The notes under the pieces are model-generated. The model worked only from the letters and a program-made list of their open reading frames with translations, was not told where the DNA came from and made no database searches. Made by a program: the position numbers and the translations under genes. From the NCBI GenBank assembly GCA_020052615.1, contig JAGVOT010000101.1, positions 57,592-121,591 of the forward strand: DNA of 64,000 bases, read 5' to 3'. Below, piece by piece: positions 1 to 64,000 of this stretch; position 1 is the stretch's first letter, and the number at the start of each line of letters is the position of its first letter. The DNA comes from Nitrospirota bacterium (GTDB lineage Bacteria > Nitrospirota > UBA9217).

Positions 1-1312
1 ACAACAGGCGGACTGTAGGAACGTTGAGTGACTGCGCCAGTGCTTTGCGAAGTGTCACGTCACCCTGGTACGTTCGAGTGAAATTTTCAGGGGTCCAGGT
101 CTTCTTCGCATCGACCTTGATGCTCAGAGGGGTGTCGCTCAGCGTGTCGGTCGCGCTGAATCCGCGCTCGACAGCCGCAGCATACACAATGGGCTTAAAG
201 GCCGATCCCGGCTGGCGTAGCGCCTGCCATGCCCGGTTGAACTGGCTCCTGTTGAAATCGCGTCCCCCCACCATGGCAAGGATGTGGCTCGTAGCAGGGT
301 CCAGGACTACAATGGCCGCCTGGAGCGGCTGATGAGGGTGTTTTCGCTTCCGGACCAGCTTCGGCTCCAGCTTGCTCAACCCGGTGATCACTGCCTGTTC
401 AGCGTGAGCCTGGAGGGTGGTATTGATGCTGGTGTAGATGTTCAGTCCTCCGGAATAGAGGATGCTGGAACCGAAACGCTCCTCGACCTTCTGGCGTATA
501 TACTCGACGAAGTAGGGCGCGGGCGCCGGCTTCTCGTGCTGAACGGTCGGCTGGGTGGGAAGGGGAATGCGGGACGCTTCCCGGGCCTGCGCTTCGGTGA
601 TGGTCCCCGTTGCGACAAGACGGTTCAGAACATGTGCCCGCCTGCTGAAAGCGCTCTCACGCGACTTGAAGGGTGAATAGTACTTGGGAGAGCGAGGTAT
701 GCCCGAGAGAAGTGCGCATTCGGCCAGGGACAGGTCCTTTGCCTGTTTGCCGAAGTAGGTTTGCGCAGCAGATTCAACGCCGTATGCACCGCTGCCAAAA
801 TAGATCTGGTTCAGATAGAGGGTCAGGATCTCCTGTTTGGTATAACGCTGCTCGATCTTGAGCGCAAGCGCCATCTCCTTGATCTTTCTCAGATAACTAC
901 GCTCGGGTGTGAGGAAGAGAACCTTCGCCAACTGCTGGGTCAGGGTACTGCCGCCCTCCAGGATCTTTCCCGAGCGGACATTCCTGTACAATGCGCGAGC
1001 AATGCCGCGATAATCCAGGCCGCGATGAGAATAGAACCGGGTGTCCTCGGTGGCGACAAGCGCCTTGATCATCGCTTCGGGGACGTTGGAGAGGATCACC
1101 GGGGTCCGATTCTCAACAAAAAATTCCGCCAGAAGTTGATGTGAGTCCGAGTACACGCGGGTCGTGATGCTCGGCCTGTAGCTTTCGAGCGCCTGGACCT
1201 CGGGAAGGTCCCAGGCTGAATACAGAATGAAGCCCACGGAGCTTCCGATCAGCACCGCTGCTAGGAAAAGCGCCAGATAGGTTATGATGGTCCTGCCTGT
1301 CATGCGGTGCAT
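1..1312 (-). CDS. mrcA: Class A penicillin-binding protein (PBP1A-type, transglycosylase + transpeptidase). N-terminal part only, C-terminus runs off the window start. Alternative start at 1303.
   Basis: Minus-strand translation from 1312 gives MHRMTGRTIITYLALFLAAVLIG (signal anchor). GT51 motifs follow: ATEDTRFYSHRGLDYRGIARA, GGSTLTQQLAK, YLNQIYFGSGAYGVE. Later LDPATSHILAMVGGRDF...RQPGSAFKP is the transpeptidase SxxK region. The six-frame track shows only broken plus-strand ORFs here, consistent with a minus-strand gene. Confidence 0.85.
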   Translation of the reverse strand, partial: MHRMTGRTIITYLALFLAAVLIGSSVGFILYSAWDLPEVQALESYRPSITTRVYSDSHQLLAEFFVENRTPVILSNVPEAMIKALVATEDTRFYSHRGLDYRGIARALYRNVRSGKILEGGSTLTQQLAKVLFLTPERSYLRKIKEMALALKIEQRYTKQEILTLYLNQIYFGSGAYGVESAAQTYFGKQAKDLSLAECALLSGIPRSPKYYSPFKSRESAFSRRAHVLNRLVATGTITEAQAREASRIPLPTQPTVQHEKPAPAPYFVEYIRQKVEERFGSSILYSGGLNIYTSINTTLQAHAEQAVITGLSKLEPKLVRKRKHPHQPLQAAIVVLDPATSHILAMVGGRDFNRSQFNRAWQALRQPGSAFKPIVYAAAVERGFSATDTLSDTPLSIKVDAKKTWTPENFTRTYQGDVTLRKALAQSLNVPTVRLL

Positions 1313-1460
1313 TATACTAGGTTGACCGATGAAAAGCAAAATAGTGATATCAGCAGCGTCCGGGATGAGGAATCGCCCAAGAGATGCCTTGAGTTTTGTC
1401 GGAGTAGATGATATTATTGATCTACGAGTGATTTCATAAAGCGATCGACAGGAGGGACAT

Positions 1461-2039
1461 ATGCCGTACAGCGCCAAGGACTACAGTTCTTTGATCGGAC
1501 TGAAGGGATTCAGCGATACGCTCCTCAAGAACCATTTTACCTTGTATCAAGGCTATGTGACGAATACCAATAAATGCGCCGATACGCTGTCGCAGATGCT
1601 GAAGGACGGCAAAACAGGCGCTGCAGAGTTCTCCGAATTGAAGCGGCGTTTTGGCTGGGAGTTCAATGGTATGAGGCTTCATGAGCTTTATTTTGAAAAT
1701 CTCAAGGGCTCCGGCGGCATCGACAAAGCGGGAAAACTGGCGGGAAAGATGGTGAAGGACTTTGGCGGGGTGGATCTCTGGGAAAAGGACTTCAAGGCCT
1801 GCGGTACCATGCGAGGGATAGGGTGGGTCGTACTGTATTACGATGCCGTGGGAGACCGTCTTTTCAACTCGTGGATTAATGAACACGATGTGGCGCACCT
1901 TGCTGGGTGCACGCCGATCCTTATCATGGACGTTTTCGAGCATGCCTATTTCACCGACTATCAGTTGAAACGGGCCGATTATATCGAGGCTTTCTTCGCA
2001 AATATCAACTGGCAGGCCGCAGCGTCCCGTCTTACGTGA
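1461..2039 (+). CDS. Fe/Mn superoxide dismutase family protein. Three of four metal ligands are recognisable; the first His is shifted or substituted.
   Basis: Aligns to SodA/SodB: GYVTNTN vs QTYVTNLN, RLHELYFENL vs WNHTFYWNCL, GWVVLYY...MDVFEHAYF vs GWTWLV...VDVWEHAYY, and a C-terminal INWQAAASRL tail. RBS AGGAGGGA sits upstream of the ATG at 1461. Confidence 0.7.
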   Translation: MPYSAKDYSSLIGLKGFSDTLLKNHFTLYQGYVTNTNKCADTLSQMLKDGKTGAAEFSELKRRFGWEFNGMRLHELYFENLKGSGGIDKAGKLAGKMVKDFGGVDLWEKDFKACGTMRGIGWVVLYYDAVGDRLFNSWINEHDVAHLAGCTPILIMDVFEHAYFTDYQLKRADYIEAFFANINWQAAASRLT

Positions 2040-2572
2040 TGCAGAAGGGCCTGATCATTGTCTACACCGGGAACGGGAAAGGGAAAACGAGCGCTGCCCT
2101 GGGGATCGCCTTGCGTGCCAGCGGACATTCCCTGTACGTTTCCATGGTGCAGTTCGTCAAAAGTCCTACGGACAGCGGTGAGGAACGCGCCGCCGAGCGC
2201 CTGAAGCCTCAATTCGAGCTCATAACGACGGGGAGGGGGTTTGTGGACATCCCCGGGCATACGGCAACGCTCGCGGAACATAAACAGGCGGCTGAGAACG
2301 CTTTTGTTCTGGCACAACAGCGGGTCCTTTCAGGATACTGGGATGTGGTCATTCTTGACGAGATCAATGTCGCTGTCAAACTGGGGCTCCTGGATATAAC
2401 AAGGGTCCTTGATCTTCTCAAGAAAAAGCCGAAGAAACTGCATGTAGTCCTTACCGGCCGCGATGCACATGATGAACTGATCGCGCTGGCCGATCTGGTC
2501 ACGGAGATGCGGCTGGTCAAACACCCCTATGATGAGGACGGCATACCCGCCCAGAAAGGCATAGATTTCTGA
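2039..2572 (+). CDS. cobO: Cob(I)yrinic acid a,c-diamide / cob(I)alamin adenosyltransferase (CobO/BtuR family).
   Basis: MQKGLIIVYTGNGKGKTSAALGIALRASGHSLYVSMVQFVKS matches the P-loop core of the BtuR/CobA/CobO family. The start ATG overlaps the SOD-like stop as TGATG at 2037-2041. Confidence 0.8.
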   Translation: MQKGLIIVYTGNGKGKTSAALGIALRASGHSLYVSMVQFVKSPTDSGEERAAERLKPQFELITTGRGFVDIPGHTATLAEHKQAAENAFVLAQQRVLSGYWDVVILDEINVAVKLGLLDITRVLDLLKKKPKKLHVVLTGRDAHDELIALADLVTEMRLVKHPYDEDGIPAQKGIDF

Positions 2573-2643
2573 TCGCATTGACCTCCAAAATAATCCTATC
2601 AGGAAGCTCATGAGCTCTTGACAATGGTATCCCCTTGATTACC

Positions 2644-2672
2644 TTGACAATATCGATCATCTTAGGTATAGT
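2644..2672 (+). promoter_or_regulatory. Sigma70-like promoter upstream of the envelope operon: -35 TTGACA (2644-2649), 17-nt spacer, -10 TATAGT (2667-2672).
   Basis: Consensus hexamers with optimal spacing. The first downstream start codon is at 2898, giving a ~220-nt leader. A 12-nt perfect palindrome AGCTCATGAGCT (2605-2616) and a second TTGACA (2618-2623) lie just upstream. Confidence 0.5.
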
Positions 2673-2897
2673 CGTTTCTCAGTCTCGATATCGTCGCCAG
2701 GTGATGGTCTGTTTCATCAGCCCTCACGTATAGAGAGAAGTGAATAGTACCTTGACTTATCCCGCTTCCTATGGAATTCTGAACGGGACACAAATGTTCA
2801 GTCGTTCTATGAGGGAGGTGAAACCTCGGCAAGCATGATCGTCCCAATATTAAGGAACTGATAACTAAATATTCGTCATTCTCAAAGGAGGTATAAC

Positions 2898-3752
2898 ATG
2901 GGCAGTGGAAGAAGAGTTCTATTCGTTTTATCAGTAGCAGCCCTCCTGGCATTTATGGGCGGCAGTGCGTTCGCCCAACTCGTGGGCACGGTAACGGACG
3001 TTGAAACCTCCGTAGGATCGTCAGGCAAGGTCGACTGGACCACGGGGGTGATCACCGCGGTCGGCATCGGCGCCCCCCCTGCACAGCCGGCGAACGCAGC
3101 GCAGGCCAGGGCCATGGCAGAGCGCGCGGCGCAGGTCGTGGCATACCGCAACCTGCTCGAAGCGGTGAAAGGCGTCCGTATTGATTCAACGACGACCGTC
3201 GAGAACTTCATGGTAACGAGCGATGTCATCCGCACGCAGGTCAGCGGGTTCGTACAGGGCGCCATGGTCATGGACAAGAAATACATGTCCGACGGGTCCG
3301 TCGAGGTCACGGTCGGTATGAAGCTGACTGGTGCGCTTGCTGATTCGCTTCTCCCGAAGACCCCCCCGGCGCAGCCTACGGGTATCGTAACGACGCCGGG
3401 TGTTGCTGGACAGACATTCACCGGTCTCATTGTTGACGCCCGCGGTCTTGGTATCAAGCCGGCAATGGCTCCCAAGGTCCTGAACGAAGACGGCAAGGAA
3501 GTCTACGGTTCGGCCTGGATCAACAGGGATTGGGCCGTCCGCGAAGGTATGGCGGGCTATCTGAAGGACCCGCTGCAGGCACAGCAGAACCCCCGCGTGA
3601 CCGATAAGCCGCTCCTGGTGAAGGCCATCAAGGCCTCAGGTGACGCACGGGTGGATATGGTGATCTCCAACGCCGATGCATCGATGATCCACGGCGCCAC
3701 GCAGAACCTGAGTTTCCTGGAAAAGTGCAAAGTCATCATTCTGGTGGATTAG
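2898..3752 (+). CDS. Secreted two-domain protein: N-terminal LPP20-like lipoprotein-family domain plus a conserved C-terminal domain (paralog A).
   Basis: Signal peptide MGSGRRVLFVLSVAALLAFMGGSAFA. The core GIGAPP...NAAQARAMAERAAQVVAYRNLLEAVKGVRIDSTTTVENFMVTSDVIRT is typical of the LPP20/FlgP-like fold. It is near-identical to the N-domain of 6498..7553 and similar to 13639..14550. The C-terminal GLIVDARGLGIKPAMAPKVL...RVTDKPLLVKAIKASGDARVDMVISNADASM is shared with paralog B. Confidence 0.55.
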   Translation: MGSGRRVLFVLSVAALLAFMGGSAFAQLVGTVTDVETSVGSSGKVDWTTGVITAVGIGAPPAQPANAAQARAMAERAAQVVAYRNLLEAVKGVRIDSTTTVENFMVTSDVIRTQVSGFVQGAMVMDKKYMSDGSVEVTVGMKLTGALADSLLPKTPPAQPTGIVTTPGVAGQTFTGLIVDARGLGIKPAMAPKVLNEDGKEVYGSAWINRDWAVREGMAGYLKDPLQAQQNPRVTDKPLLVKAIKASGDARVDMVISNADASMIHGATQNLSFLEKCKVIILVD

Positions 3753-3840
3753 GGCATCCCAGAAGGGATCATTTCCCGGCCTGCAGGCGGGAAGACCGGC
3801 AACGCTGTTGCCGGTATATATTATAGATGCGGAGGTTAGA

Positions 3841-4998
3841 ATGGTTACCAACATTAAGCGTCTCGCGGTACTGATGCTCGTGATCGTTGCGCTGGTCGCT
3901 GTGGGATGCGGTCCCAAAGCAGCGCCTTCGACGTCGGTACTGGATACTCCTGAATACCATTACCAGCAGGGGCTCAAGTTCCTGGATAAGAACCAGATGG
4001 ATGATGCCATGAAGGAGTTCCAGCGGGCGGTTGACCTTGACCCGAAGTCACCGCTTGGCTACATCGGCAAAGGTCTTACGTTCGGCAAGAAGGGCGATTT
4101 CAAGGCGGCTTTCGAGAACATGGAGAAGGCAAAAGATCTGGAGACGAAGGGGATCGAATCCCGTATCGGGATGATCCGTCTCCATAGCCTGCAGCGCGGC
4201 AAGAACTTCAGTAAGGAATGTGAGGGCGAGTTCAAGGCTGCCAATGAGAAAGAGCCGAACAACGCCCGTCTTCACTATTTCATGGGTATGGCATATAAAT
4301 CGGCATTGGATTTCGACAAGGCCGCAGGCATGTTCCGCACGGTCTTGGACCTGAACAAGGACTTTACGGGTGAGGCCAACGCCGAATGGTCCGTGATCCA
4401 GAAGATCCAGCGCGCTGCGCCGGGCACCGAGATCGGCAAAAAGATCGCTCTGATCGATAAGATCGACCGGGCCGATGTAAGTGCTCTCTTCGACCAGGAA
4501 CTGAACCTGGAAAAGCTCTTCACCAAGCGGGGCACCAAGAACTACGATACGAGCTTCAAGGCACCGACGGAGTCTTCGACGCAGTTCTCGCCGGAGACGA
4601 CAGTGAAGATGGATGCCGCTACGGACATCAAGGACCACTGGCTCAGGCCGAGCATCGAAACCATCCTGAAACTTCAGGTGCGCGGACTTGAGGCAGGTCC
4701 GAACCACAAATTCGATCCCGACAAGGATATCACCAAGGGAGAATTTTCCGTCATGCTCGAGGATATCCTGATCAAGGTCTCGGGTGATGAAAAGCTTGCC
4801 ACCAAGTACCTTGGCGCGACCTCACCGTTCCCTGATATCCGGAACGACCAGTATTTCTTCAGCGCGGCCATGACCGTGACCACGCGTAACTTCCTTGAGG
4901 CGGACAAGGCGACAGGCGAGTTCAAACCTGGCGATTCGGTGTCGGGAGCCGACGCGCTGCTGTCCATTCGTGAGTTCAAGAACCAGCTGAAATTCTGA
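3841..4998 (+). CDS. TPR-repeat lipoprotein with a C-terminal SLH (S-layer homology) domain.
   Basis: MVTNIKRLAVLMLVIVALVAVGCGP has a lipobox (VAVGC). TPR-like helical repeats follow: AMKEFQRAVDLDPKSPLGYIGKGLTF..., ARLHYFMGMAYKS. C-terminal HWLRPSIETILKLQVRGLEAGPNHKFDPDKDITKGEFSVMLEDIL fits the SLH consensus. RBS GGAGG sits 7 nt before the ATG at 3841; the track ORF begins at a TTG at 3808. Confidence 0.6.
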   Translation: MVTNIKRLAVLMLVIVALVAVGCGPKAAPSTSVLDTPEYHYQQGLKFLDKNQMDDAMKEFQRAVDLDPKSPLGYIGKGLTFGKKGDFKAAFENMEKAKDLETKGIESRIGMIRLHSLQRGKNFSKECEGEFKAANEKEPNNARLHYFMGMAYKSALDFDKAAGMFRTVLDLNKDFTGEANAEWSVIQKIQRAAPGTEIGKKIALIDKIDRADVSALFDQELNLEKLFTKRGTKNYDTSFKAPTESSTQFSPETTVKMDAATDIKDHWLRPSIETILKLQVRGLEAGPNHKFDPDKDITKGEFSVMLEDILIKVSGDEKLATKYLGATSPFPDIRNDQYFFSAAMTVTTRNFLEADKATGEFKPGDSVSGADALLSIREFKNQLKF

Positions 4999-5014
4999 TC
5001 CCCTGTGACAAGGC

Positions 5015-5049
5015 AGGCCCGCCCCTTTAACGGGGCGGGCCTTTTTCTT
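5015..5049 (+). terminator. Intrinsic terminator or attenuator hairpin inside the operon, between the TPR/SLH gene and the transglutaminase gene.
   Basis: AGGCCCGCCCC-TTTAAC-GGGGCGGGCCT followed by TTTTTCTT. The downstream ATG is at 5053, only ~4 nt after the U-tract. Confidence 0.6.
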
Positions 5050-5052
5050 CCT

Positions 5053-6435
5053 ATGCCGAATAAATTTTATTTTCCTTTGACCGTCCTTTTCATCCTTATC
5101 ACTGCGTCAGGCTCCCAGGCAGGTCTCACGGTGCTTGAGGGCGAACACACGGTTATCTACGATATTGTAAATCCACGCGGGGTCGCGTTCATTCCGGATT
5201 ACGCGAACGAATCCTTTGTCCAAAAGGTACTCAGCCAGGACGAGTTCAGCAAACGGGTTCAGGTAACATCAAAAATGGCCCCCATGAAGACGCGCGTCCC
5301 GTTTCCCGTTCCTTCCGGTATGGTCAGGGGATCGCTCCAACAATATCTCTTGCCTGAACGGGACCGTCAGTCCGGTGATCCATCGATCGTCAAACTTGCA
5401 CGTGAGCTGGTCCAGGGCAGCAACTATGCGCATGAGGCGGCGAACGCTATTCTCACCTGGATCGCCGATAACCTGACCTTTGACTCCAGCATTACCGTTC
5501 CCTCCGATGCATCGTCAGCGCTCAAATACCGAAAGGCATACTGCGTCGGCTATTCCAATCTTGCCGTGGCCATGCTGAGGGCTGCAGGCATCCCGTCGCG
5601 GGTGGCTCATGGATATCTGCCCCCGGGATACGAATGGGGATTTTCCAGAGAGTACTGGGGTGTCAAGGTGAATGACGGCGGTTTTCACGCTTACCTGGAG
5701 ATCTATTATCCCGATACGGGCTGGGTATTCACCGATGCCGAACATTCCCATCATTTTGTAGATCCCTTCCATATCATTCTCCGTCTCGACGGGATGGAGA
5801 TGCCCGGGGTCTACAAGGGAGGGTACCTTGACGTTGACAAGGCCACCTTTTTCACGATCTTCCAGGAAGAGGACCGGACGGTCATGGTGGATGAGCTGGC
5901 GCTTCCCAAACAGAAACGGCTTGGCCGCAGGATGAACAAGCGGCAGTCCTCAGCGCTGGTTTCCGGCACCGTGAACGATACATCGGGCAAGCCGGTCGTG
6001 AAGGGGACTGCGGTCCTCTGGAAGGACGGCCGCGGAACGCAATTTCCGTTCAACGACGGGCGGTATACCATCGCGGTCTCCAATCCGGGGAAATACCGTA
6101 TTGATGTCAAAGGCCCCGGTTTCGCCAAGGCGACCTATGAGGTCCAGATCGAACAGGGCAAGGTCTATCGGAAGGACTTTACTCTGGCCTCGGGCGGAGT
6201 GATCAAGGGGAAGGTTGTCGATGGCGCGGGAAAGGCCCTTCAGGAGGGAGATGTGTTCTACCGTGACGGGAACACCAGCTTTGGCGTGCCTGTCGACCGG
6301 GACGGCACCTACCGGATCGAAGGCCTGATACCGGGCCAATACAAGATCTCGGTCATGGTAGGGGATAAAAATGTGTCTCATCAGGTAAAGGTGGAGGCCG
6401 CTAAAGAGAGCGTACAGGATTTTGTCGTAAAATGA
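5053..6435 (+). CDS. Secreted transglutaminase-like (Cys-His-Asp core) protein with C-terminal carboxypeptidase-regulatory-like beta-sandwich repeats.
   Basis: Signal peptide MPNKFYFPLTVLFILITASGSQA. Transglutaminase-like core: KAYCVGYSNLAVAMLRAAGIPSRVAHGY...GFHAYLEIYYPDTGWVFTDAE. CarbopepD_reg-type repeats: SGTVNDTSGKPVVKGTAVL, IKGKVVDGAGKALQEGDVF, YRIEGLIPGQYKISV. Confidence 0.7.
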   Translation: MPNKFYFPLTVLFILITASGSQAGLTVLEGEHTVIYDIVNPRGVAFIPDYANESFVQKVLSQDEFSKRVQVTSKMAPMKTRVPFPVPSGMVRGSLQQYLLPERDRQSGDPSIVKLARELVQGSNYAHEAANAILTWIADNLTFDSSITVPSDASSALKYRKAYCVGYSNLAVAMLRAAGIPSRVAHGYLPPGYEWGFSREYWGVKVNDGGFHAYLEIYYPDTGWVFTDAEHSHHFVDPFHIILRLDGMEMPGVYKGGYLDVDKATFFTIFQEEDRTVMVDELALPKQKRLGRRMNKRQSSALVSGTVNDTSGKPVVKGTAVLWKDGRGTQFPFNDGRYTIAVSNPGKYRIDVKGPGFAKATYEVQIEQGKVYRKDFTLASGGVIKGKVVDGAGKALQEGDVFYRDGNTSFGVPVDRDGTYRIEGLIPGQYKISVMVGDKNVSHQVKVEAAKESVQDFVVK

Positions 6436-6497
6436 GCGTTCGCGTTCCAATCCGTAGTTTTATTGTTGTCATTTTCTGGAAGGAAATGGAGTGAAAA

Positions 6498-7553
6498 ATG
6501 CGTTACCGTCTGTTGCTCTCGTTCACGATGCTGTATCTGCTGCTGTCCGTGGCAATGGGCCACGCGCAGACCGCTAATCCGACCGATGCCTTGGAGACCG
6601 TTGGTCAGGGCATGATCAATTGGACCACCGGTGAGGTGTACGCGACGGGCATCGGCGCACCGCCGTCGAACGCGGTGAACCCGGCGCAGGCGCGTGCCAT
6701 GGCGGAACGGGCCGCGCAGGTCGTGGCGTACCGCAACCTCCTGGAGATCGTGAAAGGCGTCCGGGTGGACTCTGAGACGGTGGTCGAGAACTTCATGACC
6801 AAAAGTGACATCATCAGGACGAAGGTCGACGGCATCATCAAGGGAGCAATGCCGGTCAAGAAACAGTACCTGTCCGATGGCTCCGTTGAAATAACCGTGG
6901 TCATGCGCATGAAGGGCGACTTTTTGAATGCGGTGGTCCCGGAAACATTCGGAAGTACGACGCTCCCGCCTCCGCCGTTGCGTCCCGCTCCATCGGTTCA
7001 GGTCCCTGCGCCCCAGCGGCCGGCTCCCGCACCTCAGGCGCCGGAGAAACGGCCCGAACCGCCGCGGATAGAACCGGCCAAGCCCGCCCCGCAGCAACCG
7101 GAGAAGAAGCCTGAGCCGCCCAAGGTCGTACCGCCCCAACAGCCGCTACCGGAGAAACCGGCCCAGTTGCCCCCCGTCCCGGTTCCCGACCAGTCGACGA
7201 CGAAATTCAAGGGCGGGAAGGCAACAGGTGTGGTGATCGACGGGAGAGGTCTCGGCTTGAAGCCTGCGCTGCTGCCGAAGATCATCGACCCCCAGGGTCA
7301 GGAGATCTACGTGGGACAGGTGGTGGCGAGAACCAATGCCGTCGAGCAAGGCGTGGCTGGATATGCCAAGGACGTTAACGCTGCCGCCAATAACTTCCGG
7401 GTCACCGATAATCCGGCGGTCATCAAGGGCGTCCGCGCATCAGGTGCCGCGCGAACCGATATCATGCTCAGCCAGTCCGATTCCTCGATGCTGCGCGATC
7501 TGGGCAAAAAGGGGGATTTCCTCCAGTATTGCAGGGTCATAATCGTTTATTGA
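6498..7553 (+). CDS. Secreted LPP20-like two-domain protein with a ~90-aa proline-rich linker (paralog B).
   Basis: Signal peptide MRYRLLLSFTMLYLLLSVAMGHAQ. N-domain GIGAPP...PAQARAMAERAAQVVAYRNLLEIVKGVRVDSETVVENFMTKSDIIRT is almost identical to paralog A. Pro-rich linker: PPPPLRPAPSVQVPAPQRPAPAPQAPEKRPEPPRIEPAKPAPQQPEKKPEPPKVVPPQQPLPEKPAQLPPVPVPD. C-domain GVVIDGRGLGLKPALLPKIIDPQGQEIYVGQVV... is homologous to the C-domain of paralog A. Confidence 0.55.
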   Translation: MRYRLLLSFTMLYLLLSVAMGHAQTANPTDALETVGQGMINWTTGEVYATGIGAPPSNAVNPAQARAMAERAAQVVAYRNLLEIVKGVRVDSETVVENFMTKSDIIRTKVDGIIKGAMPVKKQYLSDGSVEITVVMRMKGDFLNAVVPETFGSTTLPPPPLRPAPSVQVPAPQRPAPAPQAPEKRPEPPRIEPAKPAPQQPEKKPEPPKVVPPQQPLPEKPAQLPPVPVPDQSTTKFKGGKATGVVIDGRGLGLKPALLPKIIDPQGQEIYVGQVVARTNAVEQGVAGYAKDVNAAANNFRVTDNPAVIKGVRASGAARTDIMLSQSDSSMLRDLGKKGDFLQYCRVIIVY

Positions 7554-7628
7554 TGGTTCCCCGTGACGTGAATAGGGCCTATCGGTGCTCATTCACGGAA
7601 AGATTTCTCAGGGTCGTAAAGGAGGTTT

Positions 7629-8393
7629 ATGATGAGATCGAAGATGAGAAAAATGCTTGGCATCGCAGCGGCAATAATGTTGCTCACGGGATTTTCCGCA
7701 GGATCCGCTTCTGCGGACGATTCCGCCGCCATCGTGACCAGGCTTGAGGGAAATGCCTCCGTTTTCACCAAGGGCAGAAAGGCCGCGACGCCGCTCAAGA
7801 AGAACGACAGGCTCAAAAAAGGGCAGGAAGTAAAAGTGGGGGAAAAATCGCGGGTTGAATTGAAATACCCTGATGGGACGGTCATGCGGTTCGCGGAGCG
7901 CTCTACCATCAAGATCGACGACATAACCTATGATAGCAAGACGCAAAGCAAGAAAGTAAAGGTCGACCTGGGAGGGGGCAAACTCTGGGCAAATGTGAAA
8001 AAACTGGTCACTCCTGATTCCAAAGTCGAGGTAAAGACCGTGAATGCCGTAGCAGGGGTCAGGGGTACGGTATACCGTGTCAATGTCGAAGCGGACAACA
8101 GCGCCATGGTGAAAGTCTATGACGGAACGGTCGCCGTGGCGGGCGTTCCGAAAGAAGCGGCAAAACCCTCGGGACAGTTTACGGCTCCGGTGCAGGTACC
8201 TGGACCGCAGCCGGTCCCGCCGCCCTACCATGAGGTTTCCATGGAGGAATGGACGGTGATCGTCAGGGCGATGCAGCAGATGACCGTGTCGCCCGAGGGG
8301 GTCGCGTCCAAGCCGCAGGATTTTACCCCTCAGCAGGATATGGATGATTGGGTGCAGTGGAACCAGGAACGTGATAAGCAATTGAGCTTCTAA
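7629..8393 (+). CDS. Secreted FecR-domain protein, without an adjacent ECF sigma factor.
   Basis: Signal peptide MMRSKMRKMLGIAAAIMLLTGFSAGSASA. FecR-like beta region: RLKKGQEVKVGEKSRVELKYPDGTVMRFAERSTIKID...GKLWANV...KTVNAVAGVRGTVYRV. A perfect RBS AAAGGAGG precedes the ATG. Confidence 0.55.
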   Translation: MMRSKMRKMLGIAAAIMLLTGFSAGSASADDSAAIVTRLEGNASVFTKGRKAATPLKKNDRLKKGQEVKVGEKSRVELKYPDGTVMRFAERSTIKIDDITYDSKTQSKKVKVDLGGGKLWANVKKLVTPDSKVEVKTVNAVAGVRGTVYRVNVEADNSAMVKVYDGTVAVAGVPKEAAKPSGQFTAPVQVPGPQPVPPPYHEVSMEEWTVIVRAMQQMTVSPEGVASKPQDFTPQQDMDDWVQWNQERDKQLSF

Positions 8394-8423
8394 GCAGGGA
8401 AAGTCGTTGCGCTCTAGTCGAAG

Positions 8424-8460
8424 GCCGTTCCGGTTGCAACCGGAACGGCCTTTTGTCTTT
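8424..8460 (+). terminator. Rho-independent terminator closing the envelope operon.
   Basis: Perfect hairpin GGCCGTTCCGGTTG/CAACCGGAACGGCC followed by TTTTGTCTTT. Confidence 0.8.
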
Positions 8461-8474
8461 GGTGACAATAACCT

Positions 8475-8536
8475 TGACAACCTTCCGATCGGCGTGGTAT
8501 AAAACCCTGCAATTGAAAATGGTTATCAAAATCATC
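8475..8536 (+). promoter_or_regulatory. fur promoter: -35 TTGACA (8475-8480), 17-nt spacer, -10 TATAAA (8498-8503). A candidate Fur box overlaps the transcription start region (8511-8536).
   Basis: Consensus hexamers. AATTGAAAATGGTTATCAAAATCATC is an AT-rich hexamer array resembling GATAATGATAATCATTATC, placed between the -10 and the fur ATG (8545), consistent with autoregulation. Confidence 0.45.
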
Positions 8537-8544
8537 TGAAGACG

Positions 8545-8994
8545 ATGCACAAAGCGACAGAACAATTATCGGTTTATCTGGCAGGGCAAGGGCTCAAGTC
8601 CACGCGGCAGCGAGACAGGATATTGGATGTCTTCGTTTCGGCAGGACGCCACCTCAGCGCAGAGGAGCTGTACCTCCTGATCAGGAAGACCGACAGGAGG
8701 ATCGGTTATGCCACGGTCTACCGGACGCTGAAACTGCTCGCGGGAGCGGGATTGGCCCATGAACGGCGGTTCGAGGACGGCATCACCCGTTTCGAGTATG
8801 ATGCCGCCGAAGGACACCATGACCATCTGATCTGCACCCGTTGCGGCAGGATCATCGAATTCGAGAACGAACAGATCGAGGATCTCCAGCTGCGTGTGGC
8901 GAAGAAGAACAGATTTCAGGTCCAGACCCACAAGCTGGAGCTGTACGGGCTGTGCGAAGGATGTCAATCAAAAAAAGGGAAAACAGAACTCTAG
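8545..8994 (+). CDS. fur: Fur-family metalloregulator.
   Basis: N-terminal winged helix: TRQRDRILDVF...LSAEELYLLI. Metal sites HHDHLICTRCGRIIEF and LCEGCQ (structural CxxC pairs). Confidence 0.85.
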   Translation: MHKATEQLSVYLAGQGLKSTRQRDRILDVFVSAGRHLSAEELYLLIRKTDRRIGYATVYRTLKLLAGAGLAHERRFEDGITRFEYDAAEGHHDHLICTRCGRIIEFENEQIEDLQLRVAKKNRFQVQTHKLELYGLCEGCQSKKGKTEL

Positions 8995-9043
8995 CGGATC
9001 AACAGGTTTCCGCTGAAGGCTTCAGGAAGGGGAAGTTTGACGC

Positions 9044-11029
9044 ATGCATGACCATGGTTCCCAAGAGGGGATGAAGTATCGCGACTCGAACCAGTATAAG
9101 GTCCTTCTGATCGGAAATCCGAACGTGGGCAAGAGCGCCCTGTTCGGACTGCTCACGGGAACGTATGTCACTGTCTCTAATTACCCGGGCACTACGGTGG
9201 AAGTGACCTACGGCAATGCGTGGCTGAACAAGGCGCGCACATTGGTCATCGATACGCCGGGCGTGAACAGCCTGGTCCCCATGTCCGAGGATGAGAAAGT
9301 TACCCGGGACATGCTGCTTTCCGACCGCGCCGATGTGGTTGTCCAGGTCGCCGACACGAAAAATCTTCGACGGGGACTTTTGATCACCCTCCAACTGGCG
9401 GAAATGACGGTACCTTTCATCCTCGACCTCAATATGGATGATGAGGCAAGGAGCCGTGGTATCGTCATCGACCAGGAGAAGCTGTCAGCCCTCCTCGGGA
9501 TTGAGGTGGTCAAGACCGTGGCCATCCGCCGGAGCGGGATCGACAAGCTCCTGAAGGGCGTTCAGCATCCCCGCCCGTCGCAGGTCAAGGTGCAGTATGA
9601 CGCCGCGATCGAGGGCGCGATCAGGGACATCTCGTCCCTTCTCCCGGAGGCCAACATATCGCGGAGGGCGATCGCACTGATGGTGCTTTCGGGAGATGAG
9701 AGCCTCAAGGGATGGCTTCATGCGAACCTGCAGGATCATGTCGTCGCGGACATCGAGGAAATACGCCAGGCGACGCAATCCAAGTTCAATAATTCCCTGG
9801 GTTATCTTATCAACCAGCGCAGGATGAAAAAGGCCGACGAGCTCCTCGACGAGGTGTTGAGCCTCCATGAGGCCGGGAAGGGTTCTGCCATAGCCTTCAA
9901 TGTTGGCCGATGGTCAATGCACCCGGTCTATGGTCTTCCGATCCTCCTTGCGGTCCTGTATCTCGTCTATCAGTTCGTGGGTGTGCTCGGGGCCGGGACG
10001 GCCGTCGGGTTCCTGGAAGAGACGGTGTTCGGTGAGTACCTGAATCCCTGGATGACCAAGATCGTTCACTTCCTGATACCGGTTCCTTTTATTCAGGAAC
10101 TCCTGATAGGGGACTACGGGATCTTCACCATGGCGCTCACGTATGCCATTGCCATTGTCCTGCCGATCGTGGGATTCTTCTTTATCGCCTTCAGCTTGCT
10201 TGAGGACTCGGGTTACCTCCCCCGTCTTGCGGTCATGGTGAACAAGGTATTCAAGATCATGGGACTGAACGGGAAAGCGGTGTTGCCCATGATCCTGGGA
10301 TTGGGATGCGACACCATGGCAACGCTGACCACGCGTATTCTGGAAACCAAGAAGGAGCGCATCCTCGTGACGCTTCTGCTTGCCCTCGGCGTGCCCTGTT
10401 CCGCACAGCTGGGTGTTATCCTCGGGCTGGTCTCGGGGCTTTCGGGTCTGGCCACGTTCATCTGGCTGGGCACCCTGGTTGCCATGATGCTTCTCGTGGG
10501 GTATCTCGCGGCAAAGATCATCCCCGGAGATCCGTCCGATTTTGTTCTTGAACTGCCTCCGATCCGTATCCCTCAATTCAGCAACATCCTGATCAAGACC
10601 CTCGCCCGTGTGCAGTGGTATTTGAAAGAAGCGGTACCGCTGTTCATTCTCGGCACGTTCATCCTGTTCATTGGGCATAAAGTAGGTGCGCTTGCGTATA
10701 TTCAAAAGATCACCGACCCGATCGTGGTGAACTTTCTCGGTTTGCCGAGCCGGGCCGCAGAGGCATTCGTGATCGGGTTCTTGCGCAGGGACTACGGCGC
10801 CGCGGGTCTGTTCATGCTTTCCAGGGAGGGGCTCCTCGACCCGATCCAGATCGTCGTGAGCCTGACGGTGATGACACTATTTGTCCCATGCATCGCGAAC
10901 TTCTTTATGATGGTGAAGGAGCGGGGAACGAGGACCGCCTTGTATATGGCTGCATTCATATTCCCTTTTGCTTTTATAGTGGGTGGGGCCTTGAACTGGC
11001 TCCTCAGAGCGCTTCAGGTAGAGCTATAG
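9044..11029 (+). CDS. feoB: Ferrous iron transporter FeoB (GTPase plus membrane domain). Alternative start at 9071.
   Basis: G-domain motifs LIGNPNVGKSALFGLLTG, VSNYPGTTVE and DTPG. A long polytopic C-terminal membrane domain with Gate motifs follows; 661 aa. Confidence 0.9.
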   Translation: MHDHGSQEGMKYRDSNQYKVLLIGNPNVGKSALFGLLTGTYVTVSNYPGTTVEVTYGNAWLNKARTLVIDTPGVNSLVPMSEDEKVTRDMLLSDRADVVVQVADTKNLRRGLLITLQLAEMTVPFILDLNMDDEARSRGIVIDQEKLSALLGIEVVKTVAIRRSGIDKLLKGVQHPRPSQVKVQYDAAIEGAIRDISSLLPEANISRRAIALMVLSGDESLKGWLHANLQDHVVADIEEIRQATQSKFNNSLGYLINQRRMKKADELLDEVLSLHEAGKGSAIAFNVGRWSMHPVYGLPILLAVLYLVYQFVGVLGAGTAVGFLEETVFGEYLNPWMTKIVHFLIPVPFIQELLIGDYGIFTMALTYAIAIVLPIVGFFFIAFSLLEDSGYLPRLAVMVNKVFKIMGLNGKAVLPMILGLGCDTMATLTTRILETKKERILVTLLLALGVPCSAQLGVILGLVSGLSGLATFIWLGTLVAMMLLVGYLAAKIIPGDPSDFVLELPPIRIPQFSNILIKTLARVQWYLKEAVPLFILGTFILFIGHKVGALAYIQKITDPIVVNFLGLPSRAAEAFVIGFLRRDYGAAGLFMLSREGLLDPIQIVVSLTVMTLFVPCIANFFMMVKERGTRTALYMAAFIFPFAFIVGGALNWLLRALQVEL

Positions 11030-11072
11030 TCGTGCAGACCGTAGACGGACGCGGAGAGAAGGAGGATACAGT

Positions 11073-11780
11073 ATGGCTGAGATCAAGCGGATAATCGGGA
11101 TCGAGGGGCAGGCAGGCCATCCTGCATTGTGCGTCCTGCCGGAGATCGAGAAAGAAGATGAGCTTTTTGAGATCATCTGGACCTTGCGGGAGGACGGAAA
11201 GCTGACCCTGGAGCAGATCGTCCAGAACTGCACCATTTCGGAGTGCGAGAAGATCCTGCAGGATCTTGCGAAGAATGGATGGATCGACCTAAAGGGCCAG
11301 GCCGTGGAACTGCTCCCGAAGGGCGAAAAACGGGCGAGGGAACTCGTGCGGCGGCACCGGCTGTCACTCCGGATGTTCTACGATCTGTTCGCTCTCGACG
11401 GCGCTGAAGCGGAGGCGTGCAAGTTCGAACACATTTTATCGCCCGAGGTCACCGACAGCGTTTGCACCCTTCTCGGTCATCCGCCGAACTCACCCGACGG
11501 CAAGCCCATCCCCCGCGGTGAGTGCTGTGCCATGTTCCGTCAGGAGATGAAGCCTCTCGTAGCACCCCTTGCCGATCTAACACCGGGAGAGCAAGCAAAG
11601 ATCGTGTTCATCACGCCAGGTTCTCATTCGCGCCTCGACCGGCTTTCCGCGATGGGGGTGGTTCCCGGCAGCGTGGTGAAACTGCATCAGAAAAAACCAT
11701 CTTATGTCATCCAGCTAGGCGAGACCATGATCGCTGTTGACAAGGATATTACGAAAGAGATCTTCGTAAAAAAAATATGA
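11073..11780 (+). CDS. DtxR/MntR-family metal-dependent repressor with a C-terminal FeoA (SH3-like) domain.
   Basis: HTH: LTLEQIVQNCTISECEKILQDLAKNGWI. Metal-binding/dimerisation helix RRHRLSLRMFYDLF. C-terminal FeoA-like LADLTPGEQAKIVFITPGSHSRLDRLSAMGVVPGSVVKLHQKKPSYVIQLGETMIAVDKDIT. RBS AGGAGGA upstream. Confidence 0.7.
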   Translation: MAEIKRIIGIEGQAGHPALCVLPEIEKEDELFEIIWTLREDGKLTLEQIVQNCTISECEKILQDLAKNGWIDLKGQAVELLPKGEKRARELVRRHRLSLRMFYDLFALDGAEAEACKFEHILSPEVTDSVCTLLGHPPNSPDGKPIPRGECCAMFRQEMKPLVAPLADLTPGEQAKIVFITPGSHSRLDRLSAMGVVPGSVVKLHQKKPSYVIQLGETMIAVDKDITKEIFVKKI

Positions 11781-11897
11781 GCAGATGCCGCAGCCGGTTC
11801 ATTGCCTGCCCGAAGACACGCTGATCAGCGTCTGTTGCCGCTGATCGCCCGGCATGACCGTCGAGGAAATATCGATTGACAGAGTCATCGACAAATC

Positions 11898-11925
11898 TTG
11901 ACAATCAGTAAGGCTTGGGTATACT
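11898..11925 (+). promoter_or_regulatory. Sigma70-like promoter: -35 TTGACA (11898-11903), -10 TATACT (11920-11925).
   Basis: Consensus hexamers with a 16-nt spacer upstream of the response-regulator gene. Preceded by a 14-nt perfect palindrome ACGCTGATCAGCGT (~11818-11831). Confidence 0.4.
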
Positions 11926-12021
11926 TAGGTCGTTGTCCATATCCATGACAAAAACTCTTTTGTTTCGGAGTATTTCGCACCTCAACGAAGATCATGACAT
12001 GTGCGGGGTGAAGAAGAACCC

Positions 12022-12426
12022 ATGAGAACGATACTTCTCGTAGATGATGAGATAGAGATAGTAAAAAGCCTGGGAGAGATCCTGAACAGGTTCGGGTATG
12101 CCGTTATTGCCAGAACGGATGCCCAGGCAGCACTTGCCGTTGTCCGGGAAGGCGCAAAGATCGACCTTGTCATCACTGATTACCGGATGCCGGACATGGA
12201 TGGGCTCGAATTCCTGAATGTGTTGAGGCAGATGAATGCTACAGTACCGGTGATCGTTCTGACCGCCTATGGCGCGGTAGAATCATACCTGAAATCGCTG
12301 AGCCTCGGCGTGTATGAATATATCAACAAGCCGATCAAGGCAAAAGAACTGGGCAGGCTCGTCCAGGCGGCGATCGACGCTTCGGAACGGAACGATCCGA
12401 CCGTGGATCAATCTGCGGACAGCTAG
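12022..12426 (+). CDS. Stand-alone response-regulator receiver (CheY-like).
   Basis: MRTILLVDDEIEIVKSL...DLVITDYRMPDMDGLEFL...VIVLTAYG...YINKPIKAKEL. Phospho-acceptor Asp and conserved T/K are present; there is no output domain. Confidence 0.8.
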   Translation: MRTILLVDDEIEIVKSLGEILNRFGYAVIARTDAQAALAVVREGAKIDLVITDYRMPDMDGLEFLNVLRQMNATVPVIVLTAYGAVESYLKSLSLGVYEYINKPIKAKELGRLVQAAIDASERNDPTVDQSADS

Positions 12427-12536
12427 GCGACGAGTTATTCTTTGCCCACGGACACCGAGCAGGTACCGTTGCATAACACAGACTGGATTCCTCCCGCTGT
12501 TGATAAAAAATATCTATTGAGGTTAAATGGCGCTCT

Positions 12537-13067
12537 ATGAACGTACAATCGTCAGGCTTTAATTTGTATGATGCCCTTCTTCTGATTGGGCTGGAAGGAC
12601 GAACGGGAGAACTGGTCGTTGAGTCAGGGAACAATATCGGCTCACTGCTCTTTCACGAGGGCAGGATCCTTCTGGCATTTTCCCCCTATACGCGTGCCAT
12701 CGGCGATCTTCTGGTAGAGCAGGAAGTGTTGACCGATGCTGAACTGCTGGAAGTGCTGAAACAGCAGATGACCGGTCCCCATACGCCGGTAGGGACGCTT
12801 CTTCTCAAGACCGGCAAGGTCACTTTTCCGCTGATCGAAAAGATGGTCCAGGAGCAGATCCGCAAGGCGATAATGGATTTCAGCATATGGGATCCGCTCG
12901 ATTTTAGTTTCAACGATAAGGATGTTCAGCCGTTTGATTCGATCCATCTGCCGGTCTATGAGTTCATTCCTGCCAATGTCATAAATGCCGCCCTGGTCTT
13001 TGTTGCGGGCCTGTCGAACATTGATGGTCATTCAGTTCAGTCACACATGGCGGACCGAAAATCCTGA
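12537..13067 (+). CDS. DUF4388-like domain protein, a family associated with receiver domains.
   Basis: YDALLLIGLEGRTGELVVESGNNIGSLLFHEGRILLAFSP...AIGDLLVEQEVLTDAELLEVL matches the DUF4388 pattern recalled from PATAN-type response regulators. It lies immediately downstream of a single-domain REC gene. Confidence 0.4.
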   Translation: MNVQSSGFNLYDALLLIGLEGRTGELVVESGNNIGSLLFHEGRILLAFSPYTRAIGDLLVEQEVLTDAELLEVLKQQMTGPHTPVGTLLLKTGKVTFPLIEKMVQEQIRKAIMDFSIWDPLDFSFNDKDVQPFDSIHLPVYEFIPANVINAALVFVAGLSNIDGHSVQSHMADRKS

Positions 13068-13085
13068 TCTCGCCCGATACCTCGA

Positions 13086-13628
13086 TCATCGGCCCAACCG
13101 GGACCGCAAGTGCTTTCTCGCCTCAGTGAACAATCTCAAGCAGGGTTCTGTTCGGAAATCAGGATAGGTATGCTCGACAGGCTGGAAACTTCTGCTGTCC
13201 TTGTGGTAGTGGAGGGTCGATTCGGCGTAGATGCTTTCGCCGATGTATATCCGGTGGGGAAAGTCCTTCGTCGTCGCAAGGACAACCTTTGCCTCGGTCA
13301 GATAACCCGGATCAAGGTTGATCCTCCGTCGAGTTCCTGCCGATGACGGTTCAGAATAGGTCGCCTCGATCCTGATGGCATGGTGCTTTACTGCGGAGAG
13401 CAGTCCAGGATCGACCAGAGCATCGAAAAAAATGAACGACCTGAGCAGCCCCGACCCCATTTCTGCCTGATAATAATCCGAATGGTCCCAGGGAAGAACA
13501 ATGTTCACGAGATCAACGGGTCCGTATTCCTGAGCGAACAGCCGGGTGCATTCCGTGAACAGTTCCGGTTCGCGGGTGATCATGCCGAGGAACAGCTTGA
13601 CAGGTAGCGGAGCGTGGAAATTACCCAT
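13086..13628 (-). CDS. Conserved hypothetical cytoplasmic protein (possibly DUF4416 family).
   Basis: Start set at MGNFHAPLPVKLFLGMITREPELF (CAT at 13626-13628). The track ORF extends further upstream but that part overlaps the preceding gene. No signal peptide. Confidence 0.35.
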   Translation of the reverse strand: MGNFHAPLPVKLFLGMITREPELFTECTRLFAQEYGPVDLVNIVLPWDHSDYYQAEMGSGLLRSFIFFDALVDPGLLSAVKHHAIRIEATYSEPSSAGTRRRINLDPGYLTEAKVVLATTKDFPHRIYIGESIYAESTLHYHKDSRSFQPVEHTYPDFRTEPCLRLFTEARKHLRSRLGR

Positions 13629-13638
13629 GCGAGCCCAT

Positions 13639-14550
13639 TTACGGTTGCAGATGGGATGACAAACCGCCCGGTCCGGTGAGCGGCAGTTCCAGTTCGACCT
13701 CGATCTTTCCACCGTCCATGTCTCGCTCCGCAGCCATCCGGTACCCCTGCAGATAGCCCTGGAGCTTTTGCGTATAGGTCTTTTCCCCGAGCGCGGTGAT
13801 AAACTTCTGGTCCGGCCCAACCGTGATCAGTTCTATGATCCTGAGCAGATTGCGCTCTGCATCGGCGACTGCGGCACGCTTGGCCATTTCCCGCTTCACG
13901 GTAGGCGTGGGGGCCTGTTTGGGAGGAAGGCCGATCCCTCGCGCCCGGATCTTTCTTGCGTTCCAGTCAACCCCCTCGATCGCTGTGATATACAGCAGTC
14001 GGATGTCGCGGGTCGCCCGCTGGTCATCGGAAACGCTTATTGCGACGGAATCATCGGCATATCCCGGAGAAGTGACCTGAATGTCATAGCTTCCCGCAGG
14101 AATGCCTTCGAACTCATACCTGCCTTCGCTTGAGGCATTGACCGAGGCCCGTTCCACACCTTCGGCGAAGAGCGCCACGCGTGTTCCCGGGGCGGCTGCT
14201 TTAATGGTGCCGGTTATCACCGCAGATCCTTTAGAAGGGACAAGCATGATGGGCGCCAGCGATGTCGTCTCCGCGGGTTTCACGACGATGCCCGAAAGAG
14301 CAAGGGGAAAGGGGGATGAGGGAGCGGTCACTTTGATATCATAGGCGCCTGCCGGTAGTGCTGCTCTGAATTTCCCGTCCTGCGCGTTCACCTCAATCAA
14401 CGCAGCGGTCTTGCCTTGCTGCATCACGGCGATGTGTATCCCTGCGGATGGCGGGACGACAGCGCCCTCGATCGCTCCTTCCTTTTGAGCGGGGCAGGCG
14501 GTCAGTGAAACAAGCAGAAAGATAGAACAGCAGATGGAAAAAGGACGCAT
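13639..14550 (-). CDS. Lipoprotein: two carboxypeptidase-regulatory-like domains followed by a C-terminal LPP20-like domain (paralog C).
   Basis: MRPFSICCSIFLLVSLTACPAQ has a lipobox (LTAC). An RBS GGGAGGT sits 5 nt upstream. CarbopepD_reg-like: GAIEGAVVPPSAGIHIAVM...GAYDIKV, ITGTIKAAAPGTRVALF...GSYDIQV. LPP20-like: ARGIGLPPKQAPTPTVKREMAKRAAVADAERNLLRIIELI. Confidence 0.55.
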   Translation of the reverse strand: MRPFSICCSIFLLVSLTACPAQKEGAIEGAVVPPSAGIHIAVMQQGKTAALIEVNAQDGKFRAALPAGAYDIKVTAPSSPFPLALSGIVVKPAETTSLAPIMLVPSKGSAVITGTIKAAAPGTRVALFAEGVERASVNASSEGRYEFEGIPAGSYDIQVTSPGYADDSVAISVSDDQRATRDIRLLYITAIEGVDWNARKIRARGIGLPPKQAPTPTVKREMAKRAAVADAERNLLRIIELITVGPDQKFITALGEKTYTQKLQGYLQGYRMAAERDMDGGKIEVELELPLTGPGGLSSHLQP

Positions 14551-14654
14551 GGTTACCTCCCGGTTCAGTATGCGCATCAGTATAGCACAAATCATCAGCT
14601 GCGGTCATCCTCCTGCCGGATGTTTACCGGATAAATGTCATCCCGTATATTCAC

Positions 14655-14682
14655 TTGACAATATCGCGTGGTTTGCTATAGT
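14655..14682 (+). promoter_or_regulatory. Sigma70-like promoter producing a leaderless rrf2 mRNA: -35 TTGACA (14655-14660), -10 TATAGT (14677-14682).
   Basis: Only 6 nt separate the -10 and the ATG at 14689, and there is no RBS. Confidence 0.5.
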
Positions 14683-14688
14683 TTAACA

Positions 14689-15096
14689 ATGCAACTTACC
14701 CGGGAAGGCGATTATGGCATCCGCAGCGTTCTGTATCTGGCGCGTCAGCCCTACAAGAAGATCAGTTTTGTCGCCGAGATATCAGAACAATACAAGATCC
14801 CCCGCAGTTTTCTCGCAAAGATACTCCAGAAACTGGTAAAAGCGAAGATCGTCCGCTCCTATCGGGGCGTAAAAGGCGGCTTTTCCCTCGCTCGCCAGGC
14901 GAAGGACATCTCCGTTCTTGACGTTCTGGAGGCCATTGAGGGAAAAATGGCCTTGAACCTGTGCCTGTCCGATAAAAAGAATTGCGATTTCTCCCGCAAT
15001 TGCCCGGTCCATTCGGTGTGGGCAAGCGTTCAGTCAAAGGTCGTCGAGGTTTTGAAAAAGTCCAACTTCGAGGAACTTTCACGCCAGAAGAATTAA
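14689..15096 (+). CDS. Rrf2-family Fe-S transcriptional regulator (NsrR/IscR-like, three-Cys ligand set).
   Basis: HTH: GIRSVLYLARQPYKKISFVAEISEQYKIPRSFLAKILQKL. Cluster-ligand motif CLSDKKNCDFSRNCP. It sits directly upstream of ccoN. Confidence 0.8.
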   Translation: MQLTREGDYGIRSVLYLARQPYKKISFVAEISEQYKIPRSFLAKILQKLVKAKIVRSYRGVKGGFSLARQAKDISVLDVLEAIEGKMALNLCLSDKKNCDFSRNCPVHSVWASVQSKVVEVLKKSNFEELSRQKN

Positions 15097-15141
15097 ATCG
15101 ATTTAATTCTCCATTCATCTCACGGTACGAGGAACCAGCAT

Positions 15142-16539
15142 ATGGCGAACGAGATCAGGTACGAGTACGACGCGGTAAAAGGATTTGCACTTTCATCGCT
15201 CTTCTGGGCGATCGTGGGACTGCTCGTAGGGGTCCTCATTTCGCTCCAGCTTGTCTATCCGCAGCTCAATCTCACCTCATGGCTGACCTACGGAAGACTG
15301 CGTCCGGTCCATACGAACGCATTGATCTACGGATTCACGGTTCCTGCGGCCTTCAGCCTATTTTTTTATCTTGTTCAGCGCCTGGGGCGGGTCCCGCTTG
15401 CCTATCCCGGACTGGCGCGGTTCACGCTGTACCTGTTCAATGTCGCCATTGTTCTGGCAGCCCTGTCCCTGTTCGCCGGCATGAGCCAGAGCAAGGAATA
15501 TTCTGAGCTTGAATGGCCGCTTGACATAGGCGTTGTTATCCTGTGGGTCCTGTTCTCGATCAACATCATCGCTACGATCATGAAGCGGAAGGAAGAGCAG
15601 ATGTACGTGTCGCTCTGGTATATTCTCGCTACCGTGGTCGGCGTGGCGATCGTCTATATCGGCAACAACATTGCGGTCCCCGTGTCCCTGTTCAAGTCCT
15701 ATTCGGCATATGCGGGCGCCAATGATGCCAATGTGCAGTGGTGGTTCGGTCACAATGCCGTTGCGTTCGTGTTCACCACCATCCCCCTCGCTATTTTCTA
15801 TTACATTCTACCGAAGTCATCGGGAGCGCCGCTCTACAGCCACCGCCTCTCCATCGTCGGTTTCTGGTCGCTCGTATTCGCTTACCTCTGGACCGGCGCG
15901 CACCACCTGGTATACACGCCGCTGCCCGATTGGATCCAGACCGTCGCGATCGCCTTCAGCATTTTTCTCATTGCGCCATCCTGGGCATCGGTGATAAACG
16001 GGTATGGGACCCTGAAGGGCCAGTGGGAGCAGATGCGGAGCAATTATCTCGTCAAGTTCATTATTCTGGGGATAACATTCTACGGCCTCCAGACCATTCA
16101 GGGGCCAAGTCAGGCGATCCGGGCGTTCAGCGCGCTCATCCATTATACCGATTGGGTGCCTGGTCATGTACACATGGGCACCATGGGGTGGGTGACCATG
16201 ACCGTGTCAGCAGGGTTCTACTACATGCTTCCGCGTATCTATAATACCGAGCTCTACAGCATTAAGCTCGCGAACCTGCACTTCTGGCTTGTCCTGGTCG
16301 GTCAGCTGATCTACTCGGTGACCATGTGGATCACGGGCATCCGGCAGGGCGCCATGTGGCAGGCAGTGGACAATGACGGAGCTCTGGTCTATGCGAACTT
16401 CATTCATACCCTGACGCCGAATTATCCATTTTGGAACATGAGAACGCTCGGCGGCGTCATTTTCTTTGCCGGCTTCCTGGTGTTCGTGTACAACATCCTG
16501 AAGACCATTCGCAATGCTCCGGCCGCACGCCAGGCGTAG
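15142..16539 (+). CDS. ccoN: cbb3-type cytochrome c oxidase subunit I.
   Basis: 12-TM haem-copper oxidase: YGRLRPVHTNALIYGF, WWFGHNAVAFVFT, HHLVYTP, HYTDWVPGHVHMG (His ligands). Confidence 0.9.
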   Translation: MANEIRYEYDAVKGFALSSLFWAIVGLLVGVLISLQLVYPQLNLTSWLTYGRLRPVHTNALIYGFTVPAAFSLFFYLVQRLGRVPLAYPGLARFTLYLFNVAIVLAALSLFAGMSQSKEYSELEWPLDIGVVILWVLFSINIIATIMKRKEEQMYVSLWYILATVVGVAIVYIGNNIAVPVSLFKSYSAYAGANDANVQWWFGHNAVAFVFTTIPLAIFYYILPKSSGAPLYSHRLSIVGFWSLVFAYLWTGAHHLVYTPLPDWIQTVAIAFSIFLIAPSWASVINGYGTLKGQWEQMRSNYLVKFIILGITFYGLQTIQGPSQAIRAFSALIHYTDWVPGHVHMGTMGWVTMTVSAGFYYMLPRIYNTELYSIKLANLHFWLVLVGQLIYSVTMWITGIRQGAMWQAVDNDGALVYANFIHTLTPNYPFWNMRTLGGVIFFAGFLVFVYNILKTIRNAPAARQA

Positions 16540-16568
16540 CAGGACCGGACCATGAGTAGGAGACGAAG

Positions 16569-17141
16569 ATGAGCATCGATAAAAGACCCGTGACTTTCAT
16601 GCTGCTCGCTGTCCTGGCGATCATGGTGGGCACGCTCCTGACAACGTTCATTCCGCTCTTTGTCGGGACCGTCGTTCCTGCAACGGACAAGGTCGTTCCG
16701 TACAAGCCGCTTGAGGTTGAGGGCAGGGATATCTATATCCGGGAAGGGTGCAATAATTGTCATTCCCAGATCGTCCGTCCGCTTCCTTTTGAAACGGCCC
16801 GGTACGGCCCGCCATCTACCCTGGAAGAGTCAGCAATCGACCGGCCCCATCTCTGGGGGTCCAGGCGGACGGGACCGGACCTGGCGCGGGTCGGTAAAAA
16901 ATACCCCGCGGCCTGGCACTACCTGCACATGAAGAGCCCCCAGAGCATGTATCCTCAATCGAACATGCCGGCATATGCCTGGCTCGCCGACGCCAAGCTG
17001 GACAGTCGCGATGGAGAGAAGAAAATGAAGGTCCTGGGATATCCCTATACGTCCGAAGAGATCAACGCGCTTGAAGGCAAGACGGAGATGGATGCTCTGG
17101 TGGCTTACCTGCTGCGTCTGGGCAAGGAGATGAAACCGTAA
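16569..17141 (+). CDS. ccoO: cbb3 oxidase subunit II (monohaem cytochrome c).
   Basis: N-terminal TM, then GRDIYIREGCNNCHSQIVRP (CXXCH plus the typical CcoO context). Confidence 0.85.
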   Translation: MSIDKRPVTFMLLAVLAIMVGTLLTTFIPLFVGTVVPATDKVVPYKPLEVEGRDIYIREGCNNCHSQIVRPLPFETARYGPPSTLEESAIDRPHLWGSRRTGPDLARVGKKYPAAWHYLHMKSPQSMYPQSNMPAYAWLADAKLDSRDGEKKMKVLGYPYTSEEINALEGKTEMDALVAYLLRLGKEMKP

Positions 17142-17142
17142 C

Positions 17143-17286
17143 ATGACATTCAAGGCGTGGCTTTATTTCGGGTTCACGGTGGTCCTGGCGCTGGTCCTTG
17201 CCGGTCTTATGGTCTATTTCTTCCGCAGCAAGCGCAAGGACCGTGTGGAGTCGCCAAAGTATCGTATGCTGGAAGATGACGAATAA
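17143..17286 (+). CDS. ccoQ: cbb3 oxidase small subunit CcoQ/FixQ-like (47 aa); not in the supplied ORF track.
   Basis: MTFKAWLYFGFTVVLALVLAGLMVYFFRSKRKDRVESPKYRMLEDDE: one TM plus a basic/acidic tail. It starts 2 nt after the ccoO stop. Confidence 0.5.
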   Translation: MTFKAWLYFGFTVVLALVLAGLMVYFFRSKRKDRVESPKYRMLEDDE

Positions 17287-17317
17287 CCTCTGATTCAGCA
17301 TCAACAGGAGATGAACC

Positions 17318-17797
17318 ATGGGAGAATTCGACGGGATCAAGGAACGGGAAGCGGGAAAAAAGAAAATGCCTCTTGGCATGGCGGTCCTTTTCATGGCGCT
17401 GATCCTCTTTGGCATTATCTATTCGTACCGGTATATGCCGCAAACGACGGGGTGGACCCAGGCCGGACAATACGAGCACCGGATGGAGCAGCTCAAAAAG
17501 GCGGTCATCACCCATGAGGTGCAGGAGGTTGCCTCCGGCGCGGCCGAAGGGGGCAAGGCGGACAAGGGGCCTGATATTTACAAGTCGGACTGCGCCATGT
17601 GCCACGGTGATAATCTCGAAGGCGGGATCGGTCCGGCGCTCACAGGACCCAAGTTCATCTATGGCGGTACCCTTGCCGACCATGTCCGCGTTATAGCAGA
17701 CGGCACGCCGAACGGGATGCCTGGCTTCGGAAAACAGCTTGGAGCCGAAAAGGTCCGCGCTGTTGCTCATTACGTCTACTTCCGTCATACCAAGTAG
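17318..17797 (+). CDS. ccoP: CcoP-like membrane-anchored monohaem c-type cytochrome (cbb3 subunit III homologue with one haem instead of two).
   Basis: FixP-type N-terminus: GEFDGIKEREAGKKKMPLGMAVLF. Single CAMCHGDNLEGGIGPAL. RBS AGGAG upstream. Confidence 0.65.
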   Translation: MGEFDGIKEREAGKKKMPLGMAVLFMALILFGIIYSYRYMPQTTGWTQAGQYEHRMEQLKKAVITHEVQEVASGAAEGGKADKGPDIYKSDCAMCHGDNLEGGIGPALTGPKFIYGGTLADHVRVIADGTPNGMPGFGKQLGAEKVRAVAHYVYFRHTK

Positions 17798-17803
17798 GCA
17801 GGT

Positions 17804-19054
17804 ATGGGACGATTCACTTTCCGCGCCTGGCGCAGGGTGGCAGCGTGGACGCAGGCAGTCCTGATATTGGGACTGCCTTTTGTCCGTGTAGGGGGAGAGA
17901 GCGCCCTCCGGTTCGATGTCCCTACGCTCAAGCTGTACTTCTTCGGTTCGGTCGTCTGGATCAGTGAGGCCTATTTTTTCCTTCTCGTTCTCCTTCTGTT
18001 CGCCATTGGGGTCATGCTGTTCACGGTGCTCTATGGGCGGATCTGGTGCGGCTGGATGTGTCCCCAGACCGTTCTTTCGGACTACTCCCGGTCGATCGAA
18101 AGAATAGCCGCATGGTTCACCGGCCACCGATTCCTCCGGACGGCGTTCTCCCAGGGCCTCCTTGCGGTTTTTTCCACCCTTGTCGCATTCGACCTCGTGG
18201 CTTTTTTCGTATCCCCGTACGATCTTCTGGCCGATGTCCGGTCCCGGTCGATAGGCCCCTGGACCTTCTGGTCATGGATCTTTTTTTCGTCCCTTATCTA
18301 CCTGAATCTGGTATTTGTACGCCAGCGCTTCTGCGCTTCGATCTGTCCTTATGCGCGTTTCCAGAGCGCGTTCTTTGACCAAGACACGCTGACCATCGCT
18401 TTCGACGCATCACGTGCCGGTGAATGCATGGGATGTGAGGCCTGTGTGAGGACCTGTCCCGCGGAGATAGATATCCGGCAGGGCCTCCAGGTCGAGTGCA
18501 TTAATTGCGCCGCGTGCATCGATGCGTGCTCCCACCAGAGGGACCGATATGGAAAAGGATCTCTGGTGTATTATGCGAAAGGGAAAGGTGGTCATGACGG
18601 ACAGGCCGGGACCCGGCCGCGCGTGGTATGGCTTTCTCTCCTGCTATCCGTCATTGCGGTGCTGTTCCTGTACCAGATCTACAGCAGGATGCCTGTTGAT
18701 TTCTGGGTTATCCGGGACGAAAGGCAAAGTTATCACCAGATCGGGGTGCGGGGCAATATATTAAACGCTTACAGCCTGCTGATCGAGAACCGAAGCCTGA
18801 CGCCGGGGATCTATCAGCTCAGTATTTCAGGCATCAAGGATGCTGAACTTGTCATATCGCAGAACCCTGTTCGCATTCCACCGAACAGTTCCGCGCGCTT
18901 GCCGGTCTATGTCTTCGCAAAGAGGCAGAACCTTTCCGAGCGAATGACCCGGATCCGATTTACCCTGACGGATACTGTATCGAGTGAGATCAGGATCGAC
19001 CAGGAGGCGCCGTTCATCTATCCCGAACGATCTGACAAGGGAGTTGATATCTGA
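17804..19054 (+). CDS. ccoG: cbb3 oxidase accessory 4Fe-4S ferredoxin CcoG/FixG.
   Basis: GRIWCGWMCPQT, ASICPYARFQ, CMGCEACVRTCP, CINCAACIDAC, plus N-terminal TM helices. Confidence 0.85.
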   Translation: MGRFTFRAWRRVAAWTQAVLILGLPFVRVGGESALRFDVPTLKLYFFGSVVWISEAYFFLLVLLLFAIGVMLFTVLYGRIWCGWMCPQTVLSDYSRSIERIAAWFTGHRFLRTAFSQGLLAVFSTLVAFDLVAFFVSPYDLLADVRSRSIGPWTFWSWIFFSSLIYLNLVFVRQRFCASICPYARFQSAFFDQDTLTIAFDASRAGECMGCEACVRTCPAEIDIRQGLQVECINCAACIDACSHQRDRYGKGSLVYYAKGKGGHDGQAGTRPRVVWLSLLLSVIAVLFLYQIYSRMPVDFWVIRDERQSYHQIGVRGNILNAYSLLIENRSLTPGIYQLSISGIKDAELVISQNPVRIPPNSSARLPVYVFAKRQNLSERMTRIRFTLTDTVSSEIRIDQEAPFIYPERSDKGVDI

Positions 19055-19056
19055 CA

Positions 19057-21521
19057 TGGAGACTTCGACCGCTCACTCGGGGCGCTGTGACCATTGCCTG
19101 CTTCCGGTTGACGGACAGGATGCCCGGTATGATGATTATCCTACTGGTCGCAAGACCTTCTGCTGCAATGCCTGCCGGGCAATTTACCGGATGATCCAGG
19201 AGGAAGGCCTTGGTGAGTTCTATCGGAAACGGGACTGGCGATCCTCGGGCATACCCAAAACCCTCATCACAGCCGGTGATCGAGGCACGGAACCTGACGT
19301 TGAGGAACTCGAAGCGCTAGCGACCTTCATCCGGGGGGATGGCTTGGTAAAAGAGGCAAACCTCATGATCGACGGCATCAGGTGCGCTTCCTGCATCTGG
19401 CTGAACGAGAAGGTCCTTGAAAGAACACCGGGGATACTTTCAGCCCGGGTGAACTTTGCCACCCATCGTGCCCAGATACGCTGGGACAGTTCACGGATCA
19501 CGCTGGGGAGGATACTGTCGCGCATCAGGTCTGCGGGGTACATCGCCAGGACCTTCACACCTGATGCGCACGAGGCTTTGCTCAAACAGCAGAACCGCGA
19601 CCTGCTGCTTCGTTTCGGCACTGCGGCGTTCTTTTCCATGCAGCTGATGCTGTTCTCCTTCGGCCTCTACGCGGGTTTTTTTCAAGGCATCGATCCGGTG
19701 AGCAAACACTGGCTCGAATACGGCGCCCTGCTGGTCTGCACGCCGGTGCTCTTCTATTCCGGATGGCCTTTCCTGAAGAGCGCTGCTCGCGGCATACGGA
19801 ACAGGTCCCTCAATATGGATGTCCTGATAGTTCTGGGTGCGCTCTCCGCTTACGCTTTGAGCGTTCGTCAGATGCTCATGGGAGGCGAGGTCTATTTTGA
19901 CACCTCGGCGATGATCATTACCCTGGTGCTCCTCGGCAGGCTGCTCGAGAACGCAGCAAGGCACAAGGCGTCTGAGGCCGTAACGCGTCTTCTTGCGCTC
20001 CAGCCGCAGGAGGCACGGTTGGTCCAGGGTACGGACCGCGTGATCGTGCCTGCAGCAAGGGTTCTCATCGGGGACCTGATCGAGATCCTGCCCGGAGAAA
20101 AGGTCCCTCTGGACGGGATCGTTCGTCAGGGGACATCGGAAACCGATGGATCGCTCGTCACCGGTGAGTCAATGCCCGTCGACGTATCGGCGGGGTCAGA
20201 AGTTATCGGCGGTTCGTTGAACGGGCTTGGATCGCTGATCGTAGAGGTTACCCGTATCGGCCAGGATACGCTCATTGCCCAGATATCCCGGCTCGTGGAA
20301 CAGGCCCAGGCGGCGACAGCGCCGATCCAGAGGCTCGCCGACAGGATCTCGGCGTACTTCATCCCCGTTGTGCTGGCAGCTTCGGGAGCCACATTCTGGT
20401 ACTCCTATCACTATTTTTACGTCGACCACTCGCTGCTCAATGCCGTGTCCGTCCTGGTCATCGCCTGTCCCTGCGCTCTGGGCCTGGCAACGCCGGTTGC
20501 GGTCCTTGCCGGTACCGGGTTTGCTGCACGAAAGGGGATCCTCATCAAGGGCGGGGACATCCTTGAGCGCATACACAAGGTGCATACGGTCGTTTTGGAC
20601 AAGACCGGTACGATCACGACGGGAAAGATGAGCGTTGTTGAGATCAGGGGGCAGGGGTCAGGGGTCAGGGGTCAAGGGGAAGAAAAAGAAATAGTGCAGT
20701 ATGCCGCGTCAGCAGAGCAGGGATCCGAACATCCCATGGGGTCTGCAATCGTACGGCATGCCGAACAAGAGGGGATCCAACTCTATCCCTTTGCTGCATT
20801 CAAGGCAACTCCGGGACAAGGAGTGGAGGCCGCGGTCAATGGATCAGTCGTTGTTGTTGGCAAGAGAGCATACCTGGAAGCCAGGGGGGTCGCGCTTGAT
20901 CCAGCCATCGTCCAGGAAGCGGGACTGATCGAAAATACCGGAAAGACCGTTATATGGGTCGCTCGCGGAACAATGTCCCTCGGTTATCTCGCCTTGATGG
21001 ACATTCCCAAGGAAGATTCGGAGGCTGCAGTCGGTCTGTTGAAGAGCATGCGTATTGATGTTACGATGGTCACCGGAGACAATGCCGCGACGGCGCGGGC
21101 GATCGCGGACCGGACGGGAATTACTTCGGTCATTGCCGGAGTACTGCCGCGGGAGAAATCAGAAGAAATTGAGCGATTGAAAGCGCAGGGAAAGGTGGTT
21201 GCCATGGTCGGCGACGGGATCAACGACGCGCCGGCGCTCGCCGCTGCCGATATCGGCATGGCCATGGCCTCGGGTACTGATATTGCCATGGAATCGGCTG
21301 ATGTGGTGCTCATGCGGTCCGACCTGAAAAGCGTGGTCCAGGCCATTGAGCTGTCCCGAAAGACGTTCAGGATCATCAAGCAGAACCTTTTTTGGGCATT
21401 TTTTTACAATGTTGCGGCTATACCTCTCGCCATGGCAGGACTTTTAAACCCGATCATTGCAGCGGCGGCAATGGCGATAAGCTCGGTTACGGTGGTGATG
21501 AATTCACTTCGCTTAAGATAA
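19057..21521 (+). CDS. ccoI: Copper-translocating P1B-type ATPase CcoI/FixI.
   Basis: N-terminal Cys-rich CDHC...CCNACR. HMA: IDGIRCASCIWLNEK. CPC: VIACPCALGLATP. DKTGTITTGK, HP, VTGDN, GDGINDAPAL. Its ATG overlaps the ccoG stop. Confidence 0.9.
20645..20679 (+). repeat. Tandem 7-bp repeat (CAGGGGT x3 perfect plus flanking degenerate copies) inside ccoI, encoding RGQGSGVRGQGEE.
   Basis: agatcaGGGGGCAGGGGTCAGGGGTCAGGGGTCAAGGGGaag. Confidence 0.8.
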
Positions 21522-21644
21522 TGGTATGCCTCTGAGCAGCACGGATACGCTGAACCGTATCCAGTTCAAGAGAACATTGAAAAGGCGGCTTTGGGAACCT
21601 CGCTCTCATTGCTCGTAGTCCATTGATATTCGGGAGCTATTACT

Positions 21645-21788
21645 ATGCTCTGGACGATCATCGCGCTGATCATTCTTATGTTCTTCGTCGGTCTGGCAGG
21701 ATGGTTCATTTTCCTCTGGGCGGTCAAGTCGGGCCAGTTCGACGACATCGAGCGGCCCAAGCACCGCATGATGGATGACGACAGCTAG
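21645..21788 (+). CDS. ccoS: cbb3 oxidase maturation protein CcoS/FixS (47 aa); not in the supplied ORF track.
   Basis: MLWTIIALIILMFFVGLAGWFIFLWAVKSGQFDDIERPKHRMMDDDS: one TM plus the SGQFDD motif characteristic of FixS. Confidence 0.65.
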   Translation: MLWTIIALIILMFFVGLAGWFIFLWAVKSGQFDDIERPKHRMMDDDS

Positions 21789-21836
21789 AAACGAAAGATT
21801 GCCACGTTCGATCCGACAGAACGCCAAAACACTTGC

Positions 21837-22532
21837 ATGAACATTTCTGAACTTGTTGAAATATTCCTCATCGGTCTCCTCGGCAGCATGCACTGCATAG
21901 GCATGTGTGGCGGTTTTGTGGCGATGTATACGCTCAGGAAGCCTGCTCCCAGGCCGGCGCTGCCGTACCATCTGTTCTACAACATCGGCAGAATAACCAC
22001 CTATGCGACCATCGGCGGCGTCCTGGGATATATCGGGTCCTTTGCCATGACCCTTGGGAAGCATCGCGGTATCCCGGGAGCGGTCCTTCTTGTTTCCGGA
22101 GCTTTCATGATCCTCATGGGACTCGATCTTGCCGGTATAGGGGGAAAGAGAGGGCTCTTCGAATATACGGGGATAACTGCAATGACCTTCTTTCGGAGAT
22201 CGCTCCATCGAGTTCTTGCCCTGGAATCCGCCGGGGGAACGTTTTTGCTCGGGCTGCTGCTGGGCCTCCTGCCCTGCGGTCTGCTTTACCCCTTGTTCAT
22301 GCATGCAGCGGGAAGCGGAGGTTTTATCAACGGCATGCTTTCCCTGCTCGTCTTCGGTCTCGGCACCGTGCCTGCGATGTTATCCTTCGGGTACCTGGTA
22401 TCACGCATTCAGGCACATATGAAACTGCTCCTGTACCGTATCGCAGCCTTTCTGATCGTGCTGCTCGGCGTGCGCTCCCTGCTGCGCGGCATGGCGTTCA
22501 ATGGATGGATATCCTTCGGTACCTACTGGTAG
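21837..22532 (+). CDS. Polytopic membrane protein of the DsbD_2/TauE-like family with an HCxGMCGG motif (cco-cluster-associated).
   Basis: MNISELVEIFLIGLLGSMHCIGMCGGFVAMY plus about six TM helices. Confidence 0.45.
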   Translation: MNISELVEIFLIGLLGSMHCIGMCGGFVAMYTLRKPAPRPALPYHLFYNIGRITTYATIGGVLGYIGSFAMTLGKHRGIPGAVLLVSGAFMILMGLDLAGIGGKRGLFEYTGITAMTFFRRSLHRVLALESAGGTFLLGLLLGLLPCGLLYPLFMHAAGSGGFINGMLSLLVFGLGTVPAMLSFGYLVSRIQAHMKLLLYRIAAFLIVLLGVRSLLRGMAFNGWISFGTYW

Positions 22533-22562
22533 ATCTGTCCGCACCTGCCGAGGAATAATCGC

Positions 22563-22622
22563 TTGACAATACAGGGTAGTCGAGGTAATGTGGGCATTCA
22601 ATTTAATTAACCGAACGGTTAA
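22563..22622 (+). promoter_or_regulatory. tetR promoter and candidate operator: -35 TTGACA (22563-22568), -10 TAATGT (22586-22591); operator inverted repeat TTAACCG-AA-CGGTTAA (22607-22622).
   Basis: 17-nt spacer. A perfect 7-bp half-site inverted repeat lies between the -10 and the tetR ATG (22630). Confidence 0.5.
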
Positions 22623-22629
22623 TATCAGT

Positions 22630-23331
22630 ATGACAGCGCTCAAACAAAGATCTACAGGGACTGCAGTCGGCAGGCGGCGGAAATCCGCGAAACCCGACCG
22701 GGACTCCCGCGCAGCAATCTTGAACGCGGCCCGCTCAGTGTTCGCACAAAGGGGCTTCGAGGGCGCGTCGACCCGTGAGGTTGCCGAGGTTGCCGGCGTC
22801 AACAACGCCATGATCTATTACCATTTCAAGGACAAGGAAAAGCTCTATCGGGCCGTACTCTCCGATTCCTTCTCTGCATTCGAATGCATCTGGGATCATG
22901 CGATATTCCGATCGTTGGCTTCCACGAGGGAGAAGGTCCAGAAATATGTCGAGGAGTTCATACGGTTCCAGCATAGGAACGAAGAACTGCGGAGGATCAT
23001 GTCCATGGAGTTTGCGGCCTGTACGAAGAACTACAAGTGGCTGGCCGAAAATCATTTTATCCATAGTTATGATCGACTGGCAGCTCTCTTGAAAGAAGGG
23101 ATGAAGCGAGGCGAATTGAGGAAGGTCGATCCGGCGATGGCCATACCCAGCCTGGTCGGAATGATCATTCATAGCTTCATCATGAGGCCGATTGCCGAAC
23201 ATGTCACCGGCAAGAAACTGGACCTGACCGCCAGCAGGTTCGGGAACTTCGTAACGCGTATGTTCTTCGATGGTCTTGGTCTTGATCGTCATAAGGGAAA
23301 GAGCGCCGGTCACCGAGGGTATTCGCAATGA
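22630..23331 (+). CDS. TetR/AcrR-family transcriptional repressor.
   Basis: HTH: RAAILNAARSVFAQRGFEGASTREVAEVAGVNNAMIYYHFKDKEKLY. Confidence 0.8.
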   Translation: MTALKQRSTGTAVGRRRKSAKPDRDSRAAILNAARSVFAQRGFEGASTREVAEVAGVNNAMIYYHFKDKEKLYRAVLSDSFSAFECIWDHAIFRSLASTREKVQKYVEEFIRFQHRNEELRRIMSMEFAACTKNYKWLAENHFIHSYDRLAALLKEGMKRGELRKVDPAMAIPSLVGMIIHSFIMRPIAEHVTGKKLDLTASRFGNFVTRMFFDGLGLDRHKGKSAGHRGYSQ

Positions 23332-24620
23332 AAGAACGGTTTGTATCTATTGTTATGCTCCTTGCGGTGAGCGTTTCCGCAATCGCGGCTGAACAGTCCG
23401 TGTATACGCTCCAGGACTCCTATGAAGCAGCGCTGAGGTCCTACGAAGGGGTCAAGATATCCGAGGAGAATGTGGTGCAGGCGGACAGCAGGGTGGATCA
23501 GGCCTGGACCTACATCTATCCGCGCCTGACGGCCTATGGGGCCTATACCCGATACAACGATGTGCTGCCGCCCGGAGGCGGGGGCTTCATCTTTCAGCCG
23601 GAGGAGCAGATGCAGGCATCCCTGGTATTGACCCAGCCGCTCTATACCGGCGGCAGGACGCTTGCGGCGCTCAGGGCTGCGAAGACGATGCGGGAATCGA
23701 GCATAAGCGGTCTGGCCACGACAAATCAGGATATCATGCTGAGCGTCGCGGACGCGTACTACGCCGTGATCAGGGCTCAAAAGATCATCGAGGTAAGCAA
23801 GGGGGCCCTGGAGCGCATGGAGCGCCACAAAAAGGTCACGGAGCGGGAAGCATCGACCCGGAGGTCCAAGGCGAACGTATCTTCGCTCCTGCGAGCGAAT
23901 ACCCTGGTGGAGCAGGCACGGATCAATCTGCTCCTCGCCGAAGATGGTCTCAAGATCGCCCGTCGGAAGCTGGCACTTCTGACCCGATTGCCGGAGAACA
24001 GCGCCTTTGCCGAACCGTCGCCCTTGACCTTGCCGCAGGAGAATGTGGAATCACTTCTGGATACGGCGCTCAAATACCGCGACGACTACGCGAGCGCAAA
24101 ATTGAACACCCAGGTGGCGAAAGAGGTTGTGACCATCACCGAAGGGGGACATTATCCCCAGGTCTACGCCGAAGCCGGTGCCCGGTACCAGGACTCGGAT
24201 CCAAAGACCGGTTTGGACGCCACGACCTACTACGGCGGGGTCCGCCTGCAGATACCGATATTTGAAGGCGGCCTGATGAAGGCCGAGGTCTCAGAGGCGC
24301 GCTCCAAACAACGGCAATCGGAACTGTCGGCGGAGCTGTTGAAGCGGAACATCGAGAACGAGGTCCAGGAGGCCTACATCAACTGTCTGACGATCGATGC
24401 GGTGCTGGAAACGGCAAAGCGGCAGTTTGAATATGCGAAGAGCAACTTCGATACCGTGGAAAGCCTCTTTGCAGAGGGTCTGCTGCCCAGCCTGTCGGTG
24501 ATCGATGCCCAACAGGCCCTGTTCCTTGCGGAACGGGAAGTGACCTCGGCCGCCATCGGTCAGCAGCTTGCCATCCTGCGGCTCCAAAAGAGCCTGGGAG
24601 TGCTTGGAAAAAAGGTTTAG
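23328..24620 (+). CDS. Outer-membrane efflux protein (TolC/OprM family).
   Basis: Signal peptide MKERFVSIVMLLAVSVSAIAA. Two OEP repeats: LTQPLYTGGRTLAALRAAK..., IPIFEGGLMKAEVSEARSK... Confidence 0.75.
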   Translation: MKERFVSIVMLLAVSVSAIAAEQSVYTLQDSYEAALRSYEGVKISEENVVQADSRVDQAWTYIYPRLTAYGAYTRYNDVLPPGGGGFIFQPEEQMQASLVLTQPLYTGGRTLAALRAAKTMRESSISGLATTNQDIMLSVADAYYAVIRAQKIIEVSKGALERMERHKKVTEREASTRRSKANVSSLLRANTLVEQARINLLLAEDGLKIARRKLALLTRLPENSAFAEPSPLTLPQENVESLLDTALKYRDDYASAKLNTQVAKEVVTITEGGHYPQVYAEAGARYQDSDPKTGLDATTYYGGVRLQIPIFEGGLMKAEVSEARSKQRQSELSAELLKRNIENEVQEAYINCLTIDAVLETAKRQFEYAKSNFDTVESLFAEGLLPSLSVIDAQQALFLAEREVTSAAIGQQLAILRLQKSLGVLGKKV

Positions 24621-24719
24621 GACCTGGCCCGGATACCGGGGGGGGCGCAAGTGACGATGATCATCGTCCTGTACCCTGCCCGTTACTATCGTTTCGTTGC
24701 ATCAATACGCGAGGATACC

Positions 24720-27700
24720 GATGAGACTTCCTGAGATATCCATAAAACGTCCCGTGTTCATAACCATGGTCGGCCTTGCGCTCATCGTGTTCGGCCTCGT
24801 GGCCTTCCCCAAACTGGCCCTTGATCTCTTCCCGAAGATCGACTTTCCCGTCGTCAACATAACGACAAAACTGATCGGCGCGAGCCCGGAGATCATGGAA
24901 GTGGACGTCACGGACGTCGTCGAAGAGGCCGTGAACACCATCAGCGGCGTCAAGTCCATCACGTCGCGCAGCATGGAGGAGTTTTCCATCGTCACGGTGG
25001 AATTCTACCTCGAGCGGAACCTCGAACAGGCGGCGCAGGACGTTCGCGACAAGGTGGCTGCCGTCAAGAACAAGCTGCCCAAGGACACGGAACCGCCGGT
25101 GATCGAAAAAATCAGCCCCGAGGACCAGCCCATCATCTGGATCGCGGCATGGGGGGACCGGTCCATCAAGGACCTCACGCATTACGCGGACAAGGTCTTG
25201 AAACGGGAGATTGAGAAGATCCCCGGTGTTGGTTCCGTGACCATCAGCGGCGGCCGAATCCGTCAGGTGCGGATCTGGCTCGACCAGAAGAAAATGGACA
25301 ACCTCTCCCTTACCGCGGCGGATGTCAAGGCGGCCCTGGGGCTGGAACACCGCGAGGTCCCCGGCGGAAGGATCGAAAACTCCCGGACGGAGTATATCGT
25401 CAAGACCAAGGGAGAGTTCGAAACGCCCGAGGCCTTCAATGACATGGTGATCACGTATCGCCATGGAAGGCTCATCAAGCTCCGCGATATCGGCAAGTCC
25501 GAAGACGGCCTTGAAGACGAGCGCTCCCTGACCCGTTTCGACGGCAAAGTCTCCGTCGGTCTGTCCGTGAAGCGCCAGTCCGGAGAAAATACCGTCGCTG
25601 TGGCAGAACGGGTCAAGGCCGCGGTCGCCGCCGTCAAACCTCCTGAAGGCATCAAACTGAACATTACCTTCGACCAGTCGAAGTTCATCCGGCGTTCCAT
25701 CGAAGACGTCCAGATTTCATTGTGGCTCGGCGCCGGGCTCGCTGTTCTCATCATCTTTGTTTTCCTCAGGAGCGTCCGCAGCACACTGATCAGCGCCGTG
25801 GCCCTGCCGACGTCGGTCATAGCGACCTTTGCGTTCATACAGGTCTTCGGGTTCACCCTGAACATGATGACCATGCTGGCGCTTTCGCTTTCGATCGGCA
25901 TCCTGATCGACGATTCCATCGTGGTGCTCGAGAACATCTACCGGCGCATGGAGGAAGGGGAAGCACCGATGCAGGCCTCCCGGGAAGGTGCCTCGGAGAT
26001 CGGGCTGGCTGTCATGGCCACCACGCTGTCCATTGTGGCCGTGTTCGTTCCGGTGGCGTTCATGAAGGGCATCGTGGGCAAGTTCTTCTTCGAGTTCGGC
26101 ATCACCGTGACCGTGGCCGTCCTTGTTTCCCTCTTCGTTTCCCTGACGATCACGCCGATGATGACCTCGCGGTTTCTGAGCTACCAGCCGAAGCACGGCA
26201 AGGTCTACCTGTTCCTCGAACGGGTCTTCGACGCAGTGTTCGGCGTCTATCCGCCGCTCCTTGCCCTGGCGCTCCGGCACCGGTGGAAGGTCATCCTGAT
26301 CGCGCTGGCAAGCGTTGTCGCGGGCATCGCCCTCTTCCTGGTCCTGGGCAAGGAATTCCTGCCTGCCGAGGACCAGGGGCGATATCTCGTCAGGCTCGAA
26401 ACGCCCATCGACTATTCCTTGCCCCGCGCCGACAGCTCCATGCGGAAGATCGACGAGCAGCTTCGTCTGCGGCCTGAGGTGCTGAGCACATTCTATGTGA
26501 CCGGCTCCGATTTCTCACCCGATGTCAATAAAAGCAGGATCTTCGTGAATTTAAAGGAGCGAAAGGACCGGCAGATCGTCCAGATCGACTCGATGAAGCA
26601 GGTGCGGGAACTTGTTTCCGGAGCTCCTGATTTGAAGTCATCGGTGGAAATGATCGCCATGGTAGGGGGGGGCATGCGGTCGGTGCCCATTCAGCTCATG
26701 GTCCAGGGAAGGGACCTCGATGACGTGAACAGACGGACGATCGCCATGAAGGATGAATTCGCAAAACTGCCCGGCATTGTGGATGCGGATACCTCCATCG
26801 AGACGGGCAAACCCGAGGTGCGCATCCGGATCGACCGGGAAAATGCGGCCAACTTCGGCGTGAGCGCGGCGTCCATCGGCGGAACGGTCAACACCATGAT
26901 CGGCGGCGAGATCATCGGCAAGTTCAAGGATGAAAAAGAGGGGGAGCGATATGACATCACCGCGCGTTTGACCTCGGCGGAACGCGACCGGCCGTCGGCC
27001 ATAGAAGCTCTGTGGACCCGGTCCTTTACGGGAGAGCTTGTGCGTTTGAAGGATGTAACGACCGTTGAGACCGGCAAGGGACCAACGGTTATCATGCACT
27101 ACAACCGGCAGCGTGCCGCAACGCTCTTCGCGGGCACGGAAAAGACCAAGCCCATGGCCGAGGCCATAAACGACCTGAACGCGATCGTGAAGAAGAATAT
27201 CACTCCCGAGATATCAACCCGCTATGTCGGCATGGCGGACGCCATGCTGGATGCCTTCAAGAACATCGCTTTTGCACTCGTCATAGCCATCATCATGGTA
27301 TACATGATCCTGGCATCCCAGTTCGAGAGCTTTGTGCATCCTTTTACCATCATGTTCTCGCTGCCCGTCAGTTTTATAGGCGCCATGGGGCTTCTCCTTA
27401 TCACGGGGGAGCGTATCAGCATCTACAGCCTTATAGGCATCATCATGCTGATGGGACTGGTGACCAAGAACGCCATCCTGCTGGTGGACTATACCATTTC
27501 CCTGAGGAACAGGGGCATGTCACGAGAAGATGCCCTTATGAAAGCCGGACCTGTCCGGCTTCGGCCTATTGTCATGACCACGGCGGCGATGGTCTTCGGC
27601 ATGCTGCCTACGGCGCTCAAGATAGGGGAAGGGGCTGAGTCGCGTGCTCCCATGGCAATTGCCGTCATAGGGGGACTTATTACATCGACGCTTCTTACCC

Positions 27701-27777
27701 TGGTAGTTGTTCCCGTCGTTTATACGCTGATCGATGACCTTGAGATAAAGTTTAGGAAAGGCACTGTAATGCATTGA
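24720..27777 (+). CDS. RND efflux permease (HAE1/AcrB family, ~1019 aa).
   Basis: [26 protein letters not shown]... 12 TM segments with large periplasmic loops. Conserved AcrB motifs: [33 protein letters not shown]. Confidence 0.9.
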
Positions 27778-27864
27778 TTAAATGATATAAAATATGTTTT
27801 TTAAATACTTCCAGTGTCACTTGATGAATTTAAAGGTGTACTATACAATAGTGGTAATTCATAA

Positions 27865-28686
27865 ATGATCAAGCTCGGTCACATTGTTTTCTCGAATTGC
27901 TTCCCTGTCCATGCCGGTATTCTGACCGGGAAGATCGCTTGTCCTTTTCCGATCGTGGAAGGGATACCTTCCGAACTGAACCGGGCGCTCGTCGAGGGCA
28001 AGATTGATGTCTCTCCGTCGTCATCGATCGAATACGCCACGAACCCGGGCAAGTACCGCATTCTGCCGGGCCTGTCGATAACCTCACGTAACGAGGTAAT
28101 GAGCATTCTCCTCGAAAGCCGGGTACCCCTCGACGAACTTAACAACAAGACCGTCGCACTGACCACGGCGTCTGCCACGTCGGTCGTACTTCTCAGGGTG
28201 ATCCTCGAGCTCTTTACCGGTGTGAATCCGGACTTTATGCTGTACGAACAGGGTGTTGAAGACCCCTACGGCCAGGCGGACGCGGTCCTGACCATCGGTG
28301 ATCTTGCCCTCCAGCGCTCCCTCAGCCCCCGATTTCCTCAAACCTTTGATCTTGGTGCGATCTGGCATCGGCAGACCGGCCTGCCTTTTGTGTTCGCGCT
28401 ATGGCAGGTGAACTACCGCAAGACGATGGACAAGGATCTGGCGCGTCTTCTCGATATCCTCGGGAAGTCGAAACAGTATGGACTGTCCCGGCTGCGGGAA
28501 CTTGCTGCTGAGAATGCTGCGCGGTTCGGGATCCCCGCTGAGAGGCTTCTTCAATATTGGAGCTTGTTCAGCTACGATCTCGGTTCGGACGAACAGAAGG
28601 GGCTTCTTGCTTTCTACGGCTATGCGGCTGAACTGGGGGCCATCGATGCCGTACCGGAGCTTCGCTTCTGGGGGGGGCAGGCATGA
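27865..28686 (+). CDS. mqnA: Futalosine-pathway menaquinone biosynthesis protein MqnA (chorismate dehydratase family).
   Basis: MIKLGHIVFSNCFPVHAGIL...IDVSPSSSIEYA...VALTTASATSVVLLRVILE...VLTIGDLALQ is a periplasmic-binding-fold MqnA/MqnD signature. Confidence 0.65.
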   Translation: MIKLGHIVFSNCFPVHAGILTGKIACPFPIVEGIPSELNRALVEGKIDVSPSSSIEYATNPGKYRILPGLSITSRNEVMSILLESRVPLDELNNKTVALTTASATSVVLLRVILELFTGVNPDFMLYEQGVEDPYGQADAVLTIGDLALQRSLSPRFPQTFDLGAIWHRQTGLPFVFALWQVNYRKTMDKDLARLLDILGKSKQYGLSRLRELAAENAARFGIPAERLLQYWSLFSYDLGSDEQKGLLAFYGYAAELGAIDAVPELRFWGGQA

Positions 28687-29669
28687 CAACGTCATTTGGA
28701 CAAAAGGAACAGGAGGGTCATGATCACGAACACGACCATGACCATGACCACACCCACGCCCACCTTCACGGGTCAACAGGCGGGAGGCGAGGCCTCCTCA
28801 TAGCCCTTACGATCACGCTCTTCATGATGATCGCCGAGATCATCGGCGGTATCCTGTCGAACAGCCTTGCCCTCCTGTCGGACGCCGGCCATATGTTCAC
28901 CGACACCCTGGCGCTCGCGCTCTCCTTCTTTGCCATGAAGTTCGCGAGCATGCCGGCGACGGAGAAGAAGACCTTCGGGTTCTACCGTCTCGAGATCCTG
29001 GCGGCGCTCCTGAACGGCATCACCCTCGTCATCATCTCCCTGTACATCATGTATGAGGCCTATCAGCGCATCCTGAACCCCCAGCCGGTGGCAGGCACCC
29101 TGATGCTGATCGTTGCGGTCATCGGCCTGATGGTGAACATTATCGGCGCGCTGTTCCTTATGAAGCATCATGAGACGAACCTGAACATCAGGGGCGCGTT
29201 CCTCCATATCATCGGAGATGCCGTGTCGTCACTCGGCGTTATCATCGGCGGGATCATCATCCTCTATACCGGCTGGTACCTCATGGACCCGATCCTGAGC
29301 ATTCTCATCGCGCTGGGCATCATCGCCGGAGCCATTGGTCTGGTGTCCGAATCCGTGAGCATCCTGCTTGAATCCGCGCCTTCGCACATCAATGTAGCAG
29401 CAGTGTCGGAAGAGATCGCCAAGATTGCCGGCGTTCGGGAGGCATACCATGTCCATGTCTGGACCATAACCTCCGGCGTCTATGCCCTCAGCGCCCACGT
29501 CATCATTGATGACAGACCGGTCAGCGGGAGCAGGGAACTGCTTGATGCCATCAGGCAGCGTTTGACCGATCGGTTCAAGATCATGCACAGCACGATCCAG
29601 CTGGAGTGCGAACGGTGCGATGAGAGCGGTTCCTGTTCTCTCCCTGTCGATGTCAAAAACCACCGCTAA
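28683..29669 (+). CDS. Cation diffusion facilitator (CzcD/ZitB-type) metal efflux transporter with a His-rich N-terminus.
   Basis: HDHEHDHDHDHTHAHLHG; six TM with SDAGHMFTD and HIIGD metal-site motifs; C-terminal cytoplasmic domain. Confidence 0.85.
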   Translation: MTTSFGQKEQEGHDHEHDHDHDHTHAHLHGSTGGRRGLLIALTITLFMMIAEIIGGILSNSLALLSDAGHMFTDTLALALSFFAMKFASMPATEKKTFGFYRLEILAALLNGITLVIISLYIMYEAYQRILNPQPVAGTLMLIVAVIGLMVNIIGALFLMKHHETNLNIRGAFLHIIGDAVSSLGVIIGGIIILYTGWYLMDPILSILIALGIIAGAIGLVSESVSILLESAPSHINVAAVSEEIAKIAGVREAYHVHVWTITSGVYALSAHVIIDDRPVSGSRELLDAIRQRLTDRFKIMHSTIQLECERCDESGSCSLPVDVKNHR

Positions 29670-29682
29670 GTCCTCATAATTC

Positions 29683-29711
29683 TTGACAGAATACCCTGCT
29701 TTGGCTACACT
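29683..29711 (+). promoter_or_regulatory. Sigma70-like promoter for the sphingolipid cluster: -35 TTGACA (29683-29688), -10 TACACT (29706-29711).
   Basis: 17-nt spacer, ~30 nt upstream of the SDR gene start. Confidence 0.45.
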
Positions 29712-29741
29712 TACACGACCTTACAGCGCATTATCACTAAT

Positions 29742-30743
29742 ATGAAACAAACTGTTATCGGCTCGGTTCTGGTCACTGGCGGCACCGGTTTTGTGGGCAG
29801 CCATCTCGTTGAGCTCCTGGTCAACAGAGGCTACGAGGTGTCCTGTCTTGTGCGGGACCCGGGAAATGTCCGATGGCTCAAAGGCCAACGGGTGCGTCTC
29901 ATTCAGGGCAATTGCAGTGACCGGGAATCCCTGGAGGCCGCTGTCCGGAATGCAGGGACCGTTTATCATGTCGCAGGTCTGACCAAGGCGGCCCGACGGC
30001 GAGACTTCTATGAGGTCAATCATATCGGTACCAGGAACATTCTGGACGCTTGTGCCCGCCGGGGCCCGAACCTGCAGAAATTCGTTCTGGTCTCCAGTCT
30101 TGCAGCCGCCGGTCCGGCGCAGGCTGACCGGCCGGTGAGGGCCATGGACGCACCTCATCCGGTGTCCGATTACGGAAGGAGCAAGCTCCTTGCGGAGGAA
30201 GAAACGCTCAAGTTCAAGGACCGCTTCCCGGTGGTCATCCTCCGGCCGTCTGCTGTGTATGGCCCGCGGGATACGGACGTCTTCGAGCTGTTCCGTTGGG
30301 CGGCAAAGGGCTACATCCTTGACATGAGCGGCAGTGAGCGCTTCCTGAACTGGTGCTATGTAAAGGATCTTGCCGAAGCGCTGGTGACGGCCGGCGAACG
30401 ATCCGTGCCGAGCGGCAGCGTCTATTTCGTTGCCGAGGACCGGATACATTCCATGACCGGATTCCAGAGGGTCCTCCAGGAGTCAGGCGGAGTCGCCGCG
30501 AAGATCATCAAGGTCCCTGTATGGGCGGGTTACCTCGTCGGCCTTGCAGCGGAAGCAGCCGGTATCCTGCGCGGAAGGCCGTCCATCATAAATCGTCAGA
30601 AGGTGCGCGAGGCTGCACAGCAATACTGGACCTGCGACCTGGACACGATACGGGCAGACCTTGGGTTCCAAGCAGCAATGCCCCTGGAGAAGGGGCTGAC
30701 GGCGACCTGGAAGTGGTACCGCGAGAACGGCTGGATCGACTGA
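29742..30743 (+). CDS. NAD(P)-dependent epimerase/dehydratase-family SDR; candidate ceramide (3-ketosphinganine) reductase CerR.
   Basis: Rossmann motif [16 protein letters not shown]; YxxxK equivalent SDYGRSK. It lies immediately upstream of spt and the GNAT gene, the arrangement reported for bacterial CerR. Confidence 0.7.
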
Positions 30744-30787
30744 TACTGCCTGATAAACGACGGATCAGAGTCAAGGGAGGAAGAGCA

Positions 30788-31969
30788 TTGGATCTTTTCG
30801 AGAAATGTGGGAAGTTCACGGCTGCAAAAGAGGTGATGGCGGCCGGATTCTATCCTTACTTCCGCGTGGTGGAATCGGAGCAGAATCCCGAGGTGACCGT
30901 GGAGGGAAGGAGGATGGTCATGCTCGGTTCGAACAACTACCTGGGCCTCACCAGCCATCCGAAGGTCAAGGAGGCGGCGATCGCGGCGGTGAAGAAATAC
31001 GGAAGCGGATGCGCCGGCTCCCGGTTCCTGAACGGCACGCTCGATATCCATGTACAGCTCGAGGAGAAGCTGGCGAAATTCTTCCGCAAGGAGAACGCCC
31101 TGACCTTTTCCACGGGCTACCAGACAAATCTCGGCATTATCTCATCCATCGCAGGAAAGGACGATGTCGTTGTCATTGACAAGCTCGATCACGCGAGCAT
31201 CATCGATGCCTGCCGGTTATCCTTCGCCGAGGTCAAAAAATTCAAACATAACGATATGGGCAGCCTGGAATTCGTCCTCAAGGCGTGCGGGGACCGGGGC
31301 AAGCTCGTGGTCGTGGACGGCGTGTACAGCATGGAAGGGGACATTGCGCAGCTTCCGGAGATCGTCAAGGTCTGCAGGAAGTACGGCGCCCGGATCATGG
31401 TCGACGATGCCCACGGCGTAGGCGTGCTGGGGAGGACGGGCCGCGGCACGGCCGAGCATTTCGGGCTCGAGAAGGACGTGGACATCATCATGGGGACCTA
31501 CAGCAAGTCCATGGCGTCCATCGGCGGGTTCGTGGTCGCCAGCGAGGATGTGATCCATTATATCAAGCATACGTCCCGGCCGCTCATCTTCTCGGCCAGT
31601 CCGCCGCCGGCCTCGGTCGCGTCGGTCATCGCGGCCCTTGATATCATCGATGAGGAGCCGGAACGGCGGGAGCGTCTCTGGCATAATACGCACAAGATGA
31701 TGAAGGCCTGCAAACAGATGGGCTACGACACCGGAACGACCGAGACGCCCATCATTCCGCTGCTCATGGGTGACATGGAACGCGCCTTCATGATGTGGAA
31801 GATCCTGAGCGACGAAGGGGTCTTCGTGAATCCCGTGGTACCGCCGGCGACCCAGCCGGGACGCTGCCTCATCCGTACGAGCTACATGGCGACCCACACC
31901 GACGAAATGCTCGACCGGGTGCTGGTGATCCTGGAGCAGGCGGGGAAGAAACTGGGCGTAATCCACTGA
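30788..31969 (+). CDS. spt: Serine palmitoyltransferase (alpha-oxoamine synthase family). Probable TTG start with a strong RBS.
   Basis: [80 protein letters not shown] (PLP-Lys). C-terminal [20 protein letters not shown] closely tracks Sphingomonas SPT (VVLEGVYSMLGDIAPL, VGTFSKSVGTVGGFV, PPATPAGTFLLRCSICAEHT). GGGAGG sits 8 nt upstream of the TTG at 30788. The upstream ORF extension (30353..) runs into the SDR gene. Confidence 0.8.
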
Positions 31970-31977
31970 TCAAACCT

Positions 31978-33090
31978 ATGCGGATCGAGACGGTTTCCGA
32001 CAAAAAAGGCCTGGCGCAGTTCATCCGTTTCCCCTGGACGGTGTATGAGGGGAATGCGAACTGGGTGCCGCCGCTCATCAGCGACATGGAGTTCATCCTG
32101 GGCGAGAAGAATCCCTTCTTCCATCACGCCGAGGCAGCCTGCTTTCTCGCGAAAGAAGGGGAGAGCGTTGTCGGCCGCATCGCCGCCATCATCGACCGCA
32201 ACCACATCAACACCCACAGTGAACAGGCGGGATTCTTCGGCTTTTTCGAATGTCTTCCCGATCCCGCCATCGCCGGCGCCCTCCTGGATTCGGCGTCGGC
32301 CTGGCTGAAGGAACGGGACATCGAGGTCATGCGCGGCCCCATGAACCCTTCGACGAACGATGAATGCGGCTTTCTGCTCGAAGGGTTCGATTCACCGCCG
32401 ATGATCTTGATGACCTATACGCCGCCGTACTATCTCGATTATATGGAACGGTGCGGCATGGCCAAATCCAGGGACCTCTATGCATACCTGTCGATCATCA
32501 AGGACGTATCGGCTGGCGAACGGCTTGAACGGCTTGCAGCCGGGGTGCGGGCGAGGGTCCCCGGGCTGACCGTGCGTCCGGCGAATATGAAGGACTTTGC
32601 TCATGAATTGGCGATCGTAAAAGAGATCTATAATTCCGCATGGAGCCACAACTGGGGGTTCGTTCCCATGACCGACGAGGAGATCTCGTCAATGGCGAAA
32701 CGGCTCAAACCGCTTATCGTGCCGGAACTGCTCCTGATGGCGGAGGTGAACGGAGATCCCGCTGCATTCTATATGGCGGTGCCGGACTACAACCAGGTCC
32801 TCCGCCGGGTCAACGGCAGGCTCGGACCCATCGGGATCATGAAATTCCTGTGGTATGCACGGAAGATCAGCGACATTCGCGTCCTGACCATGGGCGTGAA
32901 GGAGGAATACCGGAAGAAGGGGATCGAAGGCCTTCTCTATCTCGAGTCCTTCAAGGCTGCCAGCAAAAAAGGCTATGCGCGGGCGGAGATGTCCTGGATC
33001 CTTGAGGACAATGTCCTGATGCAGCGCGGCTGCGAGCTCATGGGCGGAAAACTGTACAAGAAATACCGGATCTATGAAAAGAAGATCTAG
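31978..33090 (+). CDS. GNAT-fold acyltransferase; candidate bacterial ceramide synthase (bCerS-like).
   Basis: ~370 aa, no TM. Acyl-CoA N-acyltransferase-like C-terminal half: VLTMGVKEEYRKKGIEGLLYLESFKAASKKGYARAEMSWILEDN. Starts 9 nt after the spt stop. Confidence 0.5.
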   Translation: MRIETVSDKKGLAQFIRFPWTVYEGNANWVPPLISDMEFILGEKNPFFHHAEAACFLAKEGESVVGRIAAIIDRNHINTHSEQAGFFGFFECLPDPAIAGALLDSASAWLKERDIEVMRGPMNPSTNDECGFLLEGFDSPPMILMTYTPPYYLDYMERCGMAKSRDLYAYLSIIKDVSAGERLERLAAGVRARVPGLTVRPANMKDFAHELAIVKEIYNSAWSHNWGFVPMTDEEISSMAKRLKPLIVPELLLMAEVNGDPAAFYMAVPDYNQVLRRVNGRLGPIGIMKFLWYARKISDIRVLTMGVKEEYRKKGIEGLLYLESFKAASKKGYARAEMSWILEDNVLMQRGCELMGGKLYKKYRIYEKKI

Positions 33091-33093
33091 ATC

Positions 33094-33687
33094 ATGAAGC
33101 ATATCGGACGCAAGCTCTATCATCTGCTTGGCGGTCTCGCATTGCTGTCGCTCTATTACCTGCTGGGACGGCAGCGGGCGCTGATCTGCTACGGACTCCT
33201 TGTCCTGGTCGTTCTTGCCATCGACATCGCCCGCCTTCGCGTGCCCGCCCTCAACCAGTTCATCCAGACCCGATTCAGCAGTTTCATCCGCAAGAACGAG
33301 GCGAACAAGCTCACCGGGACCGCGCCCTATGTGCTGGGCATCGGGCTGTCGCTCCTGCTCTACCGGACCGATATTGCGACTGCGGCGGTCTGTTTCCTTG
33401 CATTCGGAGATGTCGCGGCGACAGCGGTAGGGGAGCGGTATGGAAGAACGAAGATAACGGGAGAGAAGAGCCTTGAGGGGACCCTGGCATTCGTTGCGGC
33501 TGCGGTGACCGTCGGCTTCCTGCTTCCTCTGACCGGAATCCCCATTACGCACGGCATTGTTCTGGCCGGAGCCGTTGCCGCCGCCGGCGTCGAGCTTGTC
33601 CCGCTGCCCGTGAACGATAATCTGGTCATCCCCCTGGTCTCAGGTGGGGTGATGGAGATGATCAGCCGGGCGACCGGCTGCGCGTGA
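33094..33687 (+). CDS. Small polytopic membrane protein of the CdsA / dolichol-kinase-like (CTP-dependent transferase/kinase) fold.
   Basis: Six predicted TM. C-terminal KSLEGTLAFVAAAVTVGFL resembles the CdsA-family catalytic C-terminus. Starts 4 nt after the GNAT gene. Confidence 0.35.
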   Translation: MKHIGRKLYHLLGGLALLSLYYLLGRQRALICYGLLVLVVLAIDIARLRVPALNQFIQTRFSSFIRKNEANKLTGTAPYVLGIGLSLLLYRTDIATAAVCFLAFGDVAATAVGERYGRTKITGEKSLEGTLAFVAAAVTVGFLLPLTGIPITHGIVLAGAVAAAGVELVPLPVNDNLVIPLVSGGVMEMISRATGCA

Positions 33688-34545
33688 CAGAAGTTTCGAA
33701 AGCCGAGGGGCAAGGTATATCGTCAGCACGGTGAGCACGATGCCGGCTATGACGTCAACGACGTAGTGGTAGCGAAGATAGACCGTTGAAATGATGAGCC
33801 CCGTGACCGCCGGGATGAGCAGGGCGACAAGGACCCGTTCCCGGAACTTCCCGGAATAATAGAGCGTCATCAGGGCGACGGCGGTATGTCCGCTGGGAAA
33901 GGCGTCGGTCTTGGTATTTTCCAGCGCGTTCAGCGTGTCCTGCAGGGCAACGACGAAGGGGCTTGCCGCGAGGTCCCGGGTCTGCAGGTGCGCGAGGGTG
34001 AAGCGGGGCCCCACGGCGGGGAACAGCAGGTAGCCGAGATAGGACAGGTAGAAGCAAAGAATGATGCCGAAGACCGCTTCGTCGAAAGCGGTCTCGTTCT
34101 TTTTCCTGAATAGCACGACGCCCAGGACGATGGCCATTGGATAATAGCTGATGTAGGCGAACTGCATTGCCGTGGTCAGCAGGGGATGGATGAACCGTTC
34201 GAACAGGACCGTGGGGTGACGGCCGCCGAAGAGCCAGAGATCGGCGCGGATGAGCAGGTCATCGAGGTACCGGGGCCAGATCCCGGGAATGATGTCGCCC
34301 ATGCTGTCGAACAGGACCGGGACGATCAGGATCGGCAGGAACGCATGGAACCGCCGGGACCACGCCGGGGACGGTGACCGCGGGGAATAGTGTGCGAAGA
34401 TGAACAGCGAAACAGCGATCGCGGCGAGGCGGGCAAGGAGCCATGGGGCGTGGGGCAGCCGGGGCCACGCGGCGAGCGTCACGGCGGCCAGGAGCGATAG
34501 GAACAACAGAGACAGCAGGTCGACAGGCTTGCAGGTCCCGCGCAT
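33640..34545 (-). CDS. PAP2-family lipid phosphatase/phosphotransferase (membrane).
   Basis: PAP2 motifs KTDAFPSGHTA and LRYHYVVDVIAG (SRxxxxxHxxxD-like). Multiple TM. Its 3' end overlaps the CdsA-like gene by ~48 bp, convergently. Confidence 0.65.
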   Translation of the reverse strand: MRGTCKPVDLLSLLFLSLLAAVTLAAWPRLPHAPWLLARLAAIAVSLFIFAHYSPRSPSPAWSRRFHAFLPILIVPVLFDSMGDIIPGIWPRYLDDLLIRADLWLFGGRHPTVLFERFIHPLLTTAMQFAYISYYPMAIVLGVVLFRKKNETAFDEAVFGIILCFYLSYLGYLLFPAVGPRFTLAHLQTRDLAASPFVVALQDTLNALENTKTDAFPSGHTAVALMTLYYSGKFRERVLVALLIPAVTGLIISTVYLRYHYVVDVIAGIVLTVLTIYLAPRLSKLLSRAAGRPADHLHHPT

Positions 34546-34603
34546 GACCTCTTATACAATACCTCTCTCCTAATTGCAAGGGCATCTGTGTTATACTCGA
34601 GCT

Positions 34604-35929
34604 ATGCATAAGAAGGCTTATTCACTCCTGATCGCACTATCGATCCTGTGTGCGACGGTCATTGCATGCGGTCACTGCCTCGCCGCAGAACGGATGTCTC
34701 TCGAGGAATGCATCAATACGGCGCTCAAAAGCCAGCCGACCATCAGGGCGGCACGGGAGAACGTCCGCGCAGGCCGGGGCCGGGAGACCCAGGCGGCATC
34801 GCCCTATTTCCCTCAGCTCACGGCAAGCACCGGCTATTCCGAGAGCCACTCCCCCATGGGCGGCGCGTTCTTCGGAGGCAGCATAACGAAAACCTATACA
34901 ACATCGCTGTCGGTCAACCAGACGCTCTATGACTTCGGAAAGACCGGCAACGCCTACGACGCGGCGAAATGGGGAACGCTGTCGTCGGAGCAAGATGCGG
35001 AACAGGTCAGCCAGGAGGTCGTGCTGAACGTCAAGCAATCCTATTACGGGCTGCTCGCCGCAACGAAGCTTGTCGAGGTCGCCCGGAAAACGGTCGAGCA
35101 GACCGAAAGCCACCTGCGCCAGGCAGAGGCGTTCTTTCGAGCGGGCTCCAAACCACGGTATGACGTTACGAGGGCCGAGGTGGAAGTGAACAATGCGAAA
35201 CTCGGTCTTATCAACGCAAGGAACAGTGTGCGCTTGCGGACCATTGCCCTGAACAATGCCATGGGCATCGATCCGGGAAGATCAACGGAGATCGTCGAAG
35301 CGCTTCCTGAGGTCCCGGCACTGCCGGCGCTGGGGCAGGCCCAGATCGACGCCCTCAAGAACCGCCCGGACATGAGAAGGACGGAGACCGACATCGAGGC
35401 AGCACGTTCCCGTGTCCAGGCCGAACGGTCGAACTATCTGCCGACGCTATCGGCGAATGCCGCCTACAACTGGGCGACCGGGTCCTCAGAGTTTGGCCAG
35501 TTCATGGGGACGACGCTCAAGGGGGATGTCCAGAACAGCTGGAACGCCGGGATCATGCTGACGCTTCCCCTGTTCCAGGGCGGCTTGACGAAAGGCCGGG
35601 TGAGCGAGGCGCGTGCGAATCAGCTCGCGCTCGAGGCCCAGCGGGACATCATGAAACAGTCGATCCTCTTCGAAGTGAACCAGGCCTTTGCGGATCTCGA
35701 AAGCGCGGCTGCCAGGGTGGATGTCATGGAGAAGACACTGCAAAAGGCCCGGGAAAACCTTGAGATCGCCCAAGGCAGATATAAAGCAGGGGTCGGGGCC
35801 TATATTGAGATCACCGACGCCCAGCTTTCCTCGGTCAATTCAGAAACGGACCATATCAAAGCGCTTTATGATTTTCACCTGTCGATAGCCCAGCTCCTGA
35901 AGGCCATGGGCCGGCAAAACGGCGATTGA
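34604..35929 (+). CDS. Outer-membrane efflux protein (TolC family) of the ABC-type tripartite pump.
   Basis: Signal peptide MHKKAYSLLIALSILCATVIA. OEP repeats: VNQTLYDFGKTG, TLPLFQGGLTKGRVSEARA. Confidence 0.7.
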   Translation: MHKKAYSLLIALSILCATVIACGHCLAAERMSLEECINTALKSQPTIRAARENVRAGRGRETQAASPYFPQLTASTGYSESHSPMGGAFFGGSITKTYTTSLSVNQTLYDFGKTGNAYDAAKWGTLSSEQDAEQVSQEVVLNVKQSYYGLLAATKLVEVARKTVEQTESHLRQAEAFFRAGSKPRYDVTRAEVEVNNAKLGLINARNSVRLRTIALNNAMGIDPGRSTEIVEALPEVPALPALGQAQIDALKNRPDMRRTETDIEAARSRVQAERSNYLPTLSANAAYNWATGSSEFGQFMGTTLKGDVQNSWNAGIMLTLPLFQGGLTKGRVSEARANQLALEAQRDIMKQSILFEVNQAFADLESAAARVDVMEKTLQKARENLEIAQGRYKAGVGAYIEITDAQLSSVNSETDHIKALYDFHLSIAQLLKAMGRQNGD

Positions 35930-35990
35930 TCGCGCATGCACGTCCGGGACGCATCCTTCGTTCACCATCCCGCACTTCGAGGAGTATTCC

Positions 35991-36449
35991 ATGCCGAAAG
36001 TTGAATCAGTGTTCACGGTGAAACTGCCCATCAGGGCAGTGTGGTCCTTTATGTCCGACCGGAACGAAGTGGGCTGTCTCTTTCCGGGATGCAAGGGCGT
36101 CAGGATCATCGACCATCTCGATGCGGTCTGGAAAGTACGCGTGACCTTCGGCCCCTTCGCCCGGACCGTGGAGCTGAAGACGCACACCACGGTGTTCAAG
36201 GAGTTCGAACAGCTCTCCTGGGTCGGAAGCGGAGGGGATATCCACATGTCGGGCGACGTCATCCTGAGAAGGATATCTGATGACGAGACCGAGGTTGTGT
36301 ATCACCTGGAAGGGCATGTGACCGGACCATTTGCCATGCTCCAGGACATCGTGGTGGCGGAGAAATTGCGTGAAGTAAAGAAGAAGTTCATCAGGAACAT
36401 CAGGGACGAACTGGAATGGCAGTTGGAAGAAGGCGGGGAGAAGAAATGA
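35991..36449 (+). CDS. SRPBCC-superfamily (CoxG / polyketide-cyclase-like) protein embedded in the efflux operon.
   Basis: MPKVESVFTVKLPIRAVWSFMSDRNEVGCLFPGCKG...~150 aa. Confidence 0.45.
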   Translation: MPKVESVFTVKLPIRAVWSFMSDRNEVGCLFPGCKGVRIIDHLDAVWKVRVTFGPFARTVELKTHTTVFKEFEQLSWVGSGGDIHMSGDVILRRISDDETEVVYHLEGHVTGPFAMLQDIVVAEKLREVKKKFIRNIRDELEWQLEEGGEKK

Positions 36450-37546
36450 CGCTGGCGCTGTTCAGGAACAAAAAGCTGTTGATAGCCCTTGCAGCCGCTG
36501 CGGCCGTTGTGCTCATTGTCCTGGTGTCAGGAAAAAAACCGGTCCCGGTCAGAGTGCTTGAACTCAAGCCTGGTGAACTGCGCGTCATCGTGAACGCCAC
36601 CACCACGTCGACGATCAAGTCGGAATACGAGGTCACCCTGTCAGCGCAGCGCACGGGGCGGGTCGTCAAACTGCCGGTGCGGGAGGGAGACCGGGTCCGG
36701 AAAGGCGACCTGATCGCGCGGCTCGATCTCTCCGAGGAGTCGGTCCAGTCGGAGAACATGCTTGCTCAGAGCAGGGCGACCTATGATGAGGCGGAAAAGA
36801 ACCTCAAACGTTCGGAGGACCTTTTCAACAAGGGAATGATCTCCCAGCAGGATTACGAGGGAACCAGGCGGGCCTACGAAGTGGCGAAGTCGCAGTTCGA
36901 GGCATCGCGCGAAGATGCCCGGGTGAAGAAGGATTACTCCGTCATCACGTCTCCGTTCAACGGCGTGATCTCCCGAAAATACACGGAGGTAGGCGAACTG
37001 CTCCTTCCGGGGAAACAGATCGTGACCATTGTGGATCCCGATCGGATCTACGTTCTCGCGACGATCGATGAGGTGGACGTCGGGAGGCTTCGTCTGGACC
37101 AGCCGGTGAACATTACGGTGGATGCATTCCCCGGTGAGCGGTTCTCCGGCGAGATCCGAAGGATATCACCCATCGTGAGCGGGGGAAAGCTGGAGACCCG
37201 GACCGCCGATGTATGGATCTATTTTTCTTCCAGGGACGCCAGGATCAAGCCGGGCATGTCCGCAGACATCGAGGTGCTCATCGCAACGGTGAAGGACGTC
37301 CTTGCATCACCTTCGCAGGCGATCGTAGAACGCGACGGGAAGAAGCAGATCTTTGTGGCTGAGGGAAAAGGTATTCGGCCGGGAGTCAAGACCCGCGTGC
37401 GGTTGCGGCCGGTGGAGATCGGAGAAAGCAACTGGATCAGTACGGAGATCAGGAAAGGCCTGGCGCCGGGAGAATTCGTCGTCACGACGCCCGAGTCGGA
37501 AGGATTGAAGGACGGCGTAACGATCAGGATCGAGGAAACCAAATAA
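36446..37546 (+). CDS. Periplasmic adaptor (membrane fusion protein, HlyD/MacA family).
   Basis: N-terminal TM; coiled-coil ESVQSENMLAQSRATYDEAEKNLKRSEDLFNKGMISQQDYEGTRRAYEVAKSQFEASRE; beta-barrel/lipoyl motifs. Its start overlaps the preceding stop. Confidence 0.75.
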   Translation: MTLALFRNKKLLIALAAAAAVVLIVLVSGKKPVPVRVLELKPGELRVIVNATTTSTIKSEYEVTLSAQRTGRVVKLPVREGDRVRKGDLIARLDLSEESVQSENMLAQSRATYDEAEKNLKRSEDLFNKGMISQQDYEGTRRAYEVAKSQFEASREDARVKKDYSVITSPFNGVISRKYTEVGELLLPGKQIVTIVDPDRIYVLATIDEVDVGRLRLDQPVNITVDAFPGERFSGEIRRISPIVSGGKLETRTADVWIYFSSRDARIKPGMSADIEVLIATVKDVLASPSQAIVERDGKKQIFVAEGKGIRPGVKTRVRLRPVEIGESNWISTEIRKGLAPGEFVVTTPESEGLKDGVTIRIEETK

Positions 37547-37578
37547 GCTCTCATCTCCCAACATCAGGTCGTTATGCC

Positions 37579-38256
37579 ATGATAGAACTTCGGGACATCA
37601 GCAAGAACTACCGCATGGGAGAACTGGATATCTGCGCGCTCTGCGGCGTGTCTCTTTCGGTGAAACAGGGAGAGCTGATCGCTGTCATGGGGCCGTCGGG
37701 TTCCGGAAAGTCGACGCTCATGAACGTCCTGGGCTGTCTCGACCGTCCGACGGGTGGTACCTACACATTTGAGGACCGCGAGATAAGCGCAATGTCCGAC
37801 GATGAACTTGCTCACGTGCGGAACGCCAAGATCGGTTTCGTCTTCCAGTCCTTCAATCTCCTTCCACGCTTTACGGCCCTGAAGAATGTGGAAATGCCGC
37901 TTGTCTACAGCGGTGTTCCCGGCCGGCTTCGCACCGAGCGGGCGATACCGGTCCTTGAAAAGGTCGGCCTGCAGGACCGCATGTTCCACAAACCCACGGA
38001 ACTTTCGGGCGGTCAGCAGCAGCGCGTGGCCATTGCACGGGCGCTGGTGAACAGGCCGCCGCTCCTGCTCGCCGACGAACCGACGGGCAATCTCGACAGC
38101 CGGTCCGGCGCGGAGATCCTGAACATCCTGTCGGACCTGAACCATCAGGGCGTCACGATCATGATCGTGACCCATGACCATGATGTTGCGGCACGTTGCA
38201 AGCGGATCATCAATCTCAAGGACGGACAGGTCGTCGGAGACCGGCTAAGAACGTGA
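37579..38256 (+). CDS. ABC transporter ATP-binding protein (MacB/LolD subfamily).
   Basis: Walker A GPSGSGKST, Q-loop, signature LSGGQQQRVAIARAL, Walker B LLLADEPTGNLD, H-loop. Confidence 0.9.
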   Translation: MIELRDISKNYRMGELDICALCGVSLSVKQGELIAVMGPSGSGKSTLMNVLGCLDRPTGGTYTFEDREISAMSDDELAHVRNAKIGFVFQSFNLLPRFTALKNVEMPLVYSGVPGRLRTERAIPVLEKVGLQDRMFHKPTELSGGQQQRVAIARALVNRPPLLLADEPTGNLDSRSGAEILNILSDLNHQGVTIMIVTHDHDVAARCKRIINLKDGQVVGDRLRT

Positions 38257-39461
38257 ACTTCCTCGAAACATTCAAGGTCGCACTCGAGGCGATCCTGTCG
38301 AACAAGATGCGCTCGGGCCTCACCATGCTCGGGGTGATCATCGGCGTTCTTGCCGTGATCCTGCTGGTATCAATCGGGGAGGGCGCGCGCGTCTATATCA
38401 CGAAGGAACTGACCGGCCTCGGTACGAACCTGCTCATCATTACACCGGGAAAGACCACGACCAGCGGCGGCTTCCACCCGCCTTCCGCGGGGACGGTCAG
38501 AAAGCTGACCTATGACGATGCCCAGGCGCTCCGTCGACGCGCCTGGCTGCTGACCGATGCGGTTCCCATCGTGCTCGGCACGGGAAGGATCAAGTTCAGG
38601 AACCTCGGCCGAGATACCATGGTCATCGGCACGACGCCGGAGTTCCAGCGTGTGCGGAATCTCTTCATCGGGATCGGAAACTACGTGTCCCAGAACGATG
38701 TCGATACCAAGGCAAAGGTGGTTGTGCTCGGAACCAAGGTCAAGGAGGAGCTGTTCGGTGATCAGAATGCACTCGGACAGGTTGTCATGCTTTCCGATGC
38801 CCGCTATCGCGTCGTCGGGGTGATGCAGAAGAAAGGAACGAGCCTGGGTTGGGACGTTGATGACGTTATTTTCATTCCGGTGACCAGCGGCCAAGACCTG
38901 TTCAGCACCGATTCCTTGTTCGAGATCCTTGCTTCGACGCCGCGCGCTGAAGACGTTGAACGGGCCATTGCCCAGATCAAGGACATCCTGATCAAGCGTC
39001 ACGCCCATAAGGAGGATTTCACCATCCAGACCCAGGGTGCCATGCTGTCCACCATGGACACGATCCTTGGCGTATTGACCGCCGTGCTGGGCGGGATCGC
39101 GGGGATATCGCTTCTGGTCGGAGGCATCGGCATCATGAACATCATGCTTGTCTCGGTGCGTGAACGGACCCGGGAGATCGGCATCCGGAAGGCCATCGGC
39201 GCCCGGAACAGCGACATCATGGCGCAGTTCCTGATCGAGGCCATCACGCTCTCCGGAGTCGGAGGGGTCATCGGCATCATCCTCGGCGTGGGGCTCGCTC
39301 TGTTGATCCCGCTCTTCGTTACCGTGCTCCCGACGAGCGTCTCGCTCTGGTCCATCGCCATGGCTTTCTCGTTCTCCATGGCCGTCGGGGTGTTCTTCGG
39401 CGTGTACCCGGCCCGCAAGGCATCGCTCCAGGACCCGATCACGGCGCTCCGGTATGAATGA
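38253..39461 (+). CDS. ABC transporter permease with an FtsX-like domain (MacB-type). Probable GTG start overlapping the ATPase stop.
   Basis: N-terminal TM, large periplasmic domain, C-terminal FtsX three-TM bundle: GIGIMNIMLVSVRERTREIGIRKAIGA. Confidence 0.75.
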   Translation: MNFLETFKVALEAILSNKMRSGLTMLGVIIGVLAVILLVSIGEGARVYITKELTGLGTNLLIITPGKTTTSGGFHPPSAGTVRKLTYDDAQALRRRAWLLTDAVPIVLGTGRIKFRNLGRDTMVIGTTPEFQRVRNLFIGIGNYVSQNDVDTKAKVVVLGTKVKEELFGDQNALGQVVMLSDARYRVVGVMQKKGTSLGWDVDDVIFIPVTSGQDLFSTDSLFEILASTPRAEDVERAIAQIKDILIKRHAHKEDFTIQTQGAMLSTMDTILGVLTAVLGGIAGISLLVGGIGIMNIMLVSVRERTREIGIRKAIGARNSDIMAQFLIEAITLSGVGGVIGIILGVGLALLIPLFVTVLPTSVSLWSIAMAFSFSMAVGVFFGVYPARKASLQDPITALRYE

Positions 39462-39553
39462 AAAAATGTGATGATGGACTACGTGCCGCGATTCTTTTGC
39501 TATAATGAAAGCGATAGAAGGGGAGAATCACTGAAACGTGGAGGATATGCTTA

Positions 39554-40057
39554 ATGGCGAAGCGGACAGGTGTCTTTATGGTCAAGACGAACTGGTGGTA
39601 TATTGAACGGCTGGTCTGGCTCATCGCCGGGACCGATGTTCTCGCCAGTTCCGTCCTGGCGGCAGCCCATCATCCGAACTGGGCGTTCTCGATCCTCTTC
39701 GTCGGCCTGTGCTCCATTTGTGTCGCACTGACGGGCTTTTGCATCGTCGGTAATGTCCTGTACTGGTGCGGCGTGCAGCCGTTGGTACCGGACAAGAAGA
39801 CCCTGCAGAACGGCAAATGGAGCGGCCTGTACTTCATGCAGACCGATGAGTGGTTCCTGGAGCGTTATATCTATATTTTCGTCGGCGTGAACCTCTCCCT
39901 GTCGTCGATGCTCTCCCTGTTCCTAAGCCCCGCCTGGCTGTATTTCACGGGATTCGTGGGCTCAGCCACCATCGTATTCGCTTTCACCGGGTTCTGCATC
40001 ATGGCGAACCTGCTCTATCGCCTGGGCGCGGAACCGAAGATGTGCCGCTTTATCTAG
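39554..40057 (+). CDS. Membrane protein with two tandem DUF2892 (YgaP-like) modules.
   Basis: Repeated pattern NWWYIERLVWLIAG...GLCSICVALTGFCIVGNVLYWCG and DEWFLERYIYIFVG...TIVFAFTGFCIMANLLYRLG. A -10 TATAAT lies upstream. Confidence 0.5.
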   Translation: MAKRTGVFMVKTNWWYIERLVWLIAGTDVLASSVLAAAHHPNWAFSILFVGLCSICVALTGFCIVGNVLYWCGVQPLVPDKKTLQNGKWSGLYFMQTDEWFLERYIYIFVGVNLSLSSMLSLFLSPAWLYFTGFVGSATIVFAFTGFCIMANLLYRLGAEPKMCRFI

Positions 40058-40070
40058 ACCGCGGGATCGA

Positions 40071-40523
40071 TCAGAATTTATCCGCGTGCCCTTCCAGCGC
40101 TGCAAGGGGAATGAGATAGTTTCCCTTTTCCATTCTGCCGCTGACCCGGATAGGATAGCACCCCCCCAGGCCCTTCTCCAATTTATACACCGAGAAACTC
40201 ATATCGCAGGCACGGCACACGACGTAGCCGTCCTTGTCCTGATACCCGCGTTTTTTCGGATAGCAAGTCACGCAGGCGTCGAGGAACGAAAAGACCTTGT
40301 CCTGGACCTTCAGGACGAAGAAATTCACGTTCCGGTCCTGATGACGGTAGGTAAAGAACCGGGGGACCTCGGGCGTGAGCGAAGCAACATCAATGACCGC
40401 GTAGGGGCCGGACTGCGGAGGGGCGGGGTAGCGCGGTTGCCGGGAACAGGACGTCACCGCGGTCAGGACGACCAAAAGCAGGAGCGTAATGCGGCACGGA
40501 TATGATCGAAGCACGTTGCTCAT
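40071..40523 (-). CDS. Cys-rich lipoprotein with CxxC-(x18)-CxxC (zinc-ribbon-like; possibly DUF2318-related).
   Basis: MSNVLRSYPCRITLLLLVVLTAVTSC has a lipobox. LDACVTCYPKKRGYQDKDGYVVCRACDM. Confidence 0.4.
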   Translation of the reverse strand: MSNVLRSYPCRITLLLLVVLTAVTSCSRQPRYPAPPQSGPYAVIDVASLTPEVPRFFTYRHQDRNVNFFVLKVQDKVFSFLDACVTCYPKKRGYQDKDGYVVCRACDMSFSVYKLEKGLGGCYPIRVSGRMEKGNYLIPLAALEGHADKF

Positions 40524-40607
40524 AAGGCATGATAACATGGAACCCATCGTACGACAAGGGAGACAGGTTCAGGAAACAGGTTCCGTTGAGTGTCGCCAAG
40601 GAAGTAT

Positions 40608-41084
40608 TTATTTACGCTCCCGGCCAAGATCCTCCCGGGCGGCAGCGAGGGCTTCGGGCCAGGTTGCAATCTGCCCTCCATAGCGGGCAATAAAAGCTTC
40701 GGCAACCGGCCTCGACCTGAAGGCCCACTTGGGCCGCTGGGTCATGACCCCGCGCTTGGTTCCTCCCATCACCCATACAGCCGATTCGGCCGGTGTGAGC
40801 GTCCGGTCACCACGGTCGGCTATGAACAGTGCCTTGACCGCGCGGTCCTTATGGGACTCGAGCTCTATGACGGCGCAGTGCAGGCTGCAGACCCCCGTTT
40901 CGGCGCCGTCCTCGTAGCGGATCAGCATCCTGCTGAACCCGTAGGCCTTCCGGTCCATCCCGCAGAATTCGCAGAAGCGGTGGTCATCGATGTCGCTGGT
41001 ACCGTCGCCTGCCAGTGCGGTGACCCCGAAAAGTACCGCGATTGCCAGCAAGACCGCTCTTCTCCCATGATGTCGTTCTCTCAT
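40608..41084 (-). CDS. NosL-like copper-chaperone family protein (secreted).
   Basis: Signal peptide. CEFCGMDRKAY...GVCSLHCAV resembles the NosL Cu(I)-binding CxxCGM region. Confidence 0.5.
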   Translation of the reverse strand: MRERHHGRRAVLLAIAVLFGVTALAGDGTSDIDDHRFCEFCGMDRKAYGFSRMLIRYEDGAETGVCSLHCAVIELESHKDRAVKALFIADRGDRTLTPAESAVWVMGGTKRGVMTQRPKWAFRSRPVAEAFIARYGGQIATWPEALAAAREDLGRERK

Positions 41085-41118
41085 TATGATCCGCTCCTTA
41101 TCGTTATGATGCCGACCG

Positions 41119-41676
41119 TCAGGGCAGAGCAGACAGCGAGGCTCTCAGCCGGGCACCGTCCTTGTAATCCTCGTTCAAACGGACGATGCCGGCCCGGTCG
41201 ATAACGACCGTGGTCCCCATCGTACCATGGAACAGGTCAAGAACTGCAAGGGTCGTATCTGCCAGGACCGTGAATCCGGAACCTGCATAGCCGTTCGAAA
41301 GCTCCGCGTTTCGCGCATTAACAACGCTTCCTGATACATAATCCACGAGAAAGAAGCGGACGTCGGGATAGTTGGGAAGTACGGTAGACCGCATGTTGCT
41401 CATATGCATATCGCAGACCGGGCACCACATGGTGAAATAAATCACCGTTCCTCTGACCCCGGGGGATGAAATAACGGACGAGAGGGTAACGATGTTTCCG
41501 AGGGTGTCGGTGAGCGTGAAGTCCGTTGCGATCTGGCATACATCCGGCCCGGTGATTCCGCATGTGACAGCGGGGCGCTTGTCGGCGCCCGACGGCGCGA
41601 TGTCGTCCATCATGCCGCCGCATCCGGCCATCAGGAACAGCAGGACCCACAGCGGTCGCGTCTTAACGGAAGCCAT
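41119..41676 (-). CDS. Thioredoxin-fold redoxin lipoprotein (TlpA/AhpC-like).
   Basis: MASVKTRPLWVLLFLMAGCGG (lipobox). Active-site context IYFTMWCPVC. Confidence 0.6.
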   Translation of the reverse strand: MASVKTRPLWVLLFLMAGCGGMMDDIAPSGADKRPAVTCGITGPDVCQIATDFTLTDTLGNIVTLSSVISSPGVRGTVIYFTMWCPVCDMHMSNMRSTVLPNYPDVRFFLVDYVSGSVVNARNAELSNGYAGSGFTVLADTTLAVLDLFHGTMGTTVVIDRAGIVRLNEDYKDGARLRASLSALP

Positions 41677-42646
41677 AGCTGACCCCCAGCGTATAGATAT
41701 CCGTGGTCGGAAAGTTTGAACCCCACCCATCGAGCAAGATCGCATGGCTCATGCTCACCCGGACGCTCCAGTCGTGATCGGTGCTCGAGTATGCCAGGGA
41801 ACCGCCTGCGGAGGTCTTCTTGAACCCGCTGGACGGGTCAGATACGCCTTCGATCGTCCCCTCGGCCTCGCTGATCTGCGATAGCGACGCGGTGCCGGTC
41901 AGTGCGTCTCCGCCGGTCCCGAGATAATAGATGTAGCCTATTGAGAGAACAGCGGAGCTCCGGTCGCCAAGCTTCCTGCGGTATGGTTCGACATAGTTGC
42001 CGTATTCCCTGTTGACCGACCGCTCGACATAGGCCCCGTATGACAGGGAGAGGGATGCGGTCCAGGGATGGATCGTTTTCGCTATCATGACGTTCCCGTC
42101 GACCCGGTAAAAGCCACGTCCGGTCACGTCGAAACTGCTGGTAACCTCATCGTACGGTGATATGCCCGTCGGGACGAGAAGCGACGGGCCAATAAGCACG
42201 GAGGGAGTCATATCCTTGAGGTTTCGTACCTTCCACGCGGATTCGTCGTCGAACGGCTCGTACCAGAGGTTCATGGTTATATCGCCCAATCCATCAGTTC
42301 GGGACGAAAAGTTGTTATAGGCATTATCGTTCCAGACGTACGGCACGACGATGCTTGCCTGCCAGCGAGGGGAAAATCGCTGTCCATATCCCAGGTTCAG
42401 ACGGTATTGTTGCAGGTCCGACCCGGGAGGGTCGGCCCGGTGGATCCCGCGCTGGTCCCAGTAGCCGTTGTATATTTCGATATCAGATGATACATCGACC
42501 ATGGCCGAATAGAATTTCGGCAAGACAAGGCCGGTACCGCCCGCTCCGCCGCAGCAGGATCCTGCATGAACGGAGAGGGGCGGGAATAGCGCGGCCCCCG
42601 CGAGAAGAACCGCCAGAATGCGAGACCGGTTTATCCGCTTGTTCAT
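41663..42646 (-). CDS. Putative outer-membrane beta-barrel protein.
   Basis: Signal peptide MNKRINRSRILAVLLAGAALFPPLSVHA. Alternating amphipathic beta-strands; aromatic C-terminus ...YTLGVSYGFR. Confidence 0.4.
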   Translation of the reverse strand: MNKRINRSRILAVLLAGAALFPPLSVHAGSCCGGAGGTGLVLPKFYSAMVDVSSDIEIYNGYWDQRGIHRADPPGSDLQQYRLNLGYGQRFSPRWQASIVVPYVWNDNAYNNFSSRTDGLGDITMNLWYEPFDDESAWKVRNLKDMTPSVLIGPSLLVPTGISPYDEVTSSFDVTGRGFYRVDGNVMIAKTIHPWTASLSLSYGAYVERSVNREYGNYVEPYRRKLGDRSSAVLSIGYIYYLGTGGDALTGTASLSQISEAEGTIEGVSDPSSGFKKTSAGGSLAYSSTDHDWSVRVSMSHAILLDGWGSNFPTTDIYTLGVSYGFR

Positions 42647-42668
42647 CAGCTGTCACCGGCGAGTTGCG

Positions 42669-43580
42669 TCATGGCGCAGGGGTCACTATGAAGGTCGCAT
42701 AGGTATTCGTAAGCGACGCATTCGACACCAGGCCATCGGTTGTTTTCACCTTGCTATTGACCGTCATGCGCACATAGACCGTGTTCGTCACCGCGCTGGT
42801 CAGTGTTAACCCTGAAACGATCCAGTGTCCGTCGCCCGCGGGATTGGTGCCGGTCAGCCAGGATGATAATGGGTTGGTCGTGGCTTCCACAAGAGCGGAA
42901 CTCACGGTAAAGGGCGTGTTCTGCTCATTCGTAAGCGTTGCGCCGGTGAATATGGCAGGATAGGACGTCATCATGTTGCCCTGCGCCGCAAGGAACAGAT
43001 TGATCTGTGTGGCTGATGCCGCGCCGTCACTGAACAGGTAATATGACCGCATTGCTGTCCCTGTCGTTAGGGATATCAGGTCGTCGTTTTGTCCCTTCAG
43101 GGCAGCACGCACGGTGTCGGTTCCCATGCCCATGCCTACAGATGGGTAGAACGTGGCTGTCTCTGAACCGATATTGACCTGCAGTTCCCAGTAACCACCC
43201 ATCGTGCCGGTCCCGGAAGCCATGAGGTAATAGACCGTGCAATCGTAAGTCCCATCCGCATTATCCGTGACGGCGTCCACAGGTGAGCTGTGGCTCTTGG
43301 AACTCATGTGCATAAACGGATAGACGGATAGGGATAGACCTGGTGCTGCCGCAAAGGTGCTTCTGTTGCGCACCCGCAGCTTGAAGGTCGTTTTTCCCGT
43401 TGTTGCGTCAGCCATCATCCCGCCCATCGTGGTCCCCGGGATATATTCCACCAGATAGGTACTCGCTGGGCTTGATGCCTGCACATACACTGTCTCTGTC
43501 TTTGTCTCTGTTCCGCAACCGGCCAGAAGAACAATTCCGGCACTCAACATCAAATAGGTTTTGATCTTTTGAAGCACCAT
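42669..43580 (-). CDS. Lipoprotein with several Met motifs (MGGMM, MHMSS, MGMGT, NMMT).
   Basis: MVLQKIKTYLMLSAGIVLLAGCG (lipobox). Met-containing motifs are reminiscent of Cu(I)-binding MxxM sites; no other recognisable domain. Confidence 0.35.
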   Translation of the reverse strand: MVLQKIKTYLMLSAGIVLLAGCGTETKTETVYVQASSPASTYLVEYIPGTTMGGMMADATTGKTTFKLRVRNRSTFAAAPGLSLSVYPFMHMSSKSHSSPVDAVTDNADGTYDCTVYYLMASGTGTMGGYWELQVNIGSETATFYPSVGMGMGTDTVRAALKGQNDDLISLTTGTAMRSYYLFSDGAASATQINLFLAAQGNMMTSYPAIFTGATLTNEQNTPFTVSSALVEATTNPLSSWLTGTNPAGDGHWIVSGLTLTSAVTNTVYVRMTVNSKVKTTDGLVSNASLTNTYATFIVTPAP

Positions 43581-43602
43581 AGCGCATTCTCCCCTGAACG
43601 GT

Positions 43603-44097
43603 TTATTTTAGATCCAGCAGATCGGCAATATCGGTTTCGTAATTCAACAATGACCTCTTCTCAAATCCCCAATAACGCTTCTGAACGACCCCGGTCCTGT
43701 CGATAAGGAAACTCGCAGGCAGGCCGGAGACCCGATATGCATCTGCAACTTGACTGCTTCCATCGATGACGGCGGGAAAGGTAACCGCAAATTTCTTCAG
43801 GAACGACGATACCCCGCTTGCCGATGTTTCCACGCTGATCGCGATGACGACAAACCCCTTGTCGCGGTATTTCACATATAGCCGCTCGAGATCGGGCAGT
43901 TCATCCCTGCAGGGAACGCACCAGGGCGCCCAGAAGACCAGATACAGGACCTTTCCCCGGAACTGCTGCAACGTGAGCTGTGTCCCGTGCAGGTCCGTGA
44001 GCGAGAATGCCGGGGCCGGATAAGTATCGTGAACGGCAAAGCCATCGCACGGCAAAAGGAATGTGAAAAGAAATGCTGTAATAGCGCGTCGCATCAT
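43603..44097 (-). CDS. TlpA/ResA-like periplasmic thiol-disulfide oxidoreductase.
   Basis: MMRRAITAFLFTFLLP signal sequence. Active site VFWAPWCVPCRDELP; thioredoxin fold. Confidence 0.7.
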   Translation of the reverse strand: MMRRAITAFLFTFLLPCDGFAVHDTYPAPAFSLTDLHGTQLTLQQFRGKVLYLVFWAPWCVPCRDELPDLERLYVKYRDKGFVVIAISVETSASGVSSFLKKFAVTFPAVIDGSSQVADAYRVSGLPASFLIDRTGVVQKRYWGFEKRSLLNYETDIADLLDLK

Positions 44098-44161
44098 ATT
44101 GTCTGGAGATAAAGGCGGGCGGGGGGAAAGTCTTCCACCCGCCCGGGTTGGATTTAGTGAA

Positions 44162-44974
44162 CTATTTCCTCGCGGTCGGCGGAGCCGGCACTTTCGCAGG
44201 GTGGCATTCGGCGCAGTTCTGCTGAGCCGTGATGCCGAAGGTCTTGCCTGGCGTCCACGTGGATTTAGGCTTAAAGGTCGCGTCTTTCCACGCATTGAGA
44301 TCGACAACGAGTTTGTGGGCGACGCTCGCCGCGACGCGTGCACAACGGTCTTTTCGTTCAGCACTTCCCAGGACGAAGCCTGATTTATCCATCCATTTGC
44401 CGACGGATACATGGCAAAGCGGGGATTCGCTCTTGGTCTGAATGATCGCGGTCTTCTGCTTCGGTTCCTTTGGCGTGTATGTGGGAAGAGGCGTATTGGA
44501 ATACCAATCCATCATGTCCGATCCGATCGTATGGCCATGCTCGCAATCCGGTCCCCCGATCCGGGGGCCGATGATCAGATTGCTCACGATATTGGCGCCT
44601 GCGTTGGATCCGCACACGGTGCCCCACCCCGCCATGCCGCCCTCCAGGAAGACGAAAGAGTCCGCCGGAAAGGATTTATAAGGCTCTCCGACCTTCTCCC
44701 TCAGCTGGCTGAACACGGCATTGATGACCGCGGCGCCGCAGAATACGCGGTACCATTCGTTGTAGGCGATCTCCGCGGTCTTGTCGGGATCGAGCTTTAC
44801 GTACGGCCAGGGCCATTTTTCCATGCTGGCGCCCACTGCATTGGCATCCTTGATGAATCCCGGGATCGACGTTGCCAGCGCCGTGATGCCGGCAGCGCCG
44901 AGGGCTGCGGTCCCGGCTCCTTTCAGAAAGTGTCTGCGAGAGCACTCCAGTTCGAACTGTCGATCTGTTTTCAT
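44162..44974 (-). CDS. Tat-exported protein with a cupredoxin-like C-x-H-x-H-x5-MM loop and a C-terminal CAECH motif.
   Basis: Twin-arginine signal MKTDRQFELECSRRHFLKGAGTAALGAAG. PDCEHGHTIGSDMMDW and QQNCAECHP. Start set at CAT 44972-44974 with a GAGAGGAA RBS. Confidence 0.4.
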   Translation of the reverse strand: MKTDRQFELECSRRHFLKGAGTAALGAAGITALATSIPGFIKDANAVGASMEKWPWPYVKLDPDKTAEIAYNEWYRVFCGAAVINAVFSQLREKVGEPYKSFPADSFVFLEGGMAGWGTVCGSNAGANIVSNLIIGPRIGGPDCEHGHTIGSDMMDWYSNTPLPTYTPKEPKQKTAIIQTKSESPLCHVSVGKWMDKSGFVLGSAERKDRCARVAASVAHKLVVDLNAWKDATFKPKSTWTPGKTFGITAQQNCAECHPAKVPAPPTARK

Positions 44975-45070
44975 AGGGTGTTCCTCTCTTATGATCGGAT
45001 TCCGGAACCAGGAAGGAACCGGTTTGGCGCACGTTGGGTGCGCATATTTCGGCACTGAGGCCATTTCAGC

Positions 45071-45135
45071 GAAAAATTGGCTCCGCTTCGGACAGAGTGA
45101 TCCGCGGGATGAGGCGATGTATCCGAAGCGGAGCC
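45071..45135 (-). terminator. Strong intrinsic terminator (minus strand) after the small Cys-rich peptide gene.
   Basis: 14-bp stem GGCTCCGCTTCGGA / TCCGAAGCGGAGCC with an inner palindrome ATCCGCGGGAT in the loop. On the minus strand it is followed by AATTTTTCG. Confidence 0.6.
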
Positions 45136-45255
45136 GAGCGTAAAGGGGAGATGCCTCTCACAGGATCATGCATCGGCTTGCAGGACAATGCACGAACGCA
45201 ATGAGAGCGCTGCTGCGCGCTGACTCGCTGTTACGGAACTGCAGGGATGTGGAAA

Positions 45256-45543
45256 TTACGACTGGGGAGGTTGCTCGTTGCGCGTGGAAAGGATCAATTC
45301 AGCAAAGACGGGGCAGGCTGTTTCGTGGATCGTGACGAACAGGAGAGGGATGATGCCGTAAGCGGTCATGTGTACGCAGGGCATTTCGCCGTTCGAAGAG
45401 AGGGCAGGGGCGGCTGAATTGCAGACATCGAGCGCGGTCAGCACCTCACATCCGTTGCCGGCAATGTTGAGCGAGAATGACGACAGGGGCGTCACAAGGG
45501 CGACCGCGATGACCATCAGGAGGATGATGGATATCCTTCTCAT
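45256..45543 (-). CDS. Small (95 aa) membrane/secreted Cys-rich peptide, hypothetical.
   Basis: N-terminal TM MRRISIILLMVIAVALVT; four Cys including MPCVHM; C-terminal hydrophobic segment. Confidence 0.3.
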   Translation of the reverse strand: MRRISIILLMVIAVALVTPLSSFSLNIAGNGCEVLTALDVCNSAAPALSSNGEMPCVHMTAYGIIPLLFVTIHETACPVFAELILSTRNEQPPQS

Positions 45544-45881
45544 GGGCGCACGGTAATATATTTAAAAAGAGATGTCAACGTAAAGTTGTAATTTGAGATA
45601 GCTGACGCATATTCCGAAAAGTAACGTTTTCTGATCGAACGGGCGAAAAAAACAGGACCTCGTCGCCGTCGGCCTGTCTTGCTGACCGTGCTGTTGCGAA
45701 AGACGGTCACGGCTGCGGCGGTTCCAGGAAAAGATGCTTCTCTTTGTTTGCCTCTCATCGGTCCATGCCAGCCAGGAGCACGTTCTTCCACGGCTGCTTC
45801 ATGACCGATATTGAGCTGAAAGGGCCGCAGGTCCGCTCAAATCGTTATTGACACCTCCCTGTAAATACGGTACTTTTACTC

Positions 45882-46475
45882 ATGACGGGCATCATTCTCG
45901 CCGGCGGTGAGAACCGGCGCATGGGCATGGATAAGGCTTTTCTCGAGATCAACGGCAGGCCGCTGATCGAGCATATCCTTGACGTGTTCTCACGTTTGTT
46001 CACAAGGACAATCGTCGTAACGAATACGCCCGACCTCTATCGGAAATATGACATTGAGCTGACGAGCGATGCCCTTGACATCCGCGGTCCCTTGACGGGC
46101 ATCTACTCGGGACTCCTCAAATCGACCGATGAATACAATTTCATCGCCGCCTGCGACATGCCTTTTCTGAACCCCCGGCTCATATCGTACATGGGGGAGA
46201 TCGCCGCTGGACAGGATGCCGTGGTCCCTAAGTTCGACGGTTTTCTGGAACCCCTCCATGCGGTCTACCGCAGGGGGATCCTCCCGGTCGTCGAGAATCA
46301 GATCCGGATGCAGGACCGCCGGATCCGGGGGCTCTTTGATCATATTCGGACCAGGTATGTAACGGAAGAAGAGATCAGCGGGTTCGACCCGCTGAAGCAG
46401 TCGTTCAGAAATCTAAATACCCCGAAGGAATATAAGGAGGCAGTATGTTCGGACTCGGCATGCCGGAGCTGTTGA
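45882..46475 (+). CDS. mobA: Molybdenum cofactor guanylyltransferase MobA.
   Basis: [31 protein letters not shown] is the MobA N-terminal signature. The end overlaps tatA by ~30 nt. Confidence 0.8.
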
Positions 46476-46627
46476 TCGTTCTCGTCATCGTGGTGATCAT
46501 CTTTGGCGCAAGCCGCCTCCCGCAGCTGGGCGAAGGGCTGGGCAAGGCGATCAAGGGATTCAAGAAAGGGATATCGGAATCCAACGAAGCGAACAAGGAC
46601 TCATCCAAGCCCGAGAACAAGTCATAG
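46445..46627 (+). CDS. tatA: Twin-arginine translocase subunit TatA/E.
   Basis: [42 protein letters not shown]. Confidence 0.85.
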
Positions 46628-46647
46628 CGACGAGCGCGGCGGCATCG

Positions 46648-48402
46648 ATGAAATGGGTACTCGCAGAACATGATGCGGGGGCCGTTTCGCGGCTCTCGGA
46701 CCAGGCCGGCGTTCACCCCCTCATCGCACGTCTGATGATAACCCGGGGGATCGCCGATGCTGCAGCTGCGCTCTCATTTCTCAGCAGCGATCTTCTCTCT
46801 CTCTCCAATCCTCATATATTCTGCGGCATGGATGCGGCGATCGGACGCATCCATGACGCGATCTCCTCGCGCCAAAAGATCGTCGTCTTTGGGGATTATG
46901 ATGTTGACGGCGTTGCCGGAGCGGCGCTTTTGTACCTGATGCTTCGTGACCTCGGCGCCGTCGTCGACTCCTACATTCCCGACCGCATCACCGAGGGATA
47001 TGGCCTGAATGCCGGCGCTCTCGGGAAGTTGCAGGAAACCGGAGCGCGCCTTGTCATTACCGTTGACTGCGGGATCAGTGCGGTCAGAGAAGCGGGGGCC
47101 GCCAGGTCCCTGGGGCTTGATCTCATCATCACGGACCATCACGAATCAGCGGCGGTCCAGGGCAACGGTTCGGTTCCTGCAGGGGAAAAGCTCCCTGACG
47201 CGCTCGCGGTCATTCACCCCCGCGTTCTCCTGCCCGATACTCCCGACGGGGTCAGGGCGAGCGTCGGCTGTCTCACGGGCGTGGGCGTTGCCTTCAAACT
47301 TGCGCAGGCACTGCTCGGCGCAGCAGCCGATGATGAGCGTCTGAAGAAGTATCTCGACCTGGTCACCCTCGGAACGGTGGCAGACATGGGGCGGATCACC
47401 GGTGAGAACCGGGTCCTGGTGAGGCACGGGCTGGACATCCTTTCGTCCGATCCCGCGTCGCTTCGCCCCGGCATCACTGCCCTGAAACAGGTCGCCGGCC
47501 TGAGCGGCAAACGGGTGAACGTGGGGAACGTGGGCTTCAACCTTGCGCCGAGGATCAACGCGAGCGGCAGGCTTGAAAAGGCCGATTCGGCATTCCGGCT
47601 CATGACCACCGATTCCGTCGATGAAGCGGCCCGCCTGGCAGCCCAGCTGGACACGGTCAACCGGGAGCGGCAGGCCGTCGAAGAGGGCATCTGGGGAAGT
47701 GCGCGCGAGCTCTGCCTCCAGGAGGACCTGGCGAACACCGGCGCGTTCATCCTGTCGTCCGCGGACTGGCACCCCGGTGTCATCGGCATCGTCGCGTCGC
47801 GGATCGTCGATGAGTTCTACCGGCCCGCTGCCCTGATTTCCGTGAAGGACGGCGTGGGAAAAGGATCTGCGCGCAGCATCCCCGGATTCGATCTCTATCA
47901 GGGGCTGACGGCGTGCTCTGATCTGCTGTTAGGCTTCGGCGGCCACAAGTACGCGGCCGGTCTTTCCGTTGCGGCGGACCAGATTCCCCGGCTCCGTGAC
48001 CGATTGAGCGCGGTGGTCCTGGAACAGTTCGGCGCCGGCGGTTTTGTGAGGACCATTACGATCGATTCGCCCGTAAGCTTTGATGAACTGACGTTCGATC
48101 TGATGCGCGACATCGAGCGAATGGCGCCCTTCGGCCAGGGAAATCCGGAGCCTCGGTTCGGCGCGAAAGGCATCGATGTCCAGTCGATCCGGCCGGTGGG
48201 GAACAACAAGCACCTGAAGCTCCGGCTTCGGCAGCGGGACGGCCAGTGCTTCGATGCGATAGCCTATAACAAGGGAACATCGATCGGAAGCTGGCTCAGG
48301 CGCGGTGCCCGGATCGCCGCGGTGTTCACGCCCCGCATCAATACCTGGAACGGGATGAAGAACATTGAACTGGATATCAAGGATGTTAAGATGGAGAAGT
48401 AA
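46648..48402 (+). CDS. recJ: Single-stranded-DNA-specific exonuclease RecJ.
   Basis: DHH motifs VVFGDYDVDGVAGAALL, ITDHH; DHHA1 GGHKYAAG. Confidence 0.9.
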   Translation: MKWVLAEHDAGAVSRLSDQAGVHPLIARLMITRGIADAAAALSFLSSDLLSLSNPHIFCGMDAAIGRIHDAISSRQKIVVFGDYDVDGVAGAALLYLMLRDLGAVVDSYIPDRITEGYGLNAGALGKLQETGARLVITVDCGISAVREAGAARSLGLDLIITDHHESAAVQGNGSVPAGEKLPDALAVIHPRVLLPDTPDGVRASVGCLTGVGVAFKLAQALLGAAADDERLKKYLDLVTLGTVADMGRITGENRVLVRHGLDILSSDPASLRPGITALKQVAGLSGKRVNVGNVGFNLAPRINASGRLEKADSAFRLMTTDSVDEAARLAAQLDTVNRERQAVEEGIWGSARELCLQEDLANTGAFILSSADWHPGVIGIVASRIVDEFYRPAALISVKDGVGKGSARSIPGFDLYQGLTACSDLLLGFGGHKYAAGLSVAADQIPRLRDRLSAVVLEQFGAGGFVRTITIDSPVSFDELTFDLMRDIERMAPFGQGNPEPRFGAKGIDVQSIRPVGNNKHLKLRLRQRDGQCFDAIAYNKGTSIGSWLRRGARIAAVFTPRINTWNGMKNIELDIKDVKMEK

Positions 48403-48436
48403 GAAGGTAAGAAGTAAGAAGTAAGAGAGCGAACCT

Positions 48437-50593
48437 ATGTCAAACGTCCGTCTTGAAGACATCGTGGAGCGGCTCCAGAGCAACAACCCCGAGGCCGATG
48501 TGGACCTGGTGAGGCGCGCCTATATCTTTTCCGCCAGGGCGCACCAGGGACAGACGCGACTTTCCGGAGAATCCTACCTGATCCATCCTCTCGATGTGGC
48601 AAAGATCCTGGCGGACCTCAAGCTGGATGCCGCGACCGTGGCCGCCGGCATTCTCCACGACACCATCGAGGACACGACCTCGACCACCGAGGAGATTCAG
48701 TCCCTGTTCGGCGACGAGGTGGCCAAGCTTGTGGACGGAATGACCAAGCTGTCCCGCATCGAGCTCCAGAGCCGTGAGGAGCGGGAGGCCCAGAACTTCC
48801 GCAAGATGATCGTTGCCATGTCCAACGACATCCGGGTGATCCTGATCAAGCTCGCCGACCGGCTGCACAACATGCGCACGCTGAAGTTCCTCACGCCGGA
48901 GAAGCAAAAGCGCACCGCCCAGGAGACCCTCGATATCTACGCGCCCCTTGCCAATCGCCTGGGTATTGCGAAGATCAAGACCGAGCTTGAGGACCTTTCG
49001 TTCCAGTATCTTCATCCCGGGGAATACCGGGAGATCGCCAACAAGGTCGCCCAGAAGCGGCTAGAGCGCCAGACCTATATCAATGAGCTCATCGAGATCG
49101 TAAAGCGCCAGCTCGCGGAGCACGGCTACAAGGGTGAAGTGAAGGGGCGTCCCAAGCATCTCTACGGCATCTGGCAGAAGATGCAGAAGCAGGGCATCTC
49201 CTTCGATGACGTCTACGATCTTATCGCGGTGAGGATCATTACGGACACAAAGGTCAACTGCTACGCAATCCTCGGCCTGATCCATTCGCTCTGGACCCCG
49301 GTCCCGGGCAGGTTCAAGGACTTCATCGGCGTTCCCAAGTCCAACCTCTACCAGTCGCTCCATACAACGGTCATCGGCCCCAAGGGAGAGCGCGTGGAGT
49401 TCCAGCTGCGCACCGAGGAAATGCACCGGCTCGCCGAGGAAGGAATCGCCGCCCACTGGCGATATAAAGAAAAGTCGGCCATGAGCCAGCGTGAAGAACA
49501 GCAGTTCGCGTGGCTCCGCCAGCTCCTGGAGTGGCAGTCCGACCTGACCGACGCCAAGGAGTTCATGGAGACGGTCAAGGGCGACCTGTTCCCTGACGTC
49601 GTGTATGTCTTCACGCCGAAAGGGGATGTCCGCGAGCTTCCCCAGGGATCGACGCCCGTGGACTTCGCCTATGCCGTGCATACCGACATCGGCCACCAGT
49701 GCGTGGGCGCAAAGATCAACGGCAAGATCGTTCCGATAAAGCATGTCCTCCGCAACGGCGACCGCATCGAGGTCATCACCCAGACCGGCCACACACCGAG
49801 CCGCGACTGGCTCAAGTTCGTCAAAACGTCCAAAGCGCGCACCAGGATCAAGGCCTGGGTCAAGACGGAAGAGCGCAGGAGGAGCATCCTGCTCGGGAAG
49901 GAACTGCTTGACAAGGACCTGCGGAAGCACGAGCTCAGCCCCGCAAAGGTGTTCAAATCGAACGACATTCACCGCGTAGCCCATGAACTGTCGCATACTA
50001 CGGTGGACGACATGCTCGCGGCCATCGGCTATGGCAAGGTATCGGCGCACATGGTGGCCAACAAACTCGCGCCGGACCGGCCCCACATCGAGCCCATTCC
50101 GAAAAAACCGCTGAAAAAGCCGGCGCCGGAGAAGAAGGGTGCCGGCGGCGGCATGAAGATCGGCGGCATGGACCAGATGCTCTTTCATCTTTCCAAATGC
50201 TGCAGCCCGGTTCCCGGCGACAAGGTCATCGGGTTCATCACGCGGGGCCGCGGCATCTCGATCCACACACTGGACTGCCCGAACGTCGCCGATATGACCG
50301 TCGACAAGGAGCGGATGGTTGAAGTGACCTGGGGCGAGTTCAAATCCGGCGCCCATGCGGTCAAGATCGCGGTCCTTACCCAGGACAAACCGGGCATCCT
50401 GGCAAGCGTATCGTCCTCGATCAGCGCCGCCGAGGCGAACATTTCCCACGCGGAGGTCACAACCGGCGCTGACAAGCAGGCTTCCCTGAACTTCACCATC
50501 GAGATCAGCGATGTAGAGCACCTGAACCGCATCATCAGGAGCATTGCGTCCGTGGACGGCGTCATGGATGTAAAGAGGGTGAAGGCTGGATAA
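48437..50593 (+). CDS. rel: Bifunctional (p)ppGpp synthetase/hydrolase (Rel/SpoT).
   Basis: HD: HPLDVAKILADL...HDTIEDT. RelA_SpoT synthetase, TGS and C-terminal ACT domains. Confidence 0.9.
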   Translation: MSNVRLEDIVERLQSNNPEADVDLVRRAYIFSARAHQGQTRLSGESYLIHPLDVAKILADLKLDAATVAAGILHDTIEDTTSTTEEIQSLFGDEVAKLVDGMTKLSRIELQSREEREAQNFRKMIVAMSNDIRVILIKLADRLHNMRTLKFLTPEKQKRTAQETLDIYAPLANRLGIAKIKTELEDLSFQYLHPGEYREIANKVAQKRLERQTYINELIEIVKRQLAEHGYKGEVKGRPKHLYGIWQKMQKQGISFDDVYDLIAVRIITDTKVNCYAILGLIHSLWTPVPGRFKDFIGVPKSNLYQSLHTTVIGPKGERVEFQLRTEEMHRLAEEGIAAHWRYKEKSAMSQREEQQFAWLRQLLEWQSDLTDAKEFMETVKGDLFPDVVYVFTPKGDVRELPQGSTPVDFAYAVHTDIGHQCVGAKINGKIVPIKHVLRNGDRIEVITQTGHTPSRDWLKFVKTSKARTRIKAWVKTEERRRSILLGKELLDKDLRKHELSPAKVFKSNDIHRVAHELSHTTVDDMLAAIGYGKVSAHMVANKLAPDRPHIEPIPKKPLKKPAPEKKGAGGGMKIGGMDQMLFHLSKCCSPVPGDKVIGFITRGRGISIHTLDCPNVADMTVDKERMVEVTWGEFKSGAHAVKIAVLTQDKPGILASVSSSISAAEANISHAEVTTGADKQASLNFTIEISDVEHLNRIIRSIASVDGVMDVKRVKAG

Positions 50594-50708
50594 CAACGAA
50601 GAAGGCAGAGGGTGCGAAGATGAGAAAGAACTGTCTTGCCGCTTCCTTCTTCGCGCGTTCTCACCTTCTCACCTTCCTTCCTTTATCGGTGTTTCAAAGG
50701 AGATCACG

Positions 50709-51095
50709 ATGTCCGCTAAACAAGTCATTAAAACCGATAAGGCCCCTCAGGCCATCGGGCCGTACTCCCAGGCGGTCGAAGCGAACGGGTTTGTGTTCGT
50801 TTCAGGACAGATTCCGCTCGATCCGAAGACCGGGAACATCGTCCCCGGGGACATCCGGGAACAGACGAAGCGGGTCATGGAGAACGGAAAGGCGATCCTT
50901 GCAGCGGCCGGCTGCGCCATGTCCGCCGTGGTCAGATCAACGATCTATCTGAAGAATATCGGCGACTTCGCAAGTGTGAACGAGATGTATGGAAGCTACT
51001 TTCCCGCGGATCCGCCGGCCCGCGCAACCGTCGAGGTGGCAAGACTGCCGAAAGACGCCGCGGTGGAAATTGATTTTGTAGCGGTCAAACGATGA
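50709..51095 (+). CDS. ridA: RidA/YjgF-family reactive enamine/imine deaminase.
   Basis: KAPQAIGPYSQAV...VFVSGQIPLDP...ARATVEVARLPKDAAVEID. Confidence 0.85.
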   Translation: MSAKQVIKTDKAPQAIGPYSQAVEANGFVFVSGQIPLDPKTGNIVPGDIREQTKRVMENGKAILAAAGCAMSAVVRSTIYLKNIGDFASVNEMYGSYFPADPPARATVEVARLPKDAAVEIDFVAVKR

Positions 51096-51173
51096 CCGGC
51101 CGCGCTGAACGAACAATGCCTCATTCGATAGAATGCGGGGAACGCCCGCTCGGGGAAACGTCCTGCGATCACA

Positions 51174-51743
51174 GTGAACATTCAACTTCCTCAGACAGAA
51201 AGGCTTAAGCGCTCCTTGAACAGCGCAGGCGCGCTCATAGCCCTGTTTGCCGCACTGGTCGCCCTGCCCGGATGCGGACAAAATATCAAAGCGACCATCA
51301 CCGTTTACCACACCCTCCCCGACAGCACGGCGCTGACCCGCTATGCCTTCGTCACCATGCAGGACCAGGATGAGAACAGCGAAAATGCCACGTACAAGAA
51401 CATCATCCGGCAGGAATTACTGAGATATCACTATATGGAGTCCGATGTCCCGAATGCATCGCTGCTTCTCTCCTTTAGCTATGGGATCAACGAAGGCAAG
51501 GAAGCGGAAAAGAAAGGAATATTCCTCACGTCAACGTATACTGAATACCGGCGCGGACTATGGATGTTCATATTCCAGAAGGGGGTCGCTGATGAGGAAC
51601 GGAAGGTCGTTTATGAAGGAAATGTCATGTGCGCCGGAACGTTGTTGCAGGTGTCCATGGTGATGCCGGCAATGATCAGGGAGCTCCTGAGGGATTTTCC
51701 CGGTGAATCGGCAACGACACGAAAGGCGTTCATTGAGCCGTAG
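51174..51743 (+). CDS. Hypothetical lipoprotein.
   Basis: Lipobox ALVALPGCGQ; no recognisable catalytic motifs. Confidence 0.35.
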   Translation: MNIQLPQTERLKRSLNSAGALIALFAALVALPGCGQNIKATITVYHTLPDSTALTRYAFVTMQDQDENSENATYKNIIRQELLRYHYMESDVPNASLLLSFSYGINEGKEAEKKGIFLTSTYTEYRRGLWMFIFQKGVADEERKVVYEGNVMCAGTLLQVSMVMPAMIRELLRDFPGESATTRKAFIEP

Positions 51744-51934
51744 CATCGGACCATTTCTCAGAGCGAGAAATCCTCAGCCGAGTCATCACTGTCAAAAGAA
51801 CGTTGTACGCATCGGGAGATTGCCGCTGTCAAGATCTTATGAACGAAAGAGATATTGTCTTGAAGTATCCGCAGATATCACAGCCGTTATCAGAGTCGTC
51901 AGCGTCAAAACAAGGGTTTAGGCACTTTGCATTC

Positions 51935-52723
51935 CTATTGCTTCCGGTGCGCATGACTATCGATGTGGTCCATGCAGTATCCCAGTCCGCCGCAGTCAGG
52001 ACAATAACGGAACTCCATATCGGGATGGGTAAGGTCGGTCTTGGCGCATGATGCGCAGCGGTGGAACGCTTCGCGAGTTCCCGTGAGGGTTCGTGCCTGC
52101 TCTGCCATCTTTCTCTTGCCCGTCTGCATCCTCCACCAGATGTCCCTGCCGAAGAACAGAAAAAAATTGCCGATCGAGGCAGCGATGAGCAGCCGCGTCG
52201 ACCAGTCGCCGGAAATGAACGATAACCCGTACCCGATCCAGGCGAGGAGCGCCAGCCATTTGACCTTCACCGGAAGGATGAAGAAGATGTAGAATTGAAA
52301 GTCGGGATAGAGTGCTGCGAAGGCAAGGAATACGGACCCCCCGACGAAGACATTGCTCGCCGCATGGAAGGGGAAGAGGAACGAAACCGCAACGGTCATC
52401 ACGTATCCGGTCAGGAGAAAGACGTTGTACCGGAACGCTCCCCAATGGCCTTCCAGCGCACCGCCCATGAGATAGAACGCATAAAGGGCGAAGAATACCC
52501 AGAAGAGGCTCGAGGCCGGCGGGATGAAGGGGAAGGTGAGGAGCCGCCACCATTCTCCGGCGAGGACCAAGCGAGGGATCAACAGCGCCCGGGTGATGTC
52601 CAACTGCCCCGAATACGAAAAGAGGTACAGGAAGGCCTGTCCGATCACGATCGCCATCGTGACGTTGGGGATCGCATACCGGCCGTATTTGCGTTCGAGC
52701 TTGTGTAATAACGCCATGATCAA
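51935..52723 (-). CDS. Polytopic membrane protein with a C-terminal zinc-ribbon (CxxC...CxxC). TM2 resembles rhomboid-like WRLLT but the catalytic Ser/His are not evident.
   Basis: ~6 TM; EWWRLLTFPFIP...; C-terminus HRCASCAKTDLTHPDMEFRYCPDCGGLGYCMDHIDSH. Confidence 0.35.
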   Translation of the reverse strand: MIMALLHKLERKYGRYAIPNVTMAIVIGQAFLYLFSYSGQLDITRALLIPRLVLAGEWWRLLTFPFIPPASSLFWVFFALYAFYLMGGALEGHWGAFRYNVFLLTGYVMTVAVSFLFPFHAASNVFVGGSVFLAFAALYPDFQFYIFFILPVKVKWLALLAWIGYGLSFISGDWSTRLLIAASIGNFFLFFGRDIWWRMQTGKRKMAEQARTLTGTREAFHRCASCAKTDLTHPDMEFRYCPDCGGLGYCMDHIDSHAHRKQ

Positions 52724-52729
52724 TTCCTT

Positions 52730-53104
52730 TCATATCGGTTTAAGCCGTACGATTGTTGCGCCCCAGCCGCCCGCCTGTTCATCGGCCAACCTGAAGGAGG
52801 AGACTTCCGGCAAACGGGCAAGGAGCGCATGGACGGTTTCCCTGAGCGTCCCGATTCCCTTGCCGTGAATGATCCGCACTTGCAGAATGCCGTGCTTGCG
52901 GCATTCGGCGATATAGTCCGCGACCACGTCCTTCACGTCCTCCGGCCTGAACGTATGCAGGTCGAGCGTTCCGCTGATTGGGATCTTTACGGGGCTTTCT
53001 TCGAACACGGGTCGCCGCTTTCCCGCGGGTCGCAGAACGTATCCTGGCGGTGTTGTCCGCCATCTGGACCCACTCAGGTGTGCCTCGTTCTCCAGCAGCG
53101 GCAT
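52730..53104 (-). CDS. Smr-domain protein.
   Basis: LDLHTFRPEDVKDVVADYIAECRKHGILQVRIIHGKGIGTLRETVHALL fits the Smr consensus (LDLHG...IIHGKG). Confidence 0.7.
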   Translation of the reverse strand: MPLLENEAHLSGSRWRTTPPGYVLRPAGKRRPVFEESPVKIPISGTLDLHTFRPEDVKDVVADYIAECRKHGILQVRIIHGKGIGTLRETVHALLARLPEVSSFRLADEQAGGWGATIVRLKPI

Positions 53105-53116
53105 AGGCGGGCCTCA

Positions 53117-53509
53117 TCAGGACTTCGATGTATTGAGGCCTTTTTTCTGCAGCGAGGAGAAGATCATATCCATCACTTCCTGCTGCCGGGCTTCGTACTT
53201 GTTCAGCACGCCGAGGCAACTCCCCATGGGGAAGCACTTGTGAAGATAGTCGGCGTCCCGGCCGGAGAGGATGACGATCCTGTTCTTATTGACCCCGATG
53301 GAGGTAGCGTAGGCCAGTATCTTGGCGCCGTCGAGTCCCGGCATCTCCAGATCGACCATCAGAAGGTCGAGATCTACCGTGATGGAGGCGAGACATTTTA
53401 TGGGATCGCTGCAGGTCGCGACATGAAGGGCCGGATAGTGCTCTGTCACGTATTCCTCGAGGCGCTTCAGGAATACCGCATCGTCATCGATCAGTAAGAT
53501 ATGCCCCAT
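53117..53509 (-). CDS. Stand-alone response-regulator receiver domain.
   Basis: MGHILLIDDDAVFLKRL...DLLMVDLEMPGLDGAKIL...IVILSGRDA. Confidence 0.75.
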   Translation of the reverse strand: MGHILLIDDDAVFLKRLEEYVTEHYPALHVATCSDPIKCLASITVDLDLLMVDLEMPGLDGAKILAYATSIGVNKNRIVILSGRDADYLHKCFPMGSCLGVLNKYEARQQEVMDMIFSSLQKKGLNTSKS

Positions 53510-53615
53510 CTCTTCTTCTACCTTGCGCAGTGCGACGGACGGAGGGAACGGGGGACCTGTTTCGCGATCCTGCCGCTCAAGCAGGAAGGCATGATGACCT
53601 CCGATGTTCGACCCA

Positions 53616-54282
53616 TCATGATAAAGATTCCCCGTTTATCGTTATCACCCGTCCCGCAGGATCGAACAGGGCAACGAATCGTTCTCCTCCAGCCAGTTCA
53701 GCGTTCACGGCATCGCCTGTGCCGGAGCAGGGGAGGTTTTTCATTCTGAAGTAGGACAGGAGGGCCTTCCGGTGATCGAAATCGTACCGGGAAACGATAT
53801 CTTTCATTGCGCCGATAAGGCCGGTACGGTCGAATTCAGGCCGGCGGCCGCTGTCTCCGCCGTAGAGCAGGATGAACAGCGCACCGCCCTCGTATGGATC
53901 ACGATAATAACCGCTCGCCGCGCAGATCCCGGAAGCGATGAGCGAGAGCATGGTACCGTCAGCTCGATTGAGATCGATCGATGGAGTGGTCAACTCGGTC
54001 ACGCCTTCCCGCGCACCCCATGTCCTGAGGTCCCGGGCGGACCTGAGCAGTTCCTCAGGGACCTCGGGCTGCTCGTCAGCCCACGCCCAAAGCCAGGTGA
54101 GCGAATTGTCCGACTCCGTGCCCAGGAACTGGAAGGGGAAGGCAACATCGGCGCTGAACCGCGCCATGCCGGTGTCAAGGTCAAGCTCCATGATATGTTC
54201 GCCGAGGCGCCTGAAAAGGCCATCCTGTTTTTCAAGAGAGACAAGGGCGATCTTTTCAAAGTGATCGATAACTGAGCTCATA
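53616..54282 (-). CDS. Hypothetical cytoplasmic protein.
   Basis: Start set at MSSVIDHFEKIALV (CAT 54280-54282) to avoid overlap with the upstream DGC gene. No recognisable domain. Confidence 0.3.
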
Positions 54283-54429
54283 GGCGTTTCACGAGGACGA
54301 AGCGGAACCGGAGACACTATAACGCCTCCATAGGGATTTTGCAAGGGACCGGTGATCACGAAGTACCCGGTCAGAGAGTGGTCTGCGCAGCGAACGTGCT
54401 CGAATATCTCCGAACCTGTGCCAAAGATC

Positions 54430-55359
54430 TTATGCTGATTCCACGCGGTTTCTCCCGTTCTTTTTTGCATGGTACATGGCAAGGTCCGCGGCATGGATCA
54501 GCTTGTCCTGGGAGTCGATGGAGGGATCCGGGATGCCGGCAACACCGATGCTAATCGTTGCTTTTTTAGTCTCTGTTCGGGTGAATTCGTGACCGGCGAT
54601 GGCCTTCCTCACCCGCTCAGCGGCCAAGAGTGCCTTGTCCTTGCTCGTGTTCGGGCTCAGGACCACAAACTCCTCTCCGCCCCAGCGGGCAAGCGTATCG
54701 ACCTCGCGGATGGTGGTCTGGATGATCCGGGCGATCTCCTTGAGCATCGCATCGCCCTCCTGGTGGCCGTGGGCATCGTTGACCAGCTTGAAACGGTCGA
54801 TATCGATCATCATGCACGTGAGCGGGAGCTGATACCGCATGGCCCGTTTGAACTCGTTGGTGAAGATGCTTTCGAAGCGCCTGCGGTTGTAGACCCCCGT
54901 CAGCGGGTCCATGATCGCGAGACTTTCGACGCGGGTGAGCATGTCCTCAAGCTGGCGGTTCTTCTTTTTCAGCTCATCCTGGTGCGTCTTGTTCCTCAGG
55001 CGGGCAAAGATGCGGACATTGAGCTCCGATTCGTCGAAGGGCTTGGGGAGGTAATCGTCCGCGCCGGCCTCAAGCCCGGATATCTTGTCGGTCATGGAGC
55101 CTTTGGCGGTCAACATGATGATGGGAATGTCGCGGGTGGATTGGTCGAGCTTGAGCCAGCGACAGACCTCGCTGCCATCCATGTCAGGCAGAATGCGATC
55201 GAGGAGAATGATGTCTACCGTACTTGTCTTGGCGGCCTTGAAGGCGGCCATGCCGTCCCCGACGCAGACAACATAGTACCCGTTCCTGTCCAGATAGTCC
55301 TTGATGATCTTTGCCTGGGTCTTGTTGTCTTCAACGAGCAGTATGTTGGCTTTTGTCAC
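54430..55359 (-). CDS. PleD-like response regulator diguanylate cyclase (REC + GGDEF).
   Basis: REC: ILLVEDNKTQAKII...DIILLDRILPDMDGSEVC...IIMLTAKG. GGDEF: RWGGEEF. RxxD I-site-like RRRFE upstream. Confidence 0.85.
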   Translation of the reverse strand: MTKANILLVEDNKTQAKIIKDYLDRNGYYVVCVGDGMAAFKAAKTSTVDIILLDRILPDMDGSEVCRWLKLDQSTRDIPIIMLTAKGSMTDKISGLEAGADDYLPKPFDESELNVRIFARLRNKTHQDELKKKNRQLEDMLTRVESLAIMDPLTGVYNRRRFESIFTNEFKRAMRYQLPLTCMMIDIDRFKLVNDAHGHQEGDAMLKEIARIIQTTIREVDTLARWGGEEFVVLSPNTSKDKALLAAERVRKAIAGHEFTRTETKKATISIGVAGIPDPSIDSQDKLIHAADLAMYHAKKNGRNRVESA

Positions 55360-55526
55360 GATAGTGTCGTCCTCATTGCGCTCCTGCTGCTCAACTTCCC
55401 TGGGAACGAAGGAAAGGGGCCTGACGCGCAGACCGGATAGTGAGTCCGCGAATTATGTCACAGGGGGCTGAAAAAAACAAGAATAAACATGATGGTTTTG
55501 GGATACCGGTCGTCGAGCGGCCAGGG

Positions 55527-55895
55527 TCAGCCATAACGATGGCCTGCAATGGTCCAATGGAGGAACTGATGGATCTCGTCGGCGGCAGAACAGGCGCTGC
55601 TCCGGACATACTCGTCGCGGTCATGGAGGGCGCGCTCAATGACCGGCCTGATGGATGTCTCGTCGAGACTGCGAAAGCGTCGCGCAAGATGACCGATGGA
55701 CAAGACCGCGTTGCCCCGCACCTTCGGGTCTTCGTGGGTAGTGAGCCGCAGACAGATGGAAGCCCCGCTGCCGGGGTCGGGTGACAAAAGTGCAGCGGTG
55801 ATCGGGACAAGCGGCAGCTCATCGGGCGAATCTCGGGAAACGGCGGCCTCTACATCGTCGGGTGTGAACGATTCAAGATCCTGAAATTTGATCAT
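55527..55895 (-). CDS. Hypothetical HEAT-like repeat protein.
   Basis: Start MIKFQDLESFTPDD (CAT 55893-55895). DPKVRGNAVLSIGHLAR...DRDEYVRSSACSAADEI resembles HEAT/PBS lyase repeats. Confidence 0.3.
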   Translation of the reverse strand: MIKFQDLESFTPDDVEAAVSRDSPDELPLVPITAALLSPDPGSGASICLRLTTHEDPKVRGNAVLSIGHLARRFRSLDETSIRPVIERALHDRDEYVRSSACSAADEIHQFLHWTIAGHRYG

Positions 55896-56040
55896 AGTAT
55901 GTTCGCATCCTACTGCATCCCGGCAGGGTGCGTCAAGGAGAAGGTCCTCTTTTCCCTCATTTCCGACGCTCACCCCGGCAAATGGCGAGGTTGTGCACTC
56001 TAATGAATGATGGGCATGTCAAGAAACTGAGGGAAGGGAC

Positions 56041-56451
56041 AGCGTGGGCATTTTGGACACCATTGCGCATCGTCGAAGCATCAGGGACTTCAAGGAACGC
56101 GCTGTTCCGCATGAGGCCTTGACATGCTGGTAGAGGCGATCACATCGCCCAAGCCCCCCTTGCCGTCGTTGCCTGTCTGGCCCGTCATATTGCCGTAAGG
56201 GTACGGCGACCGGGGCGTCAATCTGTACGGTATCCAGGACGTGTCCGCCAGCATTATGAACCTGCTGCTCGCGGCCCATGAACTGGGCCTCGGGACCTGC
56301 CGGGTGGGACGAGTTTGCTGTTGTGGATATCCTTGACCTGCCGGACCACCTGCGGCTGATCGCGATCGTGCCTGTTGGCTATCCGGGAAGGGTCCCGGAA
56401 GGGCGTCAGAAGAGGATCCCCAAGGAGGAGGCCGTGCAGATGGTGCGATGA
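56041..56451 (+). pseudogene. Decayed nitroreductase-family gene: at least two frameshifts, an in-frame stop and a large internal deletion.
   Basis: Three frames together give VGILDTIAHRRSIRDFKERAVPHEALT / MLVEAITSPKPPLPSLPVWPVILP* / GVNLYGIQDVSASIMNLLLAAHELGLGTC / WDEFAVVDILDLPDHLRLIAIVPVGYPGRVPEGRQKRIPKEEAVQMVR*. These match nitroreductase N-terminal (RRS.R.F), NLLLAA..GLG.C and C-terminal (PVGYP) regions. Total length is only ~410 nt versus ~550-600 nt for intact genes. Confidence 0.55.
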
Positions 56452-56543
56452 GCCCGCATCCCGGGGGCAGGTAAACTACCGGGAGACAACAGCGAAAACC
56501 ATTTGCTTTTCAGAGGATGATATCGTAATATCCTACTCAAATC

Positions 56544-57992
56544 ATGGGCCCTACCTACCTACCTCTCCTAGTTTCCCTCATAACGCTCTCCCTGTTCGGG
56601 ACGGGCTGTGCCTCGTTGTCGAGCGGCACGACGCCGGTGAACGACCCATCCGCGGCGGCTTCGTCTATATCTATATCCGGCGGTACCGATGAACCATCAG
56701 CGATCGTTTCGCAAAAGCAGGATATGGCGTTGAATGCCGGCGAGGCGGTTCCCGCGGTCCAGGAGGCAGGGGCTCCCGAAGAATCTGACGCCGAAGAGGC
56801 TGACGAAAACATCCTCGATGCCGCGATGGAACTGATCGATGCTTCCCAGGAGCACTGGTCTGCAGGGGACCGGGACCGTGCGATCGACGCGCTTGACCAG
56901 GCCTATGCCGTCATCCTGAAGCTTCCCGTTGATGCCGATCCCAAGGAGGTCCAGCAGAAAGAGGACCTTCGCTTCGTGATCTCCAAACGGCTGACGGAAA
57001 TCTACGCTTCCCGCTTCACGTCGGTCAACGGCAATGGGAAAGAGATACCGCTCACGGTCAATGACCATGTGGAACGGGAGATCAGGCTTTTTCAGACCGT
57101 GGAGCGCGATTTCTTCCTTGAATCGTACCAGCGTTCCGGCAGATACCATGATCAGTTCGCCAGGATGATACGTGATGCCGGCATGCCCGAGGACCTGGTA
57201 TGGCTGCCGCTCATCGAGAGCGGCTTCAAGGCAAAGGCACTCTCACGGGCCCGGGCGCTCGGGCTCTGGCAATTCATCCCGTCGACGGGCTACAAGTTCG
57301 GGCTCAAGCGGAACGATTGGGTCGACGAGCGGCTTGACCCGGAAAAATCCACGATGGCCGCCATCGCCTATATGACGGAACTGCATCAGATCTTCGGCGA
57401 TTGGGCAACGGTCCTTGCCGCCTACAACTGCGGCGAGGGCAACGTCCTGCGGGTCATACGACAGCAGAAGATCAACTATCTGGACAATTTCTGGGACCTC
57501 TACGAGCGGCTCCCGCGGGAAACGGCCCGGTACTATCCCCGGTTCCTCGCGGTGCTGGCCATCGTGAAGGACCCGGCCAAGTATGGATTTACGCTCGGAG
57601 AAACGGACAAGCCGCTGCTCTACGAGACGGTGACGATCGACCGGCCGGTCCATCTGCAGAAACTTGCCGAGAAGGCCGCGTGCGACTTCGAGGACCTTTC
57701 GGCCCTGAACCCGGAGCTGCGCCATGCGGCCACACCCGGCGCGCCCTACGACCTGAAGGTCCCGCCGGGATCGCGGGAGACCGTTCTGGCCGCTGCAGCG
57801 TCGCTGCCGAAGTGGTCCCCGCCGAAGCAGACCTACGTCGTCCATCGCGTGCGTCGGGGAGAGACCCTGTCGACCCTCGCGGTCCGGTATCGGACCAGCA
57901 TCGGTCGGATCATGGATGCGAACAACCTGAGGAGCGGCCGTATTATCCGCGCCGGCCAGAAGCTGAAAATACCCCTTCGGGAATCCACGTAG
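56544..57992 (+). CDS. mltD: Membrane-bound lytic murein transglycosylase (MltD-like: SLT domain plus C-terminal LysM), lipoprotein.
   Basis: Lipobox LSLFGTGCAS. SLT: WLPLIESGFKAKALSRARALGLWQFIPSTG...AYNCGEGNV. LysM: YVVHRVRRGETLSTLAVRYRTSIGRIMDANNL. Confidence 0.8.
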   Translation: MGPTYLPLLVSLITLSLFGTGCASLSSGTTPVNDPSAAASSISISGGTDEPSAIVSQKQDMALNAGEAVPAVQEAGAPEESDAEEADENILDAAMELIDASQEHWSAGDRDRAIDALDQAYAVILKLPVDADPKEVQQKEDLRFVISKRLTEIYASRFTSVNGNGKEIPLTVNDHVEREIRLFQTVERDFFLESYQRSGRYHDQFARMIRDAGMPEDLVWLPLIESGFKAKALSRARALGLWQFIPSTGYKFGLKRNDWVDERLDPEKSTMAAIAYMTELHQIFGDWATVLAAYNCGEGNVLRVIRQQKINYLDNFWDLYERLPRETARYYPRFLAVLAIVKDPAKYGFTLGETDKPLLYETVTIDRPVHLQKLAEKAACDFEDLSALNPELRHAATPGAPYDLKVPPGSRETVLAAAASLPKWSPPKQTYVVHRVRRGETLSTLAVRYRTSIGRIMDANNLRSGRIIRAGQKLKIPLREST

Positions 57993-58315
57993 GCACAAGC
58001 CGAACCTGCAAGGCGTCTCTCGCAGAGCACGCAGAGACGCAGGGTAAAATCAAAATGTGAGGTCTTGACGCAAATCAAAGATATTTATTTTCTTCCTTGA
58101 CTTAGCTTTTCTCTGCGAACTCTGCGCCTCTGCGAGGCATGACCTGAATTCTTTCCGTTGCTGTTTCTCGTTTCCAAACAATAATAGTAGAAATAGATTC
58201 TCTGTCTGAAGTCCGCTCATCATGCCTCTACGTCACGAGTTGACCGTTCGCGTGAATTTGCAGAGCTTTGATGGTTTTCCTGTTACGTCAGGGAGGGCGA
58301 CTGCAGGAGGAGCCT

Positions 58316-61300
58316 CTATGCCAATGACACCGACCCCGCGCCGAGGACGGACTCGATCTCGCTGATGAGCTGGTCGGAAGGGGCCACGCGGATGTCCCTG
58401 CCCACGGAGATGAGCGACTCCTTGCGGGAGGGATTCCGAAGGCGGAGATAGACGGGGATGTCGCCCTTGTACCGGAGAAGGATGTTCTTGACCTTGATGA
58501 GGTCGTCCTGGGTGAGGCCGGTTGCGTTCAGGAGGATGTCCACGCGGGTGGTGCCGCGTTTTTTCACTTCGGCGAGCAGATGGATCCGAACGGCCTTGAT
58601 CTTGTTTCCCTGTTCGCTCTTGTCGAGCTGTCCCGCCACGATGAGCGGCGTGTCGGTCAGGAGCATGTGGCTTGCCGTCGCGTAGAGGTCGGGAAAAACG
58701 ATGACCTCAACGGTCCCCGAGAGGTCCTCGAGGTTGATGATGGCCATTTTATCGCCCTTTTTGGTGATCTTTGGTTTCAGACCGGCAATGATCCCGCAGA
58801 TGGTGACCTCTTTCCCGTCCGCCGCCTGGTCCAGCGTCTCCGTCGTCACCGAGGCATAGCGCTTCATGTCCGCCTGGAAGGCCGCAAGGGGATGGCCGGT
58901 GATATAGAATCCGATGCTTTCTTTTTCAAATGCCAGCAGCTGGCTTTCCTTCCACTCCGGGATGTTCGGGAGCTCGGGCTCCTTCTTCTCCACGAGGGAA
59001 TCGAAAATATTGAACTGCCCGATCGCTTCCTGCTCCTGATGCCGCGCCGCCTGGTCGATCATCATGTCAATGGCTTCCATCATCTGGCTGCGCCGGCTGC
59101 CCGTCCCGTCGAAAGCGCCGGACTTGATGAGCGCTTCGACAACACGCCGGTTCACCCGCCGCTGGTCCACTTTGGTGCAGAAATCCGACAGCGAGGTGAA
59201 GGCCCCCTTGGCTTCGCGAGCCTCGATGATCGCTTCAATGGCGGAAAGGCCGATGTTCTTGACCGCGGCCAGTCCGAAGCGGATAGACCCGATGGCACTG
59301 CCGGGCTCGACCGTTTCGCGATCGTGTGCCTCGATGACCGTAAAATCCCACTGGCTCTCGTTCGCGTCGGGAGGAAGGACCTCGATCCCCATCTCTCGTG
59401 CTTCGTAGATGTATTTCACGACCTTGTCGGTGTCCTGGACCTCGCTCGAAAGCAGGGCGGCCATGTATTCCACGGGGTAGTGGGCCTTGAGGTAGGCCGT
59501 CTGGTAGGAGATGAGGGCATAGGCGGCGCTGTGGGACTTGTTGAAGCCGTAGTCGGCGAACTTGGCCATGAGGTCGAAGATCGCCCCGGCCTTTTTGGGG
59601 TCGATGCCGTTGTTCTTGGCGCCCTCCATGAACGTGTTGCGCTGCCGGGACATCTCGGCCTGGTCCTTCTTCCCCATGGCCCGCCGCAGAAGGTCCGCTC
59701 CGCCGAGCGAGTATCCGGCCAGGGTGCGCGCCATCTGCATGACCTGCTCCTGGTACACGATGACGCCGTAGGTGTCCTTGAGGATCGGTTCGAGAGCCGG
59801 CAGTTCGTAGGTGATCTTGGTGGAGCCTTTCTTGCGCTTGATGAAATCGTCCACCATGCCGCTGTTGAGCGGTCCCGGACGGTACAGGGCCAGCAGGGCG
59901 ATGATGTCCTCGAAGCACTGTGGCTTCATCTTGAGCACAAGGTCCCTCATGCCTGACGATTCGAGCTGGAAAATGCCGGCCGTATTGCCCCGTCCCAGGT
60001 ATTCATAGGTCTTCACGTCGTCCAGGGGGAGGCGGCTGACGGAAAAACGGACCGCCGAGGCGAGCGGCGCCTTCTGGAGGCGCTGGTTGATCATGTCCTC
60101 GGCCTTGCGGATCACCGTGAGGTTCCGGAGTCCCAGGAAGTCGAACTTCACGAGGCCGATCTTCTCGACGCCCTTCATGTCGAACTGCGTCATCACCTCG
60201 TCCTTGGCGGTCTTGTAGAGCGGTAGGTATTCGGTCAGCGGCTCCTGGGAGATGACCACGCCGGCGGCGTGCTTGGACGCGTGGCGCACCTGGCCCTCGA
60301 GGTTAAGGGCGATCTCCATGAGTTCCGCCATGCGCGGTTCCTTTTTCGTCAGCTCCTTGAGCTTCGGCTCCTGCTCCATGGCCTTTTCCAGGGTGATGTT
60401 CAGGACGTTCGGCACGAGTTTGGCGACCCTGTCCACCTCGGCATAGGGGATGTCAAGGACCCTGCCCACGTCGCGGATCACGCCCTTGGCCATCATGGTG
60501 CCGTAGGTGATGATCTGGGTCACGTGGTCCGGTCCGTACTTCTCCGTTACATACTTGATGACCTCGTCGCGGCGGTCCTGACAGAAGTCCACGTCGATGT
60601 CCGGCATGCTGATGCGCTCGGGATTCAGAAAGCGCTCAAAGAGCAGGTTGTAGGGGATGGGATCGAGATCGGTGATCCTGAGGCAGTAGGCCACGAGGCT
60701 TCCGGCTGCGGATCCGCGGCCCGGGCCGACCGGGATGCCGTGTTCCTTGGCGTAGCGGATGAAGTCCCACACGATCAGCATGTATCCGGGAAATCCCATC
60801 TTCTCGATCATCACGATCTCGGATTCGAGCCGTTTCTTGTAAGCCTCCCGGTCGATGCTGCCGGGACCGCGCACTGCTTCGATCTCCTCGAAGCGTTCCT
60901 CGAGCCCTTTCCGGGCAAGCTCGGCCATGTAGGTCTCGCGGGTATAGTTCTCGGGGACGGGAAAATTGGGGAGGTGGTATTTACCGAGTATCAGCTCGAT
61001 GTTGCACCGCTCGGCGATCTTGACGGTGTTCGTGATGGCCTCGGGAATGTAGGAGAAGGCCTTTTTCATCTCCTCGGGGGTCTTCATGTAGAAGGTTTCC
61101 GACGAGAACTTGAGGCGTTTTTCGTCCTTTACCAGCTTGCCCTGGTTGATGCAGAGAAGGGCGTCATGGGACTTGTGGTCCTCCATGTTCAGGTAGTGGC
61201 AATCGTTCGTCGCGACGACGGGGATGCCTGTGTCCCCGCTCAGGCGGATGAGCTCGCGGTTGACCGTCTCCTGTTCGGGGATGCCGTTATCCTGCAGTTC

Positions 61301-61840
61301 GAGGTAGAAGTTGTCCTTGCCCAGGATATCCTGGTACTCGAGGGCCGCCTTTTTCGCGTCGTCATACCGCCCGGCGTTCAGGAGGCGCGGAACCTCGCCG
61401 CCGAGGCACGCGGACATCCCGATGAGCCCCTCGCGGTGTTTGCGGAGCAGGTCTTTGTCGATGCGCGGTTTGTAATAGAAGCCTTCAAGGTAGGCCGACG
61501 TGACGAGCTTCACCAGGTTCTTGTAGCCCTGGTTGTTCCGGGCGAGGAGGATGAGATGGTAAGCGTAGGTGTCTTCGTCCTGCGAGCCGGCGGCGACGGA
61601 CTTCTCGAACCGCGAACCGGGCGCCACATAGGTCTCGCAGCCGATGATCGGCTTGATGCCGGCCTTCATCGCTTTTTGGTAAAAATCCAGGACGGAGAAC
61701 AGGTTGCCGTGGTCCGTGACGGCGACGGCCGGCATCTTCAGCTCGATGGCCTTCTTGACAAGGTTGTCGATGCTGATGGCGCCGTCGAGCAGGCTGTATT
61801 CCGTATGGAGGTGAAGGTGGACGAACTCGGCGTGATGCAT
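58316..61840 (-). CDS. dnaE: DNA polymerase III alpha subunit.
   Basis: PHP domain MHHAEFVHLHLHTEYSLLDGA...VTDHGNLF. Polymerase core, OB-fold. 1174 aa, typical of replicative DnaE1. Confidence 0.95.
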   Translation of the reverse strand: MHHAEFVHLHLHTEYSLLDGAISIDNLVKKAIELKMPAVAVTDHGNLFSVLDFYQKAMKAGIKPIIGCETYVAPGSRFEKSVAAGSQDEDTYAYHLILLARNNQGYKNLVKLVTSAYLEGFYYKPRIDKDLLRKHREGLIGMSACLGGEVPRLLNAGRYDDAKKAALEYQDILGKDNFYLELQDNGIPEQETVNRELIRLSGDTGIPVVATNDCHYLNMEDHKSHDALLCINQGKLVKDEKRLKFSSETFYMKTPEEMKKAFSYIPEAITNTVKIAERCNIELILGKYHLPNFPVPENYTRETYMAELARKGLEERFEEIEAVRGPGSIDREAYKKRLESEIVMIEKMGFPGYMLIVWDFIRYAKEHGIPVGPGRGSAAGSLVAYCLRITDLDPIPYNLLFERFLNPERISMPDIDVDFCQDRRDEVIKYVTEKYGPDHVTQIITYGTMMAKGVIRDVGRVLDIPYAEVDRVAKLVPNVLNITLEKAMEQEPKLKELTKKEPRMAELMEIALNLEGQVRHASKHAAGVVISQEPLTEYLPLYKTAKDEVMTQFDMKGVEKIGLVKFDFLGLRNLTVIRKAEDMINQRLQKAPLASAVRFSVSRLPLDDVKTYEYLGRGNTAGIFQLESSGMRDLVLKMKPQCFEDIIALLALYRPGPLNSGMVDDFIKRKKGSTKITYELPALEPILKDTYGVIVYQEQVMQMARTLAGYSLGGADLLRRAMGKKDQAEMSRQRNTFMEGAKNNGIDPKKAGAIFDLMAKFADYGFNKSHSAAYALISYQTAYLKAHYPVEYMAALLSSEVQDTDKVVKYIYEAREMGIEVLPPDANESQWDFTVIEAHDRETVEPGSAIGSIRFGLAAVKNIGLSAIEAIIEAREAKGAFTSLSDFCTKVDQRRVNRRVVEALIKSGAFDGTGSRRSQMMEAIDMMIDQAARHQEQEAIGQFNIFDSLVEKKEPELPNIPEWKESQLLAFEKESIGFYITGHPLAAFQADMKRYASVTTETLDQAADGKEVTICGIIAGLKPKITKKGDKMAIINLEDLSGTVEVIVFPDLYATASHMLLTDTPLIVAGQLDKSEQGNKIKAVRIHLLAEVKKRGTTRVDILLNATGLTQDDLIKVKNILLRYKGDIPVYLRLRNPSRKESLISVGRDIRVAPSDQLISEIESVLGAGSVSLA

Positions 61841-61990
61841 AGATTAAAACCAGGAAATGCAGATACTGGAACCACAGATGAACACAGATGGACTCGGGAA
61901 GGAAAGAATAAAAGAACTGAAGAGGGGCAGTTCATCCAGCTTTTATCTGTGTTTATCAGTGTTAATCTGTGGTTGCTTGTTGTAAATAGT

Positions 61991-62066
61991 TGGAGGCGGC
62001 GATCGGATTTGAACCGATGAATGAAGGTTTTGCAGACCTCTGCCTTAGCCACTTGGCTACGCCGCC
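61991..62066 (-). tRNA. tRNA-Cys (GCA).
   Basis: The reverse complement folds into a cloverleaf: acceptor GGCGGCG/CGCCGCC; D-arm GCC-AAGTGGCTAA-GGC; anticodon stem GAGGT/ACCTT with loop CTGCAAA; T-arm ATCGG-TTCAAAT-CCGAT; discriminator U plus encoded CCA. Confidence 0.85.
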
Positions 62067-62316
62067 CTGGAAACAAACGTTGTGAAATCGCGGGGATGCG
62101 TTCTCCCGCGAATGCTGCACAGGCAATAAAATACGAGAAATGAGGGGGTAAGTCAAGCGTTTTCACGGCTATCAAAGATCGCAAAATCGAACTTGCCGCG
62201 GTTCCCACAAGGCGTCATTTCCGCGACGGGTTTGAGCGGGAATCCAGTCTTAGCCTTATACCCTTAGCTGGATCCCCGATAAGAGCACTCGGGGATGACG
62301 GGCAGTGGCATGTAAT

Positions 62317-63630
62317 TCACACCTTGATATGCAGCATCGGCAGGCCCAGCCGCTGCCGTTTGTTCTCGCCTTTGAAGAGATCTCCTTTCCGCACCGGCAC
62401 GTCGCCCCGTTCTCCCTCGTGCTGGGCCTGCGTTTTCGTGGGCAGGCTCGCGCCGTGCTGGACAGCGTGCTTGCCGTACTTCCGCGACAGTTCGTCGATG
62501 CTTTCGTAGACCTTCGCCATCTTCGCGATCTTCGCGGTGTCCTCGAAGAGACCGTACTGGACGCTGCTCTCGGCGACCAGGCCGGACAGGACGACGCCGG
62601 TCTGGCGGTAGGGGGTAGCGGGCAGGTACAGTTCCCGGAACCCTTCCCGCAGGAGCGTGTAGAGCTCCGACGGGAACGCCGTGGGCCGGCTCAGCTTCAG
62701 CTCCGCGCCGGTGCTCCGGTAATCCTGCTGCCTGAGGAAGACGATCAGCCGGTTCGCCGCAAGGTGATAGCGCCGGGCCTTGATGCAGGCATTCTCCAGA
62801 TTCTTGGACAGCTGGGCGAAGACGAAGGCCTCGTCATCAGAGGGAGGGGTGAAGGTCTTTGCCTTGCTGATGGACTGATAGGCGCTCTTGGTCTCGGTGG
62901 TGACGGGATAGACGCTCCTGCCGTTCAACTCGTGCCAGATCTCCCGGTAGGGCTTGGACAGGTATTTGGTCACGAACTCCTCGTCCTTCCTGGCGAAGTC
63001 CAGGGCGGTCCTGATGCCATGCTTGTTCAGATAGGACGCGGTGTTCGGCCCGATGCCCCAGACCTTCTCGACGGGCAGGCTCCCGAGGAACAAGTGAATG
63101 TCCCGGCCGGGGATCATGGTGAGACCGTCCGGTTTCCGGTGTTTCGAGCCGATCTTCGCGAGCACCTTGGAGAGGGAGACGCCGGCGGACACGGTGATGC
63201 CGAGCTCCTGCTTGATTGTAGCTCGCATCTTCTCGGCGATCATTTCGTACGAACCGTGGTAGGTCCTCCTGAGGCCCGTGAGGTCCACGAAGGCCTCGTC
63301 AATGGAATATTCCTCAACGTCCGGCGAAAAGCGTCTTACTATTTCGAACATGCGTACGGAAAAGAGGCTGTAGGTCTCGTAGTCCGAAGGGAGGATGACG
63401 GCGTCGGGACAGAGCTTCTTCACGTCCGAGAGCCGCACCCCGCGCGAGACGCCCCTGGCCTTGGCCTCGTAGGAGGCCGCGGCCACGATGCCGCGCTCCT
63501 TGCCGGTGATGACCGGGCGGCCCTTTAACTCGGGGTGAATGGCCTGCTCGCAGGACGCGAAGAAGGCGTCGGCGTCGATATGCATGATGGCCTGGGGCCA
63601 GGAGGAGATGATAAGAGGCTGGTTGGTCAT
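62317..63630 (-). CDS. Y-family DNA polymerase (UmuC/DinB-like; catalytic residues present).
   Basis: MHIDADAFFASCEQ (UmuC-type ASCE), SIDEAFVDLTG (catalytic D-E), little-finger region. 437 aa. The 3' end is followed on the minus strand by hairpin TCGCGGGAGAACGCATCCCCGCGA plus a T-rich tract. Confidence 0.8.
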   Translation of the reverse strand: MTNQPLIISSWPQAIMHIDADAFFASCEQAIHPELKGRPVITGKERGIVAAASYEAKARGVSRGVRLSDVKKLCPDAVILPSDYETYSLFSVRMFEIVRRFSPDVEEYSIDEAFVDLTGLRRTYHGSYEMIAEKMRATIKQELGITVSAGVSLSKVLAKIGSKHRKPDGLTMIPGRDIHLFLGSLPVEKVWGIGPNTASYLNKHGIRTALDFARKDEEFVTKYLSKPYREIWHELNGRSVYPVTTETKSAYQSISKAKTFTPPSDDEAFVFAQLSKNLENACIKARRYHLAANRLIVFLRQQDYRSTGAELKLSRPTAFPSELYTLLREGFRELYLPATPYRQTGVVLSGLVAESSVQYGLFEDTAKIAKMAKVYESIDELSRKYGKHAVQHGASLPTKTQAQHEGERGDVPVRKGDLFKGENKRQRLGLPMLHIKV

Positions 63631-64000
63631 AGGTCAATACCGACAAGGAGACAAGGAAGGGGACATGGAACACTAAGATCTCGACACGGGGACACGGGGC
63701 CAAAAGTAGGCGCTTCTAAGCGACGCGGAGACACGGTGAAAGACCAAGAGCAATTGGCCAAAAGCCGGCGCCTCACACACCGCGAAGCGCGAGTCAAGTG
63801 TCTTGCCGGGACTACTGACAGGGAAACTGTACCTTTACAGCAGAATTACACATGGATTGAGCAAAGCCGGACAGGCGTTTGCAACCCTCCAGAGCCACAC
63901 TTTGGGCCGCACAGTTGGCAAGCGCCTCTTCGGGAGATGGACCATATCCCGCCGGTGCCTGGGCCGGCTGCTGTTCTCCCGACGAATACCTCTCGTCGCG

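Follow-up and report, generated by a model that had tools for sequence, protein, structure and literature searches.

Can a single exported protein join a type-1 copper centre to a covalently bound haem? The question is raised by a gene on the minus strand at 44162-44974 of the window (the whole 64,000-nucleotide stretch of DNA analysed here, from a Nitrospirota bacterium), for which a preliminary description had proposed a Tat-exported copper and haem c electron carrier built around a cupredoxin-like ligand loop. The reading frame, its twin-arginine signal and its C-terminal haem motif were all recovered, and the encoded protein belongs in sequence and fold to the relatives of split-Soret cytochrome c (Ssc). 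Very probably it is a Tat-exported, periplasmic electron-transfer protein with a [2Fe-2S] cluster and one haem c, possibly serving a periplasmic metal-handling module.

Gene, export signal and family

The gene comprises 270 codons plus a stop codon (44162-44164), with GAGAGGAA located 5' of the ATG at 44974, and encodes a 270-aa protein with a C_GCAxxG_C_C domain and a C-terminal CXXCH. A longer frame of 300 aa starting from 45064 was rejected as the gene because homologues begin at the same Met as the 270-aa version. No record matched the window's own protein (P0001) exactly, and the cluster look-up gave only the name "hypothetical protein". Promoter and terminator scans yielded counts at or under shuffle expectation, and an Rfam scan of 43900-45950 produced one spurious miRNA match, far under the gathering score.

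Residues 1-46 (44837-44974, minus strand) form a Tat signal peptide, in which S12-R-R-H-F-L-K18 (44921-44941) matches the S/T-R-R-x-F-L-K consensus and is followed by a hydrophobic stretch and then by A44-N-A46, where the AxA rule predicts the signal-peptidase site. Among 108 homologues R13, R14 and A46 are invariant, and A44 is kept in at least 90%. The TIGR01409 Tat signal model scored above its cut-off (17.9 vs 16.7) and Pfam TAT_signal slightly below (21.8 vs 22.7 bits).

A phmmer search against the PDB matched residues 55-261 to 1H21_A, the Ssc of D. desulfuricans ATCC 27774 (E=1.9e-26), and the NCBIfam split-Soret cytochrome c model NF047622 gave 132.9 bits over profile positions 1-243 of 275, signal region included. 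Because this score lies far under the curated equivalog cut-off of 400 bits, the protein is judged from its sequence not to be an Ssc orthologue. Pfam C_GCAxxG_C_C (PF09719) was matched above its gathering threshold (30.3 vs 27 bits), with the four signature Cys present, and TIGR01909 only weakly (14.7 vs 47.4). Typical members of this family of putative redox-active proteins share the four Cys, which are invariant here; they are, however, cytoplasmic proteins of about 120-140 aa with neither signal nor haem motif, whereas here the domain is larger, carries a Tat signal and is joined to a haem c tail. The predicted structure is all-alpha, with helices at residues 63-94, 123-135, 147-160, 187-198 and 205-230, and has the helical N-terminal C_GCAxxG_C_C-type domain of the Ssc fold. 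Model confidence is low (pLDDT 57-64) in the C-terminal tail and at residues 112-119 beside C121, which would fit regions that need their cofactors to fold. Relatives are numerous: one search returned 936 matches at E<=0.001, and GTDB species-representative genomes contain 365 stretches that encode one.

Thiol or selenol redox functions have also been suggested for proteins of the wider C_GCAxxG_C_C family. Selenocysteine was suspected in the broken reading frames of three homologous loci (L030, L033 and L038) and rejected, with no TGA found at any Cys position; the break in L030 is a TAG at codon 64, and those in L033 and L038 are ordinary upstream stops.

The preliminary description had called a Tat-dependent c-type cytochrome unusual. 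This is true in general, but it is an already reported property of the Ssc family, split-Soret cytochromes being among predicted Tat substrates (PMC4429474; PMC3623810), and an archaeal Ssc has been identified in haem-stained bands (PMC8105010). The family is among the few c-type cytochromes that travel through Tat because it also carries a cytoplasmically inserted iron-sulfur cluster.

Putative iron-sulfur and haem sites

The C_GCAxxG_C_C core spans residues 79-211 (44342-44740, minus strand) and holds the presumed [2Fe-2S] ligands C79, C121, C187 and C211, as well as H188 and M195. Each of the four Cys aligns with a Cys of 1H21, which in that protein are said to have been found by Abreu and colleagues in 2003 to ligate a [2Fe-2S] cluster; the title of the 1H21 entry names an additional iron centre beside the haems. 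All of these positions, together with C254, C257 and H258 of the haem motif, are invariant in 187 of 187 relatives.

The single haem c attachment motif, C254-A-E-C257-H258 (44201-44215, minus strand), lies 12 residues from the C-terminus and aligns with the first CGECH of 1H21; a CXXCH arises in 0.5% of shuffles of the protein. Besides the haem motif, the protein shares with Ssc a Tat-type signal, the LCH His and a KW motif, but Ssc has two CXXCH (dihaem) rather than one, 34 more residues after the aligned motif instead of 12, and a Cys in place of Met195, and it lacks the 7-residue insertion that contains CEHGH here. The recurrent gene neighbourhood described below also sets the protein apart from Ssc. 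All intact homologues in the fetched genome loci likewise have exactly one CXXCH each, in most cases followed by some 12 aa. In monohaem relatives this motif stands at +41 to +47 from the equivalent of C211, while dihaem relatives carry theirs at +36 and +55, the second about 19 residues beyond the first. Monohaem forms make up about one fifth of the family's 50%-identity representatives, and some 20 representatives have no CXXCH at all. Because the second motif is absent, the stacked haem pair responsible for the split Soret band cannot form within one subunit. The redox partner of the haem would most likely be the [2Fe-2S] cluster, not copper. No cytochrome c maturation genes were found on scanning the rest of the window.

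H188 occurs in all 102 family representatives with a C-terminal CXXCH vs 5 of 21 without (Fisher p=4e-16, not phylogeny-corrected), and M195 in 11 of 22 monohaem vs 0 of 78 dihaem representatives. H188 is the likeliest candidate for the distal haem ligand, with the clade-invariant M195 as the alternative; by analogy with Ssc, the ligand could also come from a second subunit.

Genes around the locus

Upstream, at 45256-45543 on the same strand, lies a 95-aa reading frame with an N-terminal hydrophobic helix, the motif LDVC(H/N)..PALS.NG(D/E)MPC and an ERPPKA-like C-terminal end, and with no Pfam or NCBIfam match. Its homologues stand 5' of the Ssc-like gene, in the same orientation, at 23 distinct loci, and unannotated genes of 94-106 aa are also found at this place.

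Downstream, all on the minus strand, follows a series of further genes. A ResA/TlpA-like periplasmic thiol-disulfide oxidoreductase (WCVPC; 43603-44100) begins 62 nt after the Ssc-like gene; it matches Redoxin (97.5 bits) and AhpC-TSA (95.1 bits), as well as the ResA (125.3 bits) and TlpA (74.7 bits) subfamilies, both under cut-off, and has counterparts in L002 and L012. It is followed by a 303-aa Met-rich lipoprotein (42669-43580; lipobox LLAGC; no Pfam or NCBIfam match), which is kept downstream of the Ssc-like gene in L001, L002, L005, L006, L008, L012, L014 and L016. Next come a probable outer-membrane barrel protein of 327 aa (41663-42646), without a Pfam match, whose orthologues weakly match Phenol_MetA_deg and which is conserved at 50-71% identity in seven loci, and a thioredoxin-fold lipoprotein (WCPVC; 41119-41745; AhpC-TSA, 31.4 bits) that is conserved among loci. 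The series ends with a NosL-like protein (CEFCGM...CSLHC; 40608-41084; PF05573, 39.9 bits vs a cut-off of 24) and an FtrD-like/DUF2318 protein with two CXXC motifs, CVTC and CRAC (40071-40547; PF10080, 60.1 bits).

The FtrD-like/DUF2318 gene is the family's most constant neighbour: 24 of 85 loci have one no more than 10 kb away, and in L024/L088, L032 and L068 it directly adjoins the Ssc-like gene. In L019, L025, L029, L045, L051, L056 and L057 the Ssc-like gene is followed after 80-150 nt by a NosL-like gene. The order of small reading frame, Ssc-like gene and NosL-like and/or FtrD-like gene recurs with either loop type (CEHGH or CENGA, see below); even so, the link is not universal, since tblastn detected neither a NosL-like nor an FtrD-like neighbour in about two thirds of the fetched loci. 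One locus (L001) also has CopC, CopD and SCO1/SenC nearby. A TatA/E-type Tat translocase component is encoded on the plus strand at 46445-46627, about 1.5 kb from the Tat substrate, its orthologues being annotated as PF02416 TatA_B_E, and in L087 tatA/B/C stand directly upstream of the Ssc-like homologue.

Several of these components recall the fetABCDEF genes of the Campylobacter jejuni FetMP P19/FTR1 iron uptake system (PMC10783030). Common to both are a DUF2318 domain with two CXXC motifs, a pair of periplasmic thioredoxin-fold proteins, a YHS/TRASH-like domain rich in Cys, which in the window belongs to the NosL-like protein, and an adjoining FtsX-type ABC transporter. In contrast to that system, the window has no FetM/FTR1 permease or P19 gene, its DUF2318 protein is short and single-domain whereas FetA has eight TM segments, its ABC system resembles MacAB-TolC efflux, and descriptions of the Fet system mention no Ssc-like protein; the likeness noted here is one of component types.

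The loop, copper and the possible role

The copper proposal concerned the stretch PDCEHGHTIGSDMM, part of the loop GPDCEHGHTIGSDMM at residues 141-155 (44510-44554, minus strand), which leads into helix 147-160. The stretch is present, but the ligand spacing had been given as C-x2-H-x5-M, while the actual arrangement is C-x-H-x-H-x5-M-M, that is, C-x3-H-x5-M. This short local Cys...His...Met pattern within 12 residues is the sole likeness to cupredoxins, from which the protein differs in spacing, in having no Greek-key beta-sandwich and no family match, and in leaving the ligand residues unconserved. The loose pattern C-x(1-4)-H-x(2-5)-M alone is not above chance: 5.4% of shuffled versions of the protein contain it, and so does a neighbouring thioredoxin-like reading frame. 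No cupredoxin family was matched in Pfam or NCBIfam at E<=1, and none was among the PDB matches. The loop contains a 7-residue insertion relative to Ssc, a gap in the 1H21 alignment, and is modelled with a pLDDT of about 71 and hypervariable across the superfamily. In the 187 relatives C144 is kept in 87%, H146 in 47%, H148 in 52%, M154 in 57% and M155 in 61%, and the set of one Cys and two His is complete in only 80 (43%). Judged from the alignments and the model, CEHGH...MM belongs to a surface insertion particular to the lineage and does not make up a type-1 copper site.

A cupredoxin-like centre formed by Cys144, His146 or His148, Met154 or Met155 and an upstream His, making with the one haem c a copper-haem carrier, is accordingly hard to credit at all. 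The residues do exist, the clade of the window's own orthologues keeps them as CEHGH...MM, and a NosL-like neighbour here and the CopC, CopD and SCO1/SenC genes of L001 would suit a copper protein. Yet the fold predicted is all-alpha, the non-cupredoxin outcome that the preliminary description had itself set against its copper and haem c carrier; two syntenic orthologues, L024 (KSEHGH) and L019 (ASEAGH), have Ser in the place of Cys144, and the specificity of the CEHGH loop for "copper" neighbours fails, as the His-less CENGA type is flanked equally often by NosL-like and FtrD-like genes. What does hold of the preliminary description is that a periplasmic protein with a Tat signal and a conserved haem c attachment motif is encoded here among genes for metal handling and thiol redox. 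A milder version, in which the same iron-sulfur and haem protein bears in the CEHGH...MM subclade an accessory non-cupredoxin metal site, e.g. a chaperone-like Cu(I) site of Cys, His and Met, is less far-fetched, though still quite unlikely. Cys, His and Met are the typical ligand set of periplasmic Cu(I), C-E-H-G-H is strictly kept in most syntenic orthologues, and H148 and M155, separated by seven positions of the predicted helix 147-160, would by helix geometry point to roughly the same face. The upstream small protein has conserved Cys-His and Met-Pro-Cys motifs, and the neighbours include NosL-like, TlpA-like and Met-rich lipoprotein genes and, in L001, CopC, CopD and SCO1. Such a site could let the protein receive or reduce copper or pass it to NosL-like, Sco or CopC partners. 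The same orthologues L019 and L024 nevertheless dispense with it at the same genomic position, the large CENGA clade lacks it and has the same NosL/FtrD-like neighbours, and the FtrD-like/DUF2318, FtsX-type ABC and thioredoxin-like genes recall the iron-linked fetABCDEF as much as copper.

Thiol chemistry would offer another account of the conserved residues, with the C_GCAxxG_C_C Cys and/or the CXXCH as redox-active disulfides working with the neighbouring thioredoxin-like proteins. Two thioredoxin-fold genes in the operon, the family representatives devoid of CXXCH and the NCBI name "C-GCAxxG-C-C family (seleno)protein", which suggests redox-active Cys or Sec in some branches, all lend themselves to it. 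Tat export, however, suggests that a cofactor is put in before the protein leaves the cytoplasm, and the nearest solved relative, 1H21, contains an iron centre and haems; a haem site rather than a disulfide is indicated because the CXXCH is invariant, its His included, and H188 tracks the CXXCH family-wide. We regard a purely thiol-based protein as very unlikely.

Family membership by sequence and fold, the conserved ligand-type residues, the lone haem motif, the Tat motif and the recurring neighbours are observed; cofactor content, assembly order, axial ligands, partners and physiological role are inferred from them. The reading as a [2Fe-2S] and monohaem c protein suggests the following course of events. 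The helical C_GCAxxG_C_C domain would fold in the cytoplasm, where C79, C121, C187 and C211 would take up an iron-sulfur cluster, probably [2Fe-2S] by homology to Ssc, and the twin-arginine signal would then have the Tat translocase export the protein already folded and with its cluster in place. In the periplasm the machinery of cytochrome c maturation would attach haem c covalently to the single CAECH of the flexible C-terminal tail, and the ResA/TlpA-like oxidoreductase encoded next to the gene may hold both Cys of this motif reduced. With H258 as putative proximal ligand and, on the distal side, most plausibly H188, which sits beside the cluster ligand C187, or else M195, electrons would be shuttled between haem and cluster. 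Probable partners are the co-transcribed small Cys/His membrane protein and the Cys-rich periplasmic NosL-like and FtrD-like (DUF2318) proteins, and the setting would be a module handling periplasmic metal (Cu or Fe) and thiol redox state.

A bolder suggestion, tentative and on balance unlikely, is that monohaem Ssc-like proteins are the dedicated redox component of an undescribed periplasmic metal-trafficking module, made up of the small Cys/His membrane protein and the Ssc-like, NosL-like and FtrD-like/DUF2318 proteins, joined in this clade by TlpA-like redoxins, the Met-rich lipoprotein and the outer-membrane barrel. By supplying or removing electrons, the Ssc-like protein would then control the oxidation state of either copper (or iron) or the chaperones' Cys ligands, and in one subclade metal would dock transiently at CEHGH...MM.

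The analysis thus removes a tempting but wrong reading as a copper-haem hybrid and assigns the gene to the family of split-Soret cytochromes. Within that family it brings to light a large, mostly Nitrospirota clade with a single haem site and a clade-invariant Met195 that is never found in dihaem forms, a clade whose genes repeatedly lie beside those for a conserved small protein without annotation and for Cys-rich proteins of NosL-like and DUF2318/FtrD-like type. To our knowledge, no physiological role has been assigned to Ssc or to the periplasmic C_GCAxxG_C_C family since the 1990s. Ssc mutants of D. alaskensis had no phenotype (PMC4215793). The recurrent neighbourhood offers a testable lead to how anaerobes may handle copper/iron or thiol redox state in the periplasm, and the metal-trafficking module, if true, would be the first physiological role for the family.

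Identity and fold of the Ssc-like protein

The Ssc-like ORF (44162-44974, minus strand) is a reading frame of 270 codons plus stop with GAGAGGAA directly 5' of its ATG. An alternative longer frame opens at 45064, and the start was set at 44974 because 108 homologues begin at the same methionine. The Tat motif and the C-terminal CXXCH reported in the preliminary description were both recovered: SRRHFLK occupies residues 12-18, ahead of a hydrophobic stretch and A44-N-A46, while CAECH lies at residues 254-258 (44201-44215), 12 residues from the C-terminus. Both are meaningful; CXXCH arises in just 0.5% of shuffles of the protein.

Existing database names are 'C-GCAxxG-C-C family protein', 'hypothetical protein' and 'chain A iron centre cytochrome C protein', the last borrowed from 1H21, the structure of the dihaem, iron-sulfur-containing split-Soret cytochrome c (Ssc) of Desulfovibrio desulfuricans ATCC 27774. 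Pfam returned C_GCAxxG_C_C (PF09719, 30.3 bits, cut-off 27) and TAT_signal, and the sole real match in the PDB sequence search was 1H21_A (E=1.9e-26, residues 55-261). The top NCBIfam model, 'split-Soret cytochrome c' (NF047622), covered profile positions 1-243 of 275 with 132.9 bits, far under its equivalog cut-off of 400 bits. An AlphaFold2 model built from a 108-homologue input (mean pLDDT 74.5, pTM 0.72) is all-helical, with helices at residues 63-94, 123-135, 147-160, 187-198 and 205-230, and Foldseek against the PDB found 1H21 alone (E=1.8e-10). No beta-sandwich is present in the model; the predicted fold is thus not that of a cupredoxin, an outcome which the preliminary description had itself named as refuting its reading. 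The protein has one haem site where Ssc has two and scores too low against the curated model to belong to the Ssc equivalog; it is a single-haem variant of the Ssc kind.

Haem, presumed cluster ligands and the proposed copper loop

In a superfamily survey of 125 full-length representatives of 50%-identity clusters, two CXXCH motifs with an RR signal were found in 70 and one with an RR signal in 22, while about 20 had none. Counted in residues from the C211 equivalent, the two motifs of dihaem members lie at +36 and +55 and the one motif of monohaem members at +41 to +47; that of the window protein is at +43, and motif number and spacing therefore place it in a monohaem branch of the Ssc family. 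Among the genome loci that were fetched, no intact homologue has more or fewer than one CXXCH, and the tail after it is 9-16 residues long in nearly all. In the Nitrospiraceae UBA6905 homologue (L030, 10001-10798) the frame is interrupted by a TAG at codon 64, which marks a pseudogene or a sequencing error; it is no selenocysteine codon in place of a cysteine.

Across 187 non-redundant close relatives (at least 59% identity), C79, C121, C187, H188, M195, C211, C254, C257 and H258 are 100% invariant. C79, C121, C187 and C211 align with cysteines of Ssc (1H21) and are the signature cysteines of the C_GCAxxG_C_C family; in Ssc they reportedly hold the [2Fe-2S] cluster (Abreu et al.), and here they are the presumed cluster ligands. 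Of the representatives that carry a C-terminal CXXCH, 102/102 have His188, vs 5/21 of those that lack one (Fisher p=4e-16, phylogeny uncorrected), and Met195 occurs in 11/22 monohaem vs 0/78 dihaem representatives (p=5e-9, likewise uncorrected for phylogeny). These sequence correlations suggest axial ligands: H258 is taken as the putative proximal ligand and the distal one is most likely H188, with M195 as the alternative.

The segment previously read as a type-1 copper loop, GPDCEHGHTIGSDMM (residues 141-155, 44510-44554, minus strand), has the spacing C-x-H-x-H-x5-M-M instead of the described C-x2-H-x5-M. A loose C-x(1-4)-H-x(2-5)-M pattern occurs in 5.4% of shuffles, and its only other match in the window, WCPVCDMHMSNM in a thioredoxin-fold lipoprotein (41119-41745, minus strand), illustrates how readily it arises; for both reasons the loop alone is not meaningful. 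Moreover, it includes a 7-residue insertion missing in Ssc. Retention among the 187 relatives is 87% for C144, 47% for H146, 52% for H148, 57% for M154 and 61% for M155, with Cys, His and His jointly in 43%. CENGA replaces CEHGH in a large Nitrospirota clade, Desulfobulbia-type members have G--KEGH or TEDGM, and the cysteine is absent from two orthologues that share the chromosomal position, adjoining mobA-tatA-recJ-relA (KSEHGH in L024, ASEAGH in L019). Length and content of the loop are hypervariable across the superfamily as a whole. Judged from the alignments, such variability is unlike an essential type-1 copper ligand set, and a true type-1 site is extremely improbable. With the helical fold and the variable loop, the proposed copper-haem hybrid carrier is left unsupported. 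That the loop forms an accessory Cu(I)-type site of a non-cupredoxin kind in the CEHGH subclade is somewhat less implausible but still unlikely. A purely thiol-based redox protein is very unlikely.

Gene neighbourhood

The minus-strand order is a 95-aa ORF (45256-45543), the Ssc-like gene, a ResA/TlpA-like thiol-disulfide oxidoreductase (43603-44100; Redoxin 97.5 bits, ResA subfamily 125.3 bits), a 303-aa Met-rich lipoprotein (42669-43580; MGGMM and MGMGMG stretches), a 327-aa probable outer-membrane barrel (41663-42646), the thioredoxin-fold lipoprotein (WCPVC) and, within 40071-41084, a NosL-like protein (PF05573, 39.9 bits; CEFCGM...CSLHC) and an FtrD-like/DUF2318 protein (PF10080, 60.1 bits; CVTC and CRAC motifs). 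The 303-aa lipoprotein and the barrel have no confident family match (barrel orthologues match Phenol_MetA_deg weakly), and their genes are kept between the Ssc-like and FtrD-like genes in about seven related loci. Beyond the FtrD-like gene lie a divergent YgaP-like membrane protein and a MacAB-TolC-type transporter; the divergent set of TolC-like, CoxG-like, HlyD-type adaptor, ABC ATPase and MacB-type permease genes (34574-39461, plus strand) keeps its synteny in the nearest relatives at 70-95% identity (L005, L008, L009, L011, L012 and L024).

Pfam and NCBIfam give no family for the 95-aa ORF, which recurs directly upstream on the same strand as 23 distinct sequences in the 85 related loci. 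With its N-terminal hydrophobic helix, LDVC(H/N)..PALS.NG(D/E)MPC motif and ERPPKA-like C-terminal end, it probably encodes a small Cys/His/Met partner protein anchored in the membrane. A NosL-like gene lies 80-150 nt 3' of the Ssc-like gene in 7/85 loci, and an FtrD-like gene within 10 kb in 24/85, directly adjoining in several. These neighbours accompany both CEHGH and His-less CENGA loop types; the association is a property of the protein family and not of the loop. Several Nitrospirota genomes hold two to three paralogues of the monohaem gene in differing contexts (L018, L020 and L021 in MAG MFD01299.bin.1.15, and other MAGs likewise), and the family has thus diversified inside genomes.

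The copper theme earlier ascribed to this cluster holds in part, through the NosL-like and TlpA-like genes and one relative with CopC, CopD, NosL and SCO1/SenC immediately upstream (L001), but the neighbourhood equally recalls an iron module. A DUF2318 protein, a pair of periplasmic thioredoxins and an ABC system of the FtsX type are component types that it shares with fetABCDEF of Campylobacter jejuni; the resemblance is one of parts, including the NosL-like and FtrD-like/DUF2318 genes, with the ABC system adjoining. The fetABCDEF accessory proteins of FetMP iron uptake have been proposed to relay reducing power (PMC10783030). Despite the NosL-like and FtrD-like genes, no nos or FTR1/P19 genes occur in the window. 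Its real copper block lies 23 kb from the Ssc-like gene (15142-21521, plus strand), with ccoN, ccoO and a short ccoP-like gene of a cbb3-type oxidase, ccoG/fixG and a heavy-metal Cu-type P-ATPase with an HMA domain; the block also shows that the organism makes c-type cytochromes. The ResA-like neighbour may be explained more simply by the known role of ResA/CcmG-type proteins, which hold the cysteines of CXXCH in reduced form so that haem can be attached.

Proposed cofactor assembly and significance

The combination of Tat export with haem c, regarded earlier as unusual, is so in general but is a known property of the Ssc family: split-Soret cytochromes are listed as predicted Tat substrates (Kletzin et al., PMC4429474), as is the split-Soret dihaem cytochrome SO0939 of Shewanella oneidensis (PMC3623810), and haem-stained bands on gels were found to contain an archaeal Ssc (PMC8105010). 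The window has a tatA gene (46445-46627), and in one locus (L087) tatABC is immediately 5' of the homologue. From established knowledge of Tat and cytochrome c maturation, we infer that the [2Fe-2S] cluster would be inserted in the cytoplasm, that the protein would be exported folded via Tat, and that haem c would be attached to the short C-terminal tail in the periplasm at C254/C257, its axial ligands being H258 and either H188 or M195. The low model pLDDT of 57-64 in the C-terminal tail and in residues 112-119, beside C121, is compatible with cofactor-dependent folding. The mature protein would move electrons between haem and cluster for partners encoded nearby. We hold its identity and cofactor logic, taken jointly, with good confidence; a specific link to metal trafficking is doubtful.

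The protein is of interest as a member of a widespread monohaem branch with Met195, and its recurrent, uncharacterised neighbourhood could finally assign a function to the Ssc family.
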